Shown piece by piece: positions 1 to 64,000 of a stretch of DNA of 64,000 nt. Numbering within the stretch: position 1 is the first letter of the stretch; each line of letters begins with the position of its first letter. Source of the DNA: an uncultured Streptosporangiaceae bacterium (GTDB lineage: Bacteria > Actinomycetota > Actinomycetes > Streptosporangiales > Streptosporangiaceae); contig CAYPQM010000002.1 of the NCBI GenBank assembly GCA_964412845.1, forward strand, positions 14,497-78,496. Direction: 5' to 3'. The position numbers and the translations under genes are program-made. The notes beneath the pieces are model-generated. The model worked only from the letters and a program-made list of their open reading frames with translations, made no database searches and was not told the DNA's origin.

Positions 1-325
1 GCTGACCGGGTGGCCACGGCGCGCTGTGCCGGGGCCAGGACGCGCCGATGCCGGGCGACGGAGACGAACTCGCGCCGGACCGGCCCCGCCTGAACCCCAA
101 CGTGCGTCCTCATCGCACGGCGCCCAGGTGTCCGATGGCCCTCGAAGACCTCTGGCGATCCGGATCCTGCTGACAACCTCCGGCCCGTCATGCTTCGTGC
201 CGTCGCGGCCCGAATCTCAGCCGTACGTGTATCCGGCGGACCCTCTTCACCTGATGGTGTGACCTGCGGGAATCCGATTCTCGAGTGCCGTTTTTAACCA
301 GTATCGTGTCCTTGGGTGTTTCCTC

Positions 326-354
326 GGCCGTCCGGCACATCAGGCCGGACGGCC
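326..354 (+). terminator. GC-rich hairpin (11-bp stem GGCCGTCCGGC / GCCGGACGGCC) followed by TCCCCTTTCC
   Basis: Perfect inverted repeat read directly. Implies the following + strand gene starts after 354. Confidence 0.4.
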
Positions 355-420
355 TCCCCTTTCCCGGTCGCAGCGCTGCCGGATCCTTGCCCTGGACTGC
401 CCGCGTCTCGGACAGAGACG

Positions 421-978
421 ATGAATTCGCACCTCCGCCCCCACGCGAACGGAGCGCTCACCATGGACACCACCAGCGCGGACGAAGCCGCCGAGCAGAT
501 CCTCCAGGACGCCGGCACCACCTACCACGAGGCGCATGGCTTCTACCTGCGTGCGGTCGCCGCCGAGCTCGACCGCCGCGGCGTCCCCGTCCTCGAAGTC
601 GGCGCCCACCCGGATGATCCCCGCAGCGGCTTCATCGCCGTCGACGTCCTGGCCAAGCCCGACGACGACAGCTTGTTCGTCGCCTGGCACGAGGAGGACG
701 GCTGGACCTACTGCCCGTGTGCCGACGAGGAAGGCAGGCCGTACGACGACATCGCGCTCAGCGTGGAGCTGCTCGCCTACCCGGTCGACGTGGTCTCCGC
801 GTTCCTCGCGGCCCTCGGCCGCGACGTCCTTCCAGTGCCGGCTCAGTGGGAGCCGCCAGCTGGGTACATCTCCGAGATCACCAGGAGCGAGTTCACTGAA
901 ACCAGCCCCGATCTCGAGCGCTCCCTGGTCGCGTACATCGGCTACCCAGGTGCCGACTGCGAACGGTACGCAGGCTGA
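421..978 (+). CDS. Hypothetical protein (alternative start 463)
   Basis: Frame of track ORF 316..978. The start is moved past the hairpin at 326..354. Acidic, protein-like composition from MNSHL/MDTTSADE onward. Confidence 0.5.
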   Translation: MNSHLRPHANGALTMDTTSADEAAEQILQDAGTTYHEAHGFYLRAVAAELDRRGVPVLEVGAHPDDPRSGFIAVDVLAKPDDDSLFVAWHEEDGWTYCPCADEEGRPYDDIALSVELLAYPVDVVSAFLAALGRDVLPVPAQWEPPAGYISEITRSEFTETSPDLERSLVAYIGYPGADCERYAG

Positions 979-996
979 GATGGCAGGACATCCGGG

Positions 997-1209
997 ATGA
1001 CCAGCACCCTGGATCTCGCGCGGAGTCTCGCCGCCCGATACGGCGTCGATGTCCTCGAGATGATCAGGCCCGTGGTGAGCTACACCGCAGAGATCGTCGA
1101 CGACCCGGCCCTGTGGGACGAGGACGCGCAGGAGCTCTTTGACGCAGGCGTCGAGGTCGTGTCCGGCGAGATTGCCGTATGGCAGGGCGAGGGTCCCGAA
1201 CTGTACTGA
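997..1209 (+). CDS. Hypothetical small acidic protein (70 aa)
   Basis: Track ORF with protein-like composition, followed by the hairpin at 1223..1249. Confidence 0.5.
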   Translation: MTSTLDLARSLAARYGVDVLEMIRPVVSYTAEIVDDPALWDEDAQELFDAGVEVVSGEIAVWQGEGPELY

Positions 1210-1222
1210 TCAGCCGCGCAGC

Positions 1223-1249
1223 ACCGCCCGGTCCGCCAGGCCGGGCGGT
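1223..1249 (+). terminator. Hairpin (ACCGCCCGG-N9-CCGGGCGGT) after the 997..1209 gene
   Basis: 9-bp inverted repeat in a convergent intergenic region. Confidence 0.45.
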
Positions 1250-1339
1250 CGGTGCGTTCCGCTGACAGTGCCAGCACGAACTACTACCGGAGGAGCACCT
1301 CCGATGCCTGTGAACGCCAGCACCCGCACGCAGAACAGC

Positions 1340-1358
1340 GCCCGGCCGTTGGCCGGGC
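1340..1358 (-). terminator. Hairpin GCCCGGCC-gtt-GGCCGGGC about 28 nt downstream of the NUDIX stop
   Basis: Perfect 8-bp stem with a 3-nt loop at the end of the minus-strand operon. Confidence 0.5.
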
Positions 1359-1385
1359 GCTGCGCGTGTCTGGCAGAGGCAGGGC

Positions 1386-1853
1386 TCAGCTGCCGACGTC
1401 GTACCCAGCGGCCACGATCAGCGCCCGCGCGTCCCGGACGATCCGGGCGTGGTCGAACGCAACCTTCGCCGCGGGGTCCAGAACCTCGTTGACGAAGACC
1501 CACTCGACGTCGGCGGCATCGTCGCCGGCCGTGACCGCGGGTCGCTTGGGGAGCACGACCGTGTACGCGAAGGTGACGTAACGGCCACGCGGGTCCCGTC
1601 CCGGTTCGGCGTAGACGCCGACGGGCTTAAGGGTCCTGCCGCCCAGGTCCAGATTGGTCTCCTCGGTGAGCTCGCGGCGCGCGGCCAGCTCGATGTCCTC
1701 GCCCGGGTCGACGTGTCCGCCCGGGAGCGCCAGGGCCCCGGCGAACGGCTCGTACGCGCGGCGGATCATCAGGACGTACAACTCGCCATCGTTGATGCCA
1801 AAGACAACAACGTCCACTGTCAGCCTGGCGGTCTCTCGCCCGGTATCGGTCAT
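1386..1853 (-). CDS. NUDIX hydrolase (155 aa)
   Basis: Nudix box GHVDPGEDIELAARRELTEETNL (GX5EX7REUXEEXGU-like). Start is MTDTGRE (residue 96 of track ORF 1386..2138). Confidence 0.9.
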   Translation of the reverse strand: MTDTGRETARLTVDVVVFGINDGELYVLMIRRAYEPFAGALALPGGHVDPGEDIELAARRELTEETNLDLGGRTLKPVGVYAEPGRDPRGRYVTFAYTVVLPKRPAVTAGDDAADVEWVFVNEVLDPAAKVAFDHARIVRDARALIVAAGYDVGS

Positions 1854-1881
1854 GATCAGGTTCCTTTCGAAGGGAAGGTAT

Positions 1882-3273
1882 CTAGCTGGGCTGCTCGGCA
1901 GCTGTCGCGAGCGGCTGGGGTCCGGCCGATGCGCCGGCCCAGACCGGTGCCTCAAGGCTGACCTCGACGGCAGCGCGCGTGGACCAGCCGGTTCGGGCGA
2001 AGGTGCACAGCCCGACCCACTGCAGGACCCAGCCCAGGTACAGCTGCAGGACCGAGGCGACCGGGGCCAGCGCGAACGTGAGCCACTGCGATCCGCGGGG
2101 CAGGTCGGTCCGGACCAGGGACAGGTAGCGCACAGCACCGACGTAGGACAGCAGGACGTACACCGCGGCGAAGCCGGCGGCCGTGTGCCAGTCCTGGCAG
2201 CTGCGCCACAGCACCGCCGGCAGGATCAGCGCCATCCACGCGAACGTGATGAAGTCCCAGGTGACCATCCACCAGGCGATCCGGCGGGCCTGGAAGTTCC
2301 GCAGGAACCAGGCGTTGCCCCACCAGAATGACCGCCACCAGCGCGTCCGCTGCTTGGACAGGTGCCGCAGCGTCACCGGGTGCAGGGTGTAGCCCAGCGC
2401 GCGCCGCTGGAACACGGTGCGCCCGGCCTTGAGCGCGAACTTGGTGAGCATCGCGTCGTCACCGCTGGCGACCTGGCGGCCCGCGACCGTCTGGCCGAGG
2501 TAGAACTCGAGGTTGTCCCGGACGACGCGGCCGCGGTAGAACGCCAAGCCGCCGGCGTTCACCGTGACCGAGCCGAGCCGGGAGTACTGGGCCCGCCCGG
2601 ACAGGAACGAGCAGACGAACCCGAGGTCGACCAGCCGCGTGAGCAGGTTCGCGGTGGTGTTCGCACCGACCAGGAACCCGGCCACGGACATGGTCCGGCG
2701 CCTGGTGAACGGCATCAGCCCGTACTCGATCGCCCCGGGGTCCAGGATGACGTCGGAGTCGACGGTCACGTAGATGTCGGCGGCCGGGTCCATCTCGAAC
2801 GCCCGCGCCTGGGCGTGCCGCTTGCCGCCGTTGTCCTGGCGCACGAAGTCGGCCTCCAGGCCGTCCGGGCACCGGGCACCGTGCCAGGTCTCGAACACCA
2901 GCTGGCAGTCGCGGGTGTCGGATCCGTCGTCGACGACGATGAGCCGGGCCGGGAGCCGGGTCTGCGCGCCCAGGGAGTCGAGCATCCGGGCGAACATCGC
3001 CGGGTCCTCGTTGAACAGCGGCACCACCACCGTGACGTGCAGCGCGGCGAGCTTCGCCGCCGTCGCGCCGGTGGCCGGCACGATCGTGTCGCGGTGGGCT
3101 TGGGCCAGGACGGCCATGAGGACGAGCCAGCAGAACGCCGCGGTGGCGACCGCCGCGGCGTTGCTGGGGTGGCCGGACATCAGGGCGTCGGCGTGCCGTA
3201 GCCCGAGCCAGCCGAGGACGGCGGCCAGGGCGAGCAGGACCAGCGGGTAGCTGCGGCGCGGGCGCACGGTCAC
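1882..3273 (-). CDS. Processive family-2 glycosyltransferase, NodC/HasA (chitin/hyaluronan synthase)-like, multi-TM
   Basis: Motifs VVVPLFNE, VVDDGS, VDSD, SGDDAMLT and KQRTRWWRS (QxxRW), with N- and C-terminal TM segments. GTG start overlaps the upstream stop (GTGA). Confidence 0.9.
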   Translation of the reverse strand: MTVRPRRSYPLVLLALAAVLGWLGLRHADALMSGHPSNAAAVATAAFCWLVLMAVLAQAHRDTIVPATGATAAKLAALHVTVVVPLFNEDPAMFARMLDSLGAQTRLPARLIVVDDGSDTRDCQLVFETWHGARCPDGLEADFVRQDNGGKRHAQARAFEMDPAADIYVTVDSDVILDPGAIEYGLMPFTRRRTMSVAGFLVGANTTANLLTRLVDLGFVCSFLSGRAQYSRLGSVTVNAGGLAFYRGRVVRDNLEFYLGQTVAGRQVASGDDAMLTKFALKAGRTVFQRRALGYTLHPVTLRHLSKQRTRWWRSFWWGNAWFLRNFQARRIAWWMVTWDFITFAWMALILPAVLWRSCQDWHTAAGFAAVYVLLSYVGAVRYLSLVRTDLPRGSQWLTFALAPVASVLQLYLGWVLQWVGLCTFARTGWSTRAAVEVSLEAPVWAGASAGPQPLATAAEQPS

Positions 3274-3425
3274 CGCTGCTTGAGCTTGGCGTGGGCGCGC
3301 ATGCTCAGCGCGCCGATCAGCACGAAGGCGGCGGCCGCGATGGCGAGCCAGGGCACGGTGACGCCGGCGACGGCGACTCCGGCCAGCGCGGCACCGGTGT
3401 GGGCCAGGGTGGGGCGTCCATACAT
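3270..3425 (-). CDS. Small membrane protein (51 aa) translationally coupled to the GT2 gene
   Basis: MYGRPTLAHTGAALAGVAVAGVTVPWLAIAAAAFVLIGALS... with AAAGGA upstream. Its stop overlaps the GT2 GTG start. Confidence 0.6.
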   Translation of the reverse strand: MYGRPTLAHTGAALAGVAVAGVTVPWLAIAAAAFVLIGALSMRAHAKLKQR

Positions 3426-3546
3426 GAGCAGGGGGTCCTTTCGGATTGAGAGGTGGATGGCGGCGACGTGCGCGACGCTGGGGAATGGCCCCCGATCAGC
3501 CGGGGGCCCTCGCGCACGTTCTTCCTGGCTGCCCGGCCGCCCGGTG

Positions 3547-4071
3547 CTACTCCGCCCGGACGTCCGGGTCGGAGAACTGTGCGTACAGGGCGTCGGCACG
3601 CTGCAACGTGCCGGGGAACACCGCGCACACCAGCAGCGCGGCGTCCGGGCCCTGGTCGCGGACGCGGTCCTGCGCGACGTCCTCGGCGGCCAGCGGCGAC
3701 AGCGCCCAGACGTGCTCGCAGTACCGCTGGCCGCCGGTGCGCTGGGTCCACTCCGGGTCGGCCCGGTCGATGACCAGGCCCAGGACGGTCCAGTCGGTGA
3801 CCTCGAGCTCGTTCATGTCCGGCGTGAGGTTCTTGGCGTCCGCGTTGCGGACGTCGCGCGGGTCGACGTACAGCGTGTAGCCGTCGGCGGTCGGGACCTT
3901 GCCCTCCAGGACGCCGGCGACGTGGAAGCGCGCGCCGGCCTCGGCCGCGCTCATTCGAGCCAGGTCCTCGGCGGCGCGCGCCGACGTCGCCGTGTACCGG
4001 TCGCCGAAGCGCTCCTGGTTGTGCGGGAAGTACCCGAAGACGCTGAACTCCCGCTCGTCCAGTCCCGTCAT
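3547..4071 (-). CDS. Hypothetical protein (174 aa)
   Basis: C-terminal part of track ORF 3547..4731, from MTGLDERE. ATGA overlap with the upstream lipoprotein gene. Confidence 0.7.
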   Translation of the reverse strand: MTGLDEREFSVFGYFPHNQERFGDRYTATSARAAEDLARMSAAEAGARFHVAGVLEGKVPTADGYTLYVDPRDVRNADAKNLTPDMNELEVTDWTVLGLVIDRADPEWTQRTGGQRYCEHVWALSPLAAEDVAQDRVRDQGPDAALLVCAVFPGTLQRADALYAQFSDPDVRAE

Positions 4072-4697
4072 CGTCGGCCCCCGCGCAGGGACCCGCCGGA
4101 GATGCCGCCGCTGCTGGTCCGGGAGCCGCTGGTGCCGCCGATGGTCGTCTTGGAACCGCCGGTGGTGCCCGTCCCGGACTTGGAGCCGCCGGTCACGCTG
4201 CCCGAGGTGCCGCCGCGCAGGGATCCGCCGCCCATTGTCCCGACCGAGCCGCTGCCCGAGCCGAACTTCAGCTTGGCCGTCGACGGACCGGTCACCGTCT
4301 TGCCGGTGCTGGTCTTGTAGACCGCGGTCTTGGCCGCTGCGGTGATCTGCTTGGAGTACGTCGTGTGGAACACGGTCTCGGTGTGCACGTAAACGGTCCG
4401 GTGCGCCGGAAGCACGTAGACGTTGTAGTAGGCCGGGCTGTCGTAGTACGCGAAGTACTCCTCCTGCCACGACAGCGGCGCCCGGGTCGGGATCCAGCCG
4501 GCGGGGCAGCGGCCGTCGGCCAGCATCTGCTGGGCCTCGTACGGGTCGTCGAGGTAGTAGCAGCGGCCGACGCCGTTGATGACCTGGCCGGCGGCGACCG
4601 GGACGAGAGTGGGCTGCGACCCGCTGGAGCAGCCACCGAGGGTGACACCGAGGAGGATGGCCAGCGCCAGCAGCAGCGCGCGCAGGGTCTTCTTCAT
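4068..4697 (-). CDS. Lipoprotein with a Gly/Ser/Thr-rich C-terminal tail
   Basis: Signal peptide plus lipobox MKKTLRALLLALAILLGVTLGGC. Start is residue 27 of track ORF 4068..4775. Confidence 0.8.
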   Translation of the reverse strand: MKKTLRALLLALAILLGVTLGGCSSGSQPTLVPVAAGQVINGVGRCYYLDDPYEAQQMLADGRCPAGWIPTRAPLSWQEEYFAYYDSPAYYNVYVLPAHRTVYVHTETVFHTTYSKQITAAAKTAVYKTSTGKTVTGPSTAKLKFGSGSGSVGTMGGGSLRGGTSGSVTGGSKSGTGTTGGSKTTIGGTSGSRTSSGGISGGSLRGGRR

Positions 4698-5242
4698 GAG
4701 GCACGCGTTCCTTCGGTGCGCCACAGCGCACGGCCGTTGTTGCGTCCGGTGAACCAGTCCGGGAGTTCGGCCCATGCTTGGCCGAACAGAGCCTCCAGGC
4801 CCTCAGGGCTCTCGGCGAGGATGTCGCGGCACAGGCCGGCGACGGCGCGTGCGTCGGCGAGGAGAACCCCGGGGTCAGCCGTCTCGTGGTCGTCCGGCCA
4901 GGAGTAGGTCGCGCCGGCCGTCTTCGCGAGCTCCTTGACGCGGGCCTCGAGCGCGTCGAGCCGGTCGTAGGAGAAGTGCGCCAACCGGGGGTCGTCTCGG
5001 TACTGCGCCGCGACGTCGGCGCGATAGATCACGCGCGCACGAGCTTCCATCGTCCGGGCCGCGTACTCGCGGGCGAGCGTCTCGTCCTGGTAGGGCTCAG
5101 GGCCGGCCGCGTCGCGCTGACAGGGCTCGCACACCACGGCGGTTTCGGGTGGTGCGCCAGGATCGCACTCGGGGGCGTGGTTGTCCACGCCGTGGTGTGC
5201 TGTGCACACATAGTGGCAGCGCCGGACGGCGGTATCGGTCAT
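4694..5242 (-). CDS. Hypothetical protein with a Cys/His-rich N-terminus (182 aa)
   Basis: MTDTAVRRCHYVCTAHHGVDNHAPECD...VVCEPC. In frame with track ORF 4694..5590. ATGA overlap downstream. Confidence 0.7.
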   Translation of the reverse strand: MTDTAVRRCHYVCTAHHGVDNHAPECDPGAPPETAVVCEPCQRDAAGPEPYQDETLAREYAARTMEARARVIYRADVAAQYRDDPRLAHFSYDRLDALEARVKELAKTAGATYSWPDDHETADPGVLLADARAVAGLCRDILAESPEGLEALFGQAWAELPDWFTGRNNGRALWRTEGTRAS

Positions 5243-5652
5243 GCTCGGGTTCCCTTCTTGATCGATTCGGTGGACTTCCCGACGGCGGGTGCCGCGGGCT
5301 CCTCGGCGAGCGTCAGGCCCTTCAGTGCGAGCGCCGTTTCGATCTCGTTGAGGCGGTTCAGCCCGAGGCCTCGGATGTCGAGCAGGTCGTCGCGGGTTCG
5401 GGTGAGCAGCTGCGCGATGGTGCCGATCCCGCCGCGCCAAAGCGCGCCCTGGGCCGGGTCGGGCAGATTCAGGTCGCGCAGGTCGCTGACCATGAGGCTG
5501 GCCGTGGAGAACACGGCGCGCAGGTCTGCGACGGAGATGCGGATCCGGAATGCCGCGTCGCAGACGATCTCGACGCCGTCCCGGTCGCACCGGTCCAGCG
5601 CCAGACCGATCCGGTCGAGCGGAGTTACGGCAGAGACGTTGCTATCCGGCAT
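5239..5652 (-). CDS. Protein with a C-terminal RNA polymerase alpha-subunit CTD-like helix-hairpin-helix domain
   Basis: GGIGTIAQLLTRTRDDLLDIRGLGLNRLNEIETALALKGLTL resembles the RpoA CTD (..GELV.RTE.DLLDIRNFG.KS..EV...L...GLSL). GGGAGG lies 8 nt before the ATG. Confidence 0.7.
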   Translation of the reverse strand: MPDSNVSAVTPLDRIGLALDRCDRDGVEIVCDAAFRIRISVADLRAVFSTASLMVSDLRDLNLPDPAQGALWRGGIGTIAQLLTRTRDDLLDIRGLGLNRLNEIETALALKGLTLAEEPAAPAVGKSTESIKKGTRA

Positions 5653-6079
5653 GGCTGTCACCTCCCGCAGGATCGGTTGTCGCCATGCACTCGAGGGTGG
5701 CGGCCAGCTCGTCGGCGAGCGCCCGTTGGAGCATGGCCTCGGCGCGCTGGAACCTGATCTGTGCCGTCAGCAGGTTGCTGTAGGCCGCATGGCATACGGC
5801 TTTGAGCTCGGGGATGCTCGTGCCGGTCTGGGCCGGCTCAGCCTCAGCCGGTTCCGGCGGCGCGAGGAGGTCCAGCCCGGCGGCTTCCATCGTGTGGAGG
5901 ATGTCTGCCAGGGACGTTGCGCCCAGGCCCTTCAGCGCGGCGAGTTCAGTGACGCTGAGCTTCGTGAGCTGGCCGATGGTGGTGATGTCACTGTTAGTCA
6001 GTGCGTTGTAGGAGCGCGGGAGCAGGCCCAGTTCGACGATGTGGTCGCCCGGCCGAAGCGCGGTGTCGGTGTCAGCCAT
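5642..6079 (-). CDS. Protein with an N-terminal RNA polymerase alpha-CTD-like domain
   Basis: LGLLPRSYNALTNSDITTIGQLTKLSVTELAALKGLGATSLADILHTMEAAGLDL matches the L.VRSYNCL....I.TVGEL alpha-CTD pattern. Confidence 0.75.
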   Translation of the reverse strand: MADTDTALRPGDHIVELGLLPRSYNALTNSDITTIGQLTKLSVTELAALKGLGATSLADILHTMEAAGLDLLAPPEPAEAEPAQTGTSIPELKAVCHAAYSNLLTAQIRFQRAEAMLQRALADELAATLECMATTDPAGGDSHAG

Positions 6080-6476
6080 GGTCGTCGCTCACCGCCCCAC
6101 TCAGCGCACAGACGTGGAGCTCGGCGAAGCGCGCGAGGTCGACGAGCGTCCAGGCGTGCCCGGTGGTGCGGTAGCCGCAGTTGCGGCATCCGATCTCGAC
6201 GGCGCCCTGCTGGGCGCGCACGTCGAAGTCGCGGATAGTGCCGGCGCTGATGGCGCGGATCGGGCTGTCGGGCCACTCGACGGCGATGATCGCCTCGGTG
6301 AGGGTGTTGGCCAGGCGGTTGCGGACCAGGTTCGCGGCGCTGTAGCCGAGGCCGGAGAACCGCGGGTCGTCGCGGACGATCTGGCCGAGGGCGTCCCAGT
6401 CGACGGCCCGGACTGCGCGGGTGACGAGCTCGATGGCGACGGCTTGGACAAGGTCGTTGTCGGGCAGGTCGTTCAC
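6072..6476 (-). CDS. Hypothetical protein (134 aa), GTG start
   Basis: V129 of track ORF 6072..6860 is a GTG in a GTGA overlap with the upstream stop. The sequence upstream of it is Arg/Pro junk. Confidence 0.6.
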   Translation of the reverse strand: MNDLPDNDLVQAVAIELVTRAVRAVDWDALGQIVRDDPRFSGLGYSAANLVRNRLANTLTEAIIAVEWPDSPIRAISAGTIRDFDVRAQQGAVEIGCRNCGYRTTGHAWTLVDLARFAELHVCALSGAVSDDHG

Positions 6477-6811
6477 GGCCGACTGCCGTTCGTGATCGAC
6501 GGTGCCTGCCGCCGCTGGATCGAGCCGTGGATGTGCTCGCCGATGACACCGACGAGGGCCGCGACATACTCGCCGACCAGGTAGTCGGTGACGGTCTCCC
6601 GCCGCCGCAGTTCGGGCAGCAGGTGCGGGAGGTAGTGACCCAAGTGCAGCAGGATCTTGGCGACGTGCTCCTCGGGGACGTCGGGCAGCTCCTGGCGGAG
6701 GACGGCGGCGAGGCGCGATGCGGGATCGGCCAGGGTGTCGGCCATGGCCCGGCGTCGGCGCAAGTTGTCGCGGACGGCGATGGCGAGGGCGTCGGTGGAC
6801 CGCTCGGGCAT
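6473..6811 (-). CDS. Hypothetical protein (112 aa)
   Basis: MPERSTDALAIAV... is the C-terminal portion of track ORF 6473..7153. Confidence 0.65.
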   Translation of the reverse strand: MPERSTDALAIAVRDNLRRRRAMADTLADPASRLAAVLRQELPDVPEEHVAKILLHLGHYLPHLLPELRRRETVTDYLVGEYVAALVGVIGEHIHGSIQRRQAPSITNGSRP

Positions 6812-6813
6812 GA

Positions 6814-7674
6814 TCAGTCTCCTGTCGGGACAACAACGAGAGCGCCCAAGCGCTGTGCACACCGGTGATCGGCGATGCGCGTCAGCAGCTCGGCGGCGTC
6901 GAGTTCGTAGGGATCGGCGGGGCCGCCGAAGGGCCAGGCGCCGCAGGGATCGTGGCGGACGTAGGCATACGCGCGACCGTCGTCGTCGATGTCGCCGCGG
7001 ATGCTGAACTCGGCGGGCGCGAGCGCTTTCGCGGCCGGCGTCGCGCGGGCGCCGAGCTTGGCCAGGGCGATGAGTTCGCGCATCTCGCTGACCTTCAGGG
7101 TCTTGCGATCGGGGTCGCGTTCCCACGGTGTCGTGGCCGCGATGTGGTTCCAACCTGCGGCGGTGAAGACGTCGACGAACGTCTGGACTCGCGCGACGAC
7201 GTCGGTGTCGTCGTCGGGTTGCCCGGCGCCCATGGCTTCGCCGGCCGCCCGGTTGGCTGCGGCCTCGCCTGCCGTCGTACCGGTCCAGTCGGACCAGGTT
7301 CCGGTGGTTTCGTCGAGCACCTGGGTGTCGAAGCCCTCGACGGGCTCGGGGTCATCGCCGTCGCGGCCGGTGCCGATGAGCCACCAGGTGGTACGGACCC
7401 GGTACGTCCCGTACTGGTCGCCGGCGGGCCACCAATGGCGGTGCGGGTCATGGGCGAACCAGCAGCTCGCGCCCGGGGGCAGCGTTTCGCACTGGGCCGA
7501 GTGGCCCACCTCGTAGAGGTTGTGCAGGCCCGGGTCGAAGGGGTGGTCGCCCTGGAACAGCCGCAAGGTGTGCCAGGCGAAGGCCGCGCCGGTGCTGCTG
7601 GAGTAGCTGTCGTCGTCCTCGGCGGAAGCGCGCAGCGCCTTGACCACGTTCTCAGTGGGATTCGCCATGATCAC
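6814..7674 (-). CDS. Hypothetical phage protein (286 aa; alternative ATG at 7668)
   Basis: Track ORF with protein-like, Trp-rich composition. GTGA overlap with the DnaB-like stop. Confidence 0.7.
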   Translation of the reverse strand: MIMANPTENVVKALRASAEDDDSYSSSTGAAFAWHTLRLFQGDHPFDPGLHNLYEVGHSAQCETLPPGASCWFAHDPHRHWWPAGDQYGTYRVRTTWWLIGTGRDGDDPEPVEGFDTQVLDETTGTWSDWTGTTAGEAAANRAAGEAMGAGQPDDDTDVVARVQTFVDVFTAAGWNHIAATTPWERDPDRKTLKVSEMRELIALAKLGARATPAAKALAPAEFSIRGDIDDDGRAYAYVRHDPCGAWPFGGPADPYELDAAELLTRIADHRCAQRLGALVVVPTGD

Positions 7675-8555
7675 TCACCGGCCCTGGGCGTCTGCGCGTC
7701 AGCTGCGGTCGGGGAAACCGGTTCGGGATCGACCATGGGCACGATGCGTCCGAAGTGCCCCTGGAACGCGGCGGTCAGCACGGCTGTCGGACCGCTGCGA
7801 TGCTTGGCCAGGATCAGATCGACCTCACCGAGGCGCGGGGTGTCGCGCTTGTCGGTGTCGGGGCGGTGGACGAGGATCACGAGGTCCGCGTCGTGTGCGT
7901 AGGTGTGGCGTGCCCCAAAGTCGGCCAGAGTGGGCGGGTCGTAGTAGTTCTTCGGCGTGCGGGGCGCCAGGTGAGTGGTCACGATGACGTGCATCTGGCG
8001 GTTGATGGCCCAGGCCTTCAGGAGGTGGGATGCCGCTGCGGTCCGCTCGTGGATCAGGCGCGGGTCGGAACCGGCGTCGAGCAGGTCAACGCCGTCGATC
8101 ACCAGGAGCTCGGGGGCGCCGTCGTCGTAGGCATCGAGGTACCTCTCGATGTCGGCGAAGGTGAGGGGGCTGTCGAGGATCAGCGGCAGCGGTTCGGCCT
8201 GGATGCGCTTGCGGGTCGCCTCCATCCGGGCGGCCTCGGCCGGCGCGGACACACCGGCGGTGATCCAGTGCATGGCCACCTGGGATTCGGCGGCAGCGAA
8301 ACGCCGAGCGGTGTCGTCGACCGAGCTCTGCAGGGCGGCGAAGTAGGTCTCGCGCTTGGCGGCAACGGCGGCGCGGGTGAGAGTGAGGGCGAGGGTGCTG
8401 CATCCGTGACTGGGCCGTCCGGCGATGACGGTGAGGTGTCCGGGCTGCAAGCCGCCCGTGAGGGTGTCGAGGTCGGGGAAGCCGGTAGGGATCCCAGCGG
8501 CGATGCTGTGGAGACCGTCGGTGACGGCATCGTGAATGTTGTGTGAGAGATCCAT
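7671..8555 (-). CDS. DnaB-like helicase C-terminal (RecA-fold) domain protein with a degenerate Walker A
   Basis: PTGFPDLDTLTGGLQPGHLTVIAGRPSHGCSTLAL (Walker A with Cys in place of Lys) and Walker B LLVIDGVDLL. Start is MDLSHN. Confidence 0.8.
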   Translation of the reverse strand: MDLSHNIHDAVTDGLHSIAAGIPTGFPDLDTLTGGLQPGHLTVIAGRPSHGCSTLALTLTRAAVAAKRETYFAALQSSVDDTARRFAAAESQVAMHWITAGVSAPAEAARMEATRKRIQAEPLPLILDSPLTFADIERYLDAYDDGAPELLVIDGVDLLDAGSDPRLIHERTAAASHLLKAWAINRQMHVIVTTHLAPRTPKNYYDPPTLADFGARHTYAHDADLVILVHRPDTDKRDTPRLGEVDLILAKHRSGPTAVLTAAFQGHFGRIVPMVDPEPVSPTAADAQTPRAGE

Positions 8556-9094
8556 CAGGCGTCCTTGGACTCGGGATTGATGTGGGATGCGCCAGCGGCA
8601 GCGCGCGCCGCGTCTGCGGCGGCCAGGTCGTACTCGGTCCAGCCATCGGCCCACTGGGCGGGGCCCATGGCGGCGCTGATCCAGTCGTTGCCCGGGAAGG
8701 CGTGTGCCTCGAAGCCGAACGCGCGCGGCTCGTTCTTGGCGGGATGCTTGGCCAGCACGACGCAGGAGAAGATCTCGAGCAGCTCGGGAGGCGTCCACGG
8801 CGCGCGCCGGATGTAGGTCTTGCCGTCCTCGAAGAAGTCCGGCGTCTCCGGGGCCGCGGCCTGCTCGGCCAGGGCGACCTTCCGCATGAAGCGCTCGCTG
8901 ACGTCAGCAGGAGTGCGCGCTCGGATCGCCAAGGCCTCCGGGGAGCCGAGACTCGACGCGGCGAGCAGCTCATCGAAGTCATCGACGGCGGCGCGGAGCG
9001 TCTTGGCCGGGAGCTCGAACAACTCGGACTCGGGGTAGGCGTCCAGCCAGCCGCGGATCTCTTCGATGGCGGTCGACGGGTCCGTGGCCGCCAT
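8555..9094 (-). CDS. Hypothetical protein (179 aa)
   Basis: Track ORF. TGATG overlaps at both ends. Confidence 0.7.
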   Translation of the reverse strand: MAATDPSTAIEEIRGWLDAYPESELFELPAKTLRAAVDDFDELLAASSLGSPEALAIRARTPADVSERFMRKVALAEQAAAPETPDFFEDGKTYIRRAPWTPPELLEIFSCVVLAKHPAKNEPRAFGFEAHAFPGNDWISAAMGPAQWADGWTEYDLAAADAARAAAGASHINPESKDA

Positions 9095-9921
9095 CAGAGG
9101 TCGTCCCGCCCCACTCGGGTCATGGGGCCGAAGTGCTGCTGGACCTCGTTGGCGTTGGCGTCGCCGGGGTGGAGGGTGCGCAGCGTTCCGTTGGGGAGCG
9201 TCACCCAGGGGTCGCCCTCGCTGTCGCGCCAGAAGGTGCCGCCGGGGCCCGGGAACTGCGGCACGACAGGCTCGGGCTGGCCGACGCGGGTGATCGGCTT
9301 CTCATCGACGTAGATGTACTCGTCGCTGACAGCGCCGTTGGCACCCGACAGAACCACCCAGGCCGCGTACTCGCCGGGCGTGGTTCCGGGGGCGATCGGG
9401 ATCTCGCCCTGGGCGACCTGGTCGAAGGCGCAGGTCTCGCCGTACGGGAGACGGTCGCAGTCCGGTCCGTGGGTGATCGTGTAGTTCCAGGTGCCGTCGG
9501 CACGCTGGTCGCTGACGACGATGGTGTGGATCGCGAAGGGGTTCGGCTCGGGCTCGTGGCCGGCGCGCCAGGCCAGCAGCTGGTTCACGAACCAAGTGGA
9601 CGTGGCGGCCTTGACGAGGCCGACGCGCGGGTTCCGCTCGGGGTCGTCGTCGACCTCGTCAGTGAAGTACACGTCGTGGTCCGTGAGCAGCTGGTCCAGG
9701 AGGATCGCGCTGCCGGTGCCAGGCATCGTGATCACGCGGTCAACGAACGCTTCGGCCCAGGCCTGGTTGTAGGCGGCGCGCTCCTGGGGCGTGATGTTCG
9801 CCGGCCAGGTCATGCTCAGGGCCGCGCGGAGCACGTCGGCCGCGTTCGGGGCGTTGGTGACCAGCAAGTCCATGGACTGCCTGGGGTCGCTCAGGGGCGC
9901 TTCGACGGTGGTGTCGGTCAT
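9094..9921 (-). CDS. Hypothetical protein (275 aa)
   Basis: Start is MTDTTVEAP, preceded by GAAGGAA. Frame of track ORF 9094..9954. Confidence 0.7.
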   Translation of the reverse strand: MTDTTVEAPLSDPRQSMDLLVTNAPNAADVLRAALSMTWPANITPQERAAYNQAWAEAFVDRVITMPGTGSAILLDQLLTDHDVYFTDEVDDDPERNPRVGLVKAATSTWFVNQLLAWRAGHEPEPNPFAIHTIVVSDQRADGTWNYTITHGPDCDRLPYGETCAFDQVAQGEIPIAPGTTPGEYAAWVVLSGANGAVSDEYIYVDEKPITRVGQPEPVVPQFPGPGGTFWRDSEGDPWVTLPNGTLRTLHPGDANANEVQQHFGPMTRVGRDDL

Positions 9922-10046
9922 CAGAATTCCTTCGTGCCGCTGCGGCGACGTCATCGTGGGCTGATCTTCCAGGCATGCCGGAAGAAGGATGGTGAAGGGG
10001 GATCTTGGACAGCTGCAGAACGCAGCGTCTTGTGTCTAACGAGGTA

Positions 10047-10078
10047 GCCCCGGCTCGGGTAGCTCCCGAAGCCGGGGC
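10047..10078 (-). terminator. Long GC hairpin (GCCCCGGCT...AGCCGGGGC) downstream of the 10089..11006 gene
   Basis: 9-bp perfect stem, extendable with one bulge. Lies between two minus-strand genes. Confidence 0.5.
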
Positions 10079-10088
10079 GAAAGCCGGT

Positions 10089-11006
10089 TCAGGTCCGGGC
10101 GGTGCGGATCGCCTCGGCGAGGTCCAGGATCGCGATGCAGAGCGCTTCGGTGGCGGCGAGCTGGACGGAGTCCTGGCGGGTGACGTTGTCGCCGGGGATG
10201 GAGTGCAGGAGGTGCTCGGCCCGGCCGGCGGCGGTCCGCGGCTTGTACTCGTGGCGGCCACCCCTGGCCAGCGCCCGGCCGATCGTGGCCAGGCCGTCGA
10301 GGGGCCCAACCGGCAGGTACCTGCCCTCGTTCTCGGAGAGACCCTCGTCGTCCTCGGCGAAGATCCACACGTCGCCGTCGCGGAGCGTGGCCACGACGCC
10401 CGGCCGGTACTCCCCCTCCCAGTCGCCCGACTCGTCGTCGTAGTGGCGGGTGTCCTGCGCGGGGAAGATCGGCACGCAGAGCGCGCCGTCGTCGCTGTTG
10501 CGGACCGCCACCTTCTTGTCGACGGGCACGCCGATGGCCTCGAACGCGTCCCAGATCCTCTGGAAGTCGGCGGCGGCCGTCTCCTGCGCGGCCGCGGTGC
10601 GCCTGGTCTCCTCGTGGTCGAAGGCGGCGGCAGCGCGCGCCGCCAGTTCGCTGGTGTCGTTCATCGGGACTGCTTCCTGATCAGTGGCCGGCCGCGGTCG
10701 GCTGGCCGAAGTGAGTCGCCCGCCGGGTGTTGATCCCGGGTCTGCCTCGGTGCCGTCAGCGGTGTGGAACCGCTTGGCCTCGGCCTCGCGCATCCGCTTG
10801 CACAGCTTGCACTCGAACATGCAACGCGTCTCGATCAGCTGTACCGCCTCGTCGAAGGTGCACTCGGTGAGGTCCGGACAGTTGCCGCGGCCGACGCCGT
10901 TGCGCAACCGCTGGTAGTTCGCGACGGTCGCGCATCGCATGGTGTGGGCGACTCCGCGTCCCTGGCTGCTCAGGTGGGCGGTGCGGGTGGCGGTCGCGGT
11001 GGTCAT
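10089..11006 (-). CDS. Hypothetical protein (305 aa) with a Cys-rich N-terminal third; first gene leftward of an operator region
   Basis: Single open frame. N-terminus reads CATVANYQ..NCPDLTECTFDE..CMFECKLCKR. An internal M (MNDTSEL) is a possible alternative start. Confidence 0.65.
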   Translation of the reverse strand: MTTATATRTAHLSSQGRGVAHTMRCATVANYQRLRNGVGRGNCPDLTECTFDEAVQLIETRCMFECKLCKRMREAEAKRFHTADGTEADPGSTPGGRLTSASRPRPATDQEAVPMNDTSELAARAAAAFDHEETRRTAAAQETAAADFQRIWDAFEAIGVPVDKKVAVRNSDDGALCVPIFPAQDTRHYDDESGDWEGEYRPGVVATLRDGDVWIFAEDDEGLSENEGRYLPVGPLDGLATIGRALARGGRHEYKPRTAAGRAEHLLHSIPGDNVTRQDSVQLAATEALCIAILDLAEAIRTART

Positions 11007-11022
11007 GTCGGAGCCCTTCTCG

Positions 11023-11091
11023 CTAAAGTCACTTTTTGTGACTCTAGAACCATGCTCTCACCAGCCGCTTCTAAAGTCAACGAATGTGACT
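11023..11091. promoter_or_regulatory. Two copies of a 21-bp operator-like site, CTAAAGTCA-N5-TGTGACT, in an AT-rich divergent intergenic region
   Basis: The copies are at 11023..11043 (CTAAAGTCACTTTTTGTGACT) and 11071..11091 (CTAAAGTCAACGAATGTGACT), 48 bp apart. Each contains the inverted half-sites AGTCA/TGACT. Confidence 0.6.
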
Positions 11092-11149
11092 TACGATGGG
11101 CTGGGAACCACCCCACCGATCTGCGATCATGTGCCGAGTGGAGGACGTG

Positions 11150-11362
11150 ATGAGTCGACTAGCCGCTCAAGCCGCGCGCGAAGCCGGCGAGCGCGCCAGG
11201 ACCGAGGCCCTCATCGTCGAGGCGTACGGCGACGACCGCAGCCTCCGCGACATCGCGCGCACCGTCGAGCTCAGCCACGAGCAAGTGCGCCGAATCCTGA
11301 CGCGCCACGGAGTCGAGATCCGCGGCCGCGGTCGCGCCGCCCAGCCGAAGCCCGCCGAGTAG
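11150..11362 (+). CDS. Small helix-turn-helix DNA-binding protein (70 aa)
   Basis: MSRLAAQ... with DRSLRDIARTVELSHEQVRRILTRHG (HTH). GGAGGA lies 5 nt upstream. Divergent from the operator pair. Confidence 0.75.
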   Translation: MSRLAAQAAREAGERARTEALIVEAYGDDRSLRDIARTVELSHEQVRRILTRHGVEIRGRGRAAQPKPAE

Positions 11363-11376
11363 GACTCGTCACCACA

Positions 11377-11508
11377 TCAGGGCTTCGCCCAAAAGCGGCT
11401 CATCGCCCGGTTCATCTTCTTCTCCGCGCGGCGCCGCTGCTTCGGAGTGAGGAGCGACTCCGGCCCTTTACTACGGGTGTAGACCGCGATACGGCGCTGT
11501 GTGTCCAC
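11377..11508 (-). CDS. Possible small basic protein (43 aa), GTG start overlapping the upstream TAG
   Basis: Hand translation: VDTQRRIAVYTRSKGPESLLTPKQRRRAEKKMNRAMSRFWAKP. Below the track's length cut-off. Confidence 0.3.
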   Translation of the reverse strand: MDTQRRIAVYTRSKGPESLLTPKQRRRAEKKMNRAMSRFWAKP

Positions 11509-11999
11509 TAGTCCACGCCTTCGGACAGTTCTTCGTCGACGCGTTTCCAGCCACCGACGGAACGCCGGTACAGGTAGTTCTGGCAGTCGGGGTCCTCAGC
11601 GAAGTGGCGCGCGTCGGCTTCCCGCATGATGTGGTTCGAGTCGTAGGGGTCGACGTCGTCGCCGAGCGTCCACTCCGGGCGCATTCCGTTGAGCTGCCGG
11701 CGCGCCTCGGCCAGCTTGGCGCATGTGGAGTCGTAGACGTCGAGCAGCGCACGCAGCTCATCCAGCGTCGTCTCGGGCTGTGGGAGGTCGTGGTCGAAGG
11801 CGAACGGACGTGCCGGTCCAAGCAGTTGCGGCGCCAGCTGGACCACGTAGCTGTGGCGGTAGTGCGTCGGCGGGCTGATGTCGTCGGGACCGATCGCGGC
11901 CGAGGCCCTCTCGATCTCCCGGACCCGGGCCCGGAGCCACGCCAGGGCCGTATCGGCGAGCGCTTGGCGTGTACTGACCGCCGGCCCGGCTGCGTTCAC
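11508..11999 (-). CDS. Hypothetical protein (163 aa), GTG start
   Basis: V68 of track ORF 11508..12200 is a GTG in a GTGA overlap with the upstream stop. Confidence 0.6.
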   Translation of the reverse strand: MNAAGPAVSTRQALADTALAWLRARVREIERASAAIGPDDISPPTHYRHSYVVQLAPQLLGPARPFAFDHDLPQPETTLDELRALLDVYDSTCAKLAEARRQLNGMRPEWTLGDDVDPYDSNHIMREADARHFAEDPDCQNYLYRRSVGGWKRVDEELSEGVD

Positions 12000-12277
12000 A
12001 GGGTCACCGCCGGGTCGAGATTCATGCAGGCGTTGTCCGGCAGCTCGGCGCCGTCCTCGTGCGGGATCGTCCAGGCGCCGACGCCGTCGAGCACAACAAG
12101 CGCGCCGACAGTCCAGGTTGGCGGCCGCGGGTTGGTACCTTCGAGGCCCTGGACGTTGCGAAGGTCGTGATCTTCGATGACGGCGCCGCACCAGCCACAA
12201 CGCTGGCGCAGGTGCGGGCCGATCTGGATGTCAGTGCCTGCGATGTGAGTGATCTGGCCCCTGGGCTCCTGCATCAT
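11996..12277 (-). CDS. Hypothetical protein (93 aa)
   Basis: Track ORF, MMQEPRGQITH... Confidence 0.65.
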   Translation of the reverse strand: MMQEPRGQITHIAGTDIQIGPHLRQRCGWCGAVIEDHDLRNVQGLEGTNPRPPTWTVGALVVLDGVGAWTIPHEDGAELPDNACMNLDPAVTL

Positions 12278-12283
12278 CGGGCC

Positions 12284-12628
12284 TCAGCTGAACTTGGAGG
12301 TCAGTCGCCACAGGGGCGTCTGGTCAGTCAGGTTGTAGTCGAGCACGGCCGCGGCGGCGGCCAGCTGCTCGGCGGCGTCCGGCGGCAGTTCCAGGGACTC
12401 GATCTCTGTGGCTGCGCCGGCCGTGTTGTGGTGCGATGCAACAGCGAGGATCGTGGCGCCCGTGTGGTCGTCGTAGACGAGGGTGACGGGGTTCTCGATT
12501 CCGGCCGCGCGGAGTGACCGGGTGCCGTATTCGCCGATGTCGTCCAGGTCGTCGTTGTCGTGCCAGTGCGGGGACTGGTTGGTGACGTCGTGGCCGTACG
12601 TGAGTGCGGCTCTGGCGCTGTAGCCCAT
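12284..12628 (-). CDS. Hypothetical protein (114 aa)
   Basis: MGYSARAAL..., the C-terminal part of track ORF 12284..12691. Overlaps the upstream stop. Confidence 0.65.
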   Translation of the reverse strand: MGYSARAALTYGHDVTNQSPHWHDNDDLDDIGEYGTRSLRAAGIENPVTLVYDDHTGATILAVASHHNTAGAATEIESLELPPDAAEQLAAAAAVLDYNLTDQTPLWRLTSKFS

Positions 12629-13158
12629 CAGGTCTGTCCTCCGTGTTGGTTGTCGGCGCGGTTCTCGGCGTTGTCGGAGCCGTGTGCCCACAGCGCGCGC
12701 CCGGTGCCGTCGCCGGTGAGCCAGTCGGGCAGGACGTCCCAGGACAGTCCGTCGCCGAAGACGTCGTCGTCGCCGATGAAGTCGCGCAGCCGGTTGAAGA
12801 TGACCTTGGTGAGGTCGCGTGCGTCGTCGATCAGCGTGTCGGGCGCGATGTCGCGCCAGCGGTGGCCGTTGCCGTCGTCGTGGTCGCCGTCGTGGCCGTC
12901 GTTGAGGGTGCAGACATGATCGCCTTCCCAGTCTTCCGTTTCGCAGGGAAGGTGGATGTCGTGCTGGCGGAAGGCTGCGATGATCGCGGGCTCAGTGGAG
13001 TACTGAGCGAGGCTGTCGTGGTGGGTGTCCCAGTCCTCGCTGCGTAGCAGGCTGATGAGGTCCGAGCACACCTCGGTGACGACGTCGTCCGGGGCGCCGC
13101 TCTCCAGGAGAGAGTCGGCCACCCGCTCGAAGATGGTCCCTGCTGTTCCCCAGCCCAT
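12628..13158 (-). CDS. Hypothetical acidic His/Asp-rich protein (176 aa)
   Basis: Track ORF. Confidence 0.7.
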   Translation of the reverse strand: MGWGTAGTIFERVADSLLESGAPDDVVTEVCSDLISLLRSEDWDTHHDSLAQYSTEPAIIAAFRQHDIHLPCETEDWEGDHVCTLNDGHDGDHDDGNGHRWRDIAPDTLIDDARDLTKVIFNRLRDFIGDDDVFGDGLSWDVLPDWLTGDGTGRALWAHGSDNAENRADNQHGGQT

Positions 13159-13559
13159 CAGGCACCGCCGCCGGTCGGGATGACGACGATCAGCGCGGCT
13201 CCGTGAACGACGTGGCCGGCACGGATGACGGTGAGGGTGCCTGGCTGTGCGTCGAACCAGAGGTCGGTGAACGGGAAGTGCTCGTCCTCGTCGGCGATAT
13301 CGGACGCGTCGGCGCCGGTGACGGAGACCAGACGAAGGCTGACGCCGCTCGCGCTGCGCTCGTCCGCCTCGGCGAGGTAGGTCAGGCCGATGCCGACGTC
13401 CTCGGCTGAAGCGCTGAGAACGACGTCGCCGGCCTGGAGCGGATACCAGGGCTGCGCCTCAAGGTTGTCCTCGGCGGCCTGCAGAACCGTCATAGCAGTG
13501 CCGAGGTGGCTATGGTGCATCGCTTTGATGGCAGTCTCGTTTGGGGACTGGTCGGTCAT
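13158..13559 (-). CDS. Hypothetical protein (133 aa)
   Basis: Track ORF. Confidence 0.7.
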   Translation of the reverse strand: MTDQSPNETAIKAMHHSHLGTAMTVLQAAEDNLEAQPWYPLQAGDVVLSASAEDVGIGLTYLAEADERSASGVSLRLVSVTGADASDIADEDEHFPFTDLWFDAQPGTLTVIRAGHVVHGAALIVVIPTGGGA

Positions 13560-13602
13560 GAGGGTCTCGATCCTGATCGTGAGTCAGCGCGCACTGTGCT
13601 GC

Positions 13603-14241
13603 TCATGAGCGGCCCCCCAGCGCGAACTCGGTCTTGTCCTGGGTGGGCTGCTGCTGCTCTGCCTCGGTGAGGTCGTCAACGTTCACGGCGCCGCGGATAC
13701 GTTCCAGGAGCTCGCGGCCCTCCTTGACGGCGCATGGCCGGGATGACAGGTGCGTCTCGCAGTCGCCGTGGTGGTTGGGGACGCAGGGGTCGTCCTGGTG
13801 GTCGACGAGGCGGCCGAGGACGTTCAGCATGGCGGACTGGTCGGCGGCGGCAATCGGGGTGGTGCGCGCGCCCAGCTGGTCAACGAGGGTGAGGACAACG
13901 TCGAGATCGTCGTCAGCGCTCGGGACCACGGGTCGGGGTACGAGTCCCGCGTCGTATTTGATGGCGTTGCGCAGCTGGCGGTCCTCGGCGCGCGCCCGGA
14001 TCCGGTTCAGCACCGTGATGTCTGGGATGGGCTGGCCGAGGCGCTCGATGCGCTGGATGGCGTCGCGGATGTCGCCGGCGTGCAGCGGGACGTATTCGCC
14101 GATCTCTCCGGCCCACTGGGCTTCGTGGCCGTGCTGGCAGGCCACGACGGCGGTTCCGTGGCCAGCCCGTGCGTAGGCGCCGTACCAGGCGCGCAGCCGG
14201 TCCAAGACCGTGCCGGTTGCGGGGCGTGGGCGGTCAGTCAT
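13603..14241 (-). CDS. Hypothetical protein (212 aa)
   Basis: MTDRPRPATG..., the C-terminal part of track ORF 13603..14409. Confidence 0.7.
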   Translation of the reverse strand: MTDRPRPATGTVLDRLRAWYGAYARAGHGTAVVACQHGHEAQWAGEIGEYVPLHAGDIRDAIQRIERLGQPIPDITVLNRIRARAEDRQLRNAIKYDAGLVPRPVVPSADDDLDVVLTLVDQLGARTTPIAAADQSAMLNVLGRLVDHQDDPCVPNHHGDCETHLSSRPCAVKEGRELLERIRGAVNVDDLTEAEQQQPTQDKTEFALGGRS

Positions 14242-14767
14242 CGGTGTCCTCGGGGGTGCGGGGTGCGGGGTTGGTGACGGCGTCGCCGGTGATGCGGGCG
14301 CGTTCCTTGGCTGCTTCGAGCTCGGCCATGCGGATCTCGAGTTCGATGGCTGCGGCGCGTGCTTCGGCTTCGGCACCTCGGCGCCGGCGCAGCTCGGCCA
14401 GGTCGTCACGGATACGGCGGGCAGCGGCCCGGACGCGGAGGTTGTCGTGGCGGCTGCCCCAGTCGAGCAGGTCGCCGACGGTATCCGTGATCGGCTCGGT
14501 TGTCGCGCCGGTAGCCGCGGTTGTTGCCGTCCGGGTTGTCGTTTTGGTTGTCGTTCCGGTTGTCCGTGGCGTGCGGGGGCGCGACCGTGAAGCGGAGGTG
14601 CCGGCGCGCGCCGTGAGCGGTCCGTGGGTGGCGTTGTCGAGGGCGTCTTGGACGTCGCGCTCGTTCAGGCCGGTCTGCTTGGCGATCTCCGCGACGGTCT
14701 TTCCGGCGGCTCGGAGGCCGACGACGTGGGTGTGCGGGAGTTCGGGTAGGACGGCGGGCGCTGTCAT
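14234..14767 (-). CDS. HTH DNA-binding protein with a Thr-rich linker and a coiled-coil C-terminus (177 aa)
   Basis: LRAAGKTVAEIAKQTGLNERDVQDAL (sigma-region-4/LuxR-like HTH). Start is MTAPAV. Confidence 0.7.
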   Translation of the reverse strand: MTAPAVLPELPHTHVVGLRAAGKTVAEIAKQTGLNERDVQDALDNATHGPLTARAGTSASRSRPRTPRTTGTTTKTTTRTATTAATGATTEPITDTVGDLLDWGSRHDNLRVRAAARRIRDDLAELRRRRGAEAEARAAAIELEIRMAELEAAKERARITGDAVTNPAPRTPEDTDD

Positions 14768-14934
14768 TCGGCGTCCGGTGCGGCGGTCAGGGCGGTGTGC
14801 TGGGCGTCGGCGGCGCGGAGGCGCTCGTAGGCGTTGGGAACCGCCGCCAGGAGCTCGGTCAGGTCGGCGGGTGTCCGGGGCTGCCACTCGACCAGCAGGC
14901 CGTCAGGGGCGCGGTGTCGTGCGCGACCGGTCAT
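14764..14934 (-). CDS. Possible small protein (56 aa)
   Basis: Hand translation MTGRARHRAPDGLLVEWQPRTPADLTELLAAVPNAYERLRAADAQHTALTAAPDAE. ATGA overlaps at both ends. Confidence 0.4.
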   Translation of the reverse strand: MTGRARHRAPDGLLVEWQPRTPADLTELLAAVPNAYERLRAADAQHTALTAAPDAE

Positions 14935-15224
14935 GATCGTCGGGTCCTGTCGTCGTCGGGGGCCGGCCAGTGGCGGCCGATGACGCGGTCGACGCGCTGG
15001 TCGGGCCGGTGGGCATGGCGGAGTGCTTCGGCTTGGAGGCGGCGGGCGCGGACGTCCCGCAGGTTCGGGATGGGCAGCGCGACCGCCGCGGCGTAGAGCG
15101 CGCCGGCGAGAAGCCCGAGGAGAACGCTGCCTGTGAGCAGTGCTGCCAGCGCGAAGGCGGTGGCGAACACGGCGACGTCCCGGGCGCGCGCGCCGAAGCC
15201 GGGCCAGGAGCGGCGGGGCGTCAC
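14931..15224 (-). CDS. Membrane protein (97 aa), GTG start
   Basis: V159 of track ORF 14931..15698. Hydrophobic core VAVFATAFALAALLTGSVLLGLLAGALYAAAVAL. GTGA overlap. Confidence 0.5.
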   Translation of the reverse strand: MTPRRSWPGFGARARDVAVFATAFALAALLTGSVLLGLLAGALYAAAVALPIPNLRDVRARRLQAEALRHAHRPDQRVDRVIGRHWPAPDDDRTRRS

Positions 15225-15706
15225 GGCTGGTTCCTCCGCGCAGCGGTCCTGGCCGCCGTTTCGGGCTCGGGTTGGGTTTCCCACTGGGCCATCAGCAGGT
15301 TTCGGGCTCTGCTCGCCGTGGCGGCGTTCGCCACGATGGTGACCCAGCCGATCACGAGGTAGACGATCGATGTCTTGGCGTGGCCGGTCAGTGCCTTGTA
15401 CATCGCCCAGGCCCACAGGAGGCTGGTGGCCGTTCCCGCGGCGTAGGAGAGGCGCTGCCAGACGCGAGGGCTCCGGCGGAGTCGTTGCACGCGCATCTGG
15501 GTGTGGTCTGAGAGGACGTCGGCGTTCCACAGGGCCACGGCCCAGAGCACGAAAGCGCTCGCCGCAGTGCCCAGCAGGATGGACGACGCCAGGGGGTGGG
15601 ATGTCAGCAGGGCTACGAGTGACGCGATGGCGGTCAGGACGGACGTGAGTGCGGCGATGCACATCACGACGCGCCAGACGAGGGCGCGGGTCGAGCACGA
15701 GTCCAT
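15221..15706 (-). CDS. Multi-pass membrane protein (161 aa)
   Basis: From MDSCSTRALVW. Four hydrophobic segments. Confidence 0.7.
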   Translation of the reverse strand: MDSCSTRALVWRVVMCIAALTSVLTAIASLVALLTSHPLASSILLGTAASAFVLWAVALWNADVLSDHTQMRVQRLRRSPRVWQRLSYAAGTATSLLWAWAMYKALTGHAKTSIVYLVIGWVTIVANAATASRARNLLMAQWETQPEPETAARTAARRNQP

Positions 15707-15780
15707 GGGGATGCTCCGGGGTTCCGGCGGGGAGAGCGCCGGGGCGGCATGTGCCGCCCCGGCGCCGGTGGCGGGGTGGA

Positions 15781-16200
15781 TCAGTCGGCGACGGTGCGGA
15801 CCTCGTCGGCCATCTCGCGCTGGCGGCCGCACTGGTAGGTGCCGGGGACGAACTGGAAGGCGCCGTGCTCCGGGTGGAGCATGAACGCCTCGGAGCCCTC
15901 GGGGACGCGCAGGGTGCCGAGCGCCAGGCCGCCGTTGTTCGGGGCGGGCTCGTAGTAGATCGGTCCGTTGCCGTGCAGGCTGTGGGTGTTGCCGCCGTTC
16001 TCGCCGGCGACGACGGCGACGCCGTCGGCCGGGACGGGCTCGGTGCCCTCGGCGATCACGGGCAGGTCGGTGCCGATGCGCAGGATGCTGACGTCGCCCT
16101 GGCAGGCCGCCGTGGTCACGACGGGGATGGCGGCCTCGAGGTCGAGGTGCTCCAGGACGTCGACGCCGGTGGCGTCGGTCAGCTCGGCGAGTGTGGTCAT
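15781..16200 (-). CDS. Hypothetical protein (139 aa), beta-rich
   Basis: Track ORF with ..CQGDVSILRIG.. and GENGGNTHSLHG. Family not identified. Confidence 0.75.
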   Translation of the reverse strand: MTTLAELTDATGVDVLEHLDLEAAIPVVTTAACQGDVSILRIGTDLPVIAEGTEPVPADGVAVVAGENGGNTHSLHGNGPIYYEPAPNNGGLALGTLRVPEGSEAFMLHPEHGAFQFVPGTYQCGRQREMADEVRTVAD

Positions 16201-16264
16201 CAGTGTCTGCCTCTCGTGATGAGGGGTGACCGGGATCCGCGGGTGCGGTCCCGGGGTCTGTGGG

Positions 16265-17551
16265 TCAGCGCCGGTGCTCCAGCGCTGCGTACTGTTCGCG
16301 GGTCCAGCCGAAGGACCAGGCCGCGGCCGCGACTGGGTCGGCGAAGTGGCCGGGGACGGTCAGGCCGAAGCGGCGGCGGGTACCGTCGCGCTCGGTGGAA
16401 CCGTTGGTACACAGAAGAACGCGCACGTGGGCCCGGTAGACACGGCTGGGTACGTCGTACAGCGCGAGTTCCTGGCCCGGGTTGCCGGGGTCCGGGACGG
16501 GCAGGCCGACGGGCACCATGGCAGCCTGGTCGATGAACCGGTCCCAGCCGAGGCGTTCGATGGCAACGCGTCGGATCTCGGTGTTGCGCTCGGCCAGGAT
16601 CTTGTCGCTGGGCCACTCGGGGCCTTCGATGAGGTCGGCTGGGACTTGGGTGCCGTGCCAGGCGTGGATGCCCCATCCGTCGCGGTAGGCCACGGCTGGG
16701 CCCTTGTCGGCGTGAAGCTGTTGCTGATCGTCCAAATGGATGGACTCGGGTCGGTCGCAGATCACGACGGTGTCCTGGAAGGGCCACCAGGGGCCGGCGT
16801 TGCTGGCGATCAGCATCTCCGCGTGGAGCGCCGGCTTGTTGGGCTCGAACTTCGCCGGCGGAACCCCGTCGATCAGGGGCCCGCTGAGACGCGACCGGTT
16901 CCACGGCATGGGCAGGTACTCGGACATCTCCCTGGCTCGCCGCCGGTCCTCGGCTCCCATTCGCGCGATGAGCTCGCAGCGGGTCAGCCTTTCGGCATCG
17001 AACTGCCCCGGGTGCACGCGGAGTCTGCGGAGTGCGTAGTAGAGATCAGCGTCTCTGGCTGATCGAAGGTCGAAGCCCACCTGAAGAGTAGTCTCGCGAT
17101 TCGGAATGACCGCGTTTGTGAGCTGGGCTCCGATGGGCCGGATGAAGTCGGCCGCGAGCATGCCTGAGACCCTGCTGGCCCACCAGACATTTTCGGTGTT
17201 GTAAAAGCCCTGTCGTTCGTGTGGTGGCAGGAGTACGTCCCAGGGCAGCGGCTGGTCGTGCGCGAGGAGGCATTTTTTGACGAGGCGGACGGCGTCGGCG
17301 GGCGAGGTGGCCCATTCGATCCAGGGCTGTCGCTGCTCGCGGGCCCGGTAGAAGTCGCTGATCCCGATCTCGGCCAGCTGCCGGTTGGCGGGCTCGGTGG
17401 ACAGACCCCAGGTCCGCCACGTCCGGCTGAGTTCCTGGGCCCGGGTCGCCGGATCCAGGTAGCGGTGAAGAGGCACCCACGCCTCGCGGGCCGACCAGTA
17501 CGGCGAGAGGGGCGGCCGGGTCGAACTGTTGGGGATCGGTTCCGACGTCAT
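16265..17551 (-). CDS. Uncharacterised-family protein, paralog 3 of 3 (428 aa; resembles DUF6745 from memory)
   Basis: Shares WGLSTEPANR, GPWWPF, CDRP, HADKGPAVAYRDGWGIHAWHGTQVP, RRVAIERLGWDRF, PVPDPGNPGQELALY and RRRFGLTVP...YAALEHRR with the two upstream genes. Confidence 0.85.
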   Translation of the reverse strand: MTSEPIPNSSTRPPLSPYWSAREAWVPLHRYLDPATRAQELSRTWRTWGLSTEPANRQLAEIGISDFYRAREQRQPWIEWATSPADAVRLVKKCLLAHDQPLPWDVLLPPHERQGFYNTENVWWASRVSGMLAADFIRPIGAQLTNAVIPNRETTLQVGFDLRSARDADLYYALRRLRVHPGQFDAERLTRCELIARMGAEDRRRAREMSEYLPMPWNRSRLSGPLIDGVPPAKFEPNKPALHAEMLIASNAGPWWPFQDTVVICDRPESIHLDDQQQLHADKGPAVAYRDGWGIHAWHGTQVPADLIEGPEWPSDKILAERNTEIRRVAIERLGWDRFIDQAAMVPVGLPVPDPGNPGQELALYDVPSRVYRAHVRVLLCTNGSTERDGTRRRFGLTVPGHFADPVAAAAWSFGWTREQYAALEHRR

Positions 17552-17590
17552 CAGGAGCCTCGATTCGGGTGGCGGGGGTGGCCGGCGGGT

Positions 17591-18760
17591 TCAGCGGCGA
17601 TGTTCCAGGGCTGCGTACTGCTCGCGGGTCCAGCCGAACGTCCAGGCGGCGGCTTCGACCGGGTCCGTGAAGCCTGCGGGGACGGTGAGACCGAACCGCC
17701 GGCGCGTGCCGTCGCGCTCGAGAGAGCCGTTCGTACAGACCAGAACGAGAACCGGCCTGTCGTAGATGCGGACGGCGGGGACGTAGAGGCGTAGTTCCTG
17801 GCCTGGGTTGCCGGGGTCCGGGACTGCCGGCCCGAGGGGCTGCAGGATGTCGGACTCGACGAAGCGGTCCCAGCCGATGCGTTCGATCGCAGCTCGGCGC
17901 ACCTCAACGTTCCGCTGGGTGAGAACCTGCTCGGGGGTCCAAGGCGGCCCTTCAATGAGGCTGGCCGGGACGACGGTGCCGTGCCAGGCGTGGACGCCCC
18001 AGCCGTCGGGGTAGCGCACGGCCGGACCGTTGTCGGCGTGGAGGCGCAGCTCAGGGTCGAAATGGATGGCTGTGGGGCGTTCGCTGATGATGACGATGCT
18101 TTCGAAAGGCCACCAGGGGCCGGCGCTTCGAGCGATCTGCAGCAGCGCGTGCCAAGCGCCGTAGTGCACCGCTGAGATGGATGCCTCTTCCTTCACCAGC
18201 TCCAGTTCGTAGCGGGCGAGAGCCTCGGCATCGAACTGGCCCGGCACGACGGCATGGCCCTTCATCCGCAGAGTGTGGAACGGGCCTAACGTCATGTTGG
18301 CGGTCAGGTCGGTCGCGGCCAGGACCTGTTCGCCGACCTGGCGGGCGGCTCGGAGCGGACGGAGCTGCTGTTGCACCAGTCCCCAGTTGATCCGGTGGTT
18401 CCGGCCAAGGACGTACAGCTCTGATTCGGGCGTGAGATCTTCGCGGGCGCACGGCCACGCTGTGCCCTGCGCCACGGCGTAGTCCGCTGCTCTGTGCGCC
18501 GCGTGGGGCGAGTCGGCCCAGATGATGCGCGGTTTCTGTCTGCCGCCCAGCTGCCTGAAGGCATAGAGGTCGATGATCGCCCGTTCGGCCGCGTCCCGGT
18601 CGGCGGGGTCCGTGGACAATCCTCGCTTGGCCCACCACGCGGCACTGTCGAGGTACCTGAGCGTGTCGTCGGAGTACTCGCGGAGGTACTTGGCGAAGTA
18701 CTGCTCGACCAGCGGCGGGACCAGCTGGTCGGGTTGCGTCTCGGGCTGTGGGTCTGTCAT
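17591..18760 (-). CDS. Uncharacterised-family protein, paralog 2 of 3 (389 aa)
   Basis: Same motif set along the full length (GLSTDPADR, GPWWPF, SERP, HADNGPAVRYPDGWGVHAWHGTVVP, ...YAALEHRR). Confidence 0.85.
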   Translation of the reverse strand: MTDPQPETQPDQLVPPLVEQYFAKYLREYSDDTLRYLDSAAWWAKRGLSTDPADRDAAERAIIDLYAFRQLGGRQKPRIIWADSPHAAHRAADYAVAQGTAWPCAREDLTPESELYVLGRNHRINWGLVQQQLRPLRAARQVGEQVLAATDLTANMTLGPFHTLRMKGHAVVPGQFDAEALARYELELVKEEASISAVHYGAWHALLQIARSAGPWWPFESIVIISERPTAIHFDPELRLHADNGPAVRYPDGWGVHAWHGTVVPASLIEGPPWTPEQVLTQRNVEVRRAAIERIGWDRFVESDILQPLGPAVPDPGNPGQELRLYVPAVRIYDRPVLVLVCTNGSLERDGTRRRFGLTVPAGFTDPVEAAAWTFGWTREQYAALEHRR

Positions 18761-18825
18761 GGGTCCTCGCTTCGGATGGTGGAGGCTTCACGGTCAGCGC
18801 GCGCCGTGACTGGCGCCGCGGTGGA

Positions 18826-20148
18826 TCAGCGGCGGTGCTCCAGGGCGGCGTAGTCGTCGCGATCCCAGCCGAAGGTCCAGGCCGCGGCTTCGACCGGGTC
18901 GGTGAAGCGGGCCGGGACGGTCAGACCAAAGCGCCGACGCGTGCCATCGCGCTCCTCGGAGCCGTTCGTGCACAGCAGGACACGTACGGGGTTGCGGTAG
19001 ATCCGGCCGGGCACGTCGTACAGCGCGAGCTCCTGGCCGGGGTTCCCCGGGTCCGGGACAGGGGCACCCACGGGCGCCAGCTTCGCGTCTGCGATGAACC
19101 GGTCCCAGCCGATGCGCTCGACGGCCGCGCGGCGGACCTCGGTGTTGGGGTGGGTCAGGATCTGCTTTGCGGTCCAGCCGGGCCCGTCGATCAGGTCGGC
19201 GGGGACAGGCGTGCCGTGCCAGAAGTAGACGCCCCAGCCGTCCGGGTAGACCACGGCGGGGCCGTCCTCGGCGTGAGGACGCTCCTGCTGGTCCATCAGG
19301 ATGCCGCTGGGGCGCTCGCAGGCGATGACCAGCTTGTCAAAGGGCCACCAAGGTCCGGCGCTGCGCGCGATTTTTGCCAGGGCGTCCAGGGCAGCGCTGC
19401 GGGGTCGGTTCGGGCGGGCCCGCTTGCCGACCTCGTGCAGAGCGAAGCTCTCGGCGTCGAACTGCCCGGGGATCAGCGGAGGGCCGTCCTTGCTGGCAAA
19501 GCGGACGAGCGTTCCTGCGGGCGACGTTGCCAGTGCTGCGCGGAAGACCTCGCGGCCGATCTGACCCACCAGCTGCAGGTTGGCCGTAGTCCCGAGCATG
19601 AACCTCCAGAGAACGTCGGTTCCCCCGACCAGCGCCTTGTATTCGTTGTCAGGCATGAGCTCGTCGCGTGACAGGCTTCTGGCATCAGCAGCGGCGATCA
19701 CGGCCTTGTAGATTCCGACTGCGGCACGGGGTGACTGCGCCCAGATGATCTGGGACGGCTGTGGCAGCCCGCGCGCCTGGTACACCTTGCGGATACCGGC
19801 CTCGGCCGTGGCACGATCGGCGGGCTCGGTCGACAGCCCGGCTTTCGCCCACCGCGCGGTGGTGCTCGTTGAGATGCTCACGTCTCCGAAAGCCTCCACA
19901 GTGCTGAAGAACACGGGCAGGTCGAATTCCACGGAGAAATCCATCGTCGAGGGCAGCAGCGCACCTCTGTGATCGACGTTCCATGACACCGGCGTGTTGA
20001 CGCCCGGGATCAGAACGGGTGGTGACGGGCTCACCGCGCCCGCGTGCTTCCGGGAGCGACGCCGGTGGCGGTGCAGGCCGACGGCCCCGGCGGCGGCACC
20101 GGCCGCTGCTGTGACGAAGGGCGCGACAGTGAGGATGGCGGTGATCAT
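18826..20148 (-). CDS. Uncharacterised-family protein, paralog 1 of 3, with an N-terminal TM anchor (440 aa)
   Basis: Start is MITAILTVAPFVTAAAGAAAGAV (residue 100 of track ORF 18826..20445), followed by the same motif set. Confidence 0.8.
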   Translation of the reverse strand: MITAILTVAPFVTAAAGAAAGAVGLHRHRRRSRKHAGAVSPSPPVLIPGVNTPVSWNVDHRGALLPSTMDFSVEFDLPVFFSTVEAFGDVSISTSTTARWAKAGLSTEPADRATAEAGIRKVYQARGLPQPSQIIWAQSPRAAVGIYKAVIAAADARSLSRDELMPDNEYKALVGGTDVLWRFMLGTTANLQLVGQIGREVFRAALATSPAGTLVRFASKDGPPLIPGQFDAESFALHEVGKRARPNRPRSAALDALAKIARSAGPWWPFDKLVIACERPSGILMDQQERPHAEDGPAVVYPDGWGVYFWHGTPVPADLIDGPGWTAKQILTHPNTEVRRAAVERIGWDRFIADAKLAPVGAPVPDPGNPGQELALYDVPGRIYRNPVRVLLCTNGSEERDGTRRRFGLTVPARFTDPVEAAAWTFGWDRDDYAALEHRR

Positions 20149-20282
20149 CAGGGTCCGATCAGCTGGTCGACGCAGCAGGCGAGAGCAACGCCGCCGAGGG
20201 CTGCGATGAGGACGATCAGGGCAAGCAGCCCGGCTGCGGCTGCCAGGCGTCCGGCGGCCCACGCGGCCCGGCGCGCGGTCAC
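20148..20282 (-). CDS. Possible 44-aa single-TM peptide, GTG start
   Basis: VTARRAAWAAGRLAAAAGLLALIVLIAALGGVALACCVDQLIGP. GTGA overlap with the LuxR stop, and its stop abuts the paralog-1 ATG. Confidence 0.45.
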   Translation of the reverse strand: MTARRAAWAAGRLAAAAGLLALIVLIAALGGVALACCVDQLIGP

Positions 20283-20749
20283 GGCGTCCTGCCGGGGCGG
20301 CTCGCGGTCGCGCGGCGGTGAAACTCGACGCGGCGCATGACGGCGCGGGCGTGCTCGCGCACGGGCGTGGGTGTCGGCGAGTTGGCGACGGCACCGACGA
20401 CGCCGAGCAGCCCGTCGACGAGCCGGGCCGGCAGCAGGACGGCATTCCCGCCAGTTGGCGGCCGCGGCACCGGGACGGGGATGGGAACGGGAGCGGGCGT
20501 CTCGGGCTGCTGGGCTGGCCCCGGGGGTGCCGGGATGGTGCCGAGGCCGATGGCGATCGCAGCGGCCTCGGTGCGGCTGGCGGCGCCGAGCTTGAGGCAG
20601 ATGCGGCTGAGGTGCGACTTGACGGTGAAGAACGCGATGCCGAGCTCGGCGCCGATCCGGGCGTTGGAGTGGCCGGCGGCCACCAGCACGAGGACGTCGA
20701 TCTCGCGGGTGGACAGCGGGGAGCCTAGGCGGGGCGTGCGGCGCTTCAT
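20279..20749 (-). CDS. LuxR/GerE-family HTH regulator with an N-terminal HTH, Pro-rich linker and unknown C-terminal domain
   Basis: LSTREIDVLVLVAAGHSNARIGAELGIAFFTVKSHLSRICLKLGAASRTEAA. Preceded by a 157-bp non-coding gap. Confidence 0.85.
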   Translation of the reverse strand: MKRRTPRLGSPLSTREIDVLVLVAAGHSNARIGAELGIAFFTVKSHLSRICLKLGAASRTEAAAIAIGLGTIPAPPGPAQQPETPAPVPIPVPVPRPPTGGNAVLLPARLVDGLLGVVGAVANSPTPTPVREHARAVMRRVEFHRRATASRPGRTP

Positions 20750-20906
20750 CGCGGAAGGTCCCTTCGCGCGCCCTGGACGGTCGTGTCACGGGCGGATGGG
20801 TTTGGGCCGGTACGCCTGGGCCGGACCGGTGTCGGCGCGCCTTCTGCGTGGCTTGTGGGCGTTTGGCCGTAGGCGGAGCCATTCGTCAGTTCGTTTGATG
20901 ACGTGA

Positions 20907-21359
20907 TCATGCTGCTGCGCCTGTGGGGTATCCGGGCCCGGAGAGGCTGGAGGCGTCGTCGGGGACGGTCATGTCGGGGGTGGCGAGCAGCCGGACGTGT
21001 ACGGCGAAGGGGAGGAGTTCTTCGTCGCCGGTGGTGGTGTTGCGGAGGTGGACGTCGACGATCTGGGGGGCGTTCTCCCAGTTGGTGTCAGGGTTGTCGC
21101 GGGTGCTGGGTGTGCCGATGACCTGGCATTCTTCGCCGTTGATGCGGACGAGGTACTTGTCCCGGATGTCGGTGATGCCCATCGGTACCCAGGGGCGGCG
21201 TTCGGGTTCGGGTTCGTCGTCTGGGGTGAGGGTGTTGCGGAGGACGGCGAGGGTGCGGCGGATGGCGTCGGCGAGGCCTTCGGTGAGTTCGAGGGCGGCG
21301 TCGAGGATGGTGGTGGCGATGCCGGGGACTGCGCGGGTGGTGGCTTGCAGCAGGTTCAT
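20907..21359 (-). CDS. Hypothetical protein (150 aa)
   Basis: Track ORF. Confidence 0.7.
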   Translation of the reverse strand: MNLLQATTRAVPGIATTILDAALELTEGLADAIRRTLAVLRNTLTPDDEPEPERRPWVPMGITDIRDKYLVRINGEECQVIGTPSTRDNPDTNWENAPQIVDVHLRNTTTGDEELLPFAVHVRLLATPDMTVPDDASSLSGPGYPTGAAA

Positions 21360-21676
21360 GGTCGGTCCGGGGGGTCGGGGGTTGGTCTGGCGGCGTCGAG
21401 TCGGGAGGGGTGGAGCGCGGTCATGGGGCGGCCGGTGACGGTTTGGCAGCCGAGTCCGGGGGCGGCTTTGCAGAAGGGGCAGCGGACGGCTCGGGCGCCG
21501 CCCTGTCGTGTAGGGATGGCCGGGGTGCCGTCGGGGGCTGGTATGGGGTTGGCAAGGGGCGGTCTGTGAGGCTTAACGACGTTGGTGCGCGCAAGGGCGC
21601 GGATGCCGTCTGACATGCGGCGGGCGTCTTCCATGGCGCGGCGTTCGGCGTCGGGCTCAGTGTCGGTGTTGGTCAC
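21356..21676 (-). CDS. Small protein with a CxxC-x-AAPG-x-C...H zinc-ribbon-like motif
   Basis: VRCPFCKAAPGLGCQTVTGRPMTALHPSR. The same motif type occurs in the 63335.. gene. Confidence 0.7.
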   Translation of the reverse strand: MTNTDTEPDAERRAMEDARRMSDGIRALARTNVVKPHRPPLANPIPAPDGTPAIPTRQGGARAVRCPFCKAAPGLGCQTVTGRPMTALHPSRLDAARPTPDPPDRP

Positions 21677-21753
21677 GGGTGCTCCTCGGTGCGGCTGTCG
21701 TCGGGGCCCGGTGGGGTCGGGCCGGCCGGGGCTGGCGGTTGACGGGACGGTGG

Positions 21754-22827
21754 CTATGGGCCGTGGAGGCTGGGCATGCGGCTGCGGGCGCAGGCGGCGG
21801 CGCGGGTGATGACCAGCGGGGTGGGTGCGTTGGTGACGCCTCGGCGGGCGAGGTCGGCTTCGACTTCGGCCTGGAGGGCGGCGCCGAAATCGTCGAGTTG
21901 GCCAAGGAGCCGGCGGGCGGCGTTGTACTCCTCGTCGGTGATCACGATGTCGTCGAGGTTTTCCACAGACGTGATCGTTTCGACAAGTGAGGTGGTCGCC
22001 TTGGGTGAGTTGGTTGGTGGTAGTTGGTCAAGGTTGGTCACCGGCAACGGGTTGCCGGAACTGTGGCAACCCGTTGCCGGAAGGCTGGCAACGGGTTGCC
22101 GGAAGGGGTCGTCGCCCGGGGCGCCACTGGCGGCAACGGGTTGCCGGGAGCCTGGACCGTCGGCGGGGTTTTCCACAGGGCCTTGCGGCACCGCGTTGCC
22201 GGAAGCGGCCGTGTTGTCCACAGGGCGTTCCGGCACCGTGTTGCCGGTAGCGTGGATCCCGGGGTTCTGTTCCGGCATCCCGTTGCCGGGAGCGGGCTCG
22301 TCGTTGCCGCGCTGTTCCGGCACCGCATTGCCGGTAGGGGTCTTGGGCTCGCGGTCGATCGGCATCGCCCGGGCTGGCAGCGGCTTGCCCTGGAGCTCGG
22401 CCAGGAAGGGCCGGAGCGCGAGCGGTTTCGGCCGGATGAGCTTGCCGTCGTCGTCGCGCTCGCAGGGCTGTCCGTCGCGGCCGATGGGCTTGCCCTGGGG
22501 GTCGCGGCGCATCGGGATCGCGGGGTAGCCGGGGCCGGGCAGCGTCAGCTGGTAGGTGTCCGGGACGCCGAGCTTCCTGCCGTACTTGGTGATCTCGATC
22601 AGCCCGAGTTCGGTCAGGACACGGATGTTGTCGCGGAGGTAGCGGACGTCGGAGATGATCGCCTCGTCGGCGAGCGTCTCCTCGCTGACCTTGACGTTGG
22701 AGCCGTCGGGGTCCGCGTAGGTGGCGAGGATCCCGGCGACGGCCTTGACGATCTGGGGCAGGTCGGAGCGTCGGATCCAGACGGCCCACATGTAGTTGCC
22801 GACCGGCTGGTGCTTCAGGTCAGCCAT
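21754..22827 (-). CDS. Replication-initiator-like protein (N-terminal winged-helix domain) whose gene contains the iteron array
   Basis: N-terminal wHTH-like region. The middle encodes repetitive TGNAVPE/SGNAVPQ/TGNTVPE peptides from the DNA iterons, a lambda O-like arrangement. Confidence 0.75.
   Translation of the reverse strand: MADLKHQPVGNYMWAVWIRRSDLPQIVKAVAGILATYADPDGSNVKVSEETLADEAIISDVRYLRDNIRVLTELGLIEITKYGRKLGVPDTYQLTLPGPGYPAIPMRRDPQGKPIGRDGQPCERDDDGKLIRPKPLALRPFLAELQGKPLPARAMPIDREPKTPTGNAVPEQRGNDEPAPGNGMPEQNPGIHATGNTVPERPVDNTAASGNAVPQGPVENPADGPGSRQPVAASGAPGDDPFRQPVASLPATGCHSSGNPLPVTNLDQLPPTNSPKATTSLVETITSVENLDDIVITDEEYNAARRLLGQLDDFGAALQAEVEADLARRGVTNAPTPLVITRAAACARSRMPSLHGP
22041..22334. 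repeat. Iteron array: 8 copies of the palindromic 16-18-bp motif CCGGCA(A/C)CNNGTTGCCGG; candidate replication origin
   Basis: Copies begin near 22041, 22065, 22087, 22131, 22186, 22230, 22272 and 22317, with spacings of about 22, 22, 44, 55, 44, 42 and 45 bp. A lower-GC GTTGGT-repeat stretch (22005..22040) is adjacent. Confidence 0.85.
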
Positions 22828-22934
22828 GGCGGCGCCCTTTCTCTCGTGTGCTCGGTCGGGGATCGGCGGGTCGGCCCGGCGCGTGGCCGGCGGTCCGCGG
22901 CCTGCCGGGCTCCCCTCCCGGCGGCGTGCTTGGG

Positions 22935-23588
22935 TCAGGGGCTGCCGCTGGCGACGAGCCCGGCGGCTGGCGACGTCGAGTCGGCGCCCCAGGGACGGCC
23001 CGGGTCCCGCAGGCCCGCGGTGACGAGCGCGCTGAGGATGGCGGGAAGGGTCGCGTCTCCTATCCCGGGCCGGCTGCGCAGGTCGGCGTCAGAGGCGGCC
23101 ATGAGTTCGGCGACGGTGTGGATGCCGGCCCGGCGCAGCCGGTTGTGCACCTTGACGGGCAGCGCGAGCGTCCACAGCGGGGCGTCGGGGTTGAGGGGCG
23201 TCTGCGGGGCCGCCAGCTGGGCGGCCCGGGCCGCGCGCGAGGTGTCCCGGAGCGCGTGGGTCGGCGGTGTGCCCAGCATCAGGGGCGCGTGCACGGCGGG
23301 AGGCGTAGCCCGAATCGCGTCTCGCGCCTGGGCCAGGGCCCGCTTGCCGTACGCGGTGATCATCAATCCCCCGCGTTGGCGCTCAAGGAACCCGTCGCGC
23401 ACTAGGTAGCTGGCAACATTCGCGACGTGGTTGGCGGACCGGCCGATGCGCAGCGCGATCTCGGCGGGTCGCGCGCAGGGCTGCTTGGCGCACGCCGACA
23501 GCAGCAGGTAGTCCATCCCGTTCAGCCCGAGGTGCCTCAGGCGGTAGGTGTCGGCGTGGCGCTGCTGGGTGCCGGGGAGTGTGGTCAC
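22935..23588 (-). CDS. Fusion protein: MarR-like winged helix plus an RNAP alpha-CTD-like HhH domain (217 aa, GTG start)
   Basis: N-terminus PAEIALRIGRSANHVANVASYLVRDGFLERQ. C-terminus LALPVKVHNRLRRAGIHTVAELMAASDADLRSRPGIGDATLPAILSALVTAGL. GTGA overlap with the rusA stop. Confidence 0.7.
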   Translation of the reverse strand: MTTLPGTQQRHADTYRLRHLGLNGMDYLLLSACAKQPCARPAEIALRIGRSANHVANVASYLVRDGFLERQRGGLMITAYGKRALAQARDAIRATPPAVHAPLMLGTPPTHALRDTSRAARAAQLAAPQTPLNPDAPLWTLALPVKVHNRLRRAGIHTVAELMAASDADLRSRPGIGDATLPAILSALVTAGLRDPGRPWGADSTSPAAGLVASGSP

Positions 23589-24073
23589 GGGGTAGCTCCG
23601 ATCGTCCAGATGCGGATGAGCACACCCGGAGCGGCTGGCGCGAGGGGGTGCTGGCCCGGGTAGTACTTGCCGGTGTCGCGGTACTCGACGACCTGGGCGT
23701 CGTCGAGCCACGCCAGGCCCTTGAGCGCGTCCTCGGTGGAGCGCAGCAGCTTGGACAGGTCCGGGGTGCAGCTGGGCAGCACGCGGCCCTTCGGCATGCG
23801 CTGGGGCGGCTGGAGCGTGAAGATCATGGAGGCGGCCAGTGCGCCGGCCAGGGGCGCGCAGTTGGCAGCGGCGTCAGCAACAGCCGCGCGCCAGGGCTTC
23901 ACCTTGGCCGAGGACTCGACGAGGATCGGCGTGCGGCCGCCGTTCTTCGCGGCCCGCGTCCCGACCGCCTTCTTCGAGCCCTGCGGGCCGGGCGTGCCGC
24001 TCACGGCGAGCTGGATGGCGGGGTCGGTGTCCAGGTTGAGGCACCGGGCGCAGCAAGTGGTCGGGAAGTTCAT
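23585..24073 (-). CDS. rusA: RusA-family Holliday junction resolvase
   Basis: [29 protein letters not shown] matches E. coli RusA [30 protein letters not shown]. Confidence 0.9.
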   Translation of the reverse strand: [162 protein letters not shown]

Positions 24074-25812
24074 GCTGTCACCAGCTCGCGGTCAAGCTCG
24101 ATCCCGTGGATGATCTCGGAGAGCGCCGAGACGATGACCTCGGCGGGCGGGGGCGTGACCGCGTTGCCGTAGAGCCTGGTAGCGACCTCAGCGCTGATGT
24201 CGTCGGGCATCACGAAGTCGTCGTCGAAGGCCATGCCCCTGTGCGACTCGTCGATCTTCATCATCCGGAACAGCACGGACTCCAGGCCCATGCGCTCGGC
24301 GGTCCTGGCCGCCTCGGCGCCGAGCCGGGCGATAGCATCCGTGTGCCGCTTGTCGTCGTCGGCCCGGCCCGCGTCGTCCTTCTTCAGCTCCCGGGTCTTC
24401 AGGGTGATCTCCTGGATCCGCTCGACGGACTGGATGATGTGCCGCGGGTCGACCTCCAAGCTGTTGTGGGCGCGGGACAGGGCGTAGCGGTCGCGGGTGG
24501 TCAGGGTGCCCATGGGCTCGTCGGCGGGCGCGGCGTTGCCGTTGCCGTAGTAGGGCACCATCAGGTCGAGCGTCGGCTGCTGCATCAGGCCGATGTGGTT
24601 GCCGTTCGCGGTCAGGGTCGGCATCGGTGCGGCGGTCTTGCGGGCGCCGTTCAGGGAGCCCCCGCCGCGCATGGTGATGAGCATCGGCGGGATCGTGACG
24701 CTGGCGGTGCCCGTGTGCTGCCGGGCCCAGGCGGCCGATCTGCCTTCGGTGTCGTGCGCGATTTCGATGGGGGGCACAGCGATGCCGTCGGACTCGCGGG
24801 TGGTCCTGGTCGGCATGGGCTCGGAGACGGGCGTCGGGCTGGTCCGCCAGGTGCCGCCCGCCGGGACGAGGAAGGGCTCTCCGTACTTGACGACACCCAT
24901 GCCGATGCGGGCCATGGTCATGGGGGCGAGCGGCGCCTCGCGGTCCCCGATCGCGGTGATCGGCTTGGTGAAGTCGAGGGCTGTCGCCGCGCCGATGACT
25001 TCGGGGTGGACGACCTGTCCGCGGCAGTCGCTGTTCGGGCAGCGGTAAACGTACTGTCCGCTCTTGATCCCGTAGACGCCCATATCCTTGCGCGGGTCCT
25101 TGAACACCTGCATCGCCCACACTCGGCGGTCGCAGCGCGGGCACCAGGCGCGGGGCCGCAGCCACTTGTCCCAGTCGGGGTCGCGGCCGAGGGCTTCGAG
25201 CCAGTACGCCAGGTACGCGCGGTCGCGGGACTGCGGGCAGCGCTTGGTACGCACCGGGACGGCGTGTGCCGAGTTCAGCGCGATCAGCTTGGTCTTGTAG
25301 CCGAGCATGTGGAACCGGTGCAGGTACTTGTCCCACTCGGCCCACTTGCGGACCTGCGGCACGTTCTCCACGACGCCAGCCAGCACCGGAAATCCGGTCA
25401 GCCACATGGCTTCCAGATACAGGGGCACCTCGGTCATCAGCGCGCGGGAACGGATCCCCGTCTCGGAGATCTCCGGCTCCAGCCCGGGGATGGCGTACTG
25501 GTTGATCTTGTCGAACCACATCGGGCGGCCGGCGGCGTCGGTCCAGTGCGGGCAGGCCGGGGAGTCCCACTTGAACGCGCGCGGCTTGCGCTTGCTCACG
25601 CAGGTCGTCTGGATGTCGGTCTGGAGGTGCTCGGCGTCCGGGAAGTTCAGCGCATGCACGCGGATCGCGTGCGGACTGTGGTTGATGCCCTCAACGACCC
25701 TGATGCCGGGAACCTTCCGGAGCGCCTGGGAGGAGCCGCCGGCACCGCAGAAGCCGTCTCCGGCTTCGATGTCGCCGTCGCGGTCGCGGCCACAGGTCAG
25801 CAGCGAGGTCAT
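24070..25812 (-). CDS. DNA (cytosine-5) methyltransferase (580 aa)
   Basis: Motif I GDGFCGAGGSSQAL, catalytic-Cys region WDSPACPHWTDAAG and motif VI VVENVPQVRKW. Confidence 0.85.
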   Translation of the reverse strand: MTSLLTCGRDRDGDIEAGDGFCGAGGSSQALRKVPGIRVVEGINHSPHAIRVHALNFPDAEHLQTDIQTTCVSKRKPRAFKWDSPACPHWTDAAGRPMWFDKINQYAIPGLEPEISETGIRSRALMTEVPLYLEAMWLTGFPVLAGVVENVPQVRKWAEWDKYLHRFHMLGYKTKLIALNSAHAVPVRTKRCPQSRDRAYLAYWLEALGRDPDWDKWLRPRAWCPRCDRRVWAMQVFKDPRKDMGVYGIKSGQYVYRCPNSDCRGQVVHPEVIGAATALDFTKPITAIGDREAPLAPMTMARIGMGVVKYGEPFLVPAGGTWRTSPTPVSEPMPTRTTRESDGIAVPPIEIAHDTEGRSAAWARQHTGTASVTIPPMLITMRGGGSLNGARKTAAPMPTLTANGNHIGLMQQPTLDLMVPYYGNGNAAPADEPMGTLTTRDRYALSRAHNSLEVDPRHIIQSVERIQEITLKTRELKKDDAGRADDDKRHTDAIARLGAEAARTAERMGLESVLFRMMKIDESHRGMAFDDDFVMPDDISAEVATRLYGNAVTPPPAEVIVSALSEIIHGIELDRELVTA

Positions 25813-26207
25813 CGGGCGTAGCCGTTGAGCAGCTGCATCATCTGCTCATACAGCGGGTTGCCCGGCAGCGCATGGCCTTCGACGACGCCGGCGAGTTCGA
25901 CGGCGGCCTTGGCCATCTCCTCTCCCACCGGGGTGTGGCTGATCCAGGAGCTGACCTGCGTATCGAGCATGTTCCAGTTGGCGATCGGCATGACACGCGT
26001 GCCCAGGTTGGGACGCGCGTTGATCATGCCCTTCGCTTCGAGGATCTTGAGCGCTTCGCGCACCGCCGTACGCGAGAGGCCGTAGGTGCGTGCCAGAGCC
26101 TCCGGAGAGAGCGCGCCGCCGGGGGTGTATTCGCCGGCCGCGATGGCCTTGCCGAGGATCTCGGCAAGGCGATGCGGCAGGGTGCGCCTGATGATGATCG
26201 TGACCAT
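25809..26207 (-). CDS. GntR-family transcriptional regulator, short (132 aa)
   Basis: LSPEALARTYGLSRTAVREALKILEAKGMINARPNLGTRV. Start is MVTIII. Confidence 0.8.
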   Translation of the reverse strand: MVTIIIRRTLPHRLAEILGKAIAAGEYTPGGALSPEALARTYGLSRTAVREALKILEAKGMINARPNLGTRVMPIANWNMLDTQVSSWISHTPVGEEMAKAAVELAGVVEGHALPGNPLYEQMMQLLNGYAR

Positions 26208-26275
26208 AATGTGCCTTTTCGGTGTGAGGTAAGGAAGACCGGTGCGTATGCCACGATCCGGATCGTGAACAGATG

Positions 26276-26848
26276 TCAGATCGCGTCGGCCGGCAGCAGG
26301 CGGGCCAGGCTTCGGACGGCTCGGTATTGCAGGGTCTTGACGGCGCCTTCCTGCTTGCCCATGATCTCGGCGGTCTCGGTGACGGACTTCTGTTCGAGGA
26401 AGCGCAGCGTGACGCACATCTGCTGCTGCTCGTTGAGCCGTTTGACGGCGCTGCGGAGTACGCAGTTGTCCAGGTACGTCACGATGGCGTCCTCGGTCGA
26501 CGGCTCCAGCTCATCGCCGTCGAGCATTTCGCCGGTCGAGACCTCCCGGCGGTGGCGACTCGACTTGAAGTTGTCCGCGATGAGGTTGCGGGCGATGGTG
26601 ATGAGCCACGCTCCGAGGTCCTTGCCCTGCCAGCTGAAGGTGGTGATCCGGCACAACGCGCGGACGAACGTCTCGCTGGTGAGGTCTTCGGCCAGCGGAC
26701 GGGTGGCGACGCGGTAGTAGATGAAGCGGAACACCGTGTCGCGGTAGGCGACATACAGCTCGCCGAAGGCTTCTCGGTCGCCGGCCTGGGCAGCCGTGAC
26801 GATCTCCACCATTCGCTCGTGCGCGAGCACCTGGGTGCGGTCAGTCAT
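26276..26848 (-). CDS. ECF-type sigma-70 family RNA polymerase sigma factor
   Basis: Region 2 is FGELYVAYRDTVFRFIYYRV...AEDLTSETFVRAL...GAWLITIARNLIAD. Region 4 is RFLEQKSVTETAEIMGKQEGAVKTLQYRAVRSL. Confidence 0.9.
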   Translation of the reverse strand: MTDRTQVLAHERMVEIVTAAQAGDREAFGELYVAYRDTVFRFIYYRVATRPLAEDLTSETFVRALCRITTFSWQGKDLGAWLITIARNLIADNFKSSRHRREVSTGEMLDGDELEPSTEDAIVTYLDNCVLRSAVKRLNEQQQMCVTLRFLEQKSVTETAEIMGKQEGAVKTLQYRAVRSLARLLPADAI

Positions 26849-27062
26849 CGTGGAGTCCTGGGGTTGGTCTGGGTGAGGGGACAGAGACCGGTGCTGCGCG
26901 TCGTGCCGTGCGCCTGTGTAGGGCCTTCTCGATCAGCGACAGCGAGGCGCCGACCGCGATCACGGTCACCAGGAAGATCAGGGCGAGCAGCAGGCTGGCC
27001 AGCGGGTCGACGCAGATGGCGCCGAGGATGCGCCAGCTGGCGGTAAAGATCCGGAAGATCAC
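26841..27062 (-). CDS. Possible small membrane protein (73 aa, GTG start) overlapping the sigma-factor start by 8 nt
   Basis: Hydrophobic ...ILGAICVDPLASLLLALIFLVTVIAVGASLSLI... in the frame of track ORF 26841..27821. There is no ATG and the start is uncertain. Confidence 0.3.
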   Translation of the reverse strand: MIFRIFTASWRILGAICVDPLASLLLALIFLVTVIAVGASLSLIEKALHRRTARRAAPVSVPSPRPTPGLHDD

Positions 27063-27280
27063 CGCGGGGAGCCCGCGGAGCTGCCGACGGTCACGCCGCG
27101 GCGAGGTGAAGAAGACATGCCGAATACGGCTTTCGAGAGTGATGAATGCGACGTGCTGCGAAACCGGCGGGCGCGCACTCCAGGAGAATCGCTCGAAACT
27201 CGACGCGCGCCCGTCGGCGATGAAGGCCCAGCCCGCCCGACCGGGGGGGAAGAGAGGCGGGCTGGGCCGCTCGGGGGCCG

Positions 27281-27514
27281 CTACTCGGCGGCGGCCGGTT
27301 CCTGCATTGGCGGCGCGTGCGCGAGTGGGGGCGTCGTAGCCCAGCGGGACGGCGGGACGTGCTCGAAGGCTTCGGCGCGACCCGCCCTCGGGCGCCGCGG
27401 CGGGATGATCGGCTCGTCCTTGTCGCGGCGGATCGCCACGTAGCTCATGGCCACACCGACGCCGATGCAGATGCCGACCAGCAGCACGGCGCCGTAGGAC
27501 AGGAACGTCATCAT
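27281..27514 (-). CDS. Small single-TM protein (77 aa)
   Basis: MMTFLSYGAVLLVGICIGVGVAMSYVAI.... ATGA overlap with the upstream stop. Confidence 0.55.
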   Translation of the reverse strand: MMTFLSYGAVLLVGICIGVGVAMSYVAIRRDKDEPIIPPRRPRAGRAEAFEHVPPSRWATTPPLAHAPPMQEPAAAE

Positions 27515-28410
27515 GACGCTGCCGCCGTTTCGGTTTCGGCGACCTCGGGCGCGGCTTCCGCCGTCGCGTCCTCGCCGACCGGGGCGGTGGCCGAGGGGAG
27601 GTCGAGCAGCCCGCGCACGGTGTCCTCCTGGAGAGGGAACTCGATCGGGATCGTGCACCCACCGCGGCCCAGACTCGACCAGATGATTTCGAGCTGTACG
27701 ACGTCCTGGATGCCCCAGTTGCGCTTCTTGCAGCTGACCTTGCCCTCCAGCCGCTTGAGCTCGACGTTTCGACTGGCGTAGTTGGAGACGACCTTGGCGA
27801 TGCGGTCTTCCAGAGACACACCGTTGCCGCGCTCCAAGGTCTGGAAGCACAGCGCCTTGGCCTGGTCCACGTACCAGAGCGGCAGTACCTGGAAGATCAC
27901 CTCCCGGACGAACGTGGCGCCGATCCTGTTGATCGGGCCTCGGTTGTCCGGCTGTCGCTGGTCGCTCGACGGCACCACCTCGCGGCGTACCCAGTCGGGC
28001 ACGAAGAACGTGGCGCTGGCCTCGCTGTTGTCTTCCTGGTCCCAGGCGAAGGCGCGGGCGTGCGTGCCGCTGTGCTGGCTGTCGCGGTGGAGCTCGATCG
28101 TGCCCCACACGGTGTTCGTCCAGCAGCGGGCGATCTCGCGTGCCAGGTAGACGCTCGCGCCGCTGGTCTGAAACGGCTTGCCGTCGTGGTCCCGTAGCGT
28201 GCGCCGGTAGAACGCCCTTTCCGCCACCACCGGGATGCTGCACGTGTAGGTCATCATCTTCCGGGCGCGCTCGATGTCGCGGGGGAACCGGCGCGCGGTG
28301 GCGATCGCGGTGTGCTTGTCCGCGATGAGCTGGGCCAGCTCCGCGTTGGCGTTCTCCCGGGCCACGATGGCCCGGTGCGGCAGCGAAACCTCGTCGTCGA
28401 GAATGCTCAT
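27511..28410 (-). CDS. Probable single-strand annealing protein (RecT/Red-beta-class), called mainly on position
   Basis: 299-aa ORF immediately downstream of the PD-(D/E)XK exonuclease gene, the classic exo-SSAP pairing. Family not verified. Confidence 0.55.
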   Translation of the reverse strand: MSILDDEVSLPHRAIVARENANAELAQLIADKHTAIATARRFPRDIERARKMMTYTCSIPVVAERAFYRRTLRDHDGKPFQTSGASVYLAREIARCWTNTVWGTIELHRDSQHSGTHARAFAWDQEDNSEASATFFVPDWVRREVVPSSDQRQPDNRGPINRIGATFVREVIFQVLPLWYVDQAKALCFQTLERGNGVSLEDRIAKVVSNYASRNVELKRLEGKVSCKKRNWGIQDVVQLEIIWSSLGRGGCTIPIEFPLQEDTVRGLLDLPSATAPVGEDATAEAAPEVAETETAAAS

Positions 28411-28414
28411 CGCT

Positions 28415-29353
28415 TTACCAGCGCTCCCAGTTGTAGGCGTTCATCACCCACGGCGGCAGCGGCAGGCGTTCGATCCGGTCGGGGTAGGCAGGCCATTGGC
28501 CGGACTCGGTGCACTCCCGGTAGAGGCGGATAGCCTTGCGGTTCAGCTCGCGGCCGATCTGCATCGCGTCGGGGTCGGGCCGGACGCAGCGCACGTAGTA
28601 GGGCGCCGTCTTCTCCTGGCAGACGAGGAGGAAGTCGATGTCGTCCTTGTCGGCCAGGCCGAGCTCGACGGCGCCGTTTTCGTACCAGTCGGCCTGCTGG
28701 TGCCAGCCCTTCTCGTGCATCGCCTTACTCAGCGACAGGTCGTCGATGGCGTGGCAGCTCTTGAGGTCAACGATGACGAGACGTCCGCGACGCGTGAAGA
28801 TCATCGAGTCGGGCCGGGCCCGGAGCATGACGCCGTGCTCCTCGTCGCGCCAGAACAGCGAGTGCTCGACCATGGCGTCGTCGACGGCGAACAGCGGGCC
28901 GGCCTCAGGATGGCGACGGACGATGTCGGCCATCGCCTTCATCCGGAGATACTCGTGCTTCAGCAGCGTGATCACGCCGCTCGCACGGTTCGCCTGCTCC
29001 TTCTCCTGCGTGTCCTTCTTCCGCCGGTTCTGCTCGTCGAGCATGACGACTTCGGGGTCGCCGCCGAACAGCTCGCTGTGCAGCGCGGTCCCGAACTCCA
29101 TCTCGGGGGTCGCGATGCGGCCGTGGAGGCGGTCGTAGTCGAAGCGGGCCGGGGTGCCCGGCGGGAGGATCCGCCGGGCGCCGGTGGAGGACAGGGAGCC
29201 GCCGGCGACGGGGTCGGCGTGGTACTCGCGCAGCGACATGCGCGCGCGGATGCCGGGCTCGGTGATCGGTTCGCCGCGGTACTCGGCCAGGAACTGCGCC
29301 GGGGCGTCCGAGGCGGCCGGGTCGATGGCGAGGATGTCAGCGATGACGGTCAC
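28415..29353 (-). CDS. PD-(D/E)XK exonuclease, RecE/exonuclease VIII-like (312 aa, GTG start)
   Basis: GTALHSELFG..., RARPDSMIF...LVIVDLKSC (D...D/E-x-K) and ...GWHQQADWY. GTGA overlap upstream. Confidence 0.75.
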   Translation of the reverse strand: MTVIADILAIDPAASDAPAQFLAEYRGEPITEPGIRARMSLREYHADPVAGGSLSSTGARRILPPGTPARFDYDRLHGRIATPEMEFGTALHSELFGGDPEVVMLDEQNRRKKDTQEKEQANRASGVITLLKHEYLRMKAMADIVRRHPEAGPLFAVDDAMVEHSLFWRDEEHGVMLRARPDSMIFTRRGRLVIVDLKSCHAIDDLSLSKAMHEKGWHQQADWYENGAVELGLADKDDIDFLLVCQEKTAPYYVRCVRPDPDAMQIGRELNRKAIRLYRECTESGQWPAYPDRIERLPLPPWVMNAYNWERW

Positions 29354-29649
29354 AGTCCTCGTCCCTTCGACCAGTCGGTGAGGCCGATGGTCTGCTCCCA
29401 CGGCAGATGCGTCGGCCCGGCGGGGTGGTTGACGTGCGGCGGGTACTGCCGTCCCGCCTGCCGCGTCTCGTCATCGACCTGGGTGCCGGCGGCGATGGCG
29501 GCCGCGATCGGCCGCCAGGCCTCGGCGGCCTCGGCCGCGAGTCGCTCGGCGTCGTCATGGGCGCCGCCCCAACCGCCGGTGTCGGTCAGCGACACGGCGT
29601 ACGCGGCCTGCTCGGCCGCCGCATGGGCGCGCAGGAACGTGGCGCTCAC
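29350..29649 (-). CDS. Hypothetical protein (99 aa), GTG start
   Basis: V76 of track ORF 29350..29874. GTGA overlap. Confidence 0.55.
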   Translation of the reverse strand: MSATFLRAHAAAEQAAYAVSLTDTGGWGGAHDDAERLAAEAAEAWRPIAAAIAAGTQVDDETRQAGRQYPPHVNHPAGPTHLPWEQTIGLTDWSKGRGL

Positions 29650-30122
29650 CACCGGGCCACCGCTTCCAAGAACTGGGCGTGGACCGCCTCGGAGGCGGCG
29701 CTGGCCTCCTGCGGGGAGCCTCCCGCGCGAAGGACACGGGCGTAGGCTTCGAAGCGGTTGTCCTGAACCGGGCCGGGCTGGGCCAGCACCTGCATACGCA
29801 CGCTGACGGTCTTGCTGAACGCGACGTCGTACCAGGTCCCGCGGGCGTCGGTGTGTTCCTGGCGGTAGTCCCAACGCGCGCGGACCTGCTTCTCAGCCGA
29901 CTCCGCAACGGCTTGGAGGCGCTCGATGCGCCGGGAGTTGTCCTCGTACTCCTCGCTCGGCACGATCAGCGTGATCGGGTCCAGGCCGCCGGGCATGATC
30001 CGTGCCGCCTGCTCGGGGTGCTCCTCGATCCAGTCCGCGAGCGCGCGGAGTCCGGCAACAGTGGTGTCCGCCAGTTGCAGCGTCGCGAGCGGGATGTCGG
30101 GGTGCAGCTGGTCCTCGTTCAT
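29646..30122 (-). CDS. Hypothetical protein (158 aa)
   Basis: Track ORF. Confidence 0.7.
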   Translation of the reverse strand: MNEDQLHPDIPLATLQLADTTVAGLRALADWIEEHPEQAARIMPGGLDPITLIVPSEEYEDNSRRIERLQAVAESAEKQVRARWDYRQEHTDARGTWYDVAFSKTVSVRMQVLAQPGPVQDNRFEAYARVLRAGGSPQEASAASEAVHAQFLEAVARW

Positions 30123-30970
30123 GCCGCCGCTCCGAGTGCTTCGGCGATCTGCTCGACGCTGGCGTCCAGCGCGATCGCGCGGCCGACGATGGCCTTCGTG
30201 AGCTCGGCGGCGACGTAGTCGCCGGACTCGGAGCTGTCCGCAGCGACCTGGACGCGGGCGCGGTCAACGGCGGCGAGGTTGTACCAGCGGGCGTGGAGCG
30301 ACGTGGTGCGGGCGTCGGCCCGCTCTCCCGCGGCGTCCGGGTTGCTTACGTGGCGGACCCAGGCAGCGCGGCCGGCGTCGACCGGACCGAGCGTCTGGCG
30401 GGTTCGCGCTTCGAGCTCCATCAGCGGGCGGTCGTCGCGAATCGGGGCCATCTCCCGCGTCTGCTCCACGTCGGCGACCGGGACGTCGGGCCACTCGTCG
30501 TTGCTGCGCGTGTCGTGCTTCGCGGCCCACCACAACGTGGGGTCGAGGGCGATCCAGCGCGCTCCGTCGAAGGCGTTCGGCTGGGTAGGCGGCGCGGGCG
30601 GAACCGAAGCGTTCTGCGTTCCGCTGGTGCCCGGCTTGGCCAGGAGCAGCGTCGTCGCCGAGGCGCCGTCGACCGTCGCTGGCCAGGTCGCCGAGTCGTA
30701 GGGGTTCACGCCCCAGCCGGCACCCTCGAAGACCAAGCTGACGGTCGTCGACGGCGGCAGAGACGCGATGCCGACCTCGGCGGGAACGGGCTCCATGTCG
30801 ATCAGCGTGGGCGCCGAGTCGTTGACGCGCTGGGCCATCTGCGGACGACTGACCCGCGACATGGGTCGAGCGGGACGGGTGTCGGTCTCGCGGGCGAACG
30901 GTGCCCGGATCCGGCGAAGTCCGGTCGGTTCGGTGGCGCTGCGCCCGTTTCGGGCGCTACGGTTCATCAT
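30119..30970 (-). CDS. Hypothetical protein (283 aa)
   Basis: Start is MMNRSARNG, with GGAGG 8 nt upstream. Frame of track ORF 30119..30985. Confidence 0.7.
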   Translation of the reverse strand: MMNRSARNGRSATEPTGLRRIRAPFARETDTRPARPMSRVSRPQMAQRVNDSAPTLIDMEPVPAEVGIASLPPSTTVSLVFEGAGWGVNPYDSATWPATVDGASATTLLLAKPGTSGTQNASVPPAPPTQPNAFDGARWIALDPTLWWAAKHDTRSNDEWPDVPVADVEQTREMAPIRDDRPLMELEARTRQTLGPVDAGRAAWVRHVSNPDAAGERADARTTSLHARWYNLAAVDRARVQVAADSSESGDYVAAELTKAIVGRAIALDASVEQIAEALGAAA

Positions 30971-31041
30971 GCCGGTCACCTCCAAGTGCTGATGTCGGGA
31001 AATAGGTGGCTGTGCGTGGCGGCTGTTCCGGGCTGGGCTGG

Positions 31042-31350
31042 CTACGGAACGGCCGCCTTCGTCTTGCGGCGGGCTTCGCGTTGGACTGCCTTGTCGTAGG
31101 ACTTGGCCGGGGTCTCCCGCCGCGGCACAAGGGGCTCCCGGGCCTCGACGCGGTTCTCGCGGCGCAGCTTTTCGCGGTAGGCGCGCGCCTCGGCCCGGAG
31201 GAAACGCGGGTCGCGTCCGTTTCCGGCCCAGTAGAAGGGCACCCGGCCCTCGGTCACGAGCAGCTCCACGTGGCTGACCGGCTTCCCGAGGAACTCGGCG
31301 AACTGCTCCTTGGTCAGGTCGGGAAGGTCGTCATCGCTGGTGTGGCTCAT
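31042..31350 (-). CDS. Excisionase/MerR-like HTH DNA-binding protein (Xis candidate)
   Basis: LTKEQFAEFLGKPVSHVELLVTEGRVPFYWAG...PRFLRAEARAY with a basic tail. Positioned next to the immunity region. Confidence 0.6.
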   Translation of the reverse strand: MSHTSDDDLPDLTKEQFAEFLGKPVSHVELLVTEGRVPFYWAGNGRDPRFLRAEARAYREKLRRENRVEAREPLVPRRETPAKSYDKAVQREARRKTKAAVP

Positions 31351-31631
31351 CGCGGCGCTCCCACGCGCTCGCGCCGGCGCGGCTCGTCAGTCACCAGCCG
31401 GAACAACCGCTCGTAGGCGGTGCCCGGCTTGACCCCGGTGCCGGTGGCGACGTGCATCAGGCCGGAGACCACCTCGATGCCGCAGGCGTCGTGAATGCCG
31501 CGGCTCACGGACGAGGCATCGACGCCGGCCGCGTGGGCGATCTGCTCGTTGGTGTCCAACTTGGCCCTGCGGCCGAGCCATCTCAGGCCCGCAGGGTCGA
31601 TCCGGTGGTGCGCGGGCGCCTTGGATCGCAT
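31347..31631 (-). CDS. Cro-like HTH protein (94 aa), first gene of the early leftward operon
   Basis: MRSKAPAHH... with TNEQIAHAAGVDASSVSRGIH. GGAG lies 10 nt upstream. Divergent from the repressor gene. Confidence 0.6.
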   Translation of the reverse strand: MRSKAPAHHRIDPAGLRWLGRRAKLDTNEQIAHAAGVDASSVSRGIHDACGIEVVSGLMHVATGTGVKPGTAYERLFRLVTDEPRRRERVGAPR

Positions 31632-31658
31632 GACGGTTTGCTCCACAGTTGTGTTGTA

Positions 31659-31869
31659 TGGATGCAATCTCGCATCGCATTGCGTGGATGCAATCTACGC
31701 CGCGTATCCATGCAATGCAACTGGAGCTGGTATTGATACGTGTTCGCAGGTGGCGTGCGTGCGCCCGTTGGCGTGATTTCGCTCTCGCGGTCGGATGCGC
31801 GCGCGGCTAGCCTGACCGCTGGGCGGGTGCGGCGCGGATTTGCGCCCGGGTACCGGGCTCAGATTGCAT
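31659..31869. promoter_or_regulatory. Immunity-region operators: TGGATGCAATCT x2 (31659, 31685), ATGCAAT (31710) and inverted AGATTGCAT (31861)
   Basis: Repeats read directly in the lower-GC divergent intergenic region between the Cro-like and repressor genes. Confidence 0.6.
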
Positions 31870-31903
31870 GTATGCGATGCACGCACGGCGCGAGAGGTCA
31901 CGT

Positions 31904-32353
31904 ATGCCCAGGTTGGACAGCGCGGAACGCAAGAAGGTGTGGCAGGCGTACGTGAAGAGCCGCCTCGACGATTCGGGCCTCAAGCAGTTTGAGCTCGAAG
32001 CCCTCACGGACGGCGTTGTCACCACCACGATGGTCTCGAACTGGGTGACCGGCCGGTCCGGCGTGGAGGCGGAGGCTGCGGCGCTCTTCGCGCTGGCGAC
32101 GAACTCCCCCGTGGGGGAAGCGCTCGAGGCTGCCGGCTACGGCAAGTTCGCCGAGATCGTCGCGTCCCAGATGGCACCACAGGCGGATCCGCGAATCACC
32201 CGGCTGCTGGACGACCCGCTCTTGACGGAGGAGGACCGGTCGGACTTCCGGGAGCTGCTTCAGCGTCGGCAGAACCGCCTTGCCGTCGAACTCGTCGCGA
32301 TCCTTGTCGAGATGGTGAAGACGCGCCAGTCGGAGTCGAGCAGGCAGGAATAG
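31904..32353 (+). CDS. Probable immunity repressor (149 aa, HTH N-terminus)
   Basis: MPRLDSAERKKVWQAYVKSRLDDSGLKQFELEALTDGVVTTTMVSNWVTGRS. GAGAGG lies 7 nt upstream. On the same strand as int and opposite to the early genes. Confidence 0.65.
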   Translation: MPRLDSAERKKVWQAYVKSRLDDSGLKQFELEALTDGVVTTTMVSNWVTGRSGVEAEAAALFALATNSPVGEALEAAGYGKFAEIVASQMAPQADPRITRLLDDPLLTEEDRSDFRELLQRRQNRLAVELVAILVEMVKTRQSESSRQE

Positions 32354-32376
32354 ACCCTTGCACAGCCATGATCAAC

Positions 32377-32396
32377 GGTGCACTTTTCTGGTGCAC
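32377..32396 (+). repeat. attP left arm-type sites (ACGGTGCAC and TCTGGTGCAC)
   Basis: Two direct copies 13 bp apart, just after the repressor stop. Confidence 0.55.
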
Positions 32397-32472
32397 GGCC
32401 CGGGAGAACTTGGGCGAAGTTCGGGGAACATGGACGATGATCGGCGTCTCAGCGCCCTGATCAGCAGAAGTT

Positions 32473-32499
32473 AAGGGGGTTCAAGTCCCCCCTCGGACA
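32473..32499 (+). other. attP core: T-arm plus 3' acceptor strand of a tRNA (tRNA-Leu-like), not a complete tRNA
   Basis: GGGGGTTCAAGTCCCCC-CTCGGAC-A. No complementary 5' acceptor (GTCCGAG), D-arm or anticodon arm lies upstream. Confidence 0.65.
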
Positions 32500-32555
32500 C
32501 TTTGCTGAGCTCCTGAACTGCATGTTTGCAGTCAGGGGCTTTACACTTTCGGAAT

Positions 32556-32576
32556 CTGGTGCACCGTCTGGTGCAC
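32556..32576 (+). repeat. attP right arm-type sites (TCTGGTGCAC x2)
   Basis: Two direct copies 12 bp apart, upstream of the int start. Confidence 0.55.
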
Positions 32577-32638
32577 CTCCGAGTGAGCGCCATACGAAAG
32601 CCGGTCCACCGACGGTCCACTCGTCGTACGTTCCAAAT

Positions 32639-34048
32639 ATGGCGTGGATCGAGACTACCGAGCGCAAGGCCAAGCCGGGGCAGAAGAAGAAGCCCCTCTC
32701 CTACCATGTCCGCTGGCGCCAAGGCGGCGCCCGGGACGGCGGCAGCGAGGTCGAGACCTTCCGGGACGAGAAGGAGGCCGAACACTTCAAGGCCGCAGTC
32801 AACCTCGCCGGTGACCAGTACCCCCCCAACTTCATCCCGAAAATCGGCTGGGTCACGCCCGACGTGTACAAGGCGTTCCTCGTCGACGTCGAGGCCGCCG
32901 AGACGGAAGCCGAGCAGCCACCGCCGCCCGAGACGATCGGCGCGTTCGCCCGGAAGCTCGTACTGAGCATGACCAAGGTCGGGCGGGGCGGAAAGAAGAA
33001 GTACCTACGGATAATCGCTCTCCACATCAATCCCTGGTGGGGATCCCTCCCGATCAATGACGAGGCAACCCTCAACATGATCGGCATCGGCACGTGGATC
33101 AACGATCTGCTGGACGGCAAATCACCCCCCGTCGACCAGACGCCGCAAGATCCGCACCCGAAGCGCACGAAGCTCAAGCCGAAGACCGCCCGGAACATCC
33201 ACGGTCTCTTCTTCGCGATCATCCAGACCGCGCTGGAGATGAAGCTGCGGGCCGACAACCCGTGCCTGAAGACACAGCTGCCGAACGTCGATGACGGCGA
33301 AGGCGACTGGGAGATGGTCTTCCTGTCCCCCGAGGAGTACGGCATGATCCGTCGCCACATGCGCGCCGACGCGGTGGATCTCACGGACCTACTTGTCGGC
33401 ACCGGGGCTCGCTACTCAGAGGCCACGGGCTTCCGAAAGCGCGACCACGTCCATGACGAGACCGGCCGACCCTGGCTCAACGTGCGCAAGGCGTGGAAGA
33501 ACGAGGCCGGCAACTGGGTCTTGAGCAAGCCCAAGACGCGGAAGTCCGTACGCGGGCTCGTTCTCACCGCAAGCCAGGACGAACTGGTTGCCAGACTCAC
33601 GGAGGGCAAGCAGCCCGACGACCTGGTCGTCACGAACCGGGGTGGCAACCGATGGATTCACCAGACCTACTACACACAGTGCTGGCGCCCGGCGGTCTAT
33701 TGCGCGGTCCGCTGCGAACGGCACAGGAACGCCGACCTGGCCGCGGGTATCGGACGTCGCGGCTATCGGTACCTGCTTTCCGCGCACATCGTGCCCTGTG
33801 GATGTCCGGGCACGCTCACGAAGGTCCCGCGCATCCACGACCTACGGCACACTCACGTAGCGTGGCTGATCGCCAAGAAGGTCCCGGTGAAGGCGATCCA
33901 GGAGCGGCTCGGCCATCGATCGAGCCAGACTACGTTGGACCGCTACGGGCACCTGCTGGATGAGGTCGTCGACGACGTCCAGGCTGCAGTCGACGTGATG
34001 ATGGAGCGGGCAGCCGTGGACGTGGCCCAGCTGCCCGCCGCAGCCTAG
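32639..34048 (+). CDS. int: Tyrosine integrase (469 aa)
   Basis: Start is MAWIETTERKAKPGQKKKPLSYHVRW. C-terminal catalytic region TGARYSE...HDLRHTHVAWL...LGHRSSQTTLDRYGHL. Confidence 0.9.
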   Translation: MAWIETTERKAKPGQKKKPLSYHVRWRQGGARDGGSEVETFRDEKEAEHFKAAVNLAGDQYPPNFIPKIGWVTPDVYKAFLVDVEAAETEAEQPPPPETIGAFARKLVLSMTKVGRGGKKKYLRIIALHINPWWGSLPINDEATLNMIGIGTWINDLLDGKSPPVDQTPQDPHPKRTKLKPKTARNIHGLFFAIIQTALEMKLRADNPCLKTQLPNVDDGEGDWEMVFLSPEEYGMIRRHMRADAVDLTDLLVGTGARYSEATGFRKRDHVHDETGRPWLNVRKAWKNEAGNWVLSKPKTRKSVRGLVLTASQDELVARLTEGKQPDDLVVTNRGGNRWIHQTYYTQCWRPAVYCAVRCERHRNADLAAGIGRRGYRYLLSAHIVPCGCPGTLTKVPRIHDLRHTHVAWLIAKKVPVKAIQERLGHRSSQTTLDRYGHLLDEVVDDVQAAVDVMMERAAVDVAQLPAAA

Positions 34049-34332
34049 TCGCTGGACTCGGTCAGCGCGCCACGGAGCTTCAGCAAGCGCTGGTCGGCAC
34101 GGTCCTCGGCATCGGTCAGTGCCCACTTGACGTCCGTCACGTGGGCCCGGCCTAATCGTGCGACCGCATAGCCCACCGTCAGCGCCAGCGCGAGGGCGTC
34201 GGCCAGGTCTGCGACCTCGCCGCTCCTCGGCGTCGTCGGCAACCACAGCGTGATCACTGCCGATACCGCCCACGCCACCGCCACGGCCGGACCGCCGATC
34301 CTGCGGAAAATGCGAACAACAACTTCGGACAT
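34045..34332 (-). CDS. Small membrane protein (95 aa)
   Basis: Track ORF with hydrophobic segments. Convergent with int, overlapping it by 4 nt. Confidence 0.55.
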   Translation of the reverse strand: MSEVVVRIFRRIGGPAVAVAWAVSAVITLWLPTTPRSGEVADLADALALALTVGYAVARLGRAHVTDVKWALTDAEDRADQRLLKLRGALTESSD

Positions 34333-34577
34333 CGGGTTGTCTCCCCACAGCCTGAACTGCCTCTACTTGCCCCCAAGTGAACGACACGCTACGCAGCGCG
34401 TACCAGCGACGCGATCACCAACACAGAGACACTTTTCGAACTCGGGACGTTTCGGAATACCCTGACATACGGCGCCTTTCATCGATATTTGATTCTCCAA
34501 CGACACAGGGCTCTGACGTGGCAGTGTGGTGCGACGCGCCAGGGGACGCGGTCGGATCCAGGGGAGGGCACGGCGGC

Positions 34578-35432
34578 ATGGCGGGCATGCAGTGGAGCGA
34601 TACACGGATACGGGGTGCGGGCCACGTGGTAGAGGTGCTCGCGGTCTCATGGCGTGGCTCTTCCCTGGCCGCACTGAAAAACGGACCGTTGTCTCCCCCG
34701 GAGCTGCTTGCCGTCTTCAAGACAGTGCAGCCGTCGACCGTGCCGGTTTTCGGACCGCATGCGGTCTACATCGAATGTGTCAAGCGGCACCTGGCCGTGC
34801 TGGCCCGCGGCGGTCTACTCGACGTCGGGCCGCTGAACGGCGGTCGCCGGCAGTACCTGCTCACGCCGTTTGCCCGCGCGATGCTCGATGCCGCAGAGCA
34901 GACTGCGGACTATGGCGTGCGGGTTTACGACTGGTTGGTCGACGTCGGCCGCCAGTCCCGCAAGATCAGCACATCCCTGTCCGCGCGGGACTTCGAGCCC
35001 GCGGTCCTGGGCATGTCCGAGTCGGAGCGCTTCCGTTGGCGCGCGGTCTTGTTGATCTTCGCGCGGTTGCTTGGCCATCGCTGGTCGTTCACAGTTCTGG
35101 CAATGCTGGCCGACGGCCCAGCACGGTTTTCCTCGCTGCTGGAGCGCGCAGGCAGCCTTCTGCCAGCCGCTCCAACATCCGCCTCGACGACCGTACGCCT
35201 CGGCCGGTCCACCCTGACCAACCGACTGGAGTACCTACGCAGTGTCGGACTGGTCGAGAAGGTCGACGACTCGGCTCATCGCAACCCGGCGCGGCCCCCG
35301 GGCTCCAGGGAGGTGGCCTATGTCCTCACGGACGGTGGCCGAGATCTTCTGGAGAACTTGGAAGGCATCGCTGAATTCGGCGTCCTGCACGATGCGGCAC
35401 TCGTCAAGGCGGTTCGAGCCCTAACCCCGTAG
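34578..35432 (+). CDS. HxlR-like winged-helix regulator, apparently two wHTH modules (284 aa; start uncertain)
   Basis: RLLGHRWSFTVLAMLADGPARFSSLLE...LTNRLEYLRSVGLVEK, plus a degenerate N-terminal copy. GGGGAGGG lies upstream of ATG 34578. Confidence 0.65.
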   Translation: MAGMQWSDTRIRGAGHVVEVLAVSWRGSSLAALKNGPLSPPELLAVFKTVQPSTVPVFGPHAVYIECVKRHLAVLARGGLLDVGPLNGGRRQYLLTPFARAMLDAAEQTADYGVRVYDWLVDVGRQSRKISTSLSARDFEPAVLGMSESERFRWRAVLLIFARLLGHRWSFTVLAMLADGPARFSSLLERAGSLLPAAPTSASTTVRLGRSTLTNRLEYLRSVGLVEKVDDSAHRNPARPPGSREVAYVLTDGGRDLLENLEGIAEFGVLHDAALVKAVRALTP

Positions 35433-35506
35433 CGCTGACGGCACGCGCTCTTCCCCCTACGATGAGTGCTGACGTACAACCGTAGGCGGCTCGCTTAGGG
35501 GGAACC

Positions 35507-36724
35507 ATGCAGGACGCTGCGGATCTCAATGCGCTTCAGCTGCCCTTCCCGCCAGGGCCCGATGGCGGCCCTCCCCCCCTGTACGCCGAGCTCCGGCAGC
35601 GGTGCCCGGTGACCCACGTGACAACGCCGGCCGGGGACGACGTCGTGCTCCTGCTCACCGCGGACGATGCACGCTACCTCTACGAGGACCCCGACCGGCT
35701 ACTGTCCCGGAACCTGCGCAGGCCAGGCGCACCCCGGTACGTCGACGGCGCCGACCCCACGATGGTTCCGGGCACGATGATGAACGAGGACGACCCCGAG
35801 CACCTCCGGCTACGCCGGGCGTGCGCCAGGTGGTTCACACCGCGAGCAGTGGCCGGCTACCGCGACATGCTCGTCGGCATCGCGGAGGACTTCGCGGATT
35901 CGCTGACGTCCTGCTCCAGCCCAGTGGACATCGTGCCGATACTGGCCGCTCCGCTCCCAGTCAGAGTGATCAGCAGGGTGATCGGTTTTCCCGAGGACGA
36001 CGACGTCGTCCTGTCGGCCTTGTCCTCGACGATCCTGTCGACCAGCACCTCCGACGCCGAGCAACGCATCGCCGCTCGCGCTGAGTTCGTCAGCTACATC
36101 CGCGAGATCCTCGACTGGCAGCGGCGGGAGGGCCCGGCGGATACGCTGCTTGCTCACGTCACCGCAGAGAGCGACCGCGGCGCCGGCCTGACCGAGGCCG
36201 AGCTGATCCAGTCGCTGCTCACAGTGATCCTGGCCGGCCACGAAACCACCGCGCACGTAATCGCCCGCGGCGTCCTAAGATTCCTACGGACCGGCGTCTG
36301 GAGCCAACTGGCCGCCGATCCCTCGATCGTGCCGAGCGCCGTGGAGGAGCTACTCAGAATTGACGTGCCGGGCCACGGTGCGATCCTGCGCCTGACAATG
36401 GAAGACGTCGAACTGCCATCCGGCGTGACGATACCTGCGGGGACCGGGCTCCTGGCCCCGACTGTGGTGCACAACCACGACCCGGACCGCTACCACGATC
36501 CGGACCAGTTCGTGCTCGGCCGGGAGAGCCCCCACCTGACTTTCGGCGACGGCACCCATGTCTGTCTCGGCGAGTCCCTCGCGATCGCCGAGCTGGAGGC
36601 TGTCTTCACAATCCTCCCTCCGCGTTTCCCCGATCTCCGAGTTGCCGCTGCGCCTGACGCAGTGAGATGGAGCGATCCGACACTCAAGATCAACGGTCCG
36701 ACTCGGCTGCTGGTCGCTTGGTAG
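35507..36724 (+). CDS. Cytochrome P450 monooxygenase
   Basis: I-helix LAGHETT, ExxR VEELLR and heme loop FGDGTHVCLGESLA. Confidence 0.95.
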   Translation: MQDAADLNALQLPFPPGPDGGPPPLYAELRQRCPVTHVTTPAGDDVVLLLTADDARYLYEDPDRLLSRNLRRPGAPRYVDGADPTMVPGTMMNEDDPEHLRLRRACARWFTPRAVAGYRDMLVGIAEDFADSLTSCSSPVDIVPILAAPLPVRVISRVIGFPEDDDVVLSALSSTILSTSTSDAEQRIAARAEFVSYIREILDWQRREGPADTLLAHVTAESDRGAGLTEAELIQSLLTVILAGHETTAHVIARGVLRFLRTGVWSQLAADPSIVPSAVEELLRIDVPGHGAILRLTMEDVELPSGVTIPAGTGLLAPTVVHNHDPDRYHDPDQFVLGRESPHLTFGDGTHVCLGESLAIAELEAVFTILPPRFPDLRVAAAPDAVRWSDPTLKINGPTRLLVAW

Positions 36725-36774
36725 GACGCTGGTGCGAACAGGGCGTTGAGGCAACGAAACTCGCGTTTCTCACG

Positions 36775-37287
36775 CTAGGCAGCTCCCGAAACCGCGTCCA
36801 ATCCGAGCCCCCAGGGGAACGGCTTGCTCTGGTTCCGGTCCTCGCCGAGGACGATGTCCACTCCGTCCCCACGGAGGTACGCCACCGAGCGATCAAACGC
36901 GGAATGAGCGGCCTGCCACGAATTCAGGTGGGGCAGCGCCGCCAGCGGTACTGACTTGCCGACGCCCTCTGTAATCAGGCCTAGGGCCAGAGTGTCGGCG
37001 ATCCCCGCGGCCCACTTGTTGATCGTGTTGAAGGAGGCCGGAGCCACCAGGATCGCGCTCGCCGGCGGCAGGACGTCGGGCTCTCCGGGGCGCTTGTATC
37101 GGAACCGGACGGGGTGCCCCGTCAGCGCTGCTAGGGCTGGCAGTTGGTCCTCCAGCCACACCGCTGCTGTCGGTGTCAGAATCAAGCACACATCCCAGCC
37201 GCGGGCCTTCGCCCGCTCGACCAGATCAGCGATCTCAAGCACCGGCGGTGTAGCACAGCCAACGAGGTACAGAACAGGTTGAGTCAC
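36775..37287 (-). CDS. HFCD-family flavoprotein (CoaC/EpiD-like), 170 aa, GTG start
   Basis: VLYLVGCATPPVLEIADLVERAKARGWDVCLILTPTA... and ILVAPASFNTINKWAAGIADTLALGL. GTGA overlap with the XRE regulator stop. Confidence 0.8.
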   Translation of the reverse strand: MTQPVLYLVGCATPPVLEIADLVERAKARGWDVCLILTPTAAVWLEDQLPALAALTGHPVRFRYKRPGEPDVLPPASAILVAPASFNTINKWAAGIADTLALGLITEGVGKSVPLAALPHLNSWQAAHSAFDRSVAYLRGDGVDIVLGEDRNQSKPFPWGLGLDAVSGAA

Positions 37288-38453
37288 AGGGCTACTCCAG
37301 CGCGCAGCGCGAGTGCGCGCAAACCGCGTCCATCCGCTGGCGTCTGTTCGGTGATCAGATCGGCGATGACCGCCCGCGCCAGGTTCCATGACCGGACTGT
37401 CGCCGGGTCCTCCCGTTCGGCATCCAGCAGCAGTCGTAGGGCTGTGTCGGGTTTGCCGGCGCGCTGGGCCGAGCGGGCCGTGTCCACCAGGTGGTGGATA
37501 CGACGCTCCCTGGGCAACGCGGCGTAGCCGCGGGGATCGATCTGCATGACAGCCTGGAGGGCCTGGTCGTAGAGACCGAGATCGCCAAGTATCGAAGCCT
37601 CGTAGACCGAGACGTTGGTGATGTTGAACGTGCTCAGGCGGTGGTTCGCATCGGGGGCGATCAGCGCAGCCAGAGCGCGGCCTTGCTCGATCATCAGGGT
37701 CGCCAGCCCGGGATCGGGAAGGCTGCCCGCCGCGTAGGCCGCCTTCAGGTACACCATCCCGAGCGCAGACACCCCGTCGTCTCCCAGCCCGCGCAGATCG
37801 CCCCCGTACCGATCGATGACGTCCTGAGCCAGTCCGAGGCCGACGTCCGGGCGTCCCGATGCGGTGGCGGCGTAGACGGCGCTCTGGGTAGCGAGCGCAA
37901 TCCCGATGGGGTCGCCCGCGGCTTCGGCCTTCAACACGCCCTCGTGGCCGGCTGCCCATCCGCCCACCGCGTCGCCGAGCGTGGTGAGCGTGACAGCGGC
38001 CAGGTGGCAGACATCGGCGAGCTGCGCGAGCGCGCGCGGCTCCCCAGCGCCGCCCTCGCGGGCCCGGGCCGCGTTGATCAGGCGCGGCAGCAGGGCCACC
38101 GCGTCGTGCCAGCGTCCTGCGTGGAACGCGTGGTAGCCGTATGTGGTCTGTTGGAGGACGTCGAGTCCCGGGTCCTGTTGTGCGGCCGGGGTGAGCAGAG
38201 CGGCCCTGACCTCGTCTGCGGACGTGTCGTCACTACCGTCCGGGTCGTCGTCGACGAGGACGGCCAGTGGAACAGCGAGGGTGCGAGCCAGGCTTTTCAG
38301 CACGCTGAGACGCGGGTCGGTCTGGAGGCCGCCGCCCTCGAAGCTCTTGACCCACGGCAGGCTCATACCGAGCGCGGTCGCGAGCTGTTGCTGCGTCAGG
38401 CCGCGCTGAACCCGCAGTGCCTTGACACGTGGTCCGATACCGAGCTCTGCCAT
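37284..38453 (-). CDS. XRE-family HTH regulator with a long helical (TPR-like) C-terminal domain (389 aa)
   Basis: MAELGIGPRVKALRVQRGLTQQQLATALGMSLPWVKSFEGG..., followed by about 300 aa of Ala/Leu-rich helical repeats. Confidence 0.85.
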   Translation of the reverse strand: MAELGIGPRVKALRVQRGLTQQQLATALGMSLPWVKSFEGGGLQTDPRLSVLKSLARTLAVPLAVLVDDDPDGSDDTSADEVRAALLTPAAQQDPGLDVLQQTTYGYHAFHAGRWHDAVALLPRLINAARAREGGAGEPRALAQLADVCHLAAVTLTTLGDAVGGWAAGHEGVLKAEAAGDPIGIALATQSAVYAATASGRPDVGLGLAQDVIDRYGGDLRGLGDDGVSALGMVYLKAAYAAGSLPDPGLATLMIEQGRALAALIAPDANHRLSTFNITNVSVYEASILGDLGLYDQALQAVMQIDPRGYAALPRERRIHHLVDTARSAQRAGKPDTALRLLLDAEREDPATVRSWNLARAVIADLITEQTPADGRGLRALALRAGVAL

Positions 38454-38537
38454 ATCAAGACGGTATAGGACTCGTATACCCACGGTGAGCGTCTTTGCCG
38501 ATACCGTCCAAACTACCAGGTCAGAGCGGAGGGCGCC

Positions 38538-38807
38538 GTGGTGGACGAGCTCGAACAATGGCGCGTTGAAGGACGCGTGGCCAGGGCTGTCAAGAACGTG
38601 CAGGAGTCCCTCACGCGGCTGCAAGCCGACGGGCAGGAACTCGCCACCGCCGTCAACGAGGCCCGCGCCCTCGGCATTTCGCCTCAGCACGCTGGGTCGA
38701 GTGCCCTGTCCTGGTGCTGGTTTGGGAATGGCTGCGCACAACGTATGGCCCCACCTCGACGAGGAGAGCATGATGCCCCCGCCCCTACGTCAACTTGCAC
38801 GCGATGA
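38538..38807 (+). CDS. Possible small protein divergent from the XRE gene (coiled-coil-like N-terminus; 3' end doubtful)
   Basis: Track ORF. The first ~55 aa are protein-like. The tail looks out of frame and overlaps the next candidate. Confidence 0.3.
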   Translation: MVDELEQWRVEGRVARAVKNVQESLTRLQADGQELATAVNEARALGISPQHAGSSALSWCWFGNGCAQRMAPPRRGEHDAPAPTSTCTR

Positions 38808-38970
38808 ATCCGGCCGCATCGGCGAGATCATGGGATCTCCCCAGCCCAACTCGCGTCTCGTCGCGCTGCGCCCTCCCGGCGGTGGCCTCGAATGGAATGT
38901 CCCTGAGGAGTCCATCACACGGGTTGATATCGACGGGAACCCGCTTCAGTCGCCCCAGGACGATGCATGA
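38770..38970 (+). CDS. Possible small protein (66 aa; alternative start 38728)
   Basis: MMPPPLRQLARDESGRIGEIMG... in the frame of track ORF 38422..38970. ATGA overlap with the next gene. Confidence 0.3.
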   Translation: MMPPPLRQLARDESGRIGEIMGSPQPNSRLVALRPPGGGLEWNVPEESITRVDIDGNPLQSPQDDA

Positions 38971-39266
38971 GCCAGCGACCGACGCCTGACGACGTCACCC
39001 TCTTCGGCGGTCGCCAAACGTGCCGTGCTGATCGCCTGGCCGTCGGCACATGTATCTCAGCTGGCTGGACCTGTGGGCCCATCGCCGAGCTGCGCCGCGG
39101 CGTACCCATCACTCACGAAGGCGAGGTCGTCCAACGTGTCAGTGCACGTATCAAGGACGATGACCAGTGGCATACCTGGTGGCCCGGTGACCGCGTCTAC
39201 CTCGAGCCCCCGGCTCACCTGCTCCCGCTCCTGGCGCCGCCTGCCGCGCCCACGATGCCATCGTAG
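38967..39266 (+). CDS. Hypothetical protein (99 aa)
   Basis: Track ORF. Confidence 0.45.
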   Translation: MSQRPTPDDVTLFGGRQTCRADRLAVGTCISAGWTCGPIAELRRGVPITHEGEVVQRVSARIKDDDQWHTWWPGDRVYLEPPAHLLPLLAPPAAPTMPS

Positions 39267-39383
39267 CCGGACGTAAGTCTGTGCCGCCGGGCTCGTCTTC
39301 GTCCAGCGAGTTTCCAACTACGACGACTACGGCTGGCCAACAAGCGCGTTGGGCGGCTTGGTGGCCGGGAACGCAAAGAAGCC

Positions 39384-39414
39384 GCCCGCCCTCCCCTTGA
39401 CGGGGAGGGCGGGC
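39384..39414 (-). terminator. Strong intrinsic terminator ending the late operon (13-bp stem GCCCGCCCTCCCC / GGGGAGGGCGGGC)
   Basis: Perfect stem with a 5-nt loop. On the minus strand it is followed by CTTCTTTGCGTT. It lies 15 nt after the collagen-like gene stop. Confidence 0.75.
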
Positions 39415-39428
39415 GATGCAGTGGTTTG

Positions 39429-40115
39429 CTATGAGCGCGGACGCTCCGGCGGGAATGCCAGCGCGCCGAACAGGAGCAGGAGGGGCCAGGCGGGTACGCC
39501 TTGCTCGTGGGTATCGGCAGCTCGGATCGCGGCTGGGGACGCTGACGGCGTGCCGGGGTCGGATGCCTCGCAGACCACCGCGGCGTGCTCGTTGATCGTC
39601 TCCGGCGTCGCGGTGTAGCCGTCAGGACATTGGGGCCCGGCGGGCCCGGACGGTCCGGTAGGGCCCGGGTTCCCGGCGGGGCCCTGTTCGCCGGCCGGGC
39701 CCGATGGCCCCGGCGGTCCAGGCTCGCCTTCCGCGCCGGCGGGACCGGCAGCTCCTTCCGCGCCGGTCGGTCCGGCTGGCCCGGCCGGGCCCGGAGATCC
39801 CGCTGGGCCCGCTGTTCCCGGCGCGCCGGATGGGCCAGCAGCGCCGGCGGGACCGGATTGGATCCGCTCGATGATCTGCTGTGGGGCGGGCTGGGATGGT
39901 GCGATCCCGTGCTGCTTCAGCTGTTCCTGGGCTCCGGTCAGGTTCACGGACAGGTCGGAGATCGTCTGGGCCTGGCGTGTTTGCTGCTGGCGCAGCCCTT
40001 GCAGCTGGTGCGAGGCCGCGCCGAGTTCGGCCAGCATGAAGCCCAGCACGATGCCCACGGCCGTGACCAGGACGGCCACGACCGCGTTCCACCAGTGGCG
40101 GCGGATCCAGTCCAT
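39429..40115 (-). CDS. Membrane-anchored collagen-like repeat protein
   Basis: N-terminal TM ([21 protein letters not shown]), a coiled coil, 25 uninterrupted G-X-Y triplets (39630..39854) and a hydrophobic C-terminus. Confidence 0.8.
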
Positions 40116-40480
40116 CAGTGGATGCCCTTCGACTGCCCCAGGAGCGTAACGACCACCAGCGCGAGCGCGGCCAGCGCGCTGATCAGCCCGATGGCCTTCT
40201 GCCAGGTGAGCTCCGCGCGAGAGCTGGTCTCGTCGCGGAGATCACGGATCTCTTTGCGTACTTCGTCAACGTCGCCGGACAGCGTCTGCCCGAGGTCCTT
40301 CGTGCTCTGCTCCACGCGCGCGATGTGCTCCACGAGCGCCTTGTGCTGGACGTTCCAGAGGGCGACCGGTAGGAGTTCGGTAGCCAGCCGCGTGATCTGT
40401 GCCGCGAGGGCCTGGTCTGCGGTTTCCAGCCGAGCGATGGCGCGGCCGGCTTCGCGCGGGGTCAGCCCGTCGTCGGTCAC
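40115..40480 (-). CDS. Lysis-cassette membrane protein (holin-like; coiled coil plus C-terminal TM)
   Basis: Directly downstream of the endolysin gene. C-terminal TM is [20 protein letters not shown]. Confidence 0.6.
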
Positions 40481-40497
40481 CAGATCTCCAGACGCGG

Positions 40498-41472
40498 TTA
40501 CGGGGTGGCTAAGGCTGTGGCCAGGTGCGCGACGACGGCGGTCGCGATCTGGTCCGCGGTTGCCCCGGCAATCAGCAGCGGGGCCAGTGCGGCGGCCAGC
40601 GCCTTCGCGTCGACGGCCGGGGGCTGCTGGATCTTGACGGCCAGTGCGTTGACGGCGTCGCGGGCCTGCTTGGCGTACAGGGCCGCGGCCCGGGCGCCGC
40701 CGTCGGCCCAGATCAGCGCGGCGTCGTCGTCGAACTGGCCATTCGCCGGGAAGTCAGCCGCGATCTCCGGCCACTTCTGGCCGATGGTGGCTGGGATGGT
40801 GCCCATGAGGTCTCCGGAGGTGGTGGCGGTCGCTGTCGGCGTTTCCGCGCTGAGGAGGGTGAGGAGTTGCGCGACGGTGCCCCGGAAGGCGTTGTAGTCG
40901 AGCGCGCGACCGCCGTCGGTGGCCTGGTTGGTGTACTGGTACAGCGCGGGGGTCACACCGCCGTAGGCGTTCCAGCCCGAGGCCTTGTCCCCGGGGTACA
41001 GGTGCGTGGGGCTGCCGGCCCCCCCGGGGTAGGCCGAGGAGATGAGTCCCAGGCCGCGCGAGGTCAGGCCGCTCAGGCTCGGCGACCCGAGCTCCTGCCA
41101 GTACCAGTGCGGGAGGTAGACCAGGCGCAGCCGCAGTCCCGCCGCCTTCGCCGCGTCGGCGTAGGCCAGCACCTGGCTCAGGGTGGGTTTGGACGAGCCG
41201 GACGGCTCGACGTCGAGCATGCCCGGCAGGGTCGGGTCGCCCACACACGCCTTGGTGTGCGCGATCTGCGCCGGGACGCTCTCGCTGGTCAGGAAGTGGT
41301 ACCAGACGAAGGGCCGCTTCAGGCTCGCGGCCTGCCGCCGCCAGCCCTGGTACGCGGAGTCGGTGTAGTACGTGCCCTCGCTCGCCTTGGCGATGACGAA
41401 GGAGGCGGCCGCGAGGCGCGACAGGTCCAGCCCGGCCTGATAGGCGGAGATGTCGGGTCCGTGGATCGTCAC
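40498..41472 (-). CDS. Endolysin: GH25 muramidase with a C-terminal (wall-binding?) domain (324 aa, GTG start)
   Basis: VTIHGPDISAYQAGLDLSRLAAASFVIAKASEGTYYTD (GH25 signature). GTGA overlap upstream. Confidence 0.85.
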   Translation of the reverse strand: MTIHGPDISAYQAGLDLSRLAAASFVIAKASEGTYYTDSAYQGWRRQAASLKRPFVWYHFLTSESVPAQIAHTKACVGDPTLPGMLDVEPSGSSKPTLSQVLAYADAAKAAGLRLRLVYLPHWYWQELGSPSLSGLTSRGLGLISSAYPGGAGSPTHLYPGDKASGWNAYGGVTPALYQYTNQATDGGRALDYNAFRGTVAQLLTLLSAETPTATATTSGDLMGTIPATIGQKWPEIAADFPANGQFDDDAALIWADGGARAAALYAKQARDAVNALAVKIQQPPAVDAKALAAALAPLLIAGATADQIATAVVAHLATALATP

Positions 41473-41798
41473 GGCGTGGCCTCCTGGGGCGGTTCGTCTC
41501 CTGCTGCGGGAAAAGGCCCTGCGAGTCGTGCGGCGGCGGCGATCCCGGCGGCCGAGATGCGGGCGGGGACCCGGGGATGGTGCCGCTTGCAGGTCTTGAA
41601 CGGTGTGCCCGGGACCGGGTGGATGGCTGGCCGCCAGCAGCGCTTCGGGTGGTCCACGTGGCAGAGGTGCCGCTTGTAGTGGGCGGCAAGGGTGCCGATG
41701 ATGGCGAGTTCGCCGAGGTCGGAGCCCATGCCGGACCACCACATGTACCAGTAGCCTGATCCGCTGTCCAGGCCGAGCACGTGCGCGAGCCAGTTCAC
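41469..41798 (-). CDS. Hypothetical protein with a hydrophobic/aromatic N-terminus and a His/Cys-rich middle (109 aa)
   Basis: Track ORF. Could be a holin-type protein on position alone. Confidence 0.6.
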   Translation of the reverse strand: MNWLAHVLGLDSGSGYWYMWWSGMGSDLGELAIIGTLAAHYKRHLCHVDHPKRCWRPAIHPVPGTPFKTCKRHHPRVPARISAAGIAAAARLAGPFPAAGDEPPQEATP

Positions 41799-42241
41799 GC
41801 CGGCTCGTCTCTGGCCGGCACGAACTCGGCCGCGGCGTCAGAGCCGTCGCGTCGCCACCGGTTGGCCTCCCAGAGCGCCGCAGGCAGCACGTGGATGCCG
41901 TAGTGGGTCCGGTGGTGCGCCGCGCACAGCACCTCCAGGTTCCCCGGGGACTCAGCCCAGGCCTGGAAATCCTCGTCGGAGTTGAAGTGCAGCCCCAGGG
42001 CTCGTTCGATCTTGTGCGGGTCGGTGTGGTTGATCTGGGAGAACTCCACGTGGGTGTGGTGGAGCTCCGGCGTGCCGTCGCAGAGGTCGTCGTCGATGAC
42101 ACACTTCCACAGGCCCTGGCGCTTCAGCCGGGCCTTCGCGGCTTCGAACAGGTGGTAATGGGGGTCGTTCTCGCGCGGGGCGTGTTCGGGGATGTGCGTC
42201 AGCAGATGCACTGTCTGGCGCTGGTCGTGGGCCGCGGTCAT
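41795..42241 (-). CDS. HNH endonuclease
   Basis: CDGTPELHHTHVEFSQINH...NLEVLCAAHHRTHYGIH (H-N-H pattern). Confidence 0.75.
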   Translation of the reverse strand: MTAAHDQRQTVHLLTHIPEHAPRENDPHYHLFEAAKARLKRQGLWKCVIDDDLCDGTPELHHTHVEFSQINHTDPHKIERALGLHFNSDEDFQAWAESPGNLEVLCAAHHRTHYGIHVLPAALWEANRWRRDGSDAAAEFVPARDEPA

Positions 42242-42280
42242 CGTGGTCCTGCCTGGAATTCGACTGTGGAGAGAACTTGG

Positions 42281-42817
42281 CTACGAATGCAGCCAGAACA
42301 GCGTGAAAGTCGATGTGATGTCCGAAGACGTGAAGGTGTTCAGCGGGCTTCCAGTGCTTTGCGACACGTACAGTTCGACATAGTCTCCTACGTTCAGGAA
42401 GACGGGCATCGAAACTGCCGGATATGCGGTTGCGTTTCCTGTGGACACCGGTGGTGCAAAGGTCGTGGTCCCCTGGATCACCGTGCCGTTCTTCGCGAAC
42501 TTCACGCCTCGTGCGCTCGTACTGCTCGACGCGAAAGCGCCGCATCCAGCAAGCATGTACCAGCCGGCCACCTGGGCCGTGATCCTGGTGTTGTTGACCG
42601 AGTTGCTGTGCTGATTGTCGGTATCGAGATTCGATCCGTCATAGTTGACCGGAGCCCAGATGCCGCTGGGGATGGACTGTGTGGCGATCTGATACACGGA
42701 GGCGGCCGGAACCGCTGTCAGAAAAGAGTTGCTGGCGGCAGGGCCCGCATTCCACAGAGCACCGGTCACCAGATTTCCCGGGGCTTGGTTTGCACTGACG
42801 GGGACTGTCCGGGGCAC
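42281..42817 (-). CDS. C1q/TNF-like jelly-roll domain protein, candidate tail tip or receptor-binding protein (178 aa, GTG start)
   Basis: AGWYMLAG..., VKFAKNGTVIQG and VFLNVGDYVELYV fit the gC1q pattern (G.Y.., ..l.kNG.., L.L..GD.V.v). AAGGAGG lies 6 nt before the GTG. GC content is visibly lower. Confidence 0.6.
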   Translation of the reverse strand: MPRTVPVSANQAPGNLVTGALWNAGPAASNSFLTAVPAASVYQIATQSIPSGIWAPVNYDGSNLDTDNQHSNSVNNTRITAQVAGWYMLAGCGAFASSSTSARGVKFAKNGTVIQGTTTFAPPVSTGNATAYPAVSMPVFLNVGDYVELYVSQSTGSPLNTFTSSDITSTFTLFWLHS

Positions 42818-42856
42818 GATACCCTCCTTTTTCTGTATTTCGCCGCAGGCACAAAT

Positions 42857-42883
42857 GCGCCCCGCACGGCATGTGCGGGGCGC
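42857..42883 (-). terminator. Hairpin GCGCCCCGCAC-ggcat-GTGCGGGGCGC between the 932-aa tail gene and the C1q-like gene
   Basis: Perfect 11-bp stem. ATTTGTG follows it on the minus strand. Confidence 0.6.
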
Positions 42884-42897
42884 TGAAGTGCTTGGGA

Positions 42898-45696
42898 TTA
42901 GTAGGCGAATTGGGCGGTATCGAATACCGCGAACGCGTCGTAGACGGTAGAACTGGTGACCCCGGCTGGCATCGGCTCGCAGACGGCAGCGCTGACTGCG
43001 TGGTTCTGCGTGAGGTTCGCGGTCAGCGTGATGGTCACCGAGGTGTAGCCGGGCGACGTCACCGGAACCCCGCCGGTTGCGATCGTCACGGTCTCCTGCG
43101 TCCCGGCGCCGAGGTCCAGGACGAGCTGCTGGCCTCCGCACAGGGTGCCCGCGGCCGGGTTGGTCGCTGCGTCGGCCAGCGGGTTGAGCACGATGGTGTT
43201 CGCGCCGGCGCTCGCCGGGTTCTTCAGCGTGGCGTGGATCGATGTGAAGACCGCATAGGGCGTCGTGGTGAACGGGCTGATCTGGAACGAGCTGGTCCAG
43301 TTCCCGCTGTCGTCGCCGGAGTGCGTGATCTGCTCGATGAAGCCGTCCATAGTGATCATCGGTGCAGGCGATGGCGGGCGGCGGTTGATCCGAACGCGCT
43401 GGCCGAGGTCCAGCGCGAGCACGCTCGGGAAGAGGGCCGGGTTGGACCCCAGATCCACCAGCAGCTGCGAGATCCGCGGGTGGGGGTCCTTGTACCTCGA
43501 CAGGTGGAAGTTTGCTGCGTCCTGGCATTCGAAGCCCGACGAGGACTGGTTGTTCCGGGTCATCGTGCGGGTGCCGTAGGCGGCCTGGCTGGCTGCGTTC
43601 GCCGCGGAGAATTCCTGGTTGGTCGACGACTGCGTGACCACGATCGCGTTCGAGATGTGCGTCGTGTCGTCGTCGATCGTCAGGGACGTGTACGGCAGCT
43701 CCCCGGCGTTCTCACCGAACGTCGCCACGGGGGTCGTCGCCAGGTAGCGACGGCTGCGCGCCTGGAACGTGAGGGCTCCCCCGGCGGCGATGAAGTGCTG
43801 GCCGGCCTCGGTGTTGACGACGTCCTGCAGAGCACTGAGAGCGTCGGATCCGCTGATGTCGTTGCAGGGGCCCATGCTCAGCGTCGAGCCGGTGTCGATG
43901 CTCGTGGGCCCGGTGTAGCCGCCGTATCCGGCGATCCGGGCGTAGCGGCTGCCCGAGGACTCCCCGGTGAAAGCGGTACGCCATGCGCTGTACAGGTTCG
44001 CGATCTGGCCGTTGGTCAGGACCGTGGGCCACTGGGCGTAGTGCGCGAGGTCTCCGGCGAAGTTGCTGCCGATGGCGCCGCTGAGCGGCCACATGCTGCC
44101 GCCGATGGATTCGTACGTGGCATTGGTCGGGTGCACGTCGAAGCCGCCGGAGGAGCCGGTGGCGACGTTCCCGTCGATCCAGAGGTTGACGGTCTGGCCG
44201 TTCGCCGACATCGTGATGAAGACCAGGTGCCAGTTGCCGTCGTTGGCCGTGACCGAGGTGTTGGTGACGCTGACTGAATGGTTGGCGGCGTTGTTGACCT
44301 GGACGAACAGCTGGGTTCCGGACGTGATCAGGTTGACGTTCCAGAAGTCGTTGAACAGCCCGCTCACGGCGCCCGGGGTGGCGCCCGCGAGGGCGTTGCC
44401 GCCCGCGGAGGTGGTGGTCGACCGGAACGCGATCATCCGGGTGAATCCGCCGGAGGGGACCCCGTTGATCCCGGCGGGACGCAGGTCCACGACGGTGCCG
44501 CCCGCAGTCGGGTTGGCGACGTTCAGCACGGGCCCGTCGGCGCCGAGGAAGGTACCGGCAGGCGTTGCCGAGGTGATCGACGTTCCTGGGGTCAGGATTC
44601 CTGTGCCCGTGGTTGAGCTGTAGGTCCCAGCAGCCGCCTTGCGGCCGGCCTGCTCGGCGAAGGTCGTCGCGCCCTGAGGGTCGTCGAGGCGGAAGAACCA
44701 GTCGGGGCCGAGCTTGGTGACCTCGTGCGTGAAGCAGTCGGTGAGCGTGCTCTGTGACAGCTGGGCCATGGCGTCGACGGCGACCGGGACGACGAGCCCG
44801 TAGGTGCCGCTGTACATCCACGACTGCGGGTAGCGCTCGATCATGCCGGCGTACACGGGGTACAGCTGGCCCGGCGTCGCGAAGGCCGAGGCGGTGGCCG
44901 CCTGCTCGAGCTGCATGCCGTCGGCCTGGAATGTCCAGTTCGAGCCGGGCGCGGTGGTCAGGGTGGCGCCGAAGGTGAGCGCAACCGCGCCGGCCGGGAC
45001 GGTGCCGGTCTGGGTGACGGTGGTCCAGGTTGCCGTCGGCGAGCCGGTCAGCGTGACCGTGGAGGCGGTCGTGGTCGCGATGGTGGCGCCGCCGATGCCC
45101 TGCCACAGCAGGAACGGCGTGATCACCGGGTTGGCGCCGGTCGTGGCCGACCGGACGTGCCGGGTGATGGTGTACTGCGTGCCCGGGGTGGCCAGGATCG
45201 AGGTGGGACCGAACGCGATCAGCACCTGCCCGGTCGTGGCCGCGCCTGCGACCGGCACTTGCCAGACCTGCGTGCCCTGCCAGGCGGACGCCGATGCCGC
45301 GACGACGGGCGTCGCGTAGGCGCCGGTCACCAGCGATGAGGACGCCCCTGGGCTCAGGGGCGTGACCTCGCCGCCGGTGGCGACGTCGCCGTCGAGCAGG
45401 TTGACGCTCGGCGGCCAGTAGGCCCGCATGCGCCAGCCGCGGAACGGCACGACACCGGGCGCGAACGGGCTGGCGTTGTTGAACGGGTCGAGGTAGCCGT
45501 CCGTGTTCGTCCAGGAGCCGTTGAACTCTGCGGGCTGGACCTGGTCGAGCTCGTACTGCTTGCCCCGCATCGTGGACCAGGGCCCGTACAGTCGCGGCGT
45601 CAGATCGGTGTAGTAGGAGGCTGCGGTGTTGAAGTAGGGGTTGGAGCCGAAAGCGGCCTCGCCCCGGAGGTTCGGCCAGTTCGTGTTGATGGCCAT
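42898..45696 (-). CDS. Large tail protein (932 aa), distal tail or baseplate-type minor tail protein
   Basis: Immediately downstream of the tape measure gene. Thr/Gly/Ala-rich and beta-type in composition. Confidence 0.8.
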   Translation of the reverse strand: MAINTNWPNLRGEAAFGSNPYFNTAASYYTDLTPRLYGPWSTMRGKQYELDQVQPAEFNGSWTNTDGYLDPFNNASPFAPGVVPFRGWRMRAYWPPSVNLLDGDVATGGEVTPLSPGASSSLVTGAYATPVVAASASAWQGTQVWQVPVAGAATTGQVLIAFGPTSILATPGTQYTITRHVRSATTGANPVITPFLLWQGIGGATIATTTASTVTLTGSPTATWTTVTQTGTVPAGAVALTFGATLTTAPGSNWTFQADGMQLEQAATASAFATPGQLYPVYAGMIERYPQSWMYSGTYGLVVPVAVDAMAQLSQSTLTDCFTHEVTKLGPDWFFRLDDPQGATTFAEQAGRKAAAGTYSSTTGTGILTPGTSITSATPAGTFLGADGPVLNVANPTAGGTVVDLRPAGINGVPSGGFTRMIAFRSTTTSAGGNALAGATPGAVSGLFNDFWNVNLITSGTQLFVQVNNAANHSVSVTNTSVTANDGNWHLVFITMSANGQTVNLWIDGNVATGSSGGFDVHPTNATYESIGGSMWPLSGAIGSNFAGDLAHYAQWPTVLTNGQIANLYSAWRTAFTGESSGSRYARIAGYGGYTGPTSIDTGSTLSMGPCNDISGSDALSALQDVVNTEAGQHFIAAGGALTFQARSRRYLATTPVATFGENAGELPYTSLTIDDDTTHISNAIVVTQSSTNQEFSAANAASQAAYGTRTMTRNNQSSSGFECQDAANFHLSRYKDPHPRISQLLVDLGSNPALFPSVLALDLGQRVRINRRPPSPAPMITMDGFIEQITHSGDDSGNWTSSFQISPFTTTPYAVFTSIHATLKNPASAGANTIVLNPLADAATNPAAGTLCGGQQLVLDLGAGTQETVTIATGGVPVTSPGYTSVTITLTANLTQNHAVSAAVCEPMPAGVTSSTVYDAFAVFDTAQFAY

Positions 45697-45705
45697 GGTG
45701 CCCCC

Positions 45706-48700
45706 TCAGCGCTTGTAGGCGGTGTACGAGGTGGAGTTGCGGCCGCCGAGCTGAAGCATTTGCGTCTGCATCAGGTTGCGGAGATCGCGTTCGGCCAGGA
45801 CGGAGCCTGCGATGTAGATGTTGTTGACGTAGACCGGCGCGCCCCCGCCCGAGGCGGTTGAGACCATGGGCCCGGCGCCGCCGCCCTTCGAGGCGGCAGC
45901 CAGCATGTCGTTGGACAGGACGAACTCGCCGCCGTGGACGATGGCCAGCTGCGGCGCGCCCTTGGGCCCGGGCACGTAGCCGCCGACGTCGTAGGACGCC
46001 ATGCGCGACTGGCCCTTGCCGTGGCCGACGGTGTTGCCGCCGACTACCACCACGCCGCTCGCGGCGAGCATCTTCTGGATGTCGGTCATACCGGTGACGC
46101 TGACGTTGAGGTTGGTCTGGATGTCCGGCGGGATCAGGCCCAGGGTGTCGATGTACGCCTGGACCTTCTTGCGGGTCGACTCGGAGGTCGAGGAGGTGTT
46201 GACCAGGGCCTGGATTTGGTCCTTCAGCGCCTGGGTGGCCGCCGGGATGCCCATCTTCCCGTTCTTGATGTTGTCGTTGTAGACGTCGACTGCACCTTGA
46301 GCGGCCTGTCGGAGGGCGTCCCGGTTGGCCAGGGCGGCATCGCTGTTCCCGGTCAGCGCACTACCGTTGTCGATCAGGGCCTGCCGGACGTTCTTGAGCT
46401 GCTTCTGGAAGTTGTCCATGGCACCGGACATCTCGAGCCCGGCGGTCATGGTCTGCTGCGCCTGGGTAACGCCGTCGATCGCGCTCGCGGTGTCATCCGC
46501 GGCAGCAGTCGTCTGGCCCAACGCCGCGTCCTGGCCTTGCAGAGCATCGGTGGCGTTCTGGGTGCTGGTGGCGGCGGTTGCCTGCTGGGCGGCCTGGCGG
46601 TCCAGGGCGGCGAAGTACTGTGGGAAGTCTTTCGCGGTGTTGATCAGTGCCTTGCCGTTCTTGTCGGTAGCGGCAGTGATCTGATCCATGATCGACTTTG
46701 CTCGGTCGCCGTTGCCGCTGGCCACGAGGTTTGCCAGGGCGCCGTCGTAGTTCTTCGTCATCGACGCCCCGCCACCCATTTGCTGGCTGAGCTTGCCGAT
46801 TACGATCCCGAACTGCGCCATCGGTTCGGTGTCGGCGCTGACCTTCAACCCCAGGCCGCTCATCAAACGGGTGACTTCGGCTCCCGAGCCGGCGAGCGCG
46901 GTACAGGCGTCGGAGGAGTCCATCAGCGCCACGGTCAGTTGGTCGACGCTGGGCCCCGCCTTGCTCGCTTCCCCCGTCAAATCGTTGAGCCACTTGCCGA
47001 GCCCGATGCCCGCCACTACAACGGCGCCGATGACGGGGAGGGACCGGCCGAGGGTACCCACCAGGCCGCCGATGCCGCTCGCTCCGGCCGCGGTCTCGGC
47101 TGCGGTGGTGCTGGCCACGGTCTCGGCGGTGAAGGTCTTCATACCGATGCCGGCGGCGGCCAGTCGCAGCTTCAGGGCATCGAGCGCTTCTTCCCCGAGC
47201 ACCAGCTTGAGGACGAAGCCAGCGAATGCAACGCTCGTTTCGAGGATGCCGCGGAGCAGGGACACCATCAGCGCGGCCGAGGTCGTCAGGATCTTGGCGG
47301 TGAAAACCGCCAGCTGGGTGCTGCCTTCGACGACCGTCTTGATCAGCGCCGTGGTCATGCTCTTGACCCACATGCCCAGGGCCATCAGCAGGACGCCGCC
47401 GATCACCATGGCGAGGCCTTCGACGACCTTCTTGTGCCGGGCCAACAGGCTCATACCCGACTCGAGCACGGGGATGAGCACGGAGCCGATCTTGATGGCC
47501 GTGGCCGCAACTTCTTGCTTCAGCTGCTCGATCTTGAAGTTGAAGCCCGCGGTGATCGTGCCCCAGTTCTCGATGTCCTTGCCAGCGTGCTGCGACGCCT
47601 CGGAGATCGTCTTGACGTTCTGGGTGTAGGCAGCGAGGTTGATGCCCCCGATCTGCAACGCGGTGTTGGTGTCCATCTGATCGCCGAGCATGTGCCGCAG
47701 CAGCCCGGCGTAGGTCTGGACGTCGGTGCCGCCACCGCGCAGCGCGAGGTTGAAGCTGCTCGCGTTCTTGTAGTTGGTCAGGAATTGCGAACCCATCGCC
47801 TGAAGGTTCGGCGGCATCTCCTTGATCGCGGCGCTGTAGTCCTTCGTGGAGATCGTGCCGCTCACGACCTCCGTCGAGAGGTTCTTCAGGGCGGCCGGCA
47901 TCGACTGGAGCATCGTCTGCAAGCCCTGCGCGGCGTCCTTGGAGCTCGCGAAGGTCTGGACCAGGTACTTCCCGTCCGGACCCATGTGGTTCAAGATCGC
48001 CTGGTTGACGATCTCGAGCGTGCCCGTCAGGCCCCTGCTGCCGAGGTTCTCCTGCAGGTCCGTGCTGGAGACGCCCATCTGGTTCATCCACTTGATCGCG
48101 ATCGCGTTGGGCGTCTGCAGCGAGCTGATCGTGTGGCCGAGCATCTGGGTTGCCTGGTCAGCGGAGGTTCCCTGGCGTGTCATCTCGGACATGGCGCCGA
48201 GCACCTCGGCCAGGCTGATCCCTGCGGCGTGGGCCTGTGGCAGCACGGAGTGCAGGGCCCCGGCGAAAGCCTGCATGCTCGTCTTGCCGAGGGACACGGC
48301 CGCGACGATCTGGTTCATCACCGGGACGGCCGTCTTGCCGGTGGTGTCCCCCATGGCGGTCAGCGCCGTGGTCAGCGCGTTCGCGACCGTCACGACGTCG
48401 GCGCCCTCGGCGCGCGCGCCCTCGGCGGCAACATTCAGGACATTGATGCCCTGGGCACCGTGGTAGCCCGCGGACTCCACGTAGTACATGGCGTCGGCCA
48501 GCTGCTTCGTGGAGGTGGCCGTGGTGACGGCCATCTTCAGCATCTGGTCGGAGACGTCCGCGATCGGGCCGACGAGCCGTCCGTGAACGATGCTGCCGGT
48601 CTCGCCCGCGGACGTGACGAGCTTGGTCATCGACTGCTGCCAGTCGCCGGCCAATTTGACGCTGACGGCCGCAACGCCCACCCCGGCCGCGGCAACCATC

Positions 48701-48846
48701 CCGCCGACCTTGGTCATCGCCGGGCCGAGGCCGCCCATCTTGTTGATGAGCGACTCGCCCTCGACGCCGACCGCCTTGAGCTCGCTCTTCAGCGGCCCGG
48801 ACAGCAGGGTGAGCTTGATGAAGAGATCGGCAACCTCGGCAGCCAC
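45706..48846 (-). CDS. Tape measure protein (1046 aa)
   Basis: Size, position after the G/T chaperones, long Ala/Gly/Gln-rich helical sequence and central hydrophobic segments. Confidence 0.9.
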   Translation of the reverse strand: MAAEVADLFIKLTLLSGPLKSELKAVGVEGESLINKMGGLGPAMTKVGGMVAAAGVGVAAVSVKLAGDWQQSMTKLVTSAGETGSIVHGRLVGPIADVSDQMLKMAVTTATSTKQLADAMYYVESAGYHGAQGINVLNVAAEGARAEGADVVTVANALTTALTAMGDTTGKTAVPVMNQIVAAVSLGKTSMQAFAGALHSVLPQAHAAGISLAEVLGAMSEMTRQGTSADQATQMLGHTISSLQTPNAIAIKWMNQMGVSSTDLQENLGSRGLTGTLEIVNQAILNHMGPDGKYLVQTFASSKDAAQGLQTMLQSMPAALKNLSTEVVSGTISTKDYSAAIKEMPPNLQAMGSQFLTNYKNASSFNLALRGGGTDVQTYAGLLRHMLGDQMDTNTALQIGGINLAAYTQNVKTISEASQHAGKDIENWGTITAGFNFKIEQLKQEVAATAIKIGSVLIPVLESGMSLLARHKKVVEGLAMVIGGVLLMALGMWVKSMTTALIKTVVEGSTQLAVFTAKILTTSAALMVSLLRGILETSVAFAGFVLKLVLGEEALDALKLRLAAAGIGMKTFTAETVASTTAAETAAGASGIGGLVGTLGRSLPVIGAVVVAGIGLGKWLNDLTGEASKAGPSVDQLTVALMDSSDACTALAGSGAEVTRLMSGLGLKVSADTEPMAQFGIVIGKLSQQMGGGASMTKNYDGALANLVASGNGDRAKSIMDQITAATDKNGKALINTAKDFPQYFAALDRQAAQQATAATSTQNATDALQGQDAALGQTTAAADDTASAIDGVTQAQQTMTAGLEMSGAMDNFQKQLKNVRQALIDNGSALTGNSDAALANRDALRQAAQGAVDVYNDNIKNGKMGIPAATQALKDQIQALVNTSSTSESTRKKVQAYIDTLGLIPPDIQTNLNVSVTGMTDIQKMLAASGVVVVGGNTVGHGKGQSRMASYDVGGYVPGPKGAPQLAIVHGGEFVLSNDMLAAASKGGGAGPMVSTASGGGAPVYVNNIYIAGSVLAERDLRNLMQTQMLQLGGRNSTSYTAYKR

Positions 48847-48900
48847 GGCGCCCCCTCACGGATGTCGTCGACGTCCGCGAGGCGCGGCGGTGAGGGGCGA

Positions 48901-49368
48901 TCAGATGAGCGTTTTCCAGCCGGCGCCGAAGTTCTTGGCGTAGATCAGCGAGGCCGGGACGCCCATGGCGAAGCGGAAGGCCGGCTGGAGGAAGGGATAC
49001 TTAGCGCCGTTGACCAGGCCGGCGACTTCCAGGTAGTAGCCGTACTTGTTGGCCGGCGTCTTCGAGCCGTACGACGAGGGGAAGCCGACAGCGGTCCCGA
49101 CCAGGATCTCCAGGGTGTCGCCGACCGTGCGTACCGCGGTGTGGGTGATCGCGCGTCGCAGGTTGCCGGAGATGACTGCCGGGCCTTCGCCGGGCAGCGC
49201 TGGGGTCCGGGTACCGACCTTGTGGGCCCCGTTGCTGGCGTTGATCTTTGCCTGCTTCTCGATCGTCAGCGCCAGCTCTGTCAGGGTCTTGGCGGACTTT
49301 CTGCGGGTTTCGGCTGCGATCTCGGTGCAGAGCTTCGTGAACACACCCGGCGTGAGTTCGGTGGCCAA
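48901..49368 (-). CDS. HK97 gp10-like head-tail/tail component (155 aa)
   Basis: ...GPAVISGNLRRAITHTAV... resembles the tG.Lr.SI motif of gp10-family proteins. Family not verified. Confidence 0.55.
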   Translation of the reverse strand: MATELTPGVFTKLCTEIAAETRRKSAKTLTELALTIEKQAKINASNGAHKVGTRTPALPGEGPAVISGNLRRAITHTAVRTVGDTLEILVGTAVGFPSSYGSKTPANKYGYYLEVAGLVNGAKYPFLQPAFRFAMGVPASLIYAKNFGAGWKTLI

Positions 49369-49369
49369 G

Positions 49370-49552
49370 TCACCACCTCACTTCGGTCGCTCCTGGCTTC
49401 TGCTGGGCGCTGCGGTGAGCACGTTCCGCGGCGGCGTTGTTCGCGCGGCGCCCCTCCATGAGGAAGATCCAGCAGACTTGCCGCACGTAGTGCGGAGTGG
49501 CTTGATACTCGTCCCAGGTCCAGCGCATCTCACGCATGAGCTCGAACATCAC
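49370..49552 (-). CDS. Tail assembly chaperone T-frame segment, probably made as a G-T fusion by -1 frameshifting
   Basis: By hand translation, the -1 frame relative to G is open from about 49700 through 49370. Confidence 0.55.
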   Translation of the reverse strand: MMFELMREMRWTWDEYQATPHYVRQVCWIFLMEGRRANNAAAERAHRSAQQKPGATEVRW

Positions 49553-49611
49553 CCACTCCTCCGGGGCAGCCCCGGATGCCCACGTCCCGTCGAGAATGCT
49601 CTCGACGTCGG

Positions 49612-49998
49612 TCAGGACGCTGGCGAATCCGGGGTCGTCGAAGGGGAGCCGTTCGCCCCCTTGTTCATCTCCTCGGCGATGCGGGTCTGGACGATCTGCG
49701 CGAACTTCGAGACCGTCTCAGCGGTCGCGGGCAGGTCGAGCAGCGGCTGCTCCTCGGCCCTCACACTGGAGTCGTACATCCGCATGTCGACGACGAGGTT
49801 GGCGATGCGCTCGTAGGACTCCCACAGGGCGGCCTTCGGGTTGAGCGGCTGGCCGTTGCTGTCCGTGGCGATGTCGGACACGAGTTCGTCCAGCGGCACG
49901 AGCAACGGGTTGCGGATCTTGACGTAGAGATCGGGCTCGCCGTCTTCAGTCAGTTCGGGGAACGTGATCGTGATGAAGCGCCCCTTGAGTCCCGCCAT
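49612..49998 (-). CDS. Tail assembly chaperone G (128 aa)
   Basis: Position between the major tail and tape measure genes. Acidic. Confidence 0.7.
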   Translation of the reverse strand: MAGLKGRFITITFPELTEDGEPDLYVKIRNPLLVPLDELVSDIATDSNGQPLNPKAALWESYERIANLVVDMRMYDSSVRAEEQPLLDLPATAETVSKFAQIVQTRIAEEMNKGANGSPSTTPDSPAS

Positions 49999-50032
49999 CT
50001 GGGACTCTCCTTTCGGGTAGGTGGTGAGTGGA

Positions 50033-51226
50033 TCAGTAGGCTGTTGAGACGAAGTTGGTGACGGTCGCTGCGAAGGCGCCGCCGTCGGTGGCGTTGTAGA
50101 TGCCGTCGATGTCGAAGGACGCCGTGACGTAGATGTCGTCCCAGGAGACCTGGCCCTTGTTCCAGCCCGACTTGGTCGACGTCATGGTGATCACCGAGCC
50201 GCCGAGGACGACTGGCTGGGTGAGGACGGCCGTGCACGGCTGCTGGAGGTACTGCAGGTACAGGTTGAGGTCGGCGTCCGACTCGAAGAGCGCCTTGTAC
50301 GAGCCGCTGAAGTCGAAGACGCCCTGGAAGGTCTCCCGGGGCTGCTGGACGCCGTCGGAGCTGTGGATCGCCTCGACCGGCCGCTTGAGGGTCATGTCGT
50401 AAGACAGGCCGCGGGTGCTTGAGGCTCCCCCGTTGGTCATCGTCCACTGCCAGCCCAGGGCGGGCTGCACGGGCGAGAAGCTCGGCCCGACCTGGTCGGC
50501 GACCTCGGCAGACAGCCAGCCGGTGAACTTCGCCGAGGCGGTCACCATGGCCTTGGGGTCGATCTTGATGCCGAGCTCGCTGCACTTGCAGCCGGGGAAG
50601 CCGCGCGAGTGCGACGGTAGGCCGTTGGCGACCACGTCGTACTTCGTGAAGCTCCAGCTGGTCTGCGCGGCCGCGGGGTTCTGCTTGAAGCTGTGCGTCG
50701 ACTGGGAGATCACCGAGCCGCCGGCTGCGGTATGTGCGTAGCGGGTGCCGGTCGAGGGCGTGGTGACGTTCGCGGTGTAGGGCCCGGAGCCGGAGACGGT
50801 CCCGATCTGGACGTACTCCAGGTTCGCGCCGCCGGTGTCGGAGATCTGGATGATCGCGTTGTTGCCGGGGTTGGCTGTGAAAGACAGCGGCGATCCGCCG
50901 AGGCCTCCGCCGACGACGCAGTCCGCGGTGAGGGTGGTGGTCACGCCGGCTGTGGTGACGGTGTCCGGCCCGATGATGGCGCGGAACAGGTACGGGAGCG
51001 CGTCCGCGTACGCCGCCATCTCGAAGTCGAACGAGCTCTGACCGGGCCCCTGGTAGAGGCCCTGGAGCCCGGTGTCGTTGTTCCGGAAGCTCTCGTCGCG
51101 CAGCGGGTCGTAGACGTCGACCGCATCGCACTTGGTCACGGCGAAGTCGAACCCCGGGGCCAGGTAGCTGCCCTGCGCGCTCTCCTTCCGGCCGCCGATG
51201 TATCCGAGCCGAGAAACAGAGCTCAT
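50033..51226 (-). CDS. Major tail (tube) protein candidate (397 aa)
   Basis: Position directly upstream of the chaperones. Beta-rich, Thr/Gly/Ser-rich. Confidence 0.7.
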   Translation of the reverse strand: MSSVSRLGYIGGRKESAQGSYLAPGFDFAVTKCDAVDVYDPLRDESFRNNDTGLQGLYQGPGQSSFDFEMAAYADALPYLFRAIIGPDTVTTAGVTTTLTADCVVGGGLGGSPLSFTANPGNNAIIQISDTGGANLEYVQIGTVSGSGPYTANVTTPSTGTRYAHTAAGGSVISQSTHSFKQNPAAAQTSWSFTKYDVVANGLPSHSRGFPGCKCSELGIKIDPKAMVTASAKFTGWLSAEVADQVGPSFSPVQPALGWQWTMTNGGASSTRGLSYDMTLKRPVEAIHSSDGVQQPRETFQGVFDFSGSYKALFESDADLNLYLQYLQQPCTAVLTQPVVLGGSVITMTSTKSGWNKGQVSWDDIYVTASFDIDGIYNATDGGAFAATVTNFVSTAY

Positions 51227-51510
51227 GCCGACTCACCTCCGGGTTCGATGGCCGGCTGAGCGGCGGGCTTCTTGGTCTTGGTGGCGGGGGCCTGGTCGGC
51301 GCTCGCCGCGGGGGCGGCCGGCGGTTCGGGCGCGTCGGCCGGTTCGGGTTCCGGCTCGGGGTCGGGCTCGAGCGATGTGAAGCCGGCCAGGAGCTTGGGC
51401 TGGTCGGTCTCTTCGCCGGGGCCGACGGTGAACGGCCGCCCGTCGGGGTTGTCTTTGGTGGGCCACAGCGAGACGTGCTGCGGGTAGCCCGAGGTGTTGC
51501 GCTGGCGCAC
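51223..51510 (-). CDS. Hypothetical protein with a Pro/Glu/Ala-rich C-terminus (95 aa, GTG start)
   Basis: Track ORF. ATGA overlap with the major tail gene. Confidence 0.5.
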   Translation of the reverse strand: MRQRNTSGYPQHVSLWPTKDNPDGRPFTVGPGEETDQPKLLAGFTSLEPDPEPEPEPADAPEPPAAPAASADQAPATKTKKPAAQPAIEPGGESA

Positions 51511-51586
51511 AGCGGACTCCAGACGTGCAGGGGAAAGGGCGTGCCGAGCCCGCGGGCGGCGGCCAGGGGTGGGGTGTGGCCGGCGG

Positions 51587-52066
51587 TCAGCCGGTGAACT
51601 CGAGGTCGTCGGCCTCGTAGGTGATCCGCGCCTCGAACGCGCAGGTCGTCATGGACTGCGGGGCGGACAGGAACTGCACGTCGATGGCGGTCGGGTTCTC
51701 GGCGACGGACAGGAACGTGCCGTGGGTCTTGTCGCCGATCGGGCCGCCGATGCGGGCGATGACGTCGTCGATGGCCTGATCGAAGGCCGCCTGGTCGCTC
51801 TCGGCGTTGCCGGAAGCAGCAGAGAGGGTCCAGCCGCAGATCAGCTCGAAGCCGTAGTGCGGCATCCGGCGCACGTTCGCGGACCGCGTGACCCGCACGG
51901 CGCGCCGCAGGACCCAGATCTGGTTCTGCCGGGTCGCCGGGGTTCGGGGCGCGTAGGCCTGGACGATGTCCCACCGGCCGCCATTGATCTTCAGCAGTGC
52001 TGGGAGCCCGTCGCCTGAGGTGGTGAGCCACGCGGTTTCGCGGGCGACAGCGTCGGCGGTGGACAC
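51587..52066 (-). CDS. Structural protein of the head-tail joining region (159 aa)
   Basis: Track ORF, called on position. Confidence 0.6.
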   Translation of the reverse strand: MSTADAVARETAWLTTSGDGLPALLKINGGRWDIVQAYAPRTPATRQNQIWVLRRAVRVTRSANVRRMPHYGFELICGWTLSAASGNAESDQAAFDQAIDDVIARIGGPIGDKTHGTFLSVAENPTAIDVQFLSAPQSMTTCAFEARITYEADDLEFTG

Positions 52067-52073
52067 GGGTCGG

Positions 52074-52634
52074 TCACCTCCGCCGTCGTCTGCGTGAGCT
52101 GTGGCGGGTCGATCTGCGGTGGTGGCCGGCGGAGTGCCGGGCGGCGCGGTGGGAGTGCGCGCGGGCGGCCGACATCTTCGCCCTGCGGGCGGCCTTCTCG
52201 GCCGGGGTCATGGCGGCCAGGTGCGCGCGGAGCGAAGCCGTACGCTTCGCGCTTCGGGCGGCCTTCTCAGCCGGGGTGAGCTTGGCGTTCGCCGCCTTGA
52301 GGGCCTTGGAGAGCTTGGCCGTGCGCGCCGCGCGCTGCTCGGCGGTGAGCTTCGCGTTCGCGGCCCTCATCGCCGCCGACTGCTTGGCCGCGCGCGCGGC
52401 CTTCTGGGCCGGGGTGAGTTTCGCCAGGGCGGCCTTGCGTTTGGCGGCCATCGCCGCCTTGCGCGCGGCGCGCTGCGCCGGCGTCATCGCGGCCAGCTTC
52501 TTCTTCATCGCCGCGACGCGCTTGGCGGTCTCGGCCTTCTTCTGCGCCGCAGTGAGGTGGTTCCAGCGCGCCTTCATCCTGGCGGCGAGTGCGGCCCGGG
52601 CCTTGGGCGAGAGGTGGTGCTTTGCCTTGGCCAT
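52074..52634 (-). CDS. Extremely basic Ala/Lys/Arg-rich protein with six tandem 23-aa repeats and a poly-Arg tail
   Basis: Repeat unit (L/M)T(P/A)(A/E)(Q/E)(K/R)AAR.AK...A.....A(K/A), six copies (52143..52556). C-terminus is HHRRSTRHSSRRRRRR. Confidence 0.8.
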   Translation of the reverse strand: MAKAKHHLSPKARAALAARMKARWNHLTAAQKKAETAKRVAAMKKKLAAMTPAQRAARKAAMAAKRKAALAKLTPAQKAARAAKQSAAMRAANAKLTAEQRAARTAKLSKALKAANAKLTPAEKAARSAKRTASLRAHLAAMTPAEKAARRAKMSAARAHSHRAARHSAGHHRRSTRHSSRRRRRR

Positions 52635-52637
52635 TGG

Positions 52638-53294
52638 CTACTCGCGCATGTAGGGCACGAGCATGCTCTGTGCCTTGATCCGCAGCACGTCAGGGTCGTG
52701 GCCGTGGTCGCCGAGCGGATCGAGCTCGTCGATCACGTAGGCGGCGCCCAGATACTTGCAGGCGCGGACCAGGTCGGCCGGGACCGTGCTGTAGCCGCCG
52801 GAGTAGGTGACGTGCACCCGGGAGCCGACGGGCAGGAACAGGCCGAGCTGGAACCAGACGTGCCCGGAGTCCGGGTCCGGGCCGTCGAGCAGGGTCGTCA
52901 CGGTCTGGGTGCCGCCGTAGGAGCGGACGATGCTGATCGAGATGTTCGAGTACGTCCAGTACTCGGGGTGCCGCGGGGCGAACTCGTTCAGCCAGATCTG
53001 CCGCACCTGATCGCTGGAGTTGAGCGAGGCGGCGTAGGACTGGCCGATCGCGCCCTTGATGTCCAGCGGGAGATTCGCCGAGTCGCTGAGCTCGTCGGGA
53101 TCGATGCCCTCAGCGCGGTGCGACTCGGTGATGGTGAACGGGGCCAAACGCCGAGAGCACATGCCCTCCAGCTCCCGGGTGGCCTCGATCAGCGCCTGGT
53201 CGATCGCGTCCGTGGAGTAGTTGCGGACGAGGTCGGCGAAGGCGCCGTTCTCGAGCTGGGCGCGGGTGGCGAGGGGAATCGGAGAGTCTGACAC
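52638..53294 (-). CDS. Head-tail connector/adaptor candidate (218 aa)
   Basis: Position downstream of the capsid genes. Confidence 0.55.
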   Translation of the reverse strand: MSDSPIPLATRAQLENGAFADLVRNYSTDAIDQALIEATRELEGMCSRRLAPFTITESHRAEGIDPDELSDSANLPLDIKGAIGQSYAASLNSSDQVRQIWLNEFAPRHPEYWTYSNISISIVRSYGGTQTVTTLLDGPDPDSGHVWFQLGLFLPVGSRVHVTYSGGYSTVPADLVRACKYLGAAYVIDELDPLGDHGHDPDVLRIKAQSMLVPYMRE

Positions 53295-53322
53295 CGGTCA
53301 TCCCTCCTGCGTCCGCGGCGTT

Positions 53323-53730
53323 CTACTTGCCCTTGCCTCGTGGCTTGGGGGCTTCGACGACCGGGTCGGCCGGCGCGATCTCGGACAGCTCGGGTTCGGT
53401 GGGCGGTTCGTCCGGCTCGGGCTTCGATTCAGCCGCCGGCTCGGGCTCGGGTTCGGCGGCAAGCTCGGGCTCGGGCTCGGGTTCGGCCGTCGGCTCTACG
53501 GCGGCCTCGTCGGTCGCCGCAGGCAGCGGCTCATCGGTCGCACCTTCGTCCTCTGGGTCGTCGTCCGGCTCGTAGATGACTGTGAAGCCCTCCGCGGAGC
53601 CGAGTTCGGCCAGAACGTAGTCGGGGACCTGGATCGCGGCGCCGTCGGTGGGCCACGAGTAGAGCCAGGGGCCGTTGGGTCCGTAGCCGGCGGCGCTGCC
53701 CGCGCGGGTCTTGGCCAGAAGTGCGGCCAT
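53323..53730 (-). CDS. Hypothetical protein with an acidic Pro/Glu-rich C-terminal half (135 aa)
   Basis: MAALLAKTRAGS..., the C-terminal part of track ORF 53323..55275. Directly follows the capsid gene. Confidence 0.6.
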   Translation of the reverse strand: MAALLAKTRAGSAAGYGPNGPWLYSWPTDGAAIQVPDYVLAELGSAEGFTVIYEPDDDPEDEGATDEPLPAATDEAAVEPTAEPEPEPELAAEPEPEPAAESKPEPDEPPTEPELSEIAPADPVVEAPKPRGKGK

Positions 53731-53795
53731 GCGTATCACTCCAGGGGACGGGCGGAGCCCGGGTGGTCCGGGCTCCGCCAGATGGGTGTCTGGGC

Positions 53796-55160
53796 TCAGA
53801 CCGCGACGGCAACGCGGGACAGGCGTCCGGTGTACTTCGGGGCGCGGACGGCCAGGGTGGTGTCCGACACCAGCGCGTAGGGCAGCGAGTCCGGCGACGC
53901 GGTCGTCGGGTAGACGTCGATCGGCTGGAGCTCGCGGACCCAGGGGCGGACCACGAAGTTCCGGTCCCGGGAGATCAGGTAGATGTTCTCCAGGCCGCGG
54001 CCCACCGGGTACATGCCGGTGTTCGTCCCGTAGTACTGCGTCGGCAGCGTGCCCGGGGCGGTGGCGCCGTTCATCGGCACCAGCGCAGTGCCGGTGTCGA
54101 CGATTGAGGTGGTCAGGATCGGGGTGACGCCGTCGGCGCCCAGGCCCACGGTGGCGTCGACGTAGCCGAGGAAGGTCTCGGCGCCGGCGGCGGTGGAGCG
54201 GTAGACCTTGAGCAGGGTCGGCTGGGCCCCGTCCAGGCCGCTCGGCGTGGAGAAGCTCAGGGTGACGGTCGAGGTGGAGCCGGTGGTGGTCTGGCTGACC
54301 TCGGCCGAGGCGATGACCTCGCCCTGGCGGGCGATGACCGCGCCGAGCCGGTACCAGTAGGTGTTCGCCGCCAGGGTGCCGCCGGTGCCGGCGGTGGCCG
54401 TGGTGACGGAGCCGACGTTGTAGTTGCGGGCGGACAGCATCGAGCTCTTGATCAGGGGGATGTCGCGGTAGGTCGGGACGATCAGACCCGCGGCGACCTC
54501 GACGCGGTCGGCGAAACGCTGCTGGTTCTGTAGCAGCTGCGCGATCTTGCTGATCGCGGTGTTCGACATGACCATCATCCAGGTGTCGTCGAACACGTTC
54601 ATGGCCGCGTTGGTCTCGACCATGTCGATCAGCTCGTCCAGCATCGCCAGCGTCAGCGTGTTGCCGGTCTGGTCGATCGCGTTCTGCGCGCCGCCGGAGT
54701 AGGTCGAGACCTGGGTGTCCAGGCCGTCGAACTGCGGCGCCGCACCGGTGACGGTGGAGGCGGAGTTGCCCCACAGGATGCCGGCCTCGGTGTCCCAGGT
54801 CAGGCCCCGGATGGCGCCCTCGATTTCGGTGGTGCGCAGGTTCTGGATGACCTGCTTGGTGACCTGCTGGGCGTAGCCGGTGACGGCGCCGACCACCTGG
54901 AGGTGCTTGATCTGGAAGCTGTTCTGCACGTAGGTGCTGGTGCTGACCGGGCGCGCGCCGCCGTCGGGGACGAATCCGCCGCTGGCGACCTGGTTTCGGT
55001 TGTTCCAGTAGTACGTGTCGGAGTCCCACTTCTGGCTCGGCAGCGAGCGCACCAGCGGGGAGTAGCGCCGCTGGTACTCCAGCAGCATCGGGTCGATGAT
55101 CTTCGGGACGAGTGCGGATGCACCGGCCGCGGTCAGAGCCTCGCGGAGCTCGGAGGTCAT
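53796..55160 (-). CDS. Major capsid protein (454 aa)
   Basis: Position after the scaffold/protease gene, with size and composition typical of HK97-fold capsid proteins. Confidence 0.8.
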   Translation of the reverse strand: MTSELREALTAAGASALVPKIIDPMLLEYQRRYSPLVRSLPSQKWDSDTYYWNNRNQVASGGFVPDGGARPVSTSTYVQNSFQIKHLQVVGAVTGYAQQVTKQVIQNLRTTEIEGAIRGLTWDTEAGILWGNSASTVTGAAPQFDGLDTQVSTYSGGAQNAIDQTGNTLTLAMLDELIDMVETNAAMNVFDDTWMMVMSNTAISKIAQLLQNQQRFADRVEVAAGLIVPTYRDIPLIKSSMLSARNYNVGSVTTATAGTGGTLAANTYWYRLGAVIARQGEVIASAEVSQTTTGSTSTVTLSFSTPSGLDGAQPTLLKVYRSTAAGAETFLGYVDATVGLGADGVTPILTTSIVDTGTALVPMNGATAPGTLPTQYYGTNTGMYPVGRGLENIYLISRDRNFVVRPWVRELQPIDVYPTTASPDSLPYALVSDTTLAVRAPKYTGRLSRVAVAV

Positions 55161-55207
55161 GGTTCGCCTGTCTTTCGGCAGCGAGGGCTGTTAGGCCCTG
55201 GAATGGC

Positions 55208-55233
55208 GAAAGCCCCCGGTGACGGGGGCTTTC
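55208..55233. terminator. Symmetric hairpin GAAAGCCCCCG-gtga-CGGGGGCTTTC between the scaffold and capsid genes
   Basis: Perfect 11-bp stem in a 176-bp intergenic gap inside the late operon. Confidence 0.5.
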
Positions 55234-55336
55234 AGGGGGATGGCGGGGGTTGACCATCGCTGCCGTGCGCGGCACCGGCCCCGGCGTCGGGGCTGGCGGT
55301 CGTAGGGTCTTGCGGGAGTACCGGCGGGGCGGCGGG

Positions 55337-57064
55337 TCAGCGCGGGAGGGCGCGGTTGCCCATCACGTACTGGTCCAGCTGCGGACCGAAGTAGGCCTGG
55401 CGCTCCTCGGCCGTGTACTTGTGCAGCGGCTTCTGCGGCCAGCTCTCCGGCAGCGCGTCGCCGTTGTCGGCCTCCTCGAGGTCCTGGGCGGCGCCGCTGA
55501 CCAGGCCCTTGCGGCCGGGGCCACGGCCGGACTCGACGATGTCCTGGATCATGCGTGTCCGCTCGGTGGCCAGGCGCTCCTCGACGATCCGGGCGATGCG
55601 CTGGTCGTCGGTCTCGGTGACCTGCGCGGCCGGGGCCGGGGCGGCCTCGGTGGCCGCGGGCGCCGCGGCGGCGGGGGCCGCCGGGGCTGCGGCGGCCGGC
55701 GCGGTGCGGGCCAGGAGCGCCTCGAACTGCTCGGCGGTCAGGGTGATCGGGGCGGCCGCGGCCGGGGCTGCCTCGGCAGCCGGGGCGGTCTCGACCGCCG
55801 TGGTGGTGGGCTCGGTCACGACCGGCTCCTCCGTTTCGGTGTGGGGGTCGGCGGCCGGGTCGGGCGCCGCGGTGGTGGTTTCGGGGGCGGCGTGCTCGCC
55901 GGAGTCCGGGGTTCCCTCGGCCGGGTCTTCGGCTTCGGCCAGCTCGGGACCGTCGGGGGTGCTCTCCAGCCGCTCGGCAGCGGTCTCGCCCATGGAGCCA
56001 TCGGTGTCCTCCGCGTCGGCGCCGGGGACGTCCATGTCGCCGTCCATGTCCGGGTCGATGGCGGTCAGGCAGGCCACGGCGCCAGCCATCGCGGCCTTGC
56101 CGATCAGGTCGAGGTCAGCGGGGTCGACGCAGTAGGAGGAGACGGAGATGTTGATCGGACCGTTGGACAGCGAGATGCAGAAGCTGCCGCGCTCGCGGTC
56201 GTCCAGGTAGTGCTCGGCGAGCTGCTCGGTCTCGGTGACGACGCCGATGCGGTCGATGAGCCAGCCCTCGTCGGTGGAGATCTCCACGCCGAAGCGCTTC
56301 AGCGCCGACTTGATCCGCTGCTTGATCCGCTTGAGCTGCGGGCCGGTGTAGGGCTTGGCGTTGTCGGCCTGGTGGATGTACGACCAGGCGGCCTTGGCCT
56401 GGGCCTTGGTGTCCAGGGCGTAGCGCTTGGCCTTGTCCGGCTGGTAGCCGGGGTCGGCGTACGTCGACGCCTTGGTCTGCGGCGCCGCGGCGGCGCCGGA
56501 CTTCAGGGGCGCGGCAGCCTCCTGGATCTGCGAGGTCACCAGTGCCTCCTGGACGGATTCGTAGATCAGGGCCCGGCCGTCAGATTCGGCGAGGCGCTTG
56601 ACGTTGTCGATGACGGCGCCGGCGACGCCGGGCTTCCGTGTGAAGTCCAGACCGTCGAGTTCGAGGTCGTCGGCGGTCTCGACGGGCTGGCCGTCGTGCA
56701 GCTCTTGGCGCGGCTGGCCCATCCAGGCGCCGCGGATCGAGGTGTTCCGCAGGAACGGGTCTCCGCCGTCAGTGTCGATCAGGCCGGCGATGGTGTGGCC
56801 GTGCGTGGTGTCTGCGATGTCCGCGCTGAAGCGCGCGGAGCCGTCCTCGGCCAACGTCATGCCGGTGAGCCGGCCGACGATGTGGGTGGAGTCGTCCTCG
56901 GCCGCGTGGTGGGTGAGCATCGTCATCGGCGCGGAGCCGTCGGCGATGCGGGCCTGGGCCCGGGCAACGGCCTTGGCGATGGCCTCGCGGGTGTAGAGCC
57001 GGCCGTTGCGGCTGACGCCGGGGACCAGCGCGGTGCCGGTGATGGTCGCGATGCGCTTAGCCAC
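55337..57064 (-). CDS. Scaffolding/prohead-protease-like protein (575 aa) with an Ala/Pro-rich low-complexity segment
   Basis: N-terminus ITGTALVPGVSRNGRLYTREAI... Position between the MuF region and the capsid gene. Protease catalytic residues not verified. Confidence 0.6.
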   Translation of the reverse strand: MAKRIATITGTALVPGVSRNGRLYTREAIAKAVARAQARIADGSAPMTMLTHHAAEDDSTHIVGRLTGMTLAEDGSARFSADIADTTHGHTIAGLIDTDGGDPFLRNTSIRGAWMGQPRQELHDGQPVETADDLELDGLDFTRKPGVAGAVIDNVKRLAESDGRALIYESVQEALVTSQIQEAAAPLKSGAAAAPQTKASTYADPGYQPDKAKRYALDTKAQAKAAWSYIHQADNAKPYTGPQLKRIKQRIKSALKRFGVEISTDEGWLIDRIGVVTETEQLAEHYLDDRERGSFCISLSNGPINISVSSYCVDPADLDLIGKAAMAGAVACLTAIDPDMDGDMDVPGADAEDTDGSMGETAAERLESTPDGPELAEAEDPAEGTPDSGEHAAPETTTAAPDPAADPHTETEEPVVTEPTTTAVETAPAAEAAPAAAAPITLTAEQFEALLARTAPAAAAPAAPAAAAPAATEAAPAPAAQVTETDDQRIARIVEERLATERTRMIQDIVESGRGPGRKGLVSGAAQDLEEADNGDALPESWPQKPLHKYTAEERQAYFGPQLDQYVMGNRALPR

Positions 57065-57266
57065 GGCGGCCTCCTCGCGGGGTCTGGAGGACGGCTCGGG
57101 CGTGTGCCTTGGCGATCGCGTCCTTGGCGATGTCGGCGACGGCGGCGCGCACCTGCCGGTCGGAGCGGATCAGCTGGATCAGGAGGTCGCGCAGGCCTTC
57201 GTCGTCCGCGTCGGGGTTGGTGTCGGCCAGCGCGGAGGCGGCCCGCACTCGGCGGGGGGTGTGCAT
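57057..57266 (-). CDS. Small hypothetical protein (69 aa)
   Basis: Track ORF. 8-nt overlap with the downstream gene. Confidence 0.45.
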   Translation of the reverse strand: MHTPRRVRAASALADTNPDADDEGLRDLLIQLIRSDRQVRAAVADIAKDAIAKAHARAVLQTPRGGRRG

Positions 57267-57267
57267 G

Positions 57268-57720
57268 TCAGCTCGACACGCCGATCAGCGCGGTGACGGT
57301 CGGTGAGGTGCCGCCGGTCAGGGTGGTGAGGTTCGCGCGGACGTACCGGGCCGGGGTGTTGGACGCGGTCGCCACCGCGGTGCCCGAGGTGTTCGACGTG
57401 GCCGACCCCAGGGAGTACCAGTTCGTGCCGTCCAGGGAGCCCTGCAGCTGGACCCCGCAGCCGGACGGGCCGCCGGCGACGGTGACCGCCATGCTGAAGT
57501 TCCCGTGGCAGACGCCCAGGTCGTAGGGTGTGCCCCCGCCGGTGGCGGCGGCGGCGGCCAGAGAGCTCAGCGGCAGAAGGCCGGCGCCGACGGACAGCTT
57601 GCCGTAGACCGGCGCCGGCGAGGCGCCGACCGCCGTGGCCAGCGAACTGGCGCCCGTGACGGTGGATGCGATCGGGTAGCCGTTGTCGTCGTAGTTGGTG
57701 GAGATGCCGTTCTTGGCCAT
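57268..57720 (-). CDS. Beta-rich hypothetical structural protein (150 aa), paralogous to 57780..58181
   Basis: VQLQGSLDGTNWYSLG... compared with VYLDLQDAAGNWLTQI... in the neighbouring gene. Confidence 0.6.
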   Translation of the reverse strand: MAKNGISTNYDDNGYPIASTVTGASSLATAVGASPAPVYGKLSVGAGLLPLSSLAAAAATGGGTPYDLGVCHGNFSMAVTVAGGPSGCGVQLQGSLDGTNWYSLGSATSNTSGTAVATASNTPARYVRANLTTLTGGTSPTVTALIGVSS

Positions 57721-57779
57721 GGCGGCCGCCTTTCGAGGTCAGTGAGGGTGCGGGCCGGGAGGCGGCCGGGCGGTGGGGA

Positions 57780-58181
57780 TCAGCGGCCGTACAGCGAGAC
57801 GACCGTGCCGGTGAAGGTCGGGGTGGCGGTGCCGCCGACGGTCCAGGAGATGCGGCCGTACTCGGGCAGCACTACCGGCATCAGGCCGGTGCCCGACGGC
57901 AGATGCAGGCCGGCCGAGCCCGATGCGGACCCTGCGCCGGTGAGCTGCGGGGTCGCGTGGAGGATCTGGGTGAGCCAGTTCCCGGCGGCGTCCTGCAGGT
58001 CCAGGTAGACGTCCAGGGTCGGGTTGGTGCCGGTGGCCGCGGTAACGGAGACTGCCAGCCACAGGGAGTTGACGTACCGCAGGTCGATCGGGGTATTGCC
58101 GGAGTTTCCGCTGGCTGCCAGGGTCGTGCCGGGGTTGCTCCGGTTCGACCACAGGAGCTTCGCGGACGGGGTCGAGTGCAC
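57780..58181 (-). CDS. Beta-rich hypothetical structural protein (133 aa)
   Basis: Track ORF. Weak similarity to 57268..57720. Confidence 0.6.
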   Translation of the reverse strand: MHSTPSAKLLWSNRSNPGTTLAASGNSGNTPIDLRYVNSLWLAVSVTAATGTNPTLDVYLDLQDAAGNWLTQILHATPQLTGAGSASGSAGLHLPSGTGLMPVVLPEYGRISWTVGGTATPTFTGTVVSLYGR

Positions 58182-58206
58182 GGGTGCTCCAGGGTGTGGC
58201 GTGTGG

Positions 58207-59190
58207 TCAGGCAGCGAAGGCGTCTTGGTACGCGCCGGGGATGTTGATCTCGGCGGTCGGGACGCAGCGGCAGCGGGGGTGCGCGGGCATCGGCGGGAAG
58301 TCCTCGACCGGCCAGGGCGAGGCGGCCTCGTTGGCGTCGCACACCGGGCAGACCCTGGTGTCTCCCGCTGTCAGCCAGGAGACGCGGGTCACGCCTTCGG
58401 TGCGGTACAGGCTCAGCGCGCCCTGGGCCATGGCGGTGTTCAGGGCCCAGTCGACGACGAAGGAGACGGCCTCGACGGTCGCGCCGTCCAGGATCTCGAC
58501 AGCGCCGGCGAGCATCTCCTCGTAGGAGGCCCCCGCCTCGGCGGCGTCGGCCAGCGCACGGCCGAGGTCGCCGGTGGCTCGGTCGAGCATCTTGCCGAGC
58601 CAGCCGTCCGCTTCCCCCCACAGGTCTTCGAGGTTCGCGAGCTGCTCGTAGGCGTGGGTGAACGCGATGTCGAAGTCCAGGCCGACGATGCCGAGGCGCT
58701 CGGCGGCTTGGGCGACGGCGCCGACGACGCCTTCGGCGCGCCCGACGGCGACGGCGTTGCGTAGCGCCGTGCGGATCTTGGCCCAGGCATCGCCGTACGG
58801 CAGCATCCCGAGCAGGATCTTCACGCTCCGGACCGCGCGCGCCCAGATGCCCTGGTCGCGGCCTTCGGCGATGCCGTCGGTCAGGCTCTTGCGGAAGTCG
58901 CGGACCATGTCGGCGATGGCCTGGCGGGTGAAGCCGCCGCGCCACGCGTCGGCCACGAGCTCCGTCTGCTCGGCGGCGAGCTGGTCCCGCCGGTCGAAGA
59001 TTAGGGCCCAGGTGCCTTCCAGGGAGCCGAGCTTGAGCGTGACCTCGAGGATCTGTGGCTCGTCGGCGTGCTCGCAGGCCAGCGCGACCGCGGCGCGGCA
59101 GCCGGCCCGGGTGCGGGCGTTGATCGGGCCGCCGGAGCGTGCGAGGCCGGCGGCGTAGGCGTGGCGGGCGTACGGCGCGATTGGATGCAC
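58207..59190 (-). CDS. MuF-like minor capsid protein (SPP1 gp7 family)
   Basis: C-terminal WLTAGDTRVCPVCDANE...PAHPRCRCVP motif. Follows the portal gene. Confidence 0.85.
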   Translation of the reverse strand: MHPIAPYARHAYAAGLARSGGPINARTRAGCRAAVALACEHADEPQILEVTLKLGSLEGTWALIFDRRDQLAAEQTELVADAWRGGFTRQAIADMVRDFRKSLTDGIAEGRDQGIWARAVRSVKILLGMLPYGDAWAKIRTALRNAVAVGRAEGVVGAVAQAAERLGIVGLDFDIAFTHAYEQLANLEDLWGEADGWLGKMLDRATGDLGRALADAAEAGASYEEMLAGAVEILDGATVEAVSFVVDWALNTAMAQGALSLYRTEGVTRVSWLTAGDTRVCPVCDANEAASPWPVEDFPPMPAHPRCRCVPTAEINIPGAYQDAFAA

Positions 59191-59202
59191 CGCAGCCCCC
59201 CG

Positions 59203-59337
59203 TCAGCCGATGATCTTCGGGATGAGGGCTTGGACATCCTGGGCCCGCAGCGGGTGTCCCGGGCCGTTTTCGGGTTCCTCGGCGACGTCGGGATTCCCGT
59301 CGTCGTCGTCGCCGTCGGTGTCGGCCGGGTCGGTCAC
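59203..59337 (-). CDS. Possible small acidic protein (44 aa, GTG start in a GTGA overlap with the portal stop)
   Basis: Hand translation VTDPADTDGDDDDGNPDVAEEPENGPGHPLRAQDVQALIPKIIG. Fills the portal-MuF gap. Confidence 0.35.
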   Translation of the reverse strand: MTDPADTDGDDDDGNPDVAEEPENGPGHPLRAQDVQALIPKIIG

Positions 59338-60854
59338 GCGGCTTCCTCAGGGTCGTCGTCGGGCAGGCTGATCAGGGCCTCGCGCAGGCGGCGGCGGTAC
59401 CGCTTCGCCCAGCTTTCTTTGGTCTCTGGGTTTTCATCAGAGCCCGGATCGTCCTCCCCGTCGCGTGGTGGCCCGGCTTCGGCGTCGGCGCCGGACTTCG
59501 GGGCTGGCGTGGGGGCCGGGGTCTTGCTGGCGACCGTGGCCGTGCTCATGGCCTTCATGTCGGACCACAGGACGACGTTCTGGCGGTCGACGAGGATGGG
59601 TTCGTTGCCGCCGTCGACCGGCGGTTCGCCGATCTCGGTCCGGTACCGGTTGAGGGTCCAGGAGCCGTTGCGCAGGCGGGTGTCGCGGATGTCCTCGATC
59701 GTCTTGGAGTCACGGAGGTCGACCTCGCCGAATTTGAGGCACCAGTCGGTGATGCCGAAGCCGACGCGCACGATGTGGTAGTTGATCTTCTCCAGGACCA
59801 GCTGAGCGATCGGGTCGCAGGTGTTGACGTGGAAGGTCTTCATCTGGGACTCGCCGGTACCCGAGCCGAGGTGCCCGGACTCGATCACGCTGGCCATCGC
59901 CGGCGGGACGCCGAGCGCGGCGAGGATCTCGTCACGCTTCTGGTCCAGCCAGGTCTCGACGTCCGTGATGCGGCCGGGCTGGAGCTCGGTGACCCGGCCG
60001 CCGTTCTTCGTCGGGATCGGCGCGCCGATGTTCCGCGCGCCGATGTTCCGCTGCGAGTACCGGGCCATCCAGCGGTTGATCTCCGCGGTCGGCATGCCGG
60101 CCGGGAAGTCGACGTGGACGGTCGGCGGCAGTCCCTTGCGGAACATCTCCTTGCCGGTCGCGGCGGCGAACAGCCAGGCGGTGATGGGCACTTGGGCGGC
60201 GAGCAGCGGTGACACTCCGAAGACGCCGCTCCGCGGGGCGTCCATCGAAATGTGGATCACCTCGCGCGGCTTGAACGTCGCGCGCTGCCCGAAGTCGGTG
60301 ATCTGGACGTAGCCGGTGATCGTGCCGTGCTCGTCGGCCTTGGGGTACATCGTCGGGGCGTCGAGGGAGTACAGCGAGACCGGGAGGTTGCCGACCCAGA
60401 CGACCTCGATGTAGGCGTCGCCGAAAACCATCAGGTCGGTGATGACGCCGCGCATCAGCTGCCGGATGTCCTCGCGTTCGTTGGTGAACGCCAGGAGCCG
60501 CTCCAGCGCGAGGACCTGGGCCGGCTTGTCGGGGATCTCCTGGTCGCCCTCGCCGGTATCGCCGTTCCAGTCGGTGACCAGGCCGCCGGCGGTGATGGTG
60601 CGGGCAACCGCGTTGACGCCGGAAAAGGCCCAGGGGCAGGAGATGTAGCTGTCGTACAGTTCCGTCAGGACCGACTTGCGGTCGGACTGGGTGGAGGCGC
60701 CGACCGCCTGGTTGTACTCGGAGATGCCGCCGGGCGGGATGCCGTACTCGAAGCCGGACCGCTCGGGGGTCTTCGGCGCCAGGCCGGCGGCCGGCGCGGC
60801 CTCGGTGACGTCGTAGCGGGACCGCCACGGGCGCATCCAGGAGGGCAGTGCCAC
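59334..60854 (-). CDS. Portal protein (506 aa)
   Basis: Immediately downstream of the large terminase. Size and composition fit. Confidence 0.9.
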   Translation of the reverse strand: MALPSWMRPWRSRYDVTEAAPAAGLAPKTPERSGFEYGIPPGGISEYNQAVGASTQSDRKSVLTELYDSYISCPWAFSGVNAVARTITAGGLVTDWNGDTGEGDQEIPDKPAQVLALERLLAFTNEREDIRQLMRGVITDLMVFGDAYIEVVWVGNLPVSLYSLDAPTMYPKADEHGTITGYVQITDFGQRATFKPREVIHISMDAPRSGVFGVSPLLAAQVPITAWLFAAATGKEMFRKGLPPTVHVDFPAGMPTAEINRWMARYSQRNIGARNIGAPIPTKNGGRVTELQPGRITDVETWLDQKRDEILAALGVPPAMASVIESGHLGSGTGESQMKTFHVNTCDPIAQLVLEKINYHIVRVGFGITDWCLKFGEVDLRDSKTIEDIRDTRLRNGSWTLNRYRTEIGEPPVDGGNEPILVDRQNVVLWSDMKAMSTATVASKTPAPTPAPKSGADAEAGPPRDGEDDPGSDENPETKESWAKRYRRRLREALISLPDDDPEEAA

Positions 60855-60875
60855 CGGCCCTCCTCGGGGTTCAGG

Positions 60876-62474
60876 TCAGGACCAGGGCGAGTCGGTGGTA
60901 ACGGCGCCGGGCCGGGCGGTGGGGGTGTCGTCGTCGAACCAGTTGCCGTGGTCGGGCGGCGTGGGGACGGCGAAATGGCCGAGGAGGGTGTATGAGGTGT
61001 GGCCGAGTGGTTCTTCCGGCGGGGCGTCGAGGATCGGGAACTCCGGGCCTCCGCCGATGCCCATCAGGAGGTAGCGGGCGGCGTCGTACCAGTGGTCGGG
61101 GGCGTCGGTGTTGACGTCCTCGGGCCGTTTCGGGTCGCGTGGGAGGTCGGCCATGGTGGTCAGGAGCTTGGGGCAGGCTCCGTCGACGACGTGCAGCATC
61201 GGGCATGTCGCCCAGCCCATGGCGCGGTGGTGTGCGCAGGCCGGCGCTTCCTGCAGGTAGGTGTGCAGGCGGGCCTTGCCGCCGAGGCGGTCGTTGTCGC
61301 CGCGGCTCAGCGCGAGGCCTTCGGTGGCCATCTTGTCGGCGGGCGGCAGCGAGGATCCGGTCTTGCCCCACATCGCGGGGTCCGCGGACACCAGCGCGAT
61401 CCTCAGGCCGCGGTTGGCTTCCAGGATCTGCCGGGCCTGCTCGACCTCGGGGGTCTGGACCATGGTGATCTCGCGGTAGAACCACATGCGGCCGTCGGCG
61501 TCGCGTGCGGCGGCGAGGTAGACGGCCGGGGCGGCCCAGCCGTAGTCCATGCCGCCGTAGCGGATCCACTCGTCGGGGACGGTGAAGGGCGGGACCGTGA
61601 TGCGGTCGCGCTTCCAGTCGGGGAAGGCGGCGTCGGGCATGGCCGACCAGTCTCCGTCCCTGATCCGGGCCCGCAGGTCGGGGTCTGCGATGCCGGCGAG
61701 GGTCTTGGAGTAGTCGCCGACGTGGGGGTTGTCGGTCGCCTTGGCCGGGATGAAGATCCGGCGGCGTCCGGCCTCGTCGATGATCTCCTTGTTGCCGTAG
61801 TCGGTGGCGTCGACGTAGTTGGCCTTCACGACGCCGTGGCCGACGTGTCCGGGGTTGGATGCGGACCGTGCTCCCAGGCACGGCACCGTGGCGACGCCGG
61901 ACCGAATGCGGGTGTAGAGGAAGTCAACGACGTCCGGCGGCATGGTGGTTCGCTCGTCCAAGATCAGCATGTTGATCTCGGCGGAGGACAGCGACGACGC
62001 TTCCTGCAGGTTCTTGGCGTGGCCGAAGGTGAGGACGCTGTTCCCGAGCGCGCTGCGGAACCGGAGCTCGTACTTCGAGCCGTCCCAGCGGCCACCGATC
62101 CGGCGGGCGTAGCCGTACCGGGCCAGGGTGCGCAGGACGGACTGGTTGAGCTCGGGGAAGGAGCGCCGGAACCAGAAGATTTGGATGCCCGGGTACCGGA
62201 TGCAGGTCCGCAGTGCGAGCGCCAGCAGGGACCAGCTCTTTCCGCCGCCGCCGGCGCCGCCGTACAGGACGTCAAGGTCCTCATCCGGCAGCCCGAGGAA
62301 CTTCTCCTGCGGGCAGGTGCCGCAGTGGGCGGGCAGCTCGTGGGCGGGGACACCGGCGAGCTTGGCGAGCTCGCGCGGCTTGCAGACCGGTTCGAAGCCG
62401 AGCTCGGCGAAGACGTCGATCTCGACGTCTTCGACCTCGAGCCGGTCGGCGGCCTGGGCGAGGGCGGCGTCCAC
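60876..62474 (-). CDS. Terminase large subunit
   Basis: Walker A VLYGGAGGGGKSWS, Walker B-like NMLILDE and a C-terminal nuclease-type region. Confidence 0.95.
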   Translation of the reverse strand: MDAALAQAADRLEVEDVEIDVFAELGFEPVCKPRELAKLAGVPAHELPAHCGTCPQEKFLGLPDEDLDVLYGGAGGGGKSWSLLALALRTCIRYPGIQIFWFRRSFPELNQSVLRTLARYGYARRIGGRWDGSKYELRFRSALGNSVLTFGHAKNLQEASSLSSAEINMLILDERTTMPPDVVDFLYTRIRSGVATVPCLGARSASNPGHVGHGVVKANYVDATDYGNKEIIDEAGRRRIFIPAKATDNPHVGDYSKTLAGIADPDLRARIRDGDWSAMPDAAFPDWKRDRITVPPFTVPDEWIRYGGMDYGWAAPAVYLAAARDADGRMWFYREITMVQTPEVEQARQILEANRGLRIALVSADPAMWGKTGSSLPPADKMATEGLALSRGDNDRLGGKARLHTYLQEAPACAHHRAMGWATCPMLHVVDGACPKLLTTMADLPRDPKRPEDVNTDAPDHWYDAARYLLMGIGGGPEFPILDAPPEEPLGHTSYTLLGHFAVPTPPDHGNWFDDDTPTARPGAVTTDSPWS

Positions 62475-62487
62475 GCCTCACCCCCGG

Positions 62488-63354
62488 CTACGGTTCAGAA
62501 GGGGCGACGCGCAGTTTGGCGGCGGCGGCCTTCTTGGCGGCCAGGATCCGTTCCTTGTCCTGAACGCCGGCGGCGGCCAGCGCCGCGTCGATGGCGTCGA
62601 TGACGCGGTCGGCCTGGCTGGTGGTGATGGCGGCCAGGCGGTTGTCGATGTCGAGTCGGGCGTAGTCGGTCAGGAACTTTCCCAGCCGGTCCATGGCGCG
62701 CTCGTAGAGGACGACTTCGGCGCGCAGCTGCTCGCCGGAGCCGTCGCGGTAGCGCATGCCGCCGGCGCGCTCGTTGTCGCTGGCCTCGGCGTCGTCGTTG
62801 GCGACGCGCAGGAGCAGCTCGACGCGTTCCTGCATCAGTTCCATCCACGCCCGGGCCCGGCCGGCGACGGCGGCGAGCTCGGTGAGGGGGTTGTCCACCG
62901 GGGTGCCGACGAGGGTCCGGGCCTCCATCAGCAGCTCCCTCTCGGCGATGCGCCGCTTCGCGGCGACGACGGATTGGGGGGCCTTGCCGCCGTGGTAGTC
63001 GCAGACAGTCTGGCCGGGCTTGGCCCACTGGCGGCAGCGCTCGCCGCGGCGGTCGGTCCGCGTGGTGCCGCCGGTGATCTTGGCCGTGCAGCGGCGGTGG
63101 TCCGGCGGCGGGTTGCCCGGTTCGCGGTCCGGGTCGTGCGCCAGGCACCACGGGCCGGCGGTGGCGCGGGCGCCGCACGGCTGGCCGTCGACGTTCGTGC
63201 CCGGGCACCGCTGCTCGGGCGGGACGGTGGGCTTGGCGCGGTCGGGGTCGTGGACGTGGCAGAAGTCCTGGCCCCGGCGGGCCGGCCGCCGGCAGCGGGT
63301 GCCGTCCTTGGTCGGGGCCGTGCAGCGCAGCTCGTCAGACGGCGGGCGTTGCAT
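62488..63354 (-). CDS. Small-terminase-like protein with three N-terminal Cys/His zinc-ribbon-like repeats and a helical C-terminus
   Basis: RCTAPTKDGTRCRRPARRGQDFCHVH, RCPGTNVDGQPCGARATAGPWCLAH and RCTAK..GERCRQWAKPGQTVCDYH. Directly upstream of terL. Confidence 0.6.
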   Translation of the reverse strand: MQRPPSDELRCTAPTKDGTRCRRPARRGQDFCHVHDPDRAKPTVPPEQRCPGTNVDGQPCGARATAGPWCLAHDPDREPGNPPPDHRRCTAKITGGTTRTDRRGERCRQWAKPGQTVCDYHGGKAPQSVVAAKRRIAERELLMEARTLVGTPVDNPLTELAAVAGRARAWMELMQERVELLLRVANDDAEASDNERAGGMRYRDGSGEQLRAEVVLYERAMDRLGKFLTDYARLDIDNRLAAITTSQADRVIDAIDAALAAAGVQDKERILAAKKAAAAKLRVAPSEP

Positions 63355-64000
63355 GGTCGTCCGGCGGCATCGGGCGCAGGGCGGCCGGGAGGGGCTTGAA
63401 CGGCACCTCGACGTCCGTGGTCTCCGGCCAGCCGTGCTGGTTGAAGATCACCTGGCCGTGGGCGTCGCGGCGGATCATGGTGGCGTGCAGCAGCATCGTG
63501 CCGTCCGGGGCCGGGATGGGTGTCAGCTCGGTGACCCAGGCCATGTCAATGCCGTAGCCGGCGAGGAACTCGGCGATGGGGCCGGCGACGGCGACGTGCA
63601 TCGGCGGCGGGCCCGGGACCGGGACGGGGTCGATGATCCGCTTGGGCCGGTTCGGCGCGGGGTCGTCGGCGCGGCAGGCGCAGGTACCGAGGCCTTGGCA
63701 GTCCTCACGGTGGACGTGGTCGCACGTGGGCATCGCCCGGACCGGGGCTGCGTCGGCGCGGTCGTCGTGTGGCGCGCTGCGCCGAGCCCCGTTGGCCTTG
63801 GTGCACGGCCGGTCCGGTGCGGCGCCGCAGGTGGAGCAGGCCCCGACGCTGTCCTTCCACATCTCGCGGACCGCGGCGCCGAGTGGGTTGTCTGGCGTGG
63901 GATCGTCGTGCTCGTCGGCGCAGATCGCGTCGGCCTCGTGGTCGTAGCAGGTATAGACCGCCTGGTGGGCGATGCCGTCGATCGGCCTCAGCGCGTCCGG
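63335..64000 (-). CDS. Hypothetical protein with a CxxC-x-AAP...C motif, possibly 5'-truncated by the window edge
   Basis: Track ORF 63335..63862. By hand translation the same frame stays open to position 64000 (..YTCYDHEADAICADEHDD..). Confidence 0.55.
   Translation of the reverse strand, partial: PDALRPIDGIAHQAVYTCYDHEADAICADEHDDPTPDNPLGAAVREMWKDSVGACSTCGAAPDRPCTKANGARRSAPHDDRADAAPVRAMPTCDHVHREDCQGLGTCACRADDPAPNRPKRIIDPVPVPGPPPMHVAVAGPIAEFLAGYGIDMAWVTELTPIPAPDGTMLLHATMIRRDAHGQVIFNQHGWPETTDVEVPFKPLPAALRPMPPDDHATPAV

What the first reader, a model, noticed from the sequence alone, without database searches (positions are those of the whole stretch)
34045..39414. Five-kb cargo island between the late-operon terminator and int: HxlR-like regulator, cytochrome P450, HFCD flavoprotein, XRE-TPR regulator and small ORFs
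The late operon ends at a 13-bp-stem terminator (39384..39414) and int ends at 34048. The DNA between them carries no phage-type function. It corresponds to the position of the lambda b region. Its contents are:
- A small membrane protein.
- A tandem-wHTH HxlR-like regulator.
- A bona fide P450 (AGHETT, EELLR, FGDGTHVCLG) with no adjacent ferredoxin or reductase.
- A CoaC/EpiD-family flavoprotein.
- A 389-aa XRE regulator with a TPR-like sensor domain.
- Three doubtful small ORFs.

To my knowledge P450 genes are rare in bacteriophages. Pairing one with an HFCD-type flavin enzyme under two dedicated regulators suggests a lysogenic-conversion module that modifies a small molecule or peptide. Candidates include a host signalling molecule, an antibiotic or a RiPP-like substrate.
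Basis: partly seen in the sequence, partly recalled or inferred. Interest (0 to 1): 0.72.

Follow-up and report, generated by a model that had tools for sequence, protein, structure and literature searches.

The report
Phage-lineage P450 module beside integrase
A large temperate phage of soil actinobacteria carries, between its integrase and its lysis genes, an intact cytochrome P450 with its own unusual double-winged-helix regulator; four more diverged related phages keep the pair, which makes it a rare phage-specific P450 lineage, while the neighbouring flavoprotein and XRE regulator are a separate cassette.

Summary
In detail: all the genes listed lie between int (stop 34048) and the late-operon terminator (39382-39416). 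The DNA is phage, not host chromosome. An intact attP lies beside int, phage genes lie on both sides, and two independently assembled ~95.3-kb contigs have different end points.

- **Module A** is a small membrane protein, a 284-aa tandem winged-helix HxlR-like protein and a CYP107-like P450. It sits at the same position in all five diverged phages examined. P450 identity is 49-65% to the four relatives examined and up to 76% across the clade of ten. All catalytic motifs are invariant.
- **Module A's closest relatives** are distant: 40% or less to the window protein, and 45% at most between any clade member and an outside protein. The one near outsider whose context was read is cellular.
- **Module B** is three small ORFs divergent from an XRE-TPR regulator that is translationally coupled to a flavoprotein. 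It occurs without the P450 in another phage and in Catenulispora and Pseudofrankia chromosomes.

The flavoprotein lacks the HFCD catalytic histidine, and no Cys-terminated precursor was seen, so a P450/HFCD RiPP pathway is not supported.

The most likely function is a ligand-controlled small-molecule monooxygenase, probably prophage-expressed, that uses host redox partners. The substrate is unknown. No P450 relative of this protein was found in 50,697 GenBank phage records or in IMG/VR.

The parts
32473..32500 (+). attP core. It looks like the 3' end of a tRNA (T-arm GGGGG-TTCAAGT-CCCCC plus the 3' acceptor strand). It is flanked by four direct (T/C)GGTGCAC repeats at 32377, 32390, 32558 and 32570, which are probably arm-type integrase sites.
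   Evidence: Sequence read. The core occurs once in the window, even allowing 3 mismatches. Three of the five TGGTGCAC copies in the 64-kb window lie within 190 bp of it. The same 28-nt core lies about 1.3 kb from a weak int-like match in an uncultured Actinomycetota MAG.
32640..34048 (+). Tyrosine integrase, 469 aa.
   Evidence: Pfam Phage_integrase. Gene call in the source contigs. It is not detectably similar to the integrases of the related phages L014 and L015.
34045..34332 (-). Module A: small 95-aa membrane protein, tail-to-tail with int.
   Evidence: Two hydrophobic segments. A gene of 98-127 aa on the same strand occupies this position in the other four phages. It is 38% identical to the L022 counterpart and barely alignable to those of L014 and L015.
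34333..34577 (.). Divergent control region upstream of the wHTH gene, with the lowest G+C of the island.
   Evidence: GC by codon position is 0.49-0.63 here. There is one sigma-70-like hit at 34462-34489, which is no more than chance expectation. A CTGACGT motif lies 65 nt upstream of the wHTH start. None of this is proof of function.
34578..35432 (+). Module A: 284-aa tandem winged-helix (HxlR-like) protein, the presumed ligand-responsive regulator of the P450.
   Evidence: The C-terminal domain matches Pfam HxlR. The AF2 model has pLDDT 90.5 and pTM 0.88, with two wHTH domains at residues 8-128 and 148-282. Foldseek matches tandem-wHTH proteins and single HxlR-family proteins such as YodB, HypR and YtfH. 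Only 17 representatives match among 1.84 billion proteins. A gene of 256-302 aa lies directly upstream of the P450 in 5 of 5 phages, with homology shown in four of them.
35507..36724 (+). Module A: CYP107-like cytochrome P450 monooxygenase, 405 aa. I-helix AGHETT is at 36233-36250, ExxR at 36347-36358, and the heme loop FGDGTHVCLG at 36542-36571 (Cys353).
   Evidence: Pfam p450. Motif positions. The motifs are invariant across 10 clade members. The best PDB match is 9KPP/9KPU, assigned to CYP107PW, at 37% identity. Clade members are 49-76% identical to the window protein and 48% or more to each other, while the highest identity between a member and an outsider is 45%.
36775..37287 (-). Module B: 170-aa flavoprotein of Pfam PF02441. 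It has the HFCD-like fold family but lacks the HFCD catalytic His. Its GTG start overlaps the XRE stop (GTGA).
   Evidence: There are 3419 homologues, with the top hits 55-72% identical and found in Catenulispora, Streptomyces, Pseudofrankia and Nocardia. In the profile alignment, EpiD His67 aligns with the family's Glu/Gln, and the His of 7cfu and 6jls aligns with invariant Asp70.
37284..38453 (-). Module B: 389-aa XRE-HTH regulator with an all-helical TPR-like C-terminal domain (RNPP-like architecture).
   Evidence: HTH_31 and HTH_3. The AF2 model has pLDDT 89.3. Foldseek's top PDB match is PlcR, followed by ComR, the phage phi3T Rap and generic TPR proteins, all with weak scores. It is 63-66% identical to Catenulispora proteins.
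38538..38807 (+). Module B: orfA, a small helical protein divergent from the XRE gene. Only the first ~46 codons are conserved.
   Evidence: It is 51-52% identical to the first divergent small gene next to the XRE gene in L014, Catenulispora L020 and phage L104.
38773..38970 (+). Module B: orfB, 65 aa.
   Evidence: Gene call in contigs L004, L006 and L007. It is about 40% identical to the equivalent ORF in L014 and in Catenulispora L020.
38967..39266 (+). orfC, 99 aa, with an ATGA overlap to orfB. This is the least certain gene.
   Evidence: Gene call. GC1/2/3 is 0.71/0.57/0.74. No homologue was found. ORFs of about 100 aa occupy the same place in L014 and in the P0005 contig.
39382..39416 (-). 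Intrinsic terminator that ends the late (lysis) operon and insulates Module B from late read-through.
   Evidence: 15-bp stem with 13 G-C pairs and a T-rich tail.

Best explanation
**What the region is.** The 5.4-kb region is the accessory, lysogeny-side region of a non-integrated temperate siphovirus-like actinophage of about 95 kb. The host is probably close to Catenulispora or Streptomyces. The region is made of two unrelated modules.

**Module A (34045-36724)** is specific to this phage lineage. It comprises a small membrane protein, a single-chain tandem winged-helix HxlR/MarR-type protein and a CYP107-like class I P450.

The proposed mechanism is as follows:
- The tandem-wHTH protein acts as a pseudo-dimeric repressor of the wHTH-P450 transcription unit.
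- It releases the DNA when it binds a small molecule.
- The P450 then draws electrons from the host's ferredoxin and ferredoxin reductase, since the phage encodes none.
- It hydroxylates or otherwise oxidises a lipophilic small molecule, such as a secondary metabolite, a signal or a xenobiotic met by the actinomycete host.
- This benefits the lysogen, or protects phage development.

The unit is transcribed in the direction of int and the CI-like gene and against both lytic operons. It is therefore most likely expressed from the prophage.

**Module B (36775-39266)** is a mobile five-gene cassette: orfC<-orfB<-orfA, divergent from XRE-TPR->flavoprotein. Other temperate actinophages and actinobacterial chromosomes share it. 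It works independently of the P450. It is probably a sensor-regulator with a coupled small redox enzyme. Its flavoprotein is not an EpiD/CoaC-type decarboxylase.

**Shown:** gene identities, intact catalytic motifs, the two-domain wHTH and HTH-TPR folds (predicted models), synteny and conservation across phages, modular independence, and the phage (not host) context.

**Inferred:** repression by the wHTH protein, prophage expression, use of host redox partners, and the nature of the substrate.
For: **Phage context**
- TerL, portal, major capsid, tape measure and endolysin lie on one side. RusA, a DNA methylase, a sigma factor and a PD-(D/E)XK exonuclease-like gene lie on the other.
- A single tRNA-like att core with arm repeats on both sides shows an intact attP.
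- The two ~95.3-kb contigs from different assemblies have break points at window 55808 and 21666, both inside the window. They are 100% identical to the window over the stretch fetched.
- The flanks hold only phage-like genes.

**P450 functional and conserved**
- Pfam score is 71.6 bits.
- AGHETT, ExxR and FxxGxHxCxG are invariant in 10 clade members.
- All five genomic contexts examined place it in the same position, int - small(-) gene - 256-302-aa (+) gene - P450 - ... - lysis. That upstream gene is a shown wHTH homologue in four of them.
- Its identity to L014 and L015 (65% and 55%) equals that of the endolysin (65-67%). The integrases and most early genes give no match or only a weak one.
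- GC3 of the P450 in L014 and L022 (0.89) matches their backbone genes.
- The nearest outgroup, P0011 (40%), sits in a cellular SARP/PALP/MFS context.

**wHTH as the P450's partner**
- It is always immediately upstream on the same strand. The gap is 75 nt here and a 4-nt overlap in the P0005 contig.
- The family is tiny, on the scale of the P450 clade.
- The fold is two HxlR/MarR-like wHTH domains.

**No phage redox partner:**, in line with the statement in PMC9405906 that no viral genome then described encoded one.

**Module B is independent**
- XRE and flavoprotein overlap by GTGA here and by 4 nt in Pseudofrankia and Catenulispora.
- At least 14 contigs appear to carry both genes, judged by matching contig lengths.
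- Phage L104 has the cassette (XRE 63%, flavoprotein 66%, orfA 52%) between int and lysis, with no P450 and no wHTH gene.

**A CI-like repressor is a different gene:** the 149-aa + gene at 31904-32353, whose L104 counterpart carries a weak HTH_3 hit.
Against: - No expression data exist, so transcription in the lysogen is inferred from orientation only.
- No operator was identified. The upstream regions of the four phages do not align, and the CTGACGT motif is inconsistent.
- The substrate is unknown. Similarity to macrolide and polyketide-tailoring CYP107-type enzymes is generic, at 37% or less.
- In the window itself the island has lower GC3 than the backbone. This could mean later acquisition or low expression.
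- The clade is not sharply separated from outside P450s at its most diverged members. P0009 and P0010 reach 45% identity to outside proteins.
- Only five contexts were examined. The other five clade members sit on short contigs that were not inspected.
- Circularity of the 95-kb genome is inferred from contig coordinates and was not checked by end overlap.
Confidence: 0.62

Rival explanations
1. The P450 and an HFCD flavoprotein act together on a peptide or small molecule (RiPP-like tailoring, for example oxidative decarboxylation plus cross-linking), under two dedicated regulators, as one lysogenic-conversion pathway.
For: - The P450 and flavoprotein genes converge within 50 bp.
- The flavoprotein is present next to the P450 in 3 of the 5 phages: the window, L014 and L022.
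- In Pseudofrankia the XRE-flavoprotein pair lies next to a LanB/LanC lanthipeptide cluster.
- Small ORFs are nearby.
Against: - The flavoprotein is absent beside the P450 in 2 of 5 phages. A 99-aa ORF or a GNAT acetyltransferase takes its place.
- The XRE-flavoprotein cassette occurs without a P450 in phage L104 and in Catenulispora.
- The HFCD catalytic His is replaced in the whole family.
- None of the three small + ORFs ends in Cys.
- The 7-codon mini-ORF in the wHTH-P450 gap is not conserved, and the gap vanishes in one relative.
- The RiPP P450 models of NCBIfam score far below their cut-offs.
Confidence: 0.06
2. Chemical counter-defence or signal interference. The P450 is used by the phage, during infection or from the prophage, to inactivate a host-made anti-phage metabolite or an actinomycete signalling molecule. 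The wHTH protein senses that molecule.
For: - The P450 is kept as a phage-lineage gene with a dedicated ligand-type regulator.
- It is as conserved as the endolysin while the integrases differ.
- Its relatives are secondary-metabolite-tailoring P450s.
- From general knowledge, actinomycetes produce anti-phage small molecules such as anthracyclines and aminoglycosides. This was not tested here.
Against: - There is no evidence about the substrate.
- The orientation, against the lytic operons, does not suggest lytic-phase expression.
- PADLOC models give no hit for module A, although that library holds defence systems, not counter-defence genes.
- This is a specific version of the best explanation rather than a true alternative.
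Confidence: 0.15
3. Lysis-lysogeny sensing hub. The RNPP-like XRE-TPR protein is a receptor for a peptide or small-molecule cue. The adjacent enzymes (P450, flavoprotein or GNAT) make or destroy that cue. This would be an actinophage counterpart of arbitrium or Rap-Phr.
For: - The predicted HTH+TPR architecture has PlcR as its best PDB match, with ComR and the phage phi3T Rap among the top hits.
- An XRE-type gene of 389-414 aa is present in four of the five P450 phages and in L104, always between int and lysis. The fifth phage has an unannotated 421-aa gene there.
- Streptomyces phage Ignacio has a distantly similar 416-aa HTH gene between its endolysin and its integrase.
- The enzyme coupled to the large gene is swappable.
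Against: - The fold matches are weak (E about 1e-3, TM 0.3-0.5) and typical of any TPR solenoid. There is no significant match in the viral structure library.
- No secreted-peptide-like ORF was noted in the sequences read. This was by eye, with no signal-peptide prediction run.
- The cassette also sits in ordinary chromosomal surroundings.
- The P450 and the XRE gene are not consistently linked in orientation.
Confidence: 0.08
4. The island is ordinary host chromosome lying between two mobile elements, or the window is a chimeric assembly.
For: - The flavoprotein, XRE protein and g148 have 63-74% identical homologues in Catenulispora genomes.
- Island GC3 is somewhat lower than that of the backbone.
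Against: - There is a single att core with both arm-repeat sets, so attP is intact and no attL/attR pair exists.
- The identical arrangement was assembled independently in at least seven contigs from eight samples and runs at 99.95-100% identity.
- The same synteny appears in four other diverged phages.
- Phage genes lie on both sides and beyond the window.
Confidence: 0.02

Closest known systems
CYP102L1 of Mycobacterium phage Adler, the only bacteriophage P450 named in the papers searched here (Lamb et al. 2019, as summarised in PMC9405906 and PMC11814380)
   Same: Both are cytochrome P450s encoded in the genome of a phage that infects an actinobacterium. Neither phage encodes a redox partner.
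   Different: - Adler's P450 is described as acquired from its Mycobacterium abscessus host.
- The present P450 belongs to a clade of ten whose five examined contexts are all phage. Those five phages are diverged from each other, and the window protein is at most 40% identical to any outside protein.
- It is CYP107-like, not CYP102-like.
- It has a dedicated tandem-wHTH partner.
- tblastn with this P450 found nothing in 50,697 GenBank phage records at E<=1e-3. Adler was therefore not recovered, which shows how distant the two are.
CYP107-type actinobacterial class I P450s (PDB 9KPP/9KPU = CYP107PW, MycG, OleP, PikC, EryF)
   Same: Full-length alignment, with the same acid-alcohol pair (ET), ExxR motif and Cys-ligand loop. 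Identity to CYP107PW is 37% over 394 residues.
   Different: - Identity is below the customary 40% family line to every solved structure.
- The gene sits in a phage, not in a biosynthetic gene cluster.
- No ferredoxin gene is adjacent.
HxlR/DUF24 subfamily of MarR-type winged-helix regulators (YodB, HypR, YtfH)
   Same: The C-terminal domain passes the Pfam HxlR threshold. Each predicted domain superposes on YodB, HypR or YtfH with a target-normalised TM score of about 0.6.
   Different: - Known members are ~110-aa proteins that act as homodimers. This protein is a 284-aa single chain with two divergent wHTH domains, a pseudo-dimer in the manner of SarS or RPC62.
- No conserved redox-sensing Cys is present.
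HFCD flavoproteins (EpiD, MrsD, CoaC/Dfp, AtHAL3a)
   Same: It matches Pfam Flavoprotein PF02441. It has a PASANT-like motif (PASFNT) and a PxMNxxMW-like motif (LPHLNSWQ). Profile hits to 7cfu, 6jls, EpiD and CoaBC range from E = 4e-10 to 2.5e-4.
   Different: - The catalytic His (EpiD His67) aligns with Glu/Gln68 or invariant Asp70, and no His is present there in 12 family members.
- NCBIfam CoaC and CoaBC scores are far below their cut-offs.
- The gene is translationally coupled to an XRE-TPR regulator rather than placed in a CoA or lanthipeptide operon.
RNPP-type HTH-TPR regulators (PlcR, ComR, Rap, AimR)
   Same: The architecture is the same: an N-terminal XRE HTH followed by a helical-repeat sensor domain of about 300 aa. 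The top Foldseek PDB match is PlcR. Like AimR and the phi3T Rap, it is phage-borne.
   Different: - There is no sequence-level match to any RNPP family, and TM scores are low.
- No cognate small secreted peptide gene is evident. The downstream coupled gene encodes a 170-aa flavoprotein.
- The host is an actinobacterium, not a Firmicute.
Prophage accessory (moron or lysogenic-conversion) regions next to int, such as the lambda b region and the central defence loci of temperate mycobacteriophages
   Same: It lies between the late genes and int. Module A is oriented against the lytic operons. A terminator insulates the region, and the content varies among relatives.
   Different: - attP lies on the far side of int, not between the region and int as in lambda.
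- Module A is not a sporadic moron. It is kept across a diverged lineage.

Membership tests
Cytochrome P450 (PF00067), class I bacterial monooxygenase | Cys-ligand loop FxxGxHxCxG | tested here: met
   FGDGTHVCLG at residues 346-355. F346, G347, G349, H351, C353 and G355 are invariant in 10 clade members.
Cytochrome P450 (PF00067), class I bacterial monooxygenase | I-helix (A/G)Gx(E/D)T(T/S) oxygen-activation motif and K-helix ExxR | tested here: met
   AGHETT at 243-248 and E281-x-x-R284, all invariant. Pfam score is 71.6 bits against a cut-off of 22.8.
Cytochrome P450 (PF00067), class I bacterial monooxygenase | Heme binding and catalytic turnover with ferredoxin and ferredoxin reductase | not testable with these tools
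   This needs a CO-difference spectrum and reconstitution. No ferredoxin-like ORF is present in the window or flanks.
CYP107 family (Nelson nomenclature: at least 40% identity to a member) | At least 40% amino-acid identity to a named CYP107 member | tested here: inconclusive
   The best solved relative, CYP107PW (9KPP), is 37% identical. The best non-clade protein in a 5.8-billion-protein collection is 40% identical. No comparison with the curated CYP database was possible.
HxlR-type winged-helix regulators (PF01638) | wHTH domain matching the family profile above the curated threshold | tested here: met
   29.5 bits against a cut-off of 20.8, for the C-terminal domain only. The N-terminal domain is wHTH by the AF2 model and by Foldseek.
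HxlR-type winged-helix regulators (PF01638) | Small (~110 aa) subunit acting as a homodimer, and sequence-specific DNA binding | tested here: not met
   The protein is a 284-aa single chain with two fused, divergent wHTH domains. DNA binding cannot be tested here.
HFCD flavoprotein Cys-decarboxylases (EpiD/CoaC) | Flavoprotein fold with a PASANT-type FMN/substrate motif | tested here: met
   PF02441 at 37.4 bits. PASFNT aligns with EpiD PASANT.
HFCD flavoprotein Cys-decarboxylases (EpiD/CoaC) | Active-site His (EpiD His67, and the equivalent residue in Dfp and AtHAL3a) | tested here: not met
   In the profile alignment His67 falls on Glu68 (Glu or Gln in the family). The His of 7cfu and 6jls falls on invariant Asp70.
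HFCD flavoprotein Cys-decarboxylases (EpiD/CoaC) | Genomic association with a Cys-terminated precursor peptide or with CoaB | tested here: not met
   None of the three small + ORFs ends in Cys. The partner gene is an XRE-TPR regulator in the phages and in 2 of the 3 cellular loci examined.
RNPP quorum-sensing regulators | N-terminal HTH plus a TPR-type peptide-binding domain | tested here: inconclusive
   The AF2 model has this architecture. PlcR is the top PDB match, but at E = 6.9e-4 and TM 0.31-0.41, alongside generic TPR proteins.
RNPP quorum-sensing regulators | Cognate secreted signalling-peptide gene next to the receptor | tested here: not met
   The downstream coupled gene is a flavoprotein. 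The divergent small ORFs look hydrophilic by eye, and no signal-peptide prediction was run.
Temperate-phage accessory (moron-type) module | Located within a phage genome, dispensable in related phages, and separately transcribed | tested here: met
   Phage context. The related phage L104 (endolysin 60%) lacks module A. The orientation opposes the lytic operons and a terminator lies at 39382-39416. Actual transcription was not tested.

The most novel reading that the evidence does not exclude
The wHTH-P450 pair is a phage-evolved chemical tool. It would be a phage-specific P450 lineage, switched on by its substrate through the tandem-wHTH sensor, that inactivates or remodels an actinomycete secondary metabolite or signalling molecule. 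The target could be an anti-phage compound or a developmental or quorum signal. That would make it the first P450-based chemical counter-defence or signal-interference system encoded by a bacteriophage.
Probability: 0.15. Interest if true: 0.85.

Novelty: new variant of a known kind. Interest (0 to 1): 0.6.

Why it matters
Cytochrome P450s are almost unknown in bacteriophages. In the papers searched here the only one named, in Mycobacterium phage Adler, is regarded as a recent capture from its host.

Here a P450 is maintained with intact catalytic residues in all five diverged temperate actinophages examined. It always sits with a private regulator family that has only about 17 representatives among 1.84 billion proteins. 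The window protein is at most 40% identical to any P450 outside the clade. This suggests selection for an oxidative small-molecule activity in the phage-actinomycete relationship, in hosts whose biology is dominated by secondary metabolites and diffusible signals.

The module gives a concrete, clonable entry point of two genes. With it one can ask whether phages chemically edit their host's metabolites.

The analysis also shows that the neighbouring XRE-TPR/flavoprotein cassette is a separate, widespread and uncharacterised mobile module of actinophages and actinobacteria. It deserves study in its own right.

Tried and rejected
- **GenBank phage searches.** Megablast of 30000-42000 against 50,697 records gave no match. 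tblastn of the P450 gave no match. tblastn of the major capsid protein gave only remote hits. No isolated relative therefore exists in that collection.
- **IMG/VR scans.** The P450, the wHTH protein and the P450 alignment found no relatives. The wHTH alignment was too diverse to build a search pattern.
- **Genome-contig scan with the wHTH alignment.** No relatives were found.
- **Metagenome-contig scan with the P450 alignment.** The patterns were too generic. It returned only ordinary P450s at 35% identity or less and none of the phage clade.
- **Rfam on 31000-41000.** No match at E<=1, so the att core is only a tRNA fragment. The same core in the MAG L023 is not a full tRNA either.
- **PADLOC.** No defence-system hit, apart from generic HTH matches of the XRE domain.
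- **Operator search.** Aligning the regions upstream of the wHTH gene in four phages gave no convincing common palindrome. The CTGACGT motif is suggestive but inconsistent.
- **RiPP precursor in the wHTH-P450 gap.** Only a non-conserved 7-codon ORF was found.
- **Bootstrap NJ tree of the P450s.** It timed out and was replaced by an identity matrix.
- **Viral structure library.** No significant match for the XRE-TPR model.
- **Direct proof of circularity.** Contig look-ups did not list the 95-kb contigs for genes near the window ends. Circular permutation therefore rests on coordinate arithmetic.

Full report
**1. What the window is**

The window is high-G+C DNA (0.61-0.75 per kb, mostly 0.65-0.72). 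GC3 analysis shows nearly all well-supported genes on the - strand.
- From 62474 down to 40498 lie the large terminase, portal, head-maturation and major-capsid genes, the tape measure, a large tail protein and a GH25 endolysin.
- From 31667 leftwards lie small early genes, a PD-(D/E)XK (DUF3799) exonuclease-like gene, an ECF-type sigma factor, a large DNA methyltransferase and RusA.
- The finding lies between these two arms.

Upstream of int there is a 28-nt sequence with the shape of a tRNA 3' end: T-arm GGGGG/TTCAAGT/CCCCC plus the 3' acceptor strand, at 32473-32500.
- It occurs only once in the window, even with three mismatches allowed.
- Four direct (T/C)GGTGCAC repeats flank it, two on each side. 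Three of the five TGGTGCAC copies in the 64 kb lie there.
- This is an intact attP with both arms, so the phage is in its non-integrated configuration.

The exact P450 protein is encoded on contigs from several assemblies.
- Two of them are 95,337 bp (JGI) and 95,455 bp (ENA) long.
- Converting their coordinates places their ends at window positions 55808 and 21666. Both lie inside the window, and the first lies inside a gene.
- Both contigs are 100% identical to the window over the 21 kb fetched.
- Two assemblies of nearly equal length with different break points point to a circular or circularly permuted genome of about 95.3 kb. This is an inference, because end overlap was not checked.
- DNA beyond both ends of the window holds only phage-like genes.

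**2. The observation**

All listed genes are present, and their Pfam matches exceed the curated cut-offs.
- The late operon ends with a collagen-repeat membrane protein (39429-40115). A strong terminator follows at 39416..39382 on the - strand, with a 15-bp stem.
- int stops at 34048.
- Gene starts were refined using the source-contig gene calls and homologue alignments: wHTH protein 34578-35432 (284 aa), flavoprotein 36775-37287 (170 aa) and XRE protein 37284-38453 (389 aa).
- The flavoprotein's GTG start overlaps the XRE stop codon (GTGA), so the two are translationally coupled.
- No ferredoxin-type Cys motif lies in a coding frame of the window or of the flanks held.

**3. The P450**

The catalytic signatures are intact: AGHETT (243-248), ExxR (281-284) and FGDGTHVCLG (346-355).

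A search of 5.8 billion proteins found nine further clusters at 49-76% identity, all from metagenomes. After those, identity drops to 40% or less.
- Within this clade of ten, the minimum pairwise identity is 48%.
- The maximum identity between a clade member and an outside protein is 45%, and the median is 33%.
- All catalytic motif residues are invariant within the clade.

The closest solved structures are 9KPP and 9KPU. A 2026 survey of PDB P450 deposits places them in the new subfamily CYP107PW. Identity to them is 37% over 394 residues. Next come MycG, OleP, PikC and other tailoring enzymes. The enzyme is therefore a CYP107-like class I P450. Its formal family assignment remains open.

**4. 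Genomic context of the P450 clade**

All five contexts examined show the same order: the window and the contigs of P0004 (65%), P0005 (62%), P0007 (55%) and P0010 (49%). The order is early genes (-), a ~145-177-aa + gene, int (+), a small - gene, a 256-302-aa + gene, the P450 (+), a variable segment, then the lysis cassette (-).

The closest outgroup, P0011 (40%), sits in a cellular SARP-P450-PALP-MFS locus.

tblastn of window proteins against L014 and L015 gave the following:

| Protein | Identity to L014 / L015 |
|---|---|
| P450 | 65% / 55% |
| GH25 endolysin | 65% / 67% |
| Collagen-like protein | 61% / 54% |
| Holin-like protein | 39% / 42% |
| wHTH protein | 35% / 36% |
| Integrase and early genes | no match at E<=1e-3 |

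The CI-like 149-aa protein gave only a marginal match to L014.

The P450 is thus as conserved as the endolysin and travels with the late end of the genome, while the integration modules have been exchanged.

In L014 and L022 the P450's GC3 (0.89) equals that of backbone genes. In the window the island is somewhat lower, at 0.74-0.82 against 0.86-0.96.

Module A is therefore a long-standing component of this phage lineage, not a recent moron.

**5. The wHTH partner**

The 284-aa protein has a Pfam HxlR match in its C-terminal half.

An exhaustive HMMER scan of 1.84 billion representative proteins found only 17 relatives at E<=1e-3. Fourteen of them are full-length, at 248-304 aa.

An AlphaFold2 model built on these sequences is confident (pLDDT 90.5, pTM 0.88). 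It shows two winged-helix domains at residues 8-128 and 148-282.
- Foldseek matches other tandem-wHTH proteins: 3bz6, RPC62 and SarS.
- Domain by domain, it matches the HxlR-family proteins YodB, HypR and YtfH, with target-normalised TM scores of about 0.6.
- No whole-chain match reaches E<=1e-3.

The gene is always directly upstream of the P450 on the same strand. The gap is 75 nt here and a 4-nt overlap in the P0005 contig.

I infer a single-chain pseudo-dimeric MarR/HxlR-type regulator dedicated to the P450. No common operator could be defined.

**6. The flavoprotein and the XRE protein form a separate cassette**

The flavoprotein family is large, with 3419 hits at E<=1e-3. The top hits are 55-72% identical to the window protein and include proteins from Catenulispora, Streptomyces, Pseudofrankia and Nocardia.

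In Pseudofrankia inefficax and in Catenulispora, a ~396-aa XRE gene precedes the flavoprotein gene with a 4-nt overlap, exactly as in the window. Contig lengths shared between the two hit lists suggest that at least 14 contigs carry both genes. The Catenulispora pair is 63% (XRE) and 68% (flavoprotein) identical to the phage pair.

The small ORFs divergent from the XRE gene are part of the same cassette.
- The first ~46 codons of orfA are 51-52% identical to the first divergent small gene in L014, in Catenulispora and in phage L104.
- orfB is about 40% identical to its counterparts in L014 and Catenulispora.

The decisive context is L104, a ~40-kb temperate phage seen on at least 24 contigs.
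- Its endolysin is 60% identical to the window's.
- It carries only this cassette between int and lysis, with no P450 or wHTH gene. XRE is 63% identical, the flavoprotein 66% and orfA 52%.

Conversely, two P450 phages lack the flavoprotein. L015 has a 99-aa ORF in its place. The P0005 contig has a GNAT acetyltransferase that overlaps a 421-aa gene by 4 nt.

The island is therefore a juxtaposition of two independent modules.

**7. What the module B proteins are**

*Flavoprotein.* A profile of the family matches HFCD structures (7cfu, 6jls, EpiD, CoaBC) at E-values from 4e-10 to 2.5e-4, and the PASANT-like motif is shared.

The catalytic His is missing. EpiD His67 aligns with Glu68 (Glu or Gln in the family). 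The His of 7cfu and 6jls aligns with the invariant Asp70. PDB entry 1g5q, which carries Asn at this position, is from my own knowledge the inactive H67N mutant of EpiD.

NCBIfam CoaC and CoaBC models score far below their cut-offs. The protein has the Flavoprotein fold family but fails a defining feature of Cys-decarboxylases.

*XRE protein.* The AF2 model (pLDDT 89.3) shows an HTH followed by about 15 paired helices.
- The top PDB match is PlcR, with ComR and the phage phi3T Rap also listed.
- Scores are weak (E = 7e-4 and above, TM 0.3-0.5), and generic TPR proteins score equally well.
- The viral structure library gives no significant match.
- A distant sequence match (21% over 228 aa, E = 3e-4) links the helical domain to gp24 or gp25 of eight Streptomyces phages (Ignacio and relatives). 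In Ignacio this is a 416-aa HTH protein encoded between the endolysin and the integrase.

Large HTH-plus-helical-repeat regulators at this position thus seem to be a recurrent feature of temperate actinophages.

The phage's CI-like repressor is more probably the 149-aa + gene at 31904-32353. It faces away from the early operon, and its L104 counterpart (33% identical) has a weak HTH_3 hit.

**8. Mechanism**

The best-supported reading is as follows.
- Module A is a ligand-controlled monooxygenase unit, probably expressed from the prophage.
- The wHTH protein represses the unit until it binds a small molecule.
- The P450 then uses the host's ferredoxin and reductase to oxidise a lipophilic small molecule.

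Points in favour are the orientation (with int and the CI-like gene, against both lytic operons), the terminator that isolates the region, the conservation of the catalytic residues, and the private regulator.

The substrate and the benefit are not known. Detoxification of, or interference with, a secondary metabolite or signal is the most economical guess for hosts of this kind.

Module B works independently. Its role, whether sensor-regulator with a redox enzyme or a defence- or TA-like unit, remains open. PADLOC gives no specific hit.

- None of the three small + ORFs ends in Cys.
- The wHTH-P450 gap holds no conserved mini-ORF.
- The HFCD catalytic His is absent.
- The two enzymes are not consistently linked.

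**9. Novelty**

The papers found here name a single bacteriophage P450, CYP102L1 of Mycobacterium phage Adler, and describe it as acquired from its host. They state that no redox partner had been found in any viral or phage genome then described (PMC9405906 and PMC11814380).

No relative of the present P450 was found in 50,697 GenBank phage records or in IMG/VR.

A P450 lineage kept with a private tandem-wHTH regulator in all five diverged temperate actinophages examined is therefore new as a variant. The broader categories, viral P450s and prophage accessory modules, are known.

**10. Host**

The best cellular homologues of the XRE protein, the flavoprotein and the late gene g148 come from Catenulispora, at 63-74% identity. 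The att core recurs in an uncultured Actinomycetota MAG, about 1.3 kb from a weak integrase-like match. A Catenulispora- or Streptomyces-like host is likely but unproven.

**11. Limits**
- No expression, biochemical or host data are available.
- Only five of the ten clade members could be placed in a genomic context.
- Circularity of the genome is inferred.
- Operator sites were not identified.
- The structural matches for the XRE protein are weak.

Noticed in passing
window 16265-17551, 17591-18760, 18826-20445 (-): Three consecutive paralogous genes, each with a C-terminal DUF6745 domain (E about 1e-33 to 1e-35). This is an unusual tandem triplication in the early arm of the phage.
   Followed up: no
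window 23585-26848 (-): A cluster of RusA, a 580-aa DNA methyltransferase, a GntR-like regulator (25809-26207) and an ECF-type sigma factor (26276-26848). The phage carries its own sigma factor.
   Followed up: no
window ~5239-6079 (-), seen as L012 7195-8035: Two adjacent small genes whose products match the RNA polymerase alpha C-terminal domain (PF03118). A DnaB_C helicase gene lies nearby (window ~7671-8555).
   Followed up: no
L008/L010 1-1744, about 8-10 kb right of the window end and upstream of the terminase: A tRNA/RNA-repair-like gene set: T4-type RNA ligase 1, RlaP, and a polynucleotide kinase-phosphatase (AAA_33 + HAD_PNKP).
   Followed up: no
window 1882-3273 (-) and L012 11421-21392 (left of the window): A GT2-family glycosyltransferase and a NUDIX hydrolase. 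Further left lie a PCMT-like methyltransferase, a PhdYeFM antitoxin-like gene and a DUF6292 gene. This is a second accessory region of the ~95-kb genome.
   Followed up: no
window 62328-62409 (+): ARAGORN calls a tRNA-Ala(GGC) inside the large-terminase ORF on the opposite strand. It is probably a false positive.
   Followed up: no
window 41795-42241 (-): The late gene g148 is 74% identical to part of a gene in a Catenulispora contig (L020:13548-13973) and 79% identical to its L022 counterpart. This is far higher than for neighbouring genes, and it hints at the host.
   Followed up: partly
window 31677-31905: Two long imperfect inverted repeats (33 and 27 nt arms) lie in the divergent region between the early operon and the 149-aa CI-like gene. 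They may be an operator or switch region.
   Followed up: no
window 34513 and 35469; L022 and L015 equivalents: CTGACGT lies 65 nt upstream of the wHTH start and 38 nt upstream of the P450 start, with only 8 copies in 64 kb. It also lies 51 nt upstream of the P450 in L022 and 116 nt upstream of the wHTH gene in L015, but is absent in L014. It may be a regulator site.
   Followed up: partly
contig of P0005 (JGI 3300050821), genes 9521-11337: In the place of XRE->flavoprotein, this phage has a 421-aa gene overlapping by 4 nt a GNAT acetyltransferase. The pattern is a large regulator-like gene coupled to a swappable small enzyme, reminiscent of toxin-antitoxin or defence modules. No DNA was available to test homology.
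   Followed up: no
L023 7280-7307 (MAG CAVYQT010000003.1, uncultured Actinomycetota): The identical 28-nt att core lies about 1.3 kb from a weak integrase-like match. No full tRNA was detected there by ARAGORN or Rfam. It may be another element that uses the same attachment site.
   Followed up: partly
L107 (Streptomyces phage Ignacio NC_073483, gp25 at 19616-20866): An isolated temperate Streptomyces phage has a 416-aa HTH protein, followed by small ORFs, between its endolysin and its serine integrase. The protein is distantly similar to the helical domain of the XRE protein studied here.
   Followed up: partly

What the first reader, a model, noticed from the sequence alone, without database searches (positions are those of the whole stretch)
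52074..52634. Histone-like, extremely basic protein built from six tandem 23-aa repeats inside the head-tail gene block
The 186-aa product parses exactly into 23-residue units:
- LTAAQKKAETAKRVAAMKKKLAA
- MTPAQRAARKAAMAAKRKAALAK
- LTPAQKAARAAKQSAAMRAANAK
- LTAEQRAARTAKLSKALKAANAK
- LTPAEKAARSAKRTASLRAHLAA
- MTPAEKAARRAKMSAARAHSHRA

A partial unit precedes them, and the tail reads HHRRSTRHSSRRRRRR. The protein is almost entirely Ala/Lys/Arg and is encoded between the head-tail connector candidate and the tail genes.

The composition recalls H1- or HU-tail-type nucleoid proteins (AKKA/PAKK repeats) rather than any standard virion component. It could be a packaged DNA-condensing or ejection protein, a neck 'ruler', or a host-nucleoid effector delivered with the DNA.
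Basis: seen in the sequence. Interest (0 to 1): 0.62.

Follow-up and report, generated by a model that had tools for sequence, protein, structure and literature searches.

The report
Phage neck gene: STPR-like DNA-binding repeats
A real, unannotated phage gene next to the head-tail joining genes encodes a very basic protein made of six 23-residue helices that closely resemble a DNA-groove-binding repeat known so far from animal transcription factors, so it probably grips DNA, perhaps the phage's own DNA at the neck of the particle.

Summary
ORF 52074..52634 (minus strand, 186 aa, GC3 0.93) holds six exact 23-aa units, preceded by one shorter unit and ending HHRRSTRHSSRRRRRR.

It is not H1- or HU-tail-like. 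The units match, in register, the STPR DNA-binding repeat of silkworm FMBP-1 (PDB 5d23). The family profile gives E=1e-5 over four repeats, and 0 of 100,000 column permutations reach the in-register score. AlphaFold predicts 20-21-residue helices joined by 2-3-residue linkers, as in STPR. It falls below Pfam's STPR cut-off and lacks Glu1, Tyr16 and Arg20.

In about 20 related uncultured phages of Streptomycetaceae, some about 100 kb, the same slot (after the head-tail adaptor, before a tail-terminator-fold gene) mostly holds extremely basic proteins. These are NUMOD3 arrays (Pfam-significant), STPR-like arrays or other basic repeats, nearly all ending in poly-Arg. Three relatives lack such a gene, so it is accessory. 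dN/dS against the closest orthologue is 0.27, and indels are whole units.

Elsewhere the same repeat type is fused to GIY-YIG or HNH nucleases, a recombinase and a methylase. In one unrelated phage it is fused to a neck protein directly upstream of the tail terminator.

Best reading: a nuclease-free, groove-tracking dsDNA binder made late, possibly neck-associated. DNA binding and packaging are untested.

The parts
52074..52634 (-). Gene for the 186-aa basic repeat protein: N-terminal leader, one NUMOD3-like unit, six STPR-like units and an Arg-rich tail
   Evidence: ORF and translation. GC3 is 0.93. dN/dS is 0.27 against the L002 orthologue. This is the only copy in the 6.9-Mb assembly.
52557..52613 (-). 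Residues 8-26 (LSPKARAALAARMKARWNH): a shorter, NUMOD3-like first unit
   Evidence: hhalign aligns this N-terminal region of the family with NUMOD3 units of the syntenic orthologues (probability 76%, E=2.3e-5). The equivalent unit of L023 scores as NUMOD3 at E=0.0056. The window protein itself gives no Pfam NUMOD3 hit.
52143..52556 (-). Residues 27-164: six tandem 23-residue STPR-like units, consensus [ML]-T-[AP]-A-Q-[KR]-A-A-R-x-A-K-[MRL]-[ST]-A-x-[MIL]-[KR]-x-x-[LN]-A-x
   Evidence: Exact 23-residue spacing. In-register match to BmSTPR units: z=5.2 against other cyclic shifts, and 0 of 100,000 permutations reach it. PDB 5d23 is the best hit. AlphaFold helices are 29-49, 52-71, 75-94, 98-117, 121-141 and 144-172, with pLDDT about 92.
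52077..52142 (-). Residues 165-186: protamine-like His/Ser/Arg tail ending RRRRRR. The last codons CGG CGG AGG TGA also carry a GGAGG Shine-Dalgarno for the next gene.
   Evidence: Sequence. A C-terminal poly-Arg run is present in nearly all slot proteins whatever their repeat type.
52638..53294 (-). Upstream neighbour: head-tail adaptor (218 aa). Its TAG stop lies 3 nt before the ATG of the repeat gene.
   Evidence: phrog_442 head-tail adaptor, E=6.7e-7. Junction sequence. 20 relatives in viral contigs and 2 in Streptomycetaceae genomes.
51587..52066 (-). Downstream neighbour: 159-aa protein with a tail-terminator fold. Its GTG start lies 7 nt after the stop of the repeat gene.
   Evidence: AlphaFold mean pLDDT 80.5, pTM 0.78. 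Foldseek matches lambda gpU, T5 p142 and other terminators (E 7e-5 to 1e-3, TM 0.4-0.59). It has no PHROG, Pfam or NCBIfam hit by sequence.

Best explanation
**What it is.** The gene encodes a nuclease-free tandem array of DNA-groove-binding alpha-helices. It has one NUMOD3-like unit, then six 23-residue STPR-like units, then a protamine-like Arg-rich tail.

**Where it sits.** It is an accessory gene of a lineage of uncultured phages of Streptomycetaceae, some with genomes of about 100 kb. It is co-transcribed and translationally coupled with the neck genes, between the head-tail adaptor and the tail terminator.

**Proposed mechanism.**
- Each unit folds on DNA into a helix of about 21 residues, N-capped by Thr2 and Gln5.
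- That helix lies in a groove and contacts phosphates through Lys/Arg6, Arg9 and Lys12. The Met13-Ser14-Ala15 patch faces the groove floor.
- Successive helices zig-zag along the duplex.
- By analogy with BmSTPR (4 bp per helix), one molecule would cover about 24-28 bp. Its +49 net charge would neutralise roughly that footprint.
- Because Tyr16 and Arg20 are replaced by Ala, Ser, His or Lys, and the phage DNA is 70% G+C, binding is probably weakly sequence-specific.

**Proposed role.** It binds a limited stretch of the phage's own DNA at the portal or neck, for example the last-packaged, first-ejected end. It would hold or shield that end and may leave with it on infection.

**Shown.** Gene reality and purifying selection. 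The repeat architecture. Position-specific similarity to STPR. The NUMOD3 nature of syntenic orthologues. Fusion of the same repeat type to DNA enzymes and to a neck protein.

**Inferred.** DNA binding itself, the groove used, the footprint, and any virion or neck association and end protection.
For: **1. Real, selected gene.**
- GC3 is 0.93.
- Orthologues are in the same slot in L002, L023, L029 and L030.
- dN/dS is 0.27 at dS 0.65 against L002. Length differences are whole 17-aa or 23-aa units.

**2. STPR likeness.**
- PDB phmmer of the L023 orthologue against FMBP-1 STPR (5d23) gives E=7.8e-6.
- The family profile gives E=1e-5 over 92 residues, which is four repeats in register. The window protein alone gives E=0.071 and 5d23 is still its best hit.
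- Pfam PF21107 is the top family: 17.7 bits for the window and 25.8 bits for L023.
- In the cyclic-shift test the in-register score is 26.2 against -2.2 +/- 5.5 for other shifts. None of 100,000 column permutations reaches it.
- Shared positions are T2, P3, Q5, R/K6, A7, A8, R9, K/R12, M13, S14, A15, L21 and A22.
- In the BmSTPR-DNA crystal structures, R6 and R9 contact phosphates and M13, S14 and A17 contact bases. Each helix covers 4 bp of major groove (PMC4856987).

**3. Predicted structure.** AlphaFold gives pLDDT 86, with six helices of 20-21 residues (the last runs on into the tail) and 2-3-residue linkers. pTM is low (0.38), as expected for a chain that is only ordered on DNA.

**4. Syntenic slot proteins.**
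- L003 and L007 are Pfam-significant NUMOD3 arrays (44.7 and 48.1 bits against a cut-off of 20.4).
- 7 of 20 related records are over the cut-off, and the matches checked lie in the slot gene.
- NUMOD3 is the minor-groove helix of I-TevI, I-HmuI and I-BmoI (PMC3664794).
- hhalign links the N-terminal units of the two types.

**5. Fusion partners.** A profile search of 1.84 billion proteins finds the same TP[AE]Q[KR]AA arrays fused to GIY-YIG, HNH/AHH, a serine-recombinase zinc ribbon and, below Pfam's cut-off, a DNA methylase. It also finds a genuine animal STPR. The partners are DNA enzymes.

**6. Neck link.**
- P0002 has an N-terminal neck-protein domain (phrog_387, E=5e-4) fused to such an array.
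- It sits in the order adaptor, head closure, 74-aa ORF, P0002, tail terminator, major tail protein.
- In the window the array gene is also directly 5' of a tail-terminator-fold gene.

**7. Expression context.** Gaps to both neighbours are 3 nt and 7 nt, and there is no promoter-like or terminator-like site within about 1 kb on either side.
Against: - No experiment or transcript or peptide data exist.
- The window protein is below Pfam's STPR gathering score and gives no NUMOD3 hit.
- Glu1, one of the three residues the STPR authors call defining, is Met or Leu in all 30 phage units. Tyr16 and Arg20, which contact DNA in BmSTPR, are not kept.
- Part of the similarity is a generic helix N-cap (LTxxQ). 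That motif also occurs in an apparently exported protein, P0016.
- STPR lies in the major groove and NUMOD3 in the minor groove, so the binding mode cannot be read off.
- The gene is dispensable for the lineage. L031 has nothing in the slot, and L011 and L012 carry an unrelated reverse-strand gene. This argues against an essential structural role.
- There is no PHROG or structural match to any virion protein.
- The neck-domain assignment of P0002 rests on a weak hit plus gene order.
- The terminal Arg codons may be kept partly because they form the ribosome-binding site of the next gene.
Confidence: 0.55

Rival explanations
1. It is a domesticated or decaying remnant of a homing endonuclease. 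Only the DNA-binding array of a free-standing HNH or GIY-YIG gene that once inserted between two conserved neck genes is left, with little or no function for the phage.
For: - The same repeat type is the non-catalytic part of GIY-YIG and HNH proteins (P0004, P0005, P0006, P0010, P0020).
- NUMOD3 is a homing-endonuclease module.
- The slot is a variable region that also takes unrelated reverse-strand genes or is empty.
Against: - None of about 17 slot proteins examined carries any nuclease domain. All are 105-281 aa of repeats plus tail.
- dN/dS is 0.27 at dS 0.65.
- Arrays have expanded to 6-9 units, whereas I-BmoI is predicted to carry three NUMOD3 repeats.
- A poly-Arg C-terminus is shared across repeat types.
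- The gene persists between relatives whose adaptors are only 50-60% identical.
Confidence: 0.12
2. It is a late-expressed intracellular effector that is not packaged. It would coat or reorganise host or phage DNA in the cell, for example shutting off host transcription, countering a silencer or a DNA-targeting defence, or helping to present concatemer DNA to the terminase.
For: - It has the same DNA-binding architecture.
- It is accessory, variable and fast-changing in repeat type and number, as counter-defence and host-takeover genes often are.
- It resembles no virion protein.
- BmSTPR prefers AT-rich DNA. AT-rich DNA is rare, regulatory-type sequence in a 70% G+C host.
Against: - It is tightly coupled inside the neck operon, with no promoter of its own.
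- An unrelated phage fuses the array to a structural neck protein.
- Effectors of host takeover are usually early genes (general knowledge).
Confidence: 0.2
3. It does not bind nucleic acid functionally. It is an assembly chaperone or electrostatic partner for the very acidic Pro/Glu-rich proteins encoded nearby or for the acidic portal/adaptor channel, or a flexible spacer ('ruler') of the neck.
For: - Two neighbouring ORFs are strongly acidic: 53323..53739 (32 D+E and 24 P in 138 aa) and 51223..51510.
- The only features common to all slot proteins are extreme basicity and, in most, the poly-Arg end, not a particular repeat.
- Repeat number varies by whole units, as in rulers.
Against: - Position-specific conservation of the STPR DNA-contact face (R6, R9, K12, M13, S14) would not be needed for simple charge pairing.
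- Fusion partners elsewhere are DNA enzymes.
- The gene is absent from some relatives that keep the same adaptor and terminator, so neck geometry does not depend on it.
Confidence: 0.08
4. It is not a gene: an Ala/Arg-rich open frame produced by high G+C content.
For: Several overlapping frames on both strands are also open here. The protein and its orthologues are absent from both large protein collections.
Against: - GC3 is 0.93 in this frame.
- The frame is conserved with dN/dS 0.27 and whole-unit indels.
- Spacing to both neighbours is operon-like, with a GGAGG site for the next gene.
- AlphaFold confidence is high.
Confidence: 0.02

Closest known systems
[quoted passage not shown]
   Same: - Strict 23-residue tandem units.
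- A 2-residue linker followed by a helix of about 21 residues.
- A Thr2...Gln5 N-cap.
- Basic residues at 6, 9 and 12, then Met13-Ser14-Ala15, and Leu21-Ala22.
- It is the best PDB and Pfam match, in register.
- It probably works the same way, with helices zig-zagging along a DNA groove at about 4 bp each (PMC4856987).
   Different: - Scores are below Pfam's cut-off.
- Glu1 (the Glu1-Arg9 salt bridge) is absent. Tyr16 and Arg20 are not conserved.
- It is far richer in Ala, Lys and Arg.
- It has six units plus a NUMOD3-like unit and a poly-Arg tail, and no other domain.
- It is encoded by a phage of a high-G+C actinobacterium. STPR proteins were reported only from animals and one moss.
- Homology and convergence cannot be told apart.
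NUMOD3 motif (Pfam PF07460), the minor-groove-binding helix of homing endonucleases I-TevI, I-HmuI and I-BmoI
   Same: - Syntenic orthologues in the same slot are true NUMOD3 arrays.
- The window protein's first unit and the core A-K-[IML]-S-A-x-[LM]-[KR] of its 23-residue units align with NUMOD3 units.
- The same array types are attached to GIY-YIG and HNH nucleases elsewhere.
   Different: - The window protein gives no NUMOD3 hit.
- The unit is 23 residues, not about 17.
- There is no nuclease, zinc finger or helix-turn-helix.
- It has many more units than the three predicted for I-BmoI.
- NUMOD3 lies in the minor groove, whereas STPR lies in the major groove.
Phage T4 gp2 (DNA end-protection protein made with the head-completion genes) and other DNA-associated pilot proteins. 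Functional analogy only, recalled from general knowledge.
   Same: It is a basic protein encoded among head-completion/neck genes. It is proposed here to sit on the DNA end at the head-tail junction and enter with it.
   Different: There is no sequence or fold relationship and no family hit. End binding, packaging and nuclease protection are all untested here. T4 gp2 is not a repeat protein.
Histone H1 / HU C-terminal tail / Hc1-type AKKA-PAKK nucleoid proteins
   Same: Ala/Lys-rich, very basic, likely binds DNA electrostatically.
   Different: - No such Pfam family is detected even at E<=10.
- The units are 23-residue capped helices with position-specific conservation, not short PAKK/AKKA repeats.
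- Pro occurs only at position 3 of the units.
TALE / BurrH-type modular DNA-binding repeats (functional analogy)
   Same: Tandem helical repeats that track a DNA groove. Array length sets the footprint, and repeat number varies by whole units.
   Different: TALE units are 33-35 residues, form two-helix hairpins and read 1 bp each through a variable di-residue. No comparable hypervariable specificity positions are seen here.

Membership tests
STPR (Pfam PF21107; FMBP-1 type) | Tandem units of exactly 23 residues, usually 3-7 of them | tested here: met
   Six units at residues 27-164 with spacing of 23 each time. Orthologues have 7-9 units.
STPR (Pfam PF21107; FMBP-1 type) | Score at or above Pfam's gathering threshold (27 bits) | tested here: not met
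   Window 17.7 bits (E=0.0048), L002 16.3 bits, L023 25.8 bits (E=1.5e-5).
STPR (Pfam PF21107; FMBP-1 type) | Conserved Thr/Ser2 and Arg9 in each unit (PMC4856987) | tested here: met
   Thr in 27 and Ser in 3 of 30 units at position 2. Arg in 24 of 30 units at position 9.
STPR (Pfam PF21107; FMBP-1 type) | Conserved Glu1 forming a salt bridge with Arg9 (PMC4856987) | tested here: not met
   Position 1 is Met (19) or Leu (11) in all 30 phage units.
STPR (Pfam PF21107; FMBP-1 type) | DNA-contact residues Arg6, Arg9, Met13, Ser14, Tyr16, Ala17, Arg20, Leu21 | tested here: inconclusive
   Kept or conservatively replaced: 6 (K/R), 9 (R), 13 (M/R/L), 14 (S/T), 21 (L/N). Not kept: 16 (A/S), 17 (M/I/L/R), 20 (A/H/K/S) (contacts).
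STPR (Pfam PF21107; FMBP-1 type) | [quoted passage not shown] | tested here: met
   AlphaFold model: helices 29-49, 52-71, 75-94, 98-117 and 121-141 are 20-21 residues, separated by 2-3 residues, with pLDDT about 92. The sixth helix (144-172) runs on into the tail. This is a prediction only.
STPR (Pfam PF21107; FMBP-1 type) | Binds dsDNA along the major groove, about 4 bp per helix | not testable with these tools
   Needs gel shift, ITC, footprinting or a co-structure.
NUMOD3 (Pfam PF07460) | Score at or above the gathering threshold (20.4 bits) | tested here: not met
   No hit for the window protein at E<=10. Syntenic orthologues do pass: L003 44.7 bits, L007 48.1 bits, and 7 of 20 records in all.
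NUMOD3 (Pfam PF07460) | Occurs as an accessory DNA-binding module of a nuclease (GIY-YIG, HNH) | tested here: not met
   The 186 aa are fully accounted for by leader, repeats and tail. No nuclease family was found in Pfam, PHROGs or NCBIfam.
Histone-like H1 / HU-tail / Hc1 proteins | Match to a linker-histone, HU or Hc1/Hc2 family, or PAKK/AKKA-type short repeats | tested here: not met
   No such family at E<=10. The repeat is a 23-residue capped helix.
Phage neck structural proteins (adaptor, head closure, neck Ne1, tail completion, terminator) | Sequence or fold match to one of these families | tested here: not met
   No PHROG hit. Foldseek finds nothing in PDB and nothing significant in BFVD. 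Only gene position and the P0002 fusion link it to the neck.
T4 gp2-type DNA end protector | Binds DNA ends, is packaged, and protects against host exonuclease V-type nucleases | not testable with these tools
   Analogy only. No family model was matched.

The most novel reading that the evidence does not exclude
A class of phage neck-associated DNA-gripping proteins built from groove-tracking repeats. The array, free here and fused to a neck protein in another phage, would sit on the last-packaged DNA end in the portal-neck channel, retain or shield it, and enter the host with it as a pilot or end protector.

In addition, the phage arrays grade from 17-residue NUMOD3 units to 23-residue STPR-like units within single proteins. 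This would make the 'animal-only' STPR domain a descendant or sibling of the homing-endonuclease NUMOD3 module. It would also offer a natural, length-tunable, low-specificity DNA-binding scaffold.
Probability: 0.22. Interest if true: 0.75.

Novelty: new variant of a known kind. Interest (0 to 1): 0.55.

Why it matters
[quoted passage not shown] It has been described only in animals and one moss. Close look-alikes in phages, and in prokaryotic nucleases, recombinases and methylases, widen its range. They tie it to NUMOD3 through intermediate units inside single proteins, which makes the origin of the domain testable.
- For phage biology, a conserved 'very basic protein' slot between adaptor and tail terminator, plus an independent neck-protein fusion, points to an undescribed accessory component acting on DNA at the head-tail junction. 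This bears on how the genome end is held and protected.
- Practically, arrays whose footprint scales with unit number could serve as simple DNA-binding scaffolds.
- The family is missing from the large protein collections searched. Gene callers or databases may be overlooking it.

Tried and rejected
- **GenBank phages.** Megablast of the 9-kb block, and tblastn of the repeat protein and the adaptor, gave no match. The capsid protein finds only distant Leptospira and Bacillus phages. No annotated cultured relative could be used.
- **Protein collections.** The search for homologous proteins with the window protein gave nothing. The family is also absent from the 1.84-billion-protein library, where only 22 weak or remote hits appeared.
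- **Named genomes.** The pattern search of genome contigs with the family alignment found none. 300 other genomes of the host's family had no match at E<=1e-6.
- **Fold search.** Foldseek of the repeat-protein model found nothing in PDB and nothing significant in BFVD, as expected for a chain without fixed tertiary structure.
- **Other libraries.** NCBIfam gave nothing. Earlier notes of this scan gave nothing.
- **P0002 context.** Viral and metagenome pattern scans failed. The exact-sequence look-up succeeded.
- **Stop-codon readthrough fusing adaptor to array.** The junction TAG-CCA-ATG is in frame in the window, L023 and L030. It is out of frame in L002 and in all NUMOD3-type relatives, so this was rejected as a conserved mechanism (coordinates).
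- **H1/HU-like reading.** Rejected.
- **AT-rich target sites.** A scan found only scattered sites and a repeated motif outside the window. No link could be made.
Full report
**1. The observation**

The ORF 52074..52634 lies on the minus strand and encodes 186 aa. G+C at codon positions 1/2/3 is 0.65/0.64/0.93, the signature of a true reading frame in this roughly 70% G+C sequence.

- Identity at lag 23 is 0.41, which is 67 matches.
- In 5000 shuffles the best lag gave a mean of 37 and a maximum of 50 matches.
- At the DNA level only a degenerate 69-nt repeat of 2.4 copies at 69% identity is detected. The periodicity is therefore maintained in the protein and is not a fresh duplication.

A shorter unit (residues 8-26) precedes the array, and the tail HHRRSTRHSSRRRRRR ends the protein. 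Net charge is +49 (53 K+R, 4 E, 0 D) and Ala makes up 33%.

**2. Context**

The window is C2:14497-78496 of a 6.9-Mb, 359-contig assembly. C2 is 95 kb long, and the gene is single-copy in the assembly.

The gene order on the minus strand is:

| Gene | Coordinates | Evidence |
|---|---|---|
| Protease/scaffold | 55337..57064 | |
| Major capsid protein | 53796..55160 | |
| Acidic Pro/Glu-rich ORF | 53323..53739 | |
| Head-tail adaptor | 52638..53294 | phrog_442, |
| Repeat gene | 52074..52634 | |
| 159-aa ORF | 51587..52066 | |
| 95-aa ORF | 51223..51510 | |
| Tail tube | 50033..51226 | |
| Chaperone-like ORFs, Neck1/tail-completion-like ORF | 48901..49998 | |
| Tape measure (by size and position) | 45706..48846 | |

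The 159-aa protein has no sequence-family hit. Its AlphaFold model (pLDDT 80.5, pTM 0.78) matches tail terminators such as lambda gpU and T5 p142.

The repeat gene starts 3 nt after the adaptor's TAG and stops 7 nt before the terminator's GTG. Its last codons, CGG CGG AGG TGA, contain the GGAGG ribosome-binding site of the terminator gene. No promoter-like or terminator-like site lies within about 1 kb on either side. The gene is therefore expressed as part of the neck operon (inference).

**3. Relatives and the slot**

The adaptor has 20 relatives in IMG/VR contigs. It also has two in named genomes, Streptantibioticus silvisoli and Streptacidiphilus sp., both Streptomycetaceae. No cultured phage in GenBank matches. 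One relative is a complete 102.9-kb genome with direct terminal repeats, and two others are about 100 kb. C2 may therefore be most of a phage genome rather than an integrated prophage. This was not resolved.

The position between the adaptor and the terminator-fold gene was read in these relatives:

| Slot content | Where |
|---|---|
| STPR-like arrays of 245-281 aa | L002/L028, L023, L029, L030 |
| NUMOD3 arrays | L003, L004, L005, L006, L007, L008, L010, L032 |
| Other extremely basic proteins | L009, L016, L017, L018 |
| Unrelated reverse-strand gene | L011, L012 |
| Nothing (adaptor stop and next start 2 nt apart) | L031 |

- Pfam PF07460 gives 44.7 and 48.1 bits for L003 and L007, against a cut-off of 20.4.
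- Net charge per residue across the slot proteins is +0.26 to +0.44.
- Nearly all of them end in a run of four to six Arg.

The slot therefore carries an accessory, very basic protein whose repeat type and number vary.

**4. Selection**

Against the closest orthologue (L002; adaptor 84% identical), dS is 0.65 and dN/dS is 0.27. The length differences are one 17-residue unit, one 23-residue unit and tail segments.

**5. What the repeat is**

Pfam's only notable hit is PF21107 (STPRs). It scores 17.7 bits for the window and 25.8 bits for L023, against a cut-off of 27.

Against all PDB sequences the best hit is the STPR domain of silkworm FMBP-1 (5d23):

| Query | E-value |
|---|---|
| L023 orthologue | 7.8e-6 |
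| Family profile (92 residues, exactly four repeats in register) | 1e-5 |
| Window protein alone | 0.071 |

Both proteins are Ala/Arg-rich and 23-periodic, so I tested register explicitly with 30 phage units against the four BmSTPR units.
- The summed column score is 26.2 in register.
- For the other 22 cyclic shifts it is -2.2 +/- 5.5 (z=5.2).
- None of 100,000 column permutations reaches the in-register score.

Shared positions are T2, P3, Q5, R/K6, A7, A8, R9, K/R12, M13, S14, A15, L21 and A22.

In the BmSTPR-DNA crystal structures each unit is a 2-residue linker plus a 21-residue helix. The helices zig-zag along the major groove, each covering 4 bp. Arg6 and Arg9 bind phosphates, and Met13, Ser14 and Ala17 pack on thymine methyls (PMC4856987).

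The AlphaFold model of the window protein (pLDDT 86) has exactly this segmentation. Its pTM is low (0.38), so there is no fixed tertiary packing.

The differences are real. Glu1, which the authors count among three defining residues, is Met or Leu in every phage unit. Tyr16 and Arg20 are not kept. I therefore call the repeat STPR-like and do not file it as a Pfam member.

**6. Link to NUMOD3 and to DNA enzymes**

- The first unit of the window protein, and the first two or three units of its orthologues, are 17-19 residues long. They resemble the NUMOD3 units of the other slot proteins.
- hhalign between the two groups gives 76% probability and E=2.3e-5. The first unit of L023 scores as NUMOD3 at E=0.0056.
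- A core A-K-[IML]-S-A-x-[LM]-[KR] is common to the slot NUMOD3 units, to positions 11-18 of the phage 23-mers, and to BmSTPR.
- NUMOD3 is the minor-groove helix of I-TevI, I-HmuI and I-BmoI (PMC3664794).

A profile search of 1.84 billion representative proteins returned only 22 hits at E<=1e-3, and no orthologue. These hits carry TP[AE]Q[KR]AA arrays of 19-23-residue period attached to:
- GIY-YIG (P0004, P0005);
- HNH/AHH (P0006, P0010, P0020; read from motifs, with only a sub-threshold AHH hit for P0006 in Pfam);
- a serine-recombinase zinc ribbon (P0001);
- a DNA methylase (P0007, below Pfam's cut-off).

One hit is a genuine animal STPR protein (P0018). The company these arrays keep is therefore DNA-acting enzymes, which supports DNA binding.

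One hit (P0016) looks like an exported LTxxQ-type protein. This is a reminder that the capping motif alone is not diagnostic.

**7. Link to the neck**

P0002 (409 aa) has three parts: an N-terminal domain matching phrog_387 'neck protein' (E=5e-4), a Gly-rich linker, and an array of TPAQKAAR units.

Its contig encodes, in order, adaptor (phrog_442, the same family as the window's adaptor), head closure Hc1, a 74-aa ORF, P0002, tail terminator, major tail protein, chaperones and tape measure.

Two different phages thus place this array directly upstream of the tail terminator. In one it is a free protein and in the other it is covalently joined to a structural neck protein. This is the only evidence for physical association with the virion. 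It is suggestive, not proof.

**8. Mechanism proposed**

See the Best explanation section. DNA binding is strongly suggested. The groove used, the footprint (about 24-28 bp by analogy, with +49 charge against about 50 phosphates), the specificity and the site of action are inferred.

General condensation of a roughly 100-kb genome is implausible on stoichiometry. Local binding, such as to the DNA end in the neck, fits better. The gene's absence from some relatives shows it is not an essential building block.

**9. Rivals**

| Rival | Confidence |
|---|---|
| Intracellular late effector | 0.20 |
| Homing-endonuclease remnant | 0.12 |
| Charge partner or ruler for acidic neck proteins | 0.08 |
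| Not a gene | 0.02 |

**10. Novelty and limits**

- STPR-like arrays in phages and prokaryotic enzymes, and nuclease-free NUMOD3/STPR-like arrays as a recurrent neck-module gene, were not found in the literature searched. The literature library is incomplete.
- Homology and convergence with animal STPR remain open.

Noticed in passing
window 51587-52066 (-): This 159-aa ORF has no Pfam, PHROG or NCBIfam hit, yet it folds (AlphaFold pLDDT 80.5, pTM 0.78) like tail terminators (lambda gpU, T5 p142). It is conserved downstream of the slot in all relatives examined.
   Followed up: yes
L033 2867-4096 (+) (protein P0002): An unrelated metagenomic siphophage encodes a 409-aa protein with a neck-protein N-domain (phrog_387), a Gly-rich linker and an array of TPAQKAAR repeats. 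It lies between head closure and tail terminator.
   Followed up: yes
proteins P0001, P0004-P0007, P0010, P0020: The same 19-23-residue TPEQ[KR]AA arrays occur fused to GIY-YIG, HNH/AHH, a serine-recombinase zinc ribbon and a DNA methylase-like region. They score just below Pfam's STPR cut-off. This looks like an uncurated prokaryotic DNA-binding repeat family bridging NUMOD3 and STPR.
   Followed up: partly
window 52074-52094 (-): The last Arg codons of the repeat gene (CGG CGG AGG TGA) contain the GGAGG Shine-Dalgarno for the terminator gene's GTG 9 nt downstream. Part of the conserved poly-Arg end may be constrained by this overlap.
   Followed up: partly
window 52632-52640 (-): The adaptor stop and the repeat-gene start are in frame (TAG-CCA-ATG) here and in L023 and L030, but not in L002 or the NUMOD3-type relatives. 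Readthrough fusion is therefore not conserved.
   Followed up: yes
window 53323-53739 (-) and 51223-51510 (-): Two strongly acidic, Pro/Glu-rich ORFs (138 aa with 32 D+E and 24 P; 95 aa with 15 D+E and 19 P) lie one gene away on either side of the basic repeat gene. Their functions are unknown.
   Followed up: no
L013, L015, L016, L017 (slot region, reverse strand); L011, L012: In some relatives the slot also holds, or is replaced by, reverse-strand ORFs. One type is about 107-170 aa and contains 'MHITGY.GDEPRDRV...'. The other is about 212-320 aa. These look like moron insertions, so the site is a hot spot for accessory genes.
   Followed up: no
G000:C2:9493-11180 (outside the window, 3.3-5 kb before its start): Three copies of an AT-rich motif (ACTTCTAACTATACAACA...CTAGCTATGCAACA) lie in an otherwise 70% G+C contig. 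They may be operators or promoters of the phage early region.
   Followed up: no
window 55337-57064 (-): A 575-aa protein combines a head-maturation-protease-like N-terminus (phrog_207), DUF6582 and a long Ala/Pro/Glu-rich C-terminal half. It may be a protease-scaffold fusion.
   Followed up: no
window 52074-52634 (-): Neither this protein nor its orthologues are present in the 5.8-billion or 1.84-billion protein collections, although their contigs are public. Low-complexity-looking genes of this kind may be systematically missed.
   Followed up: partly
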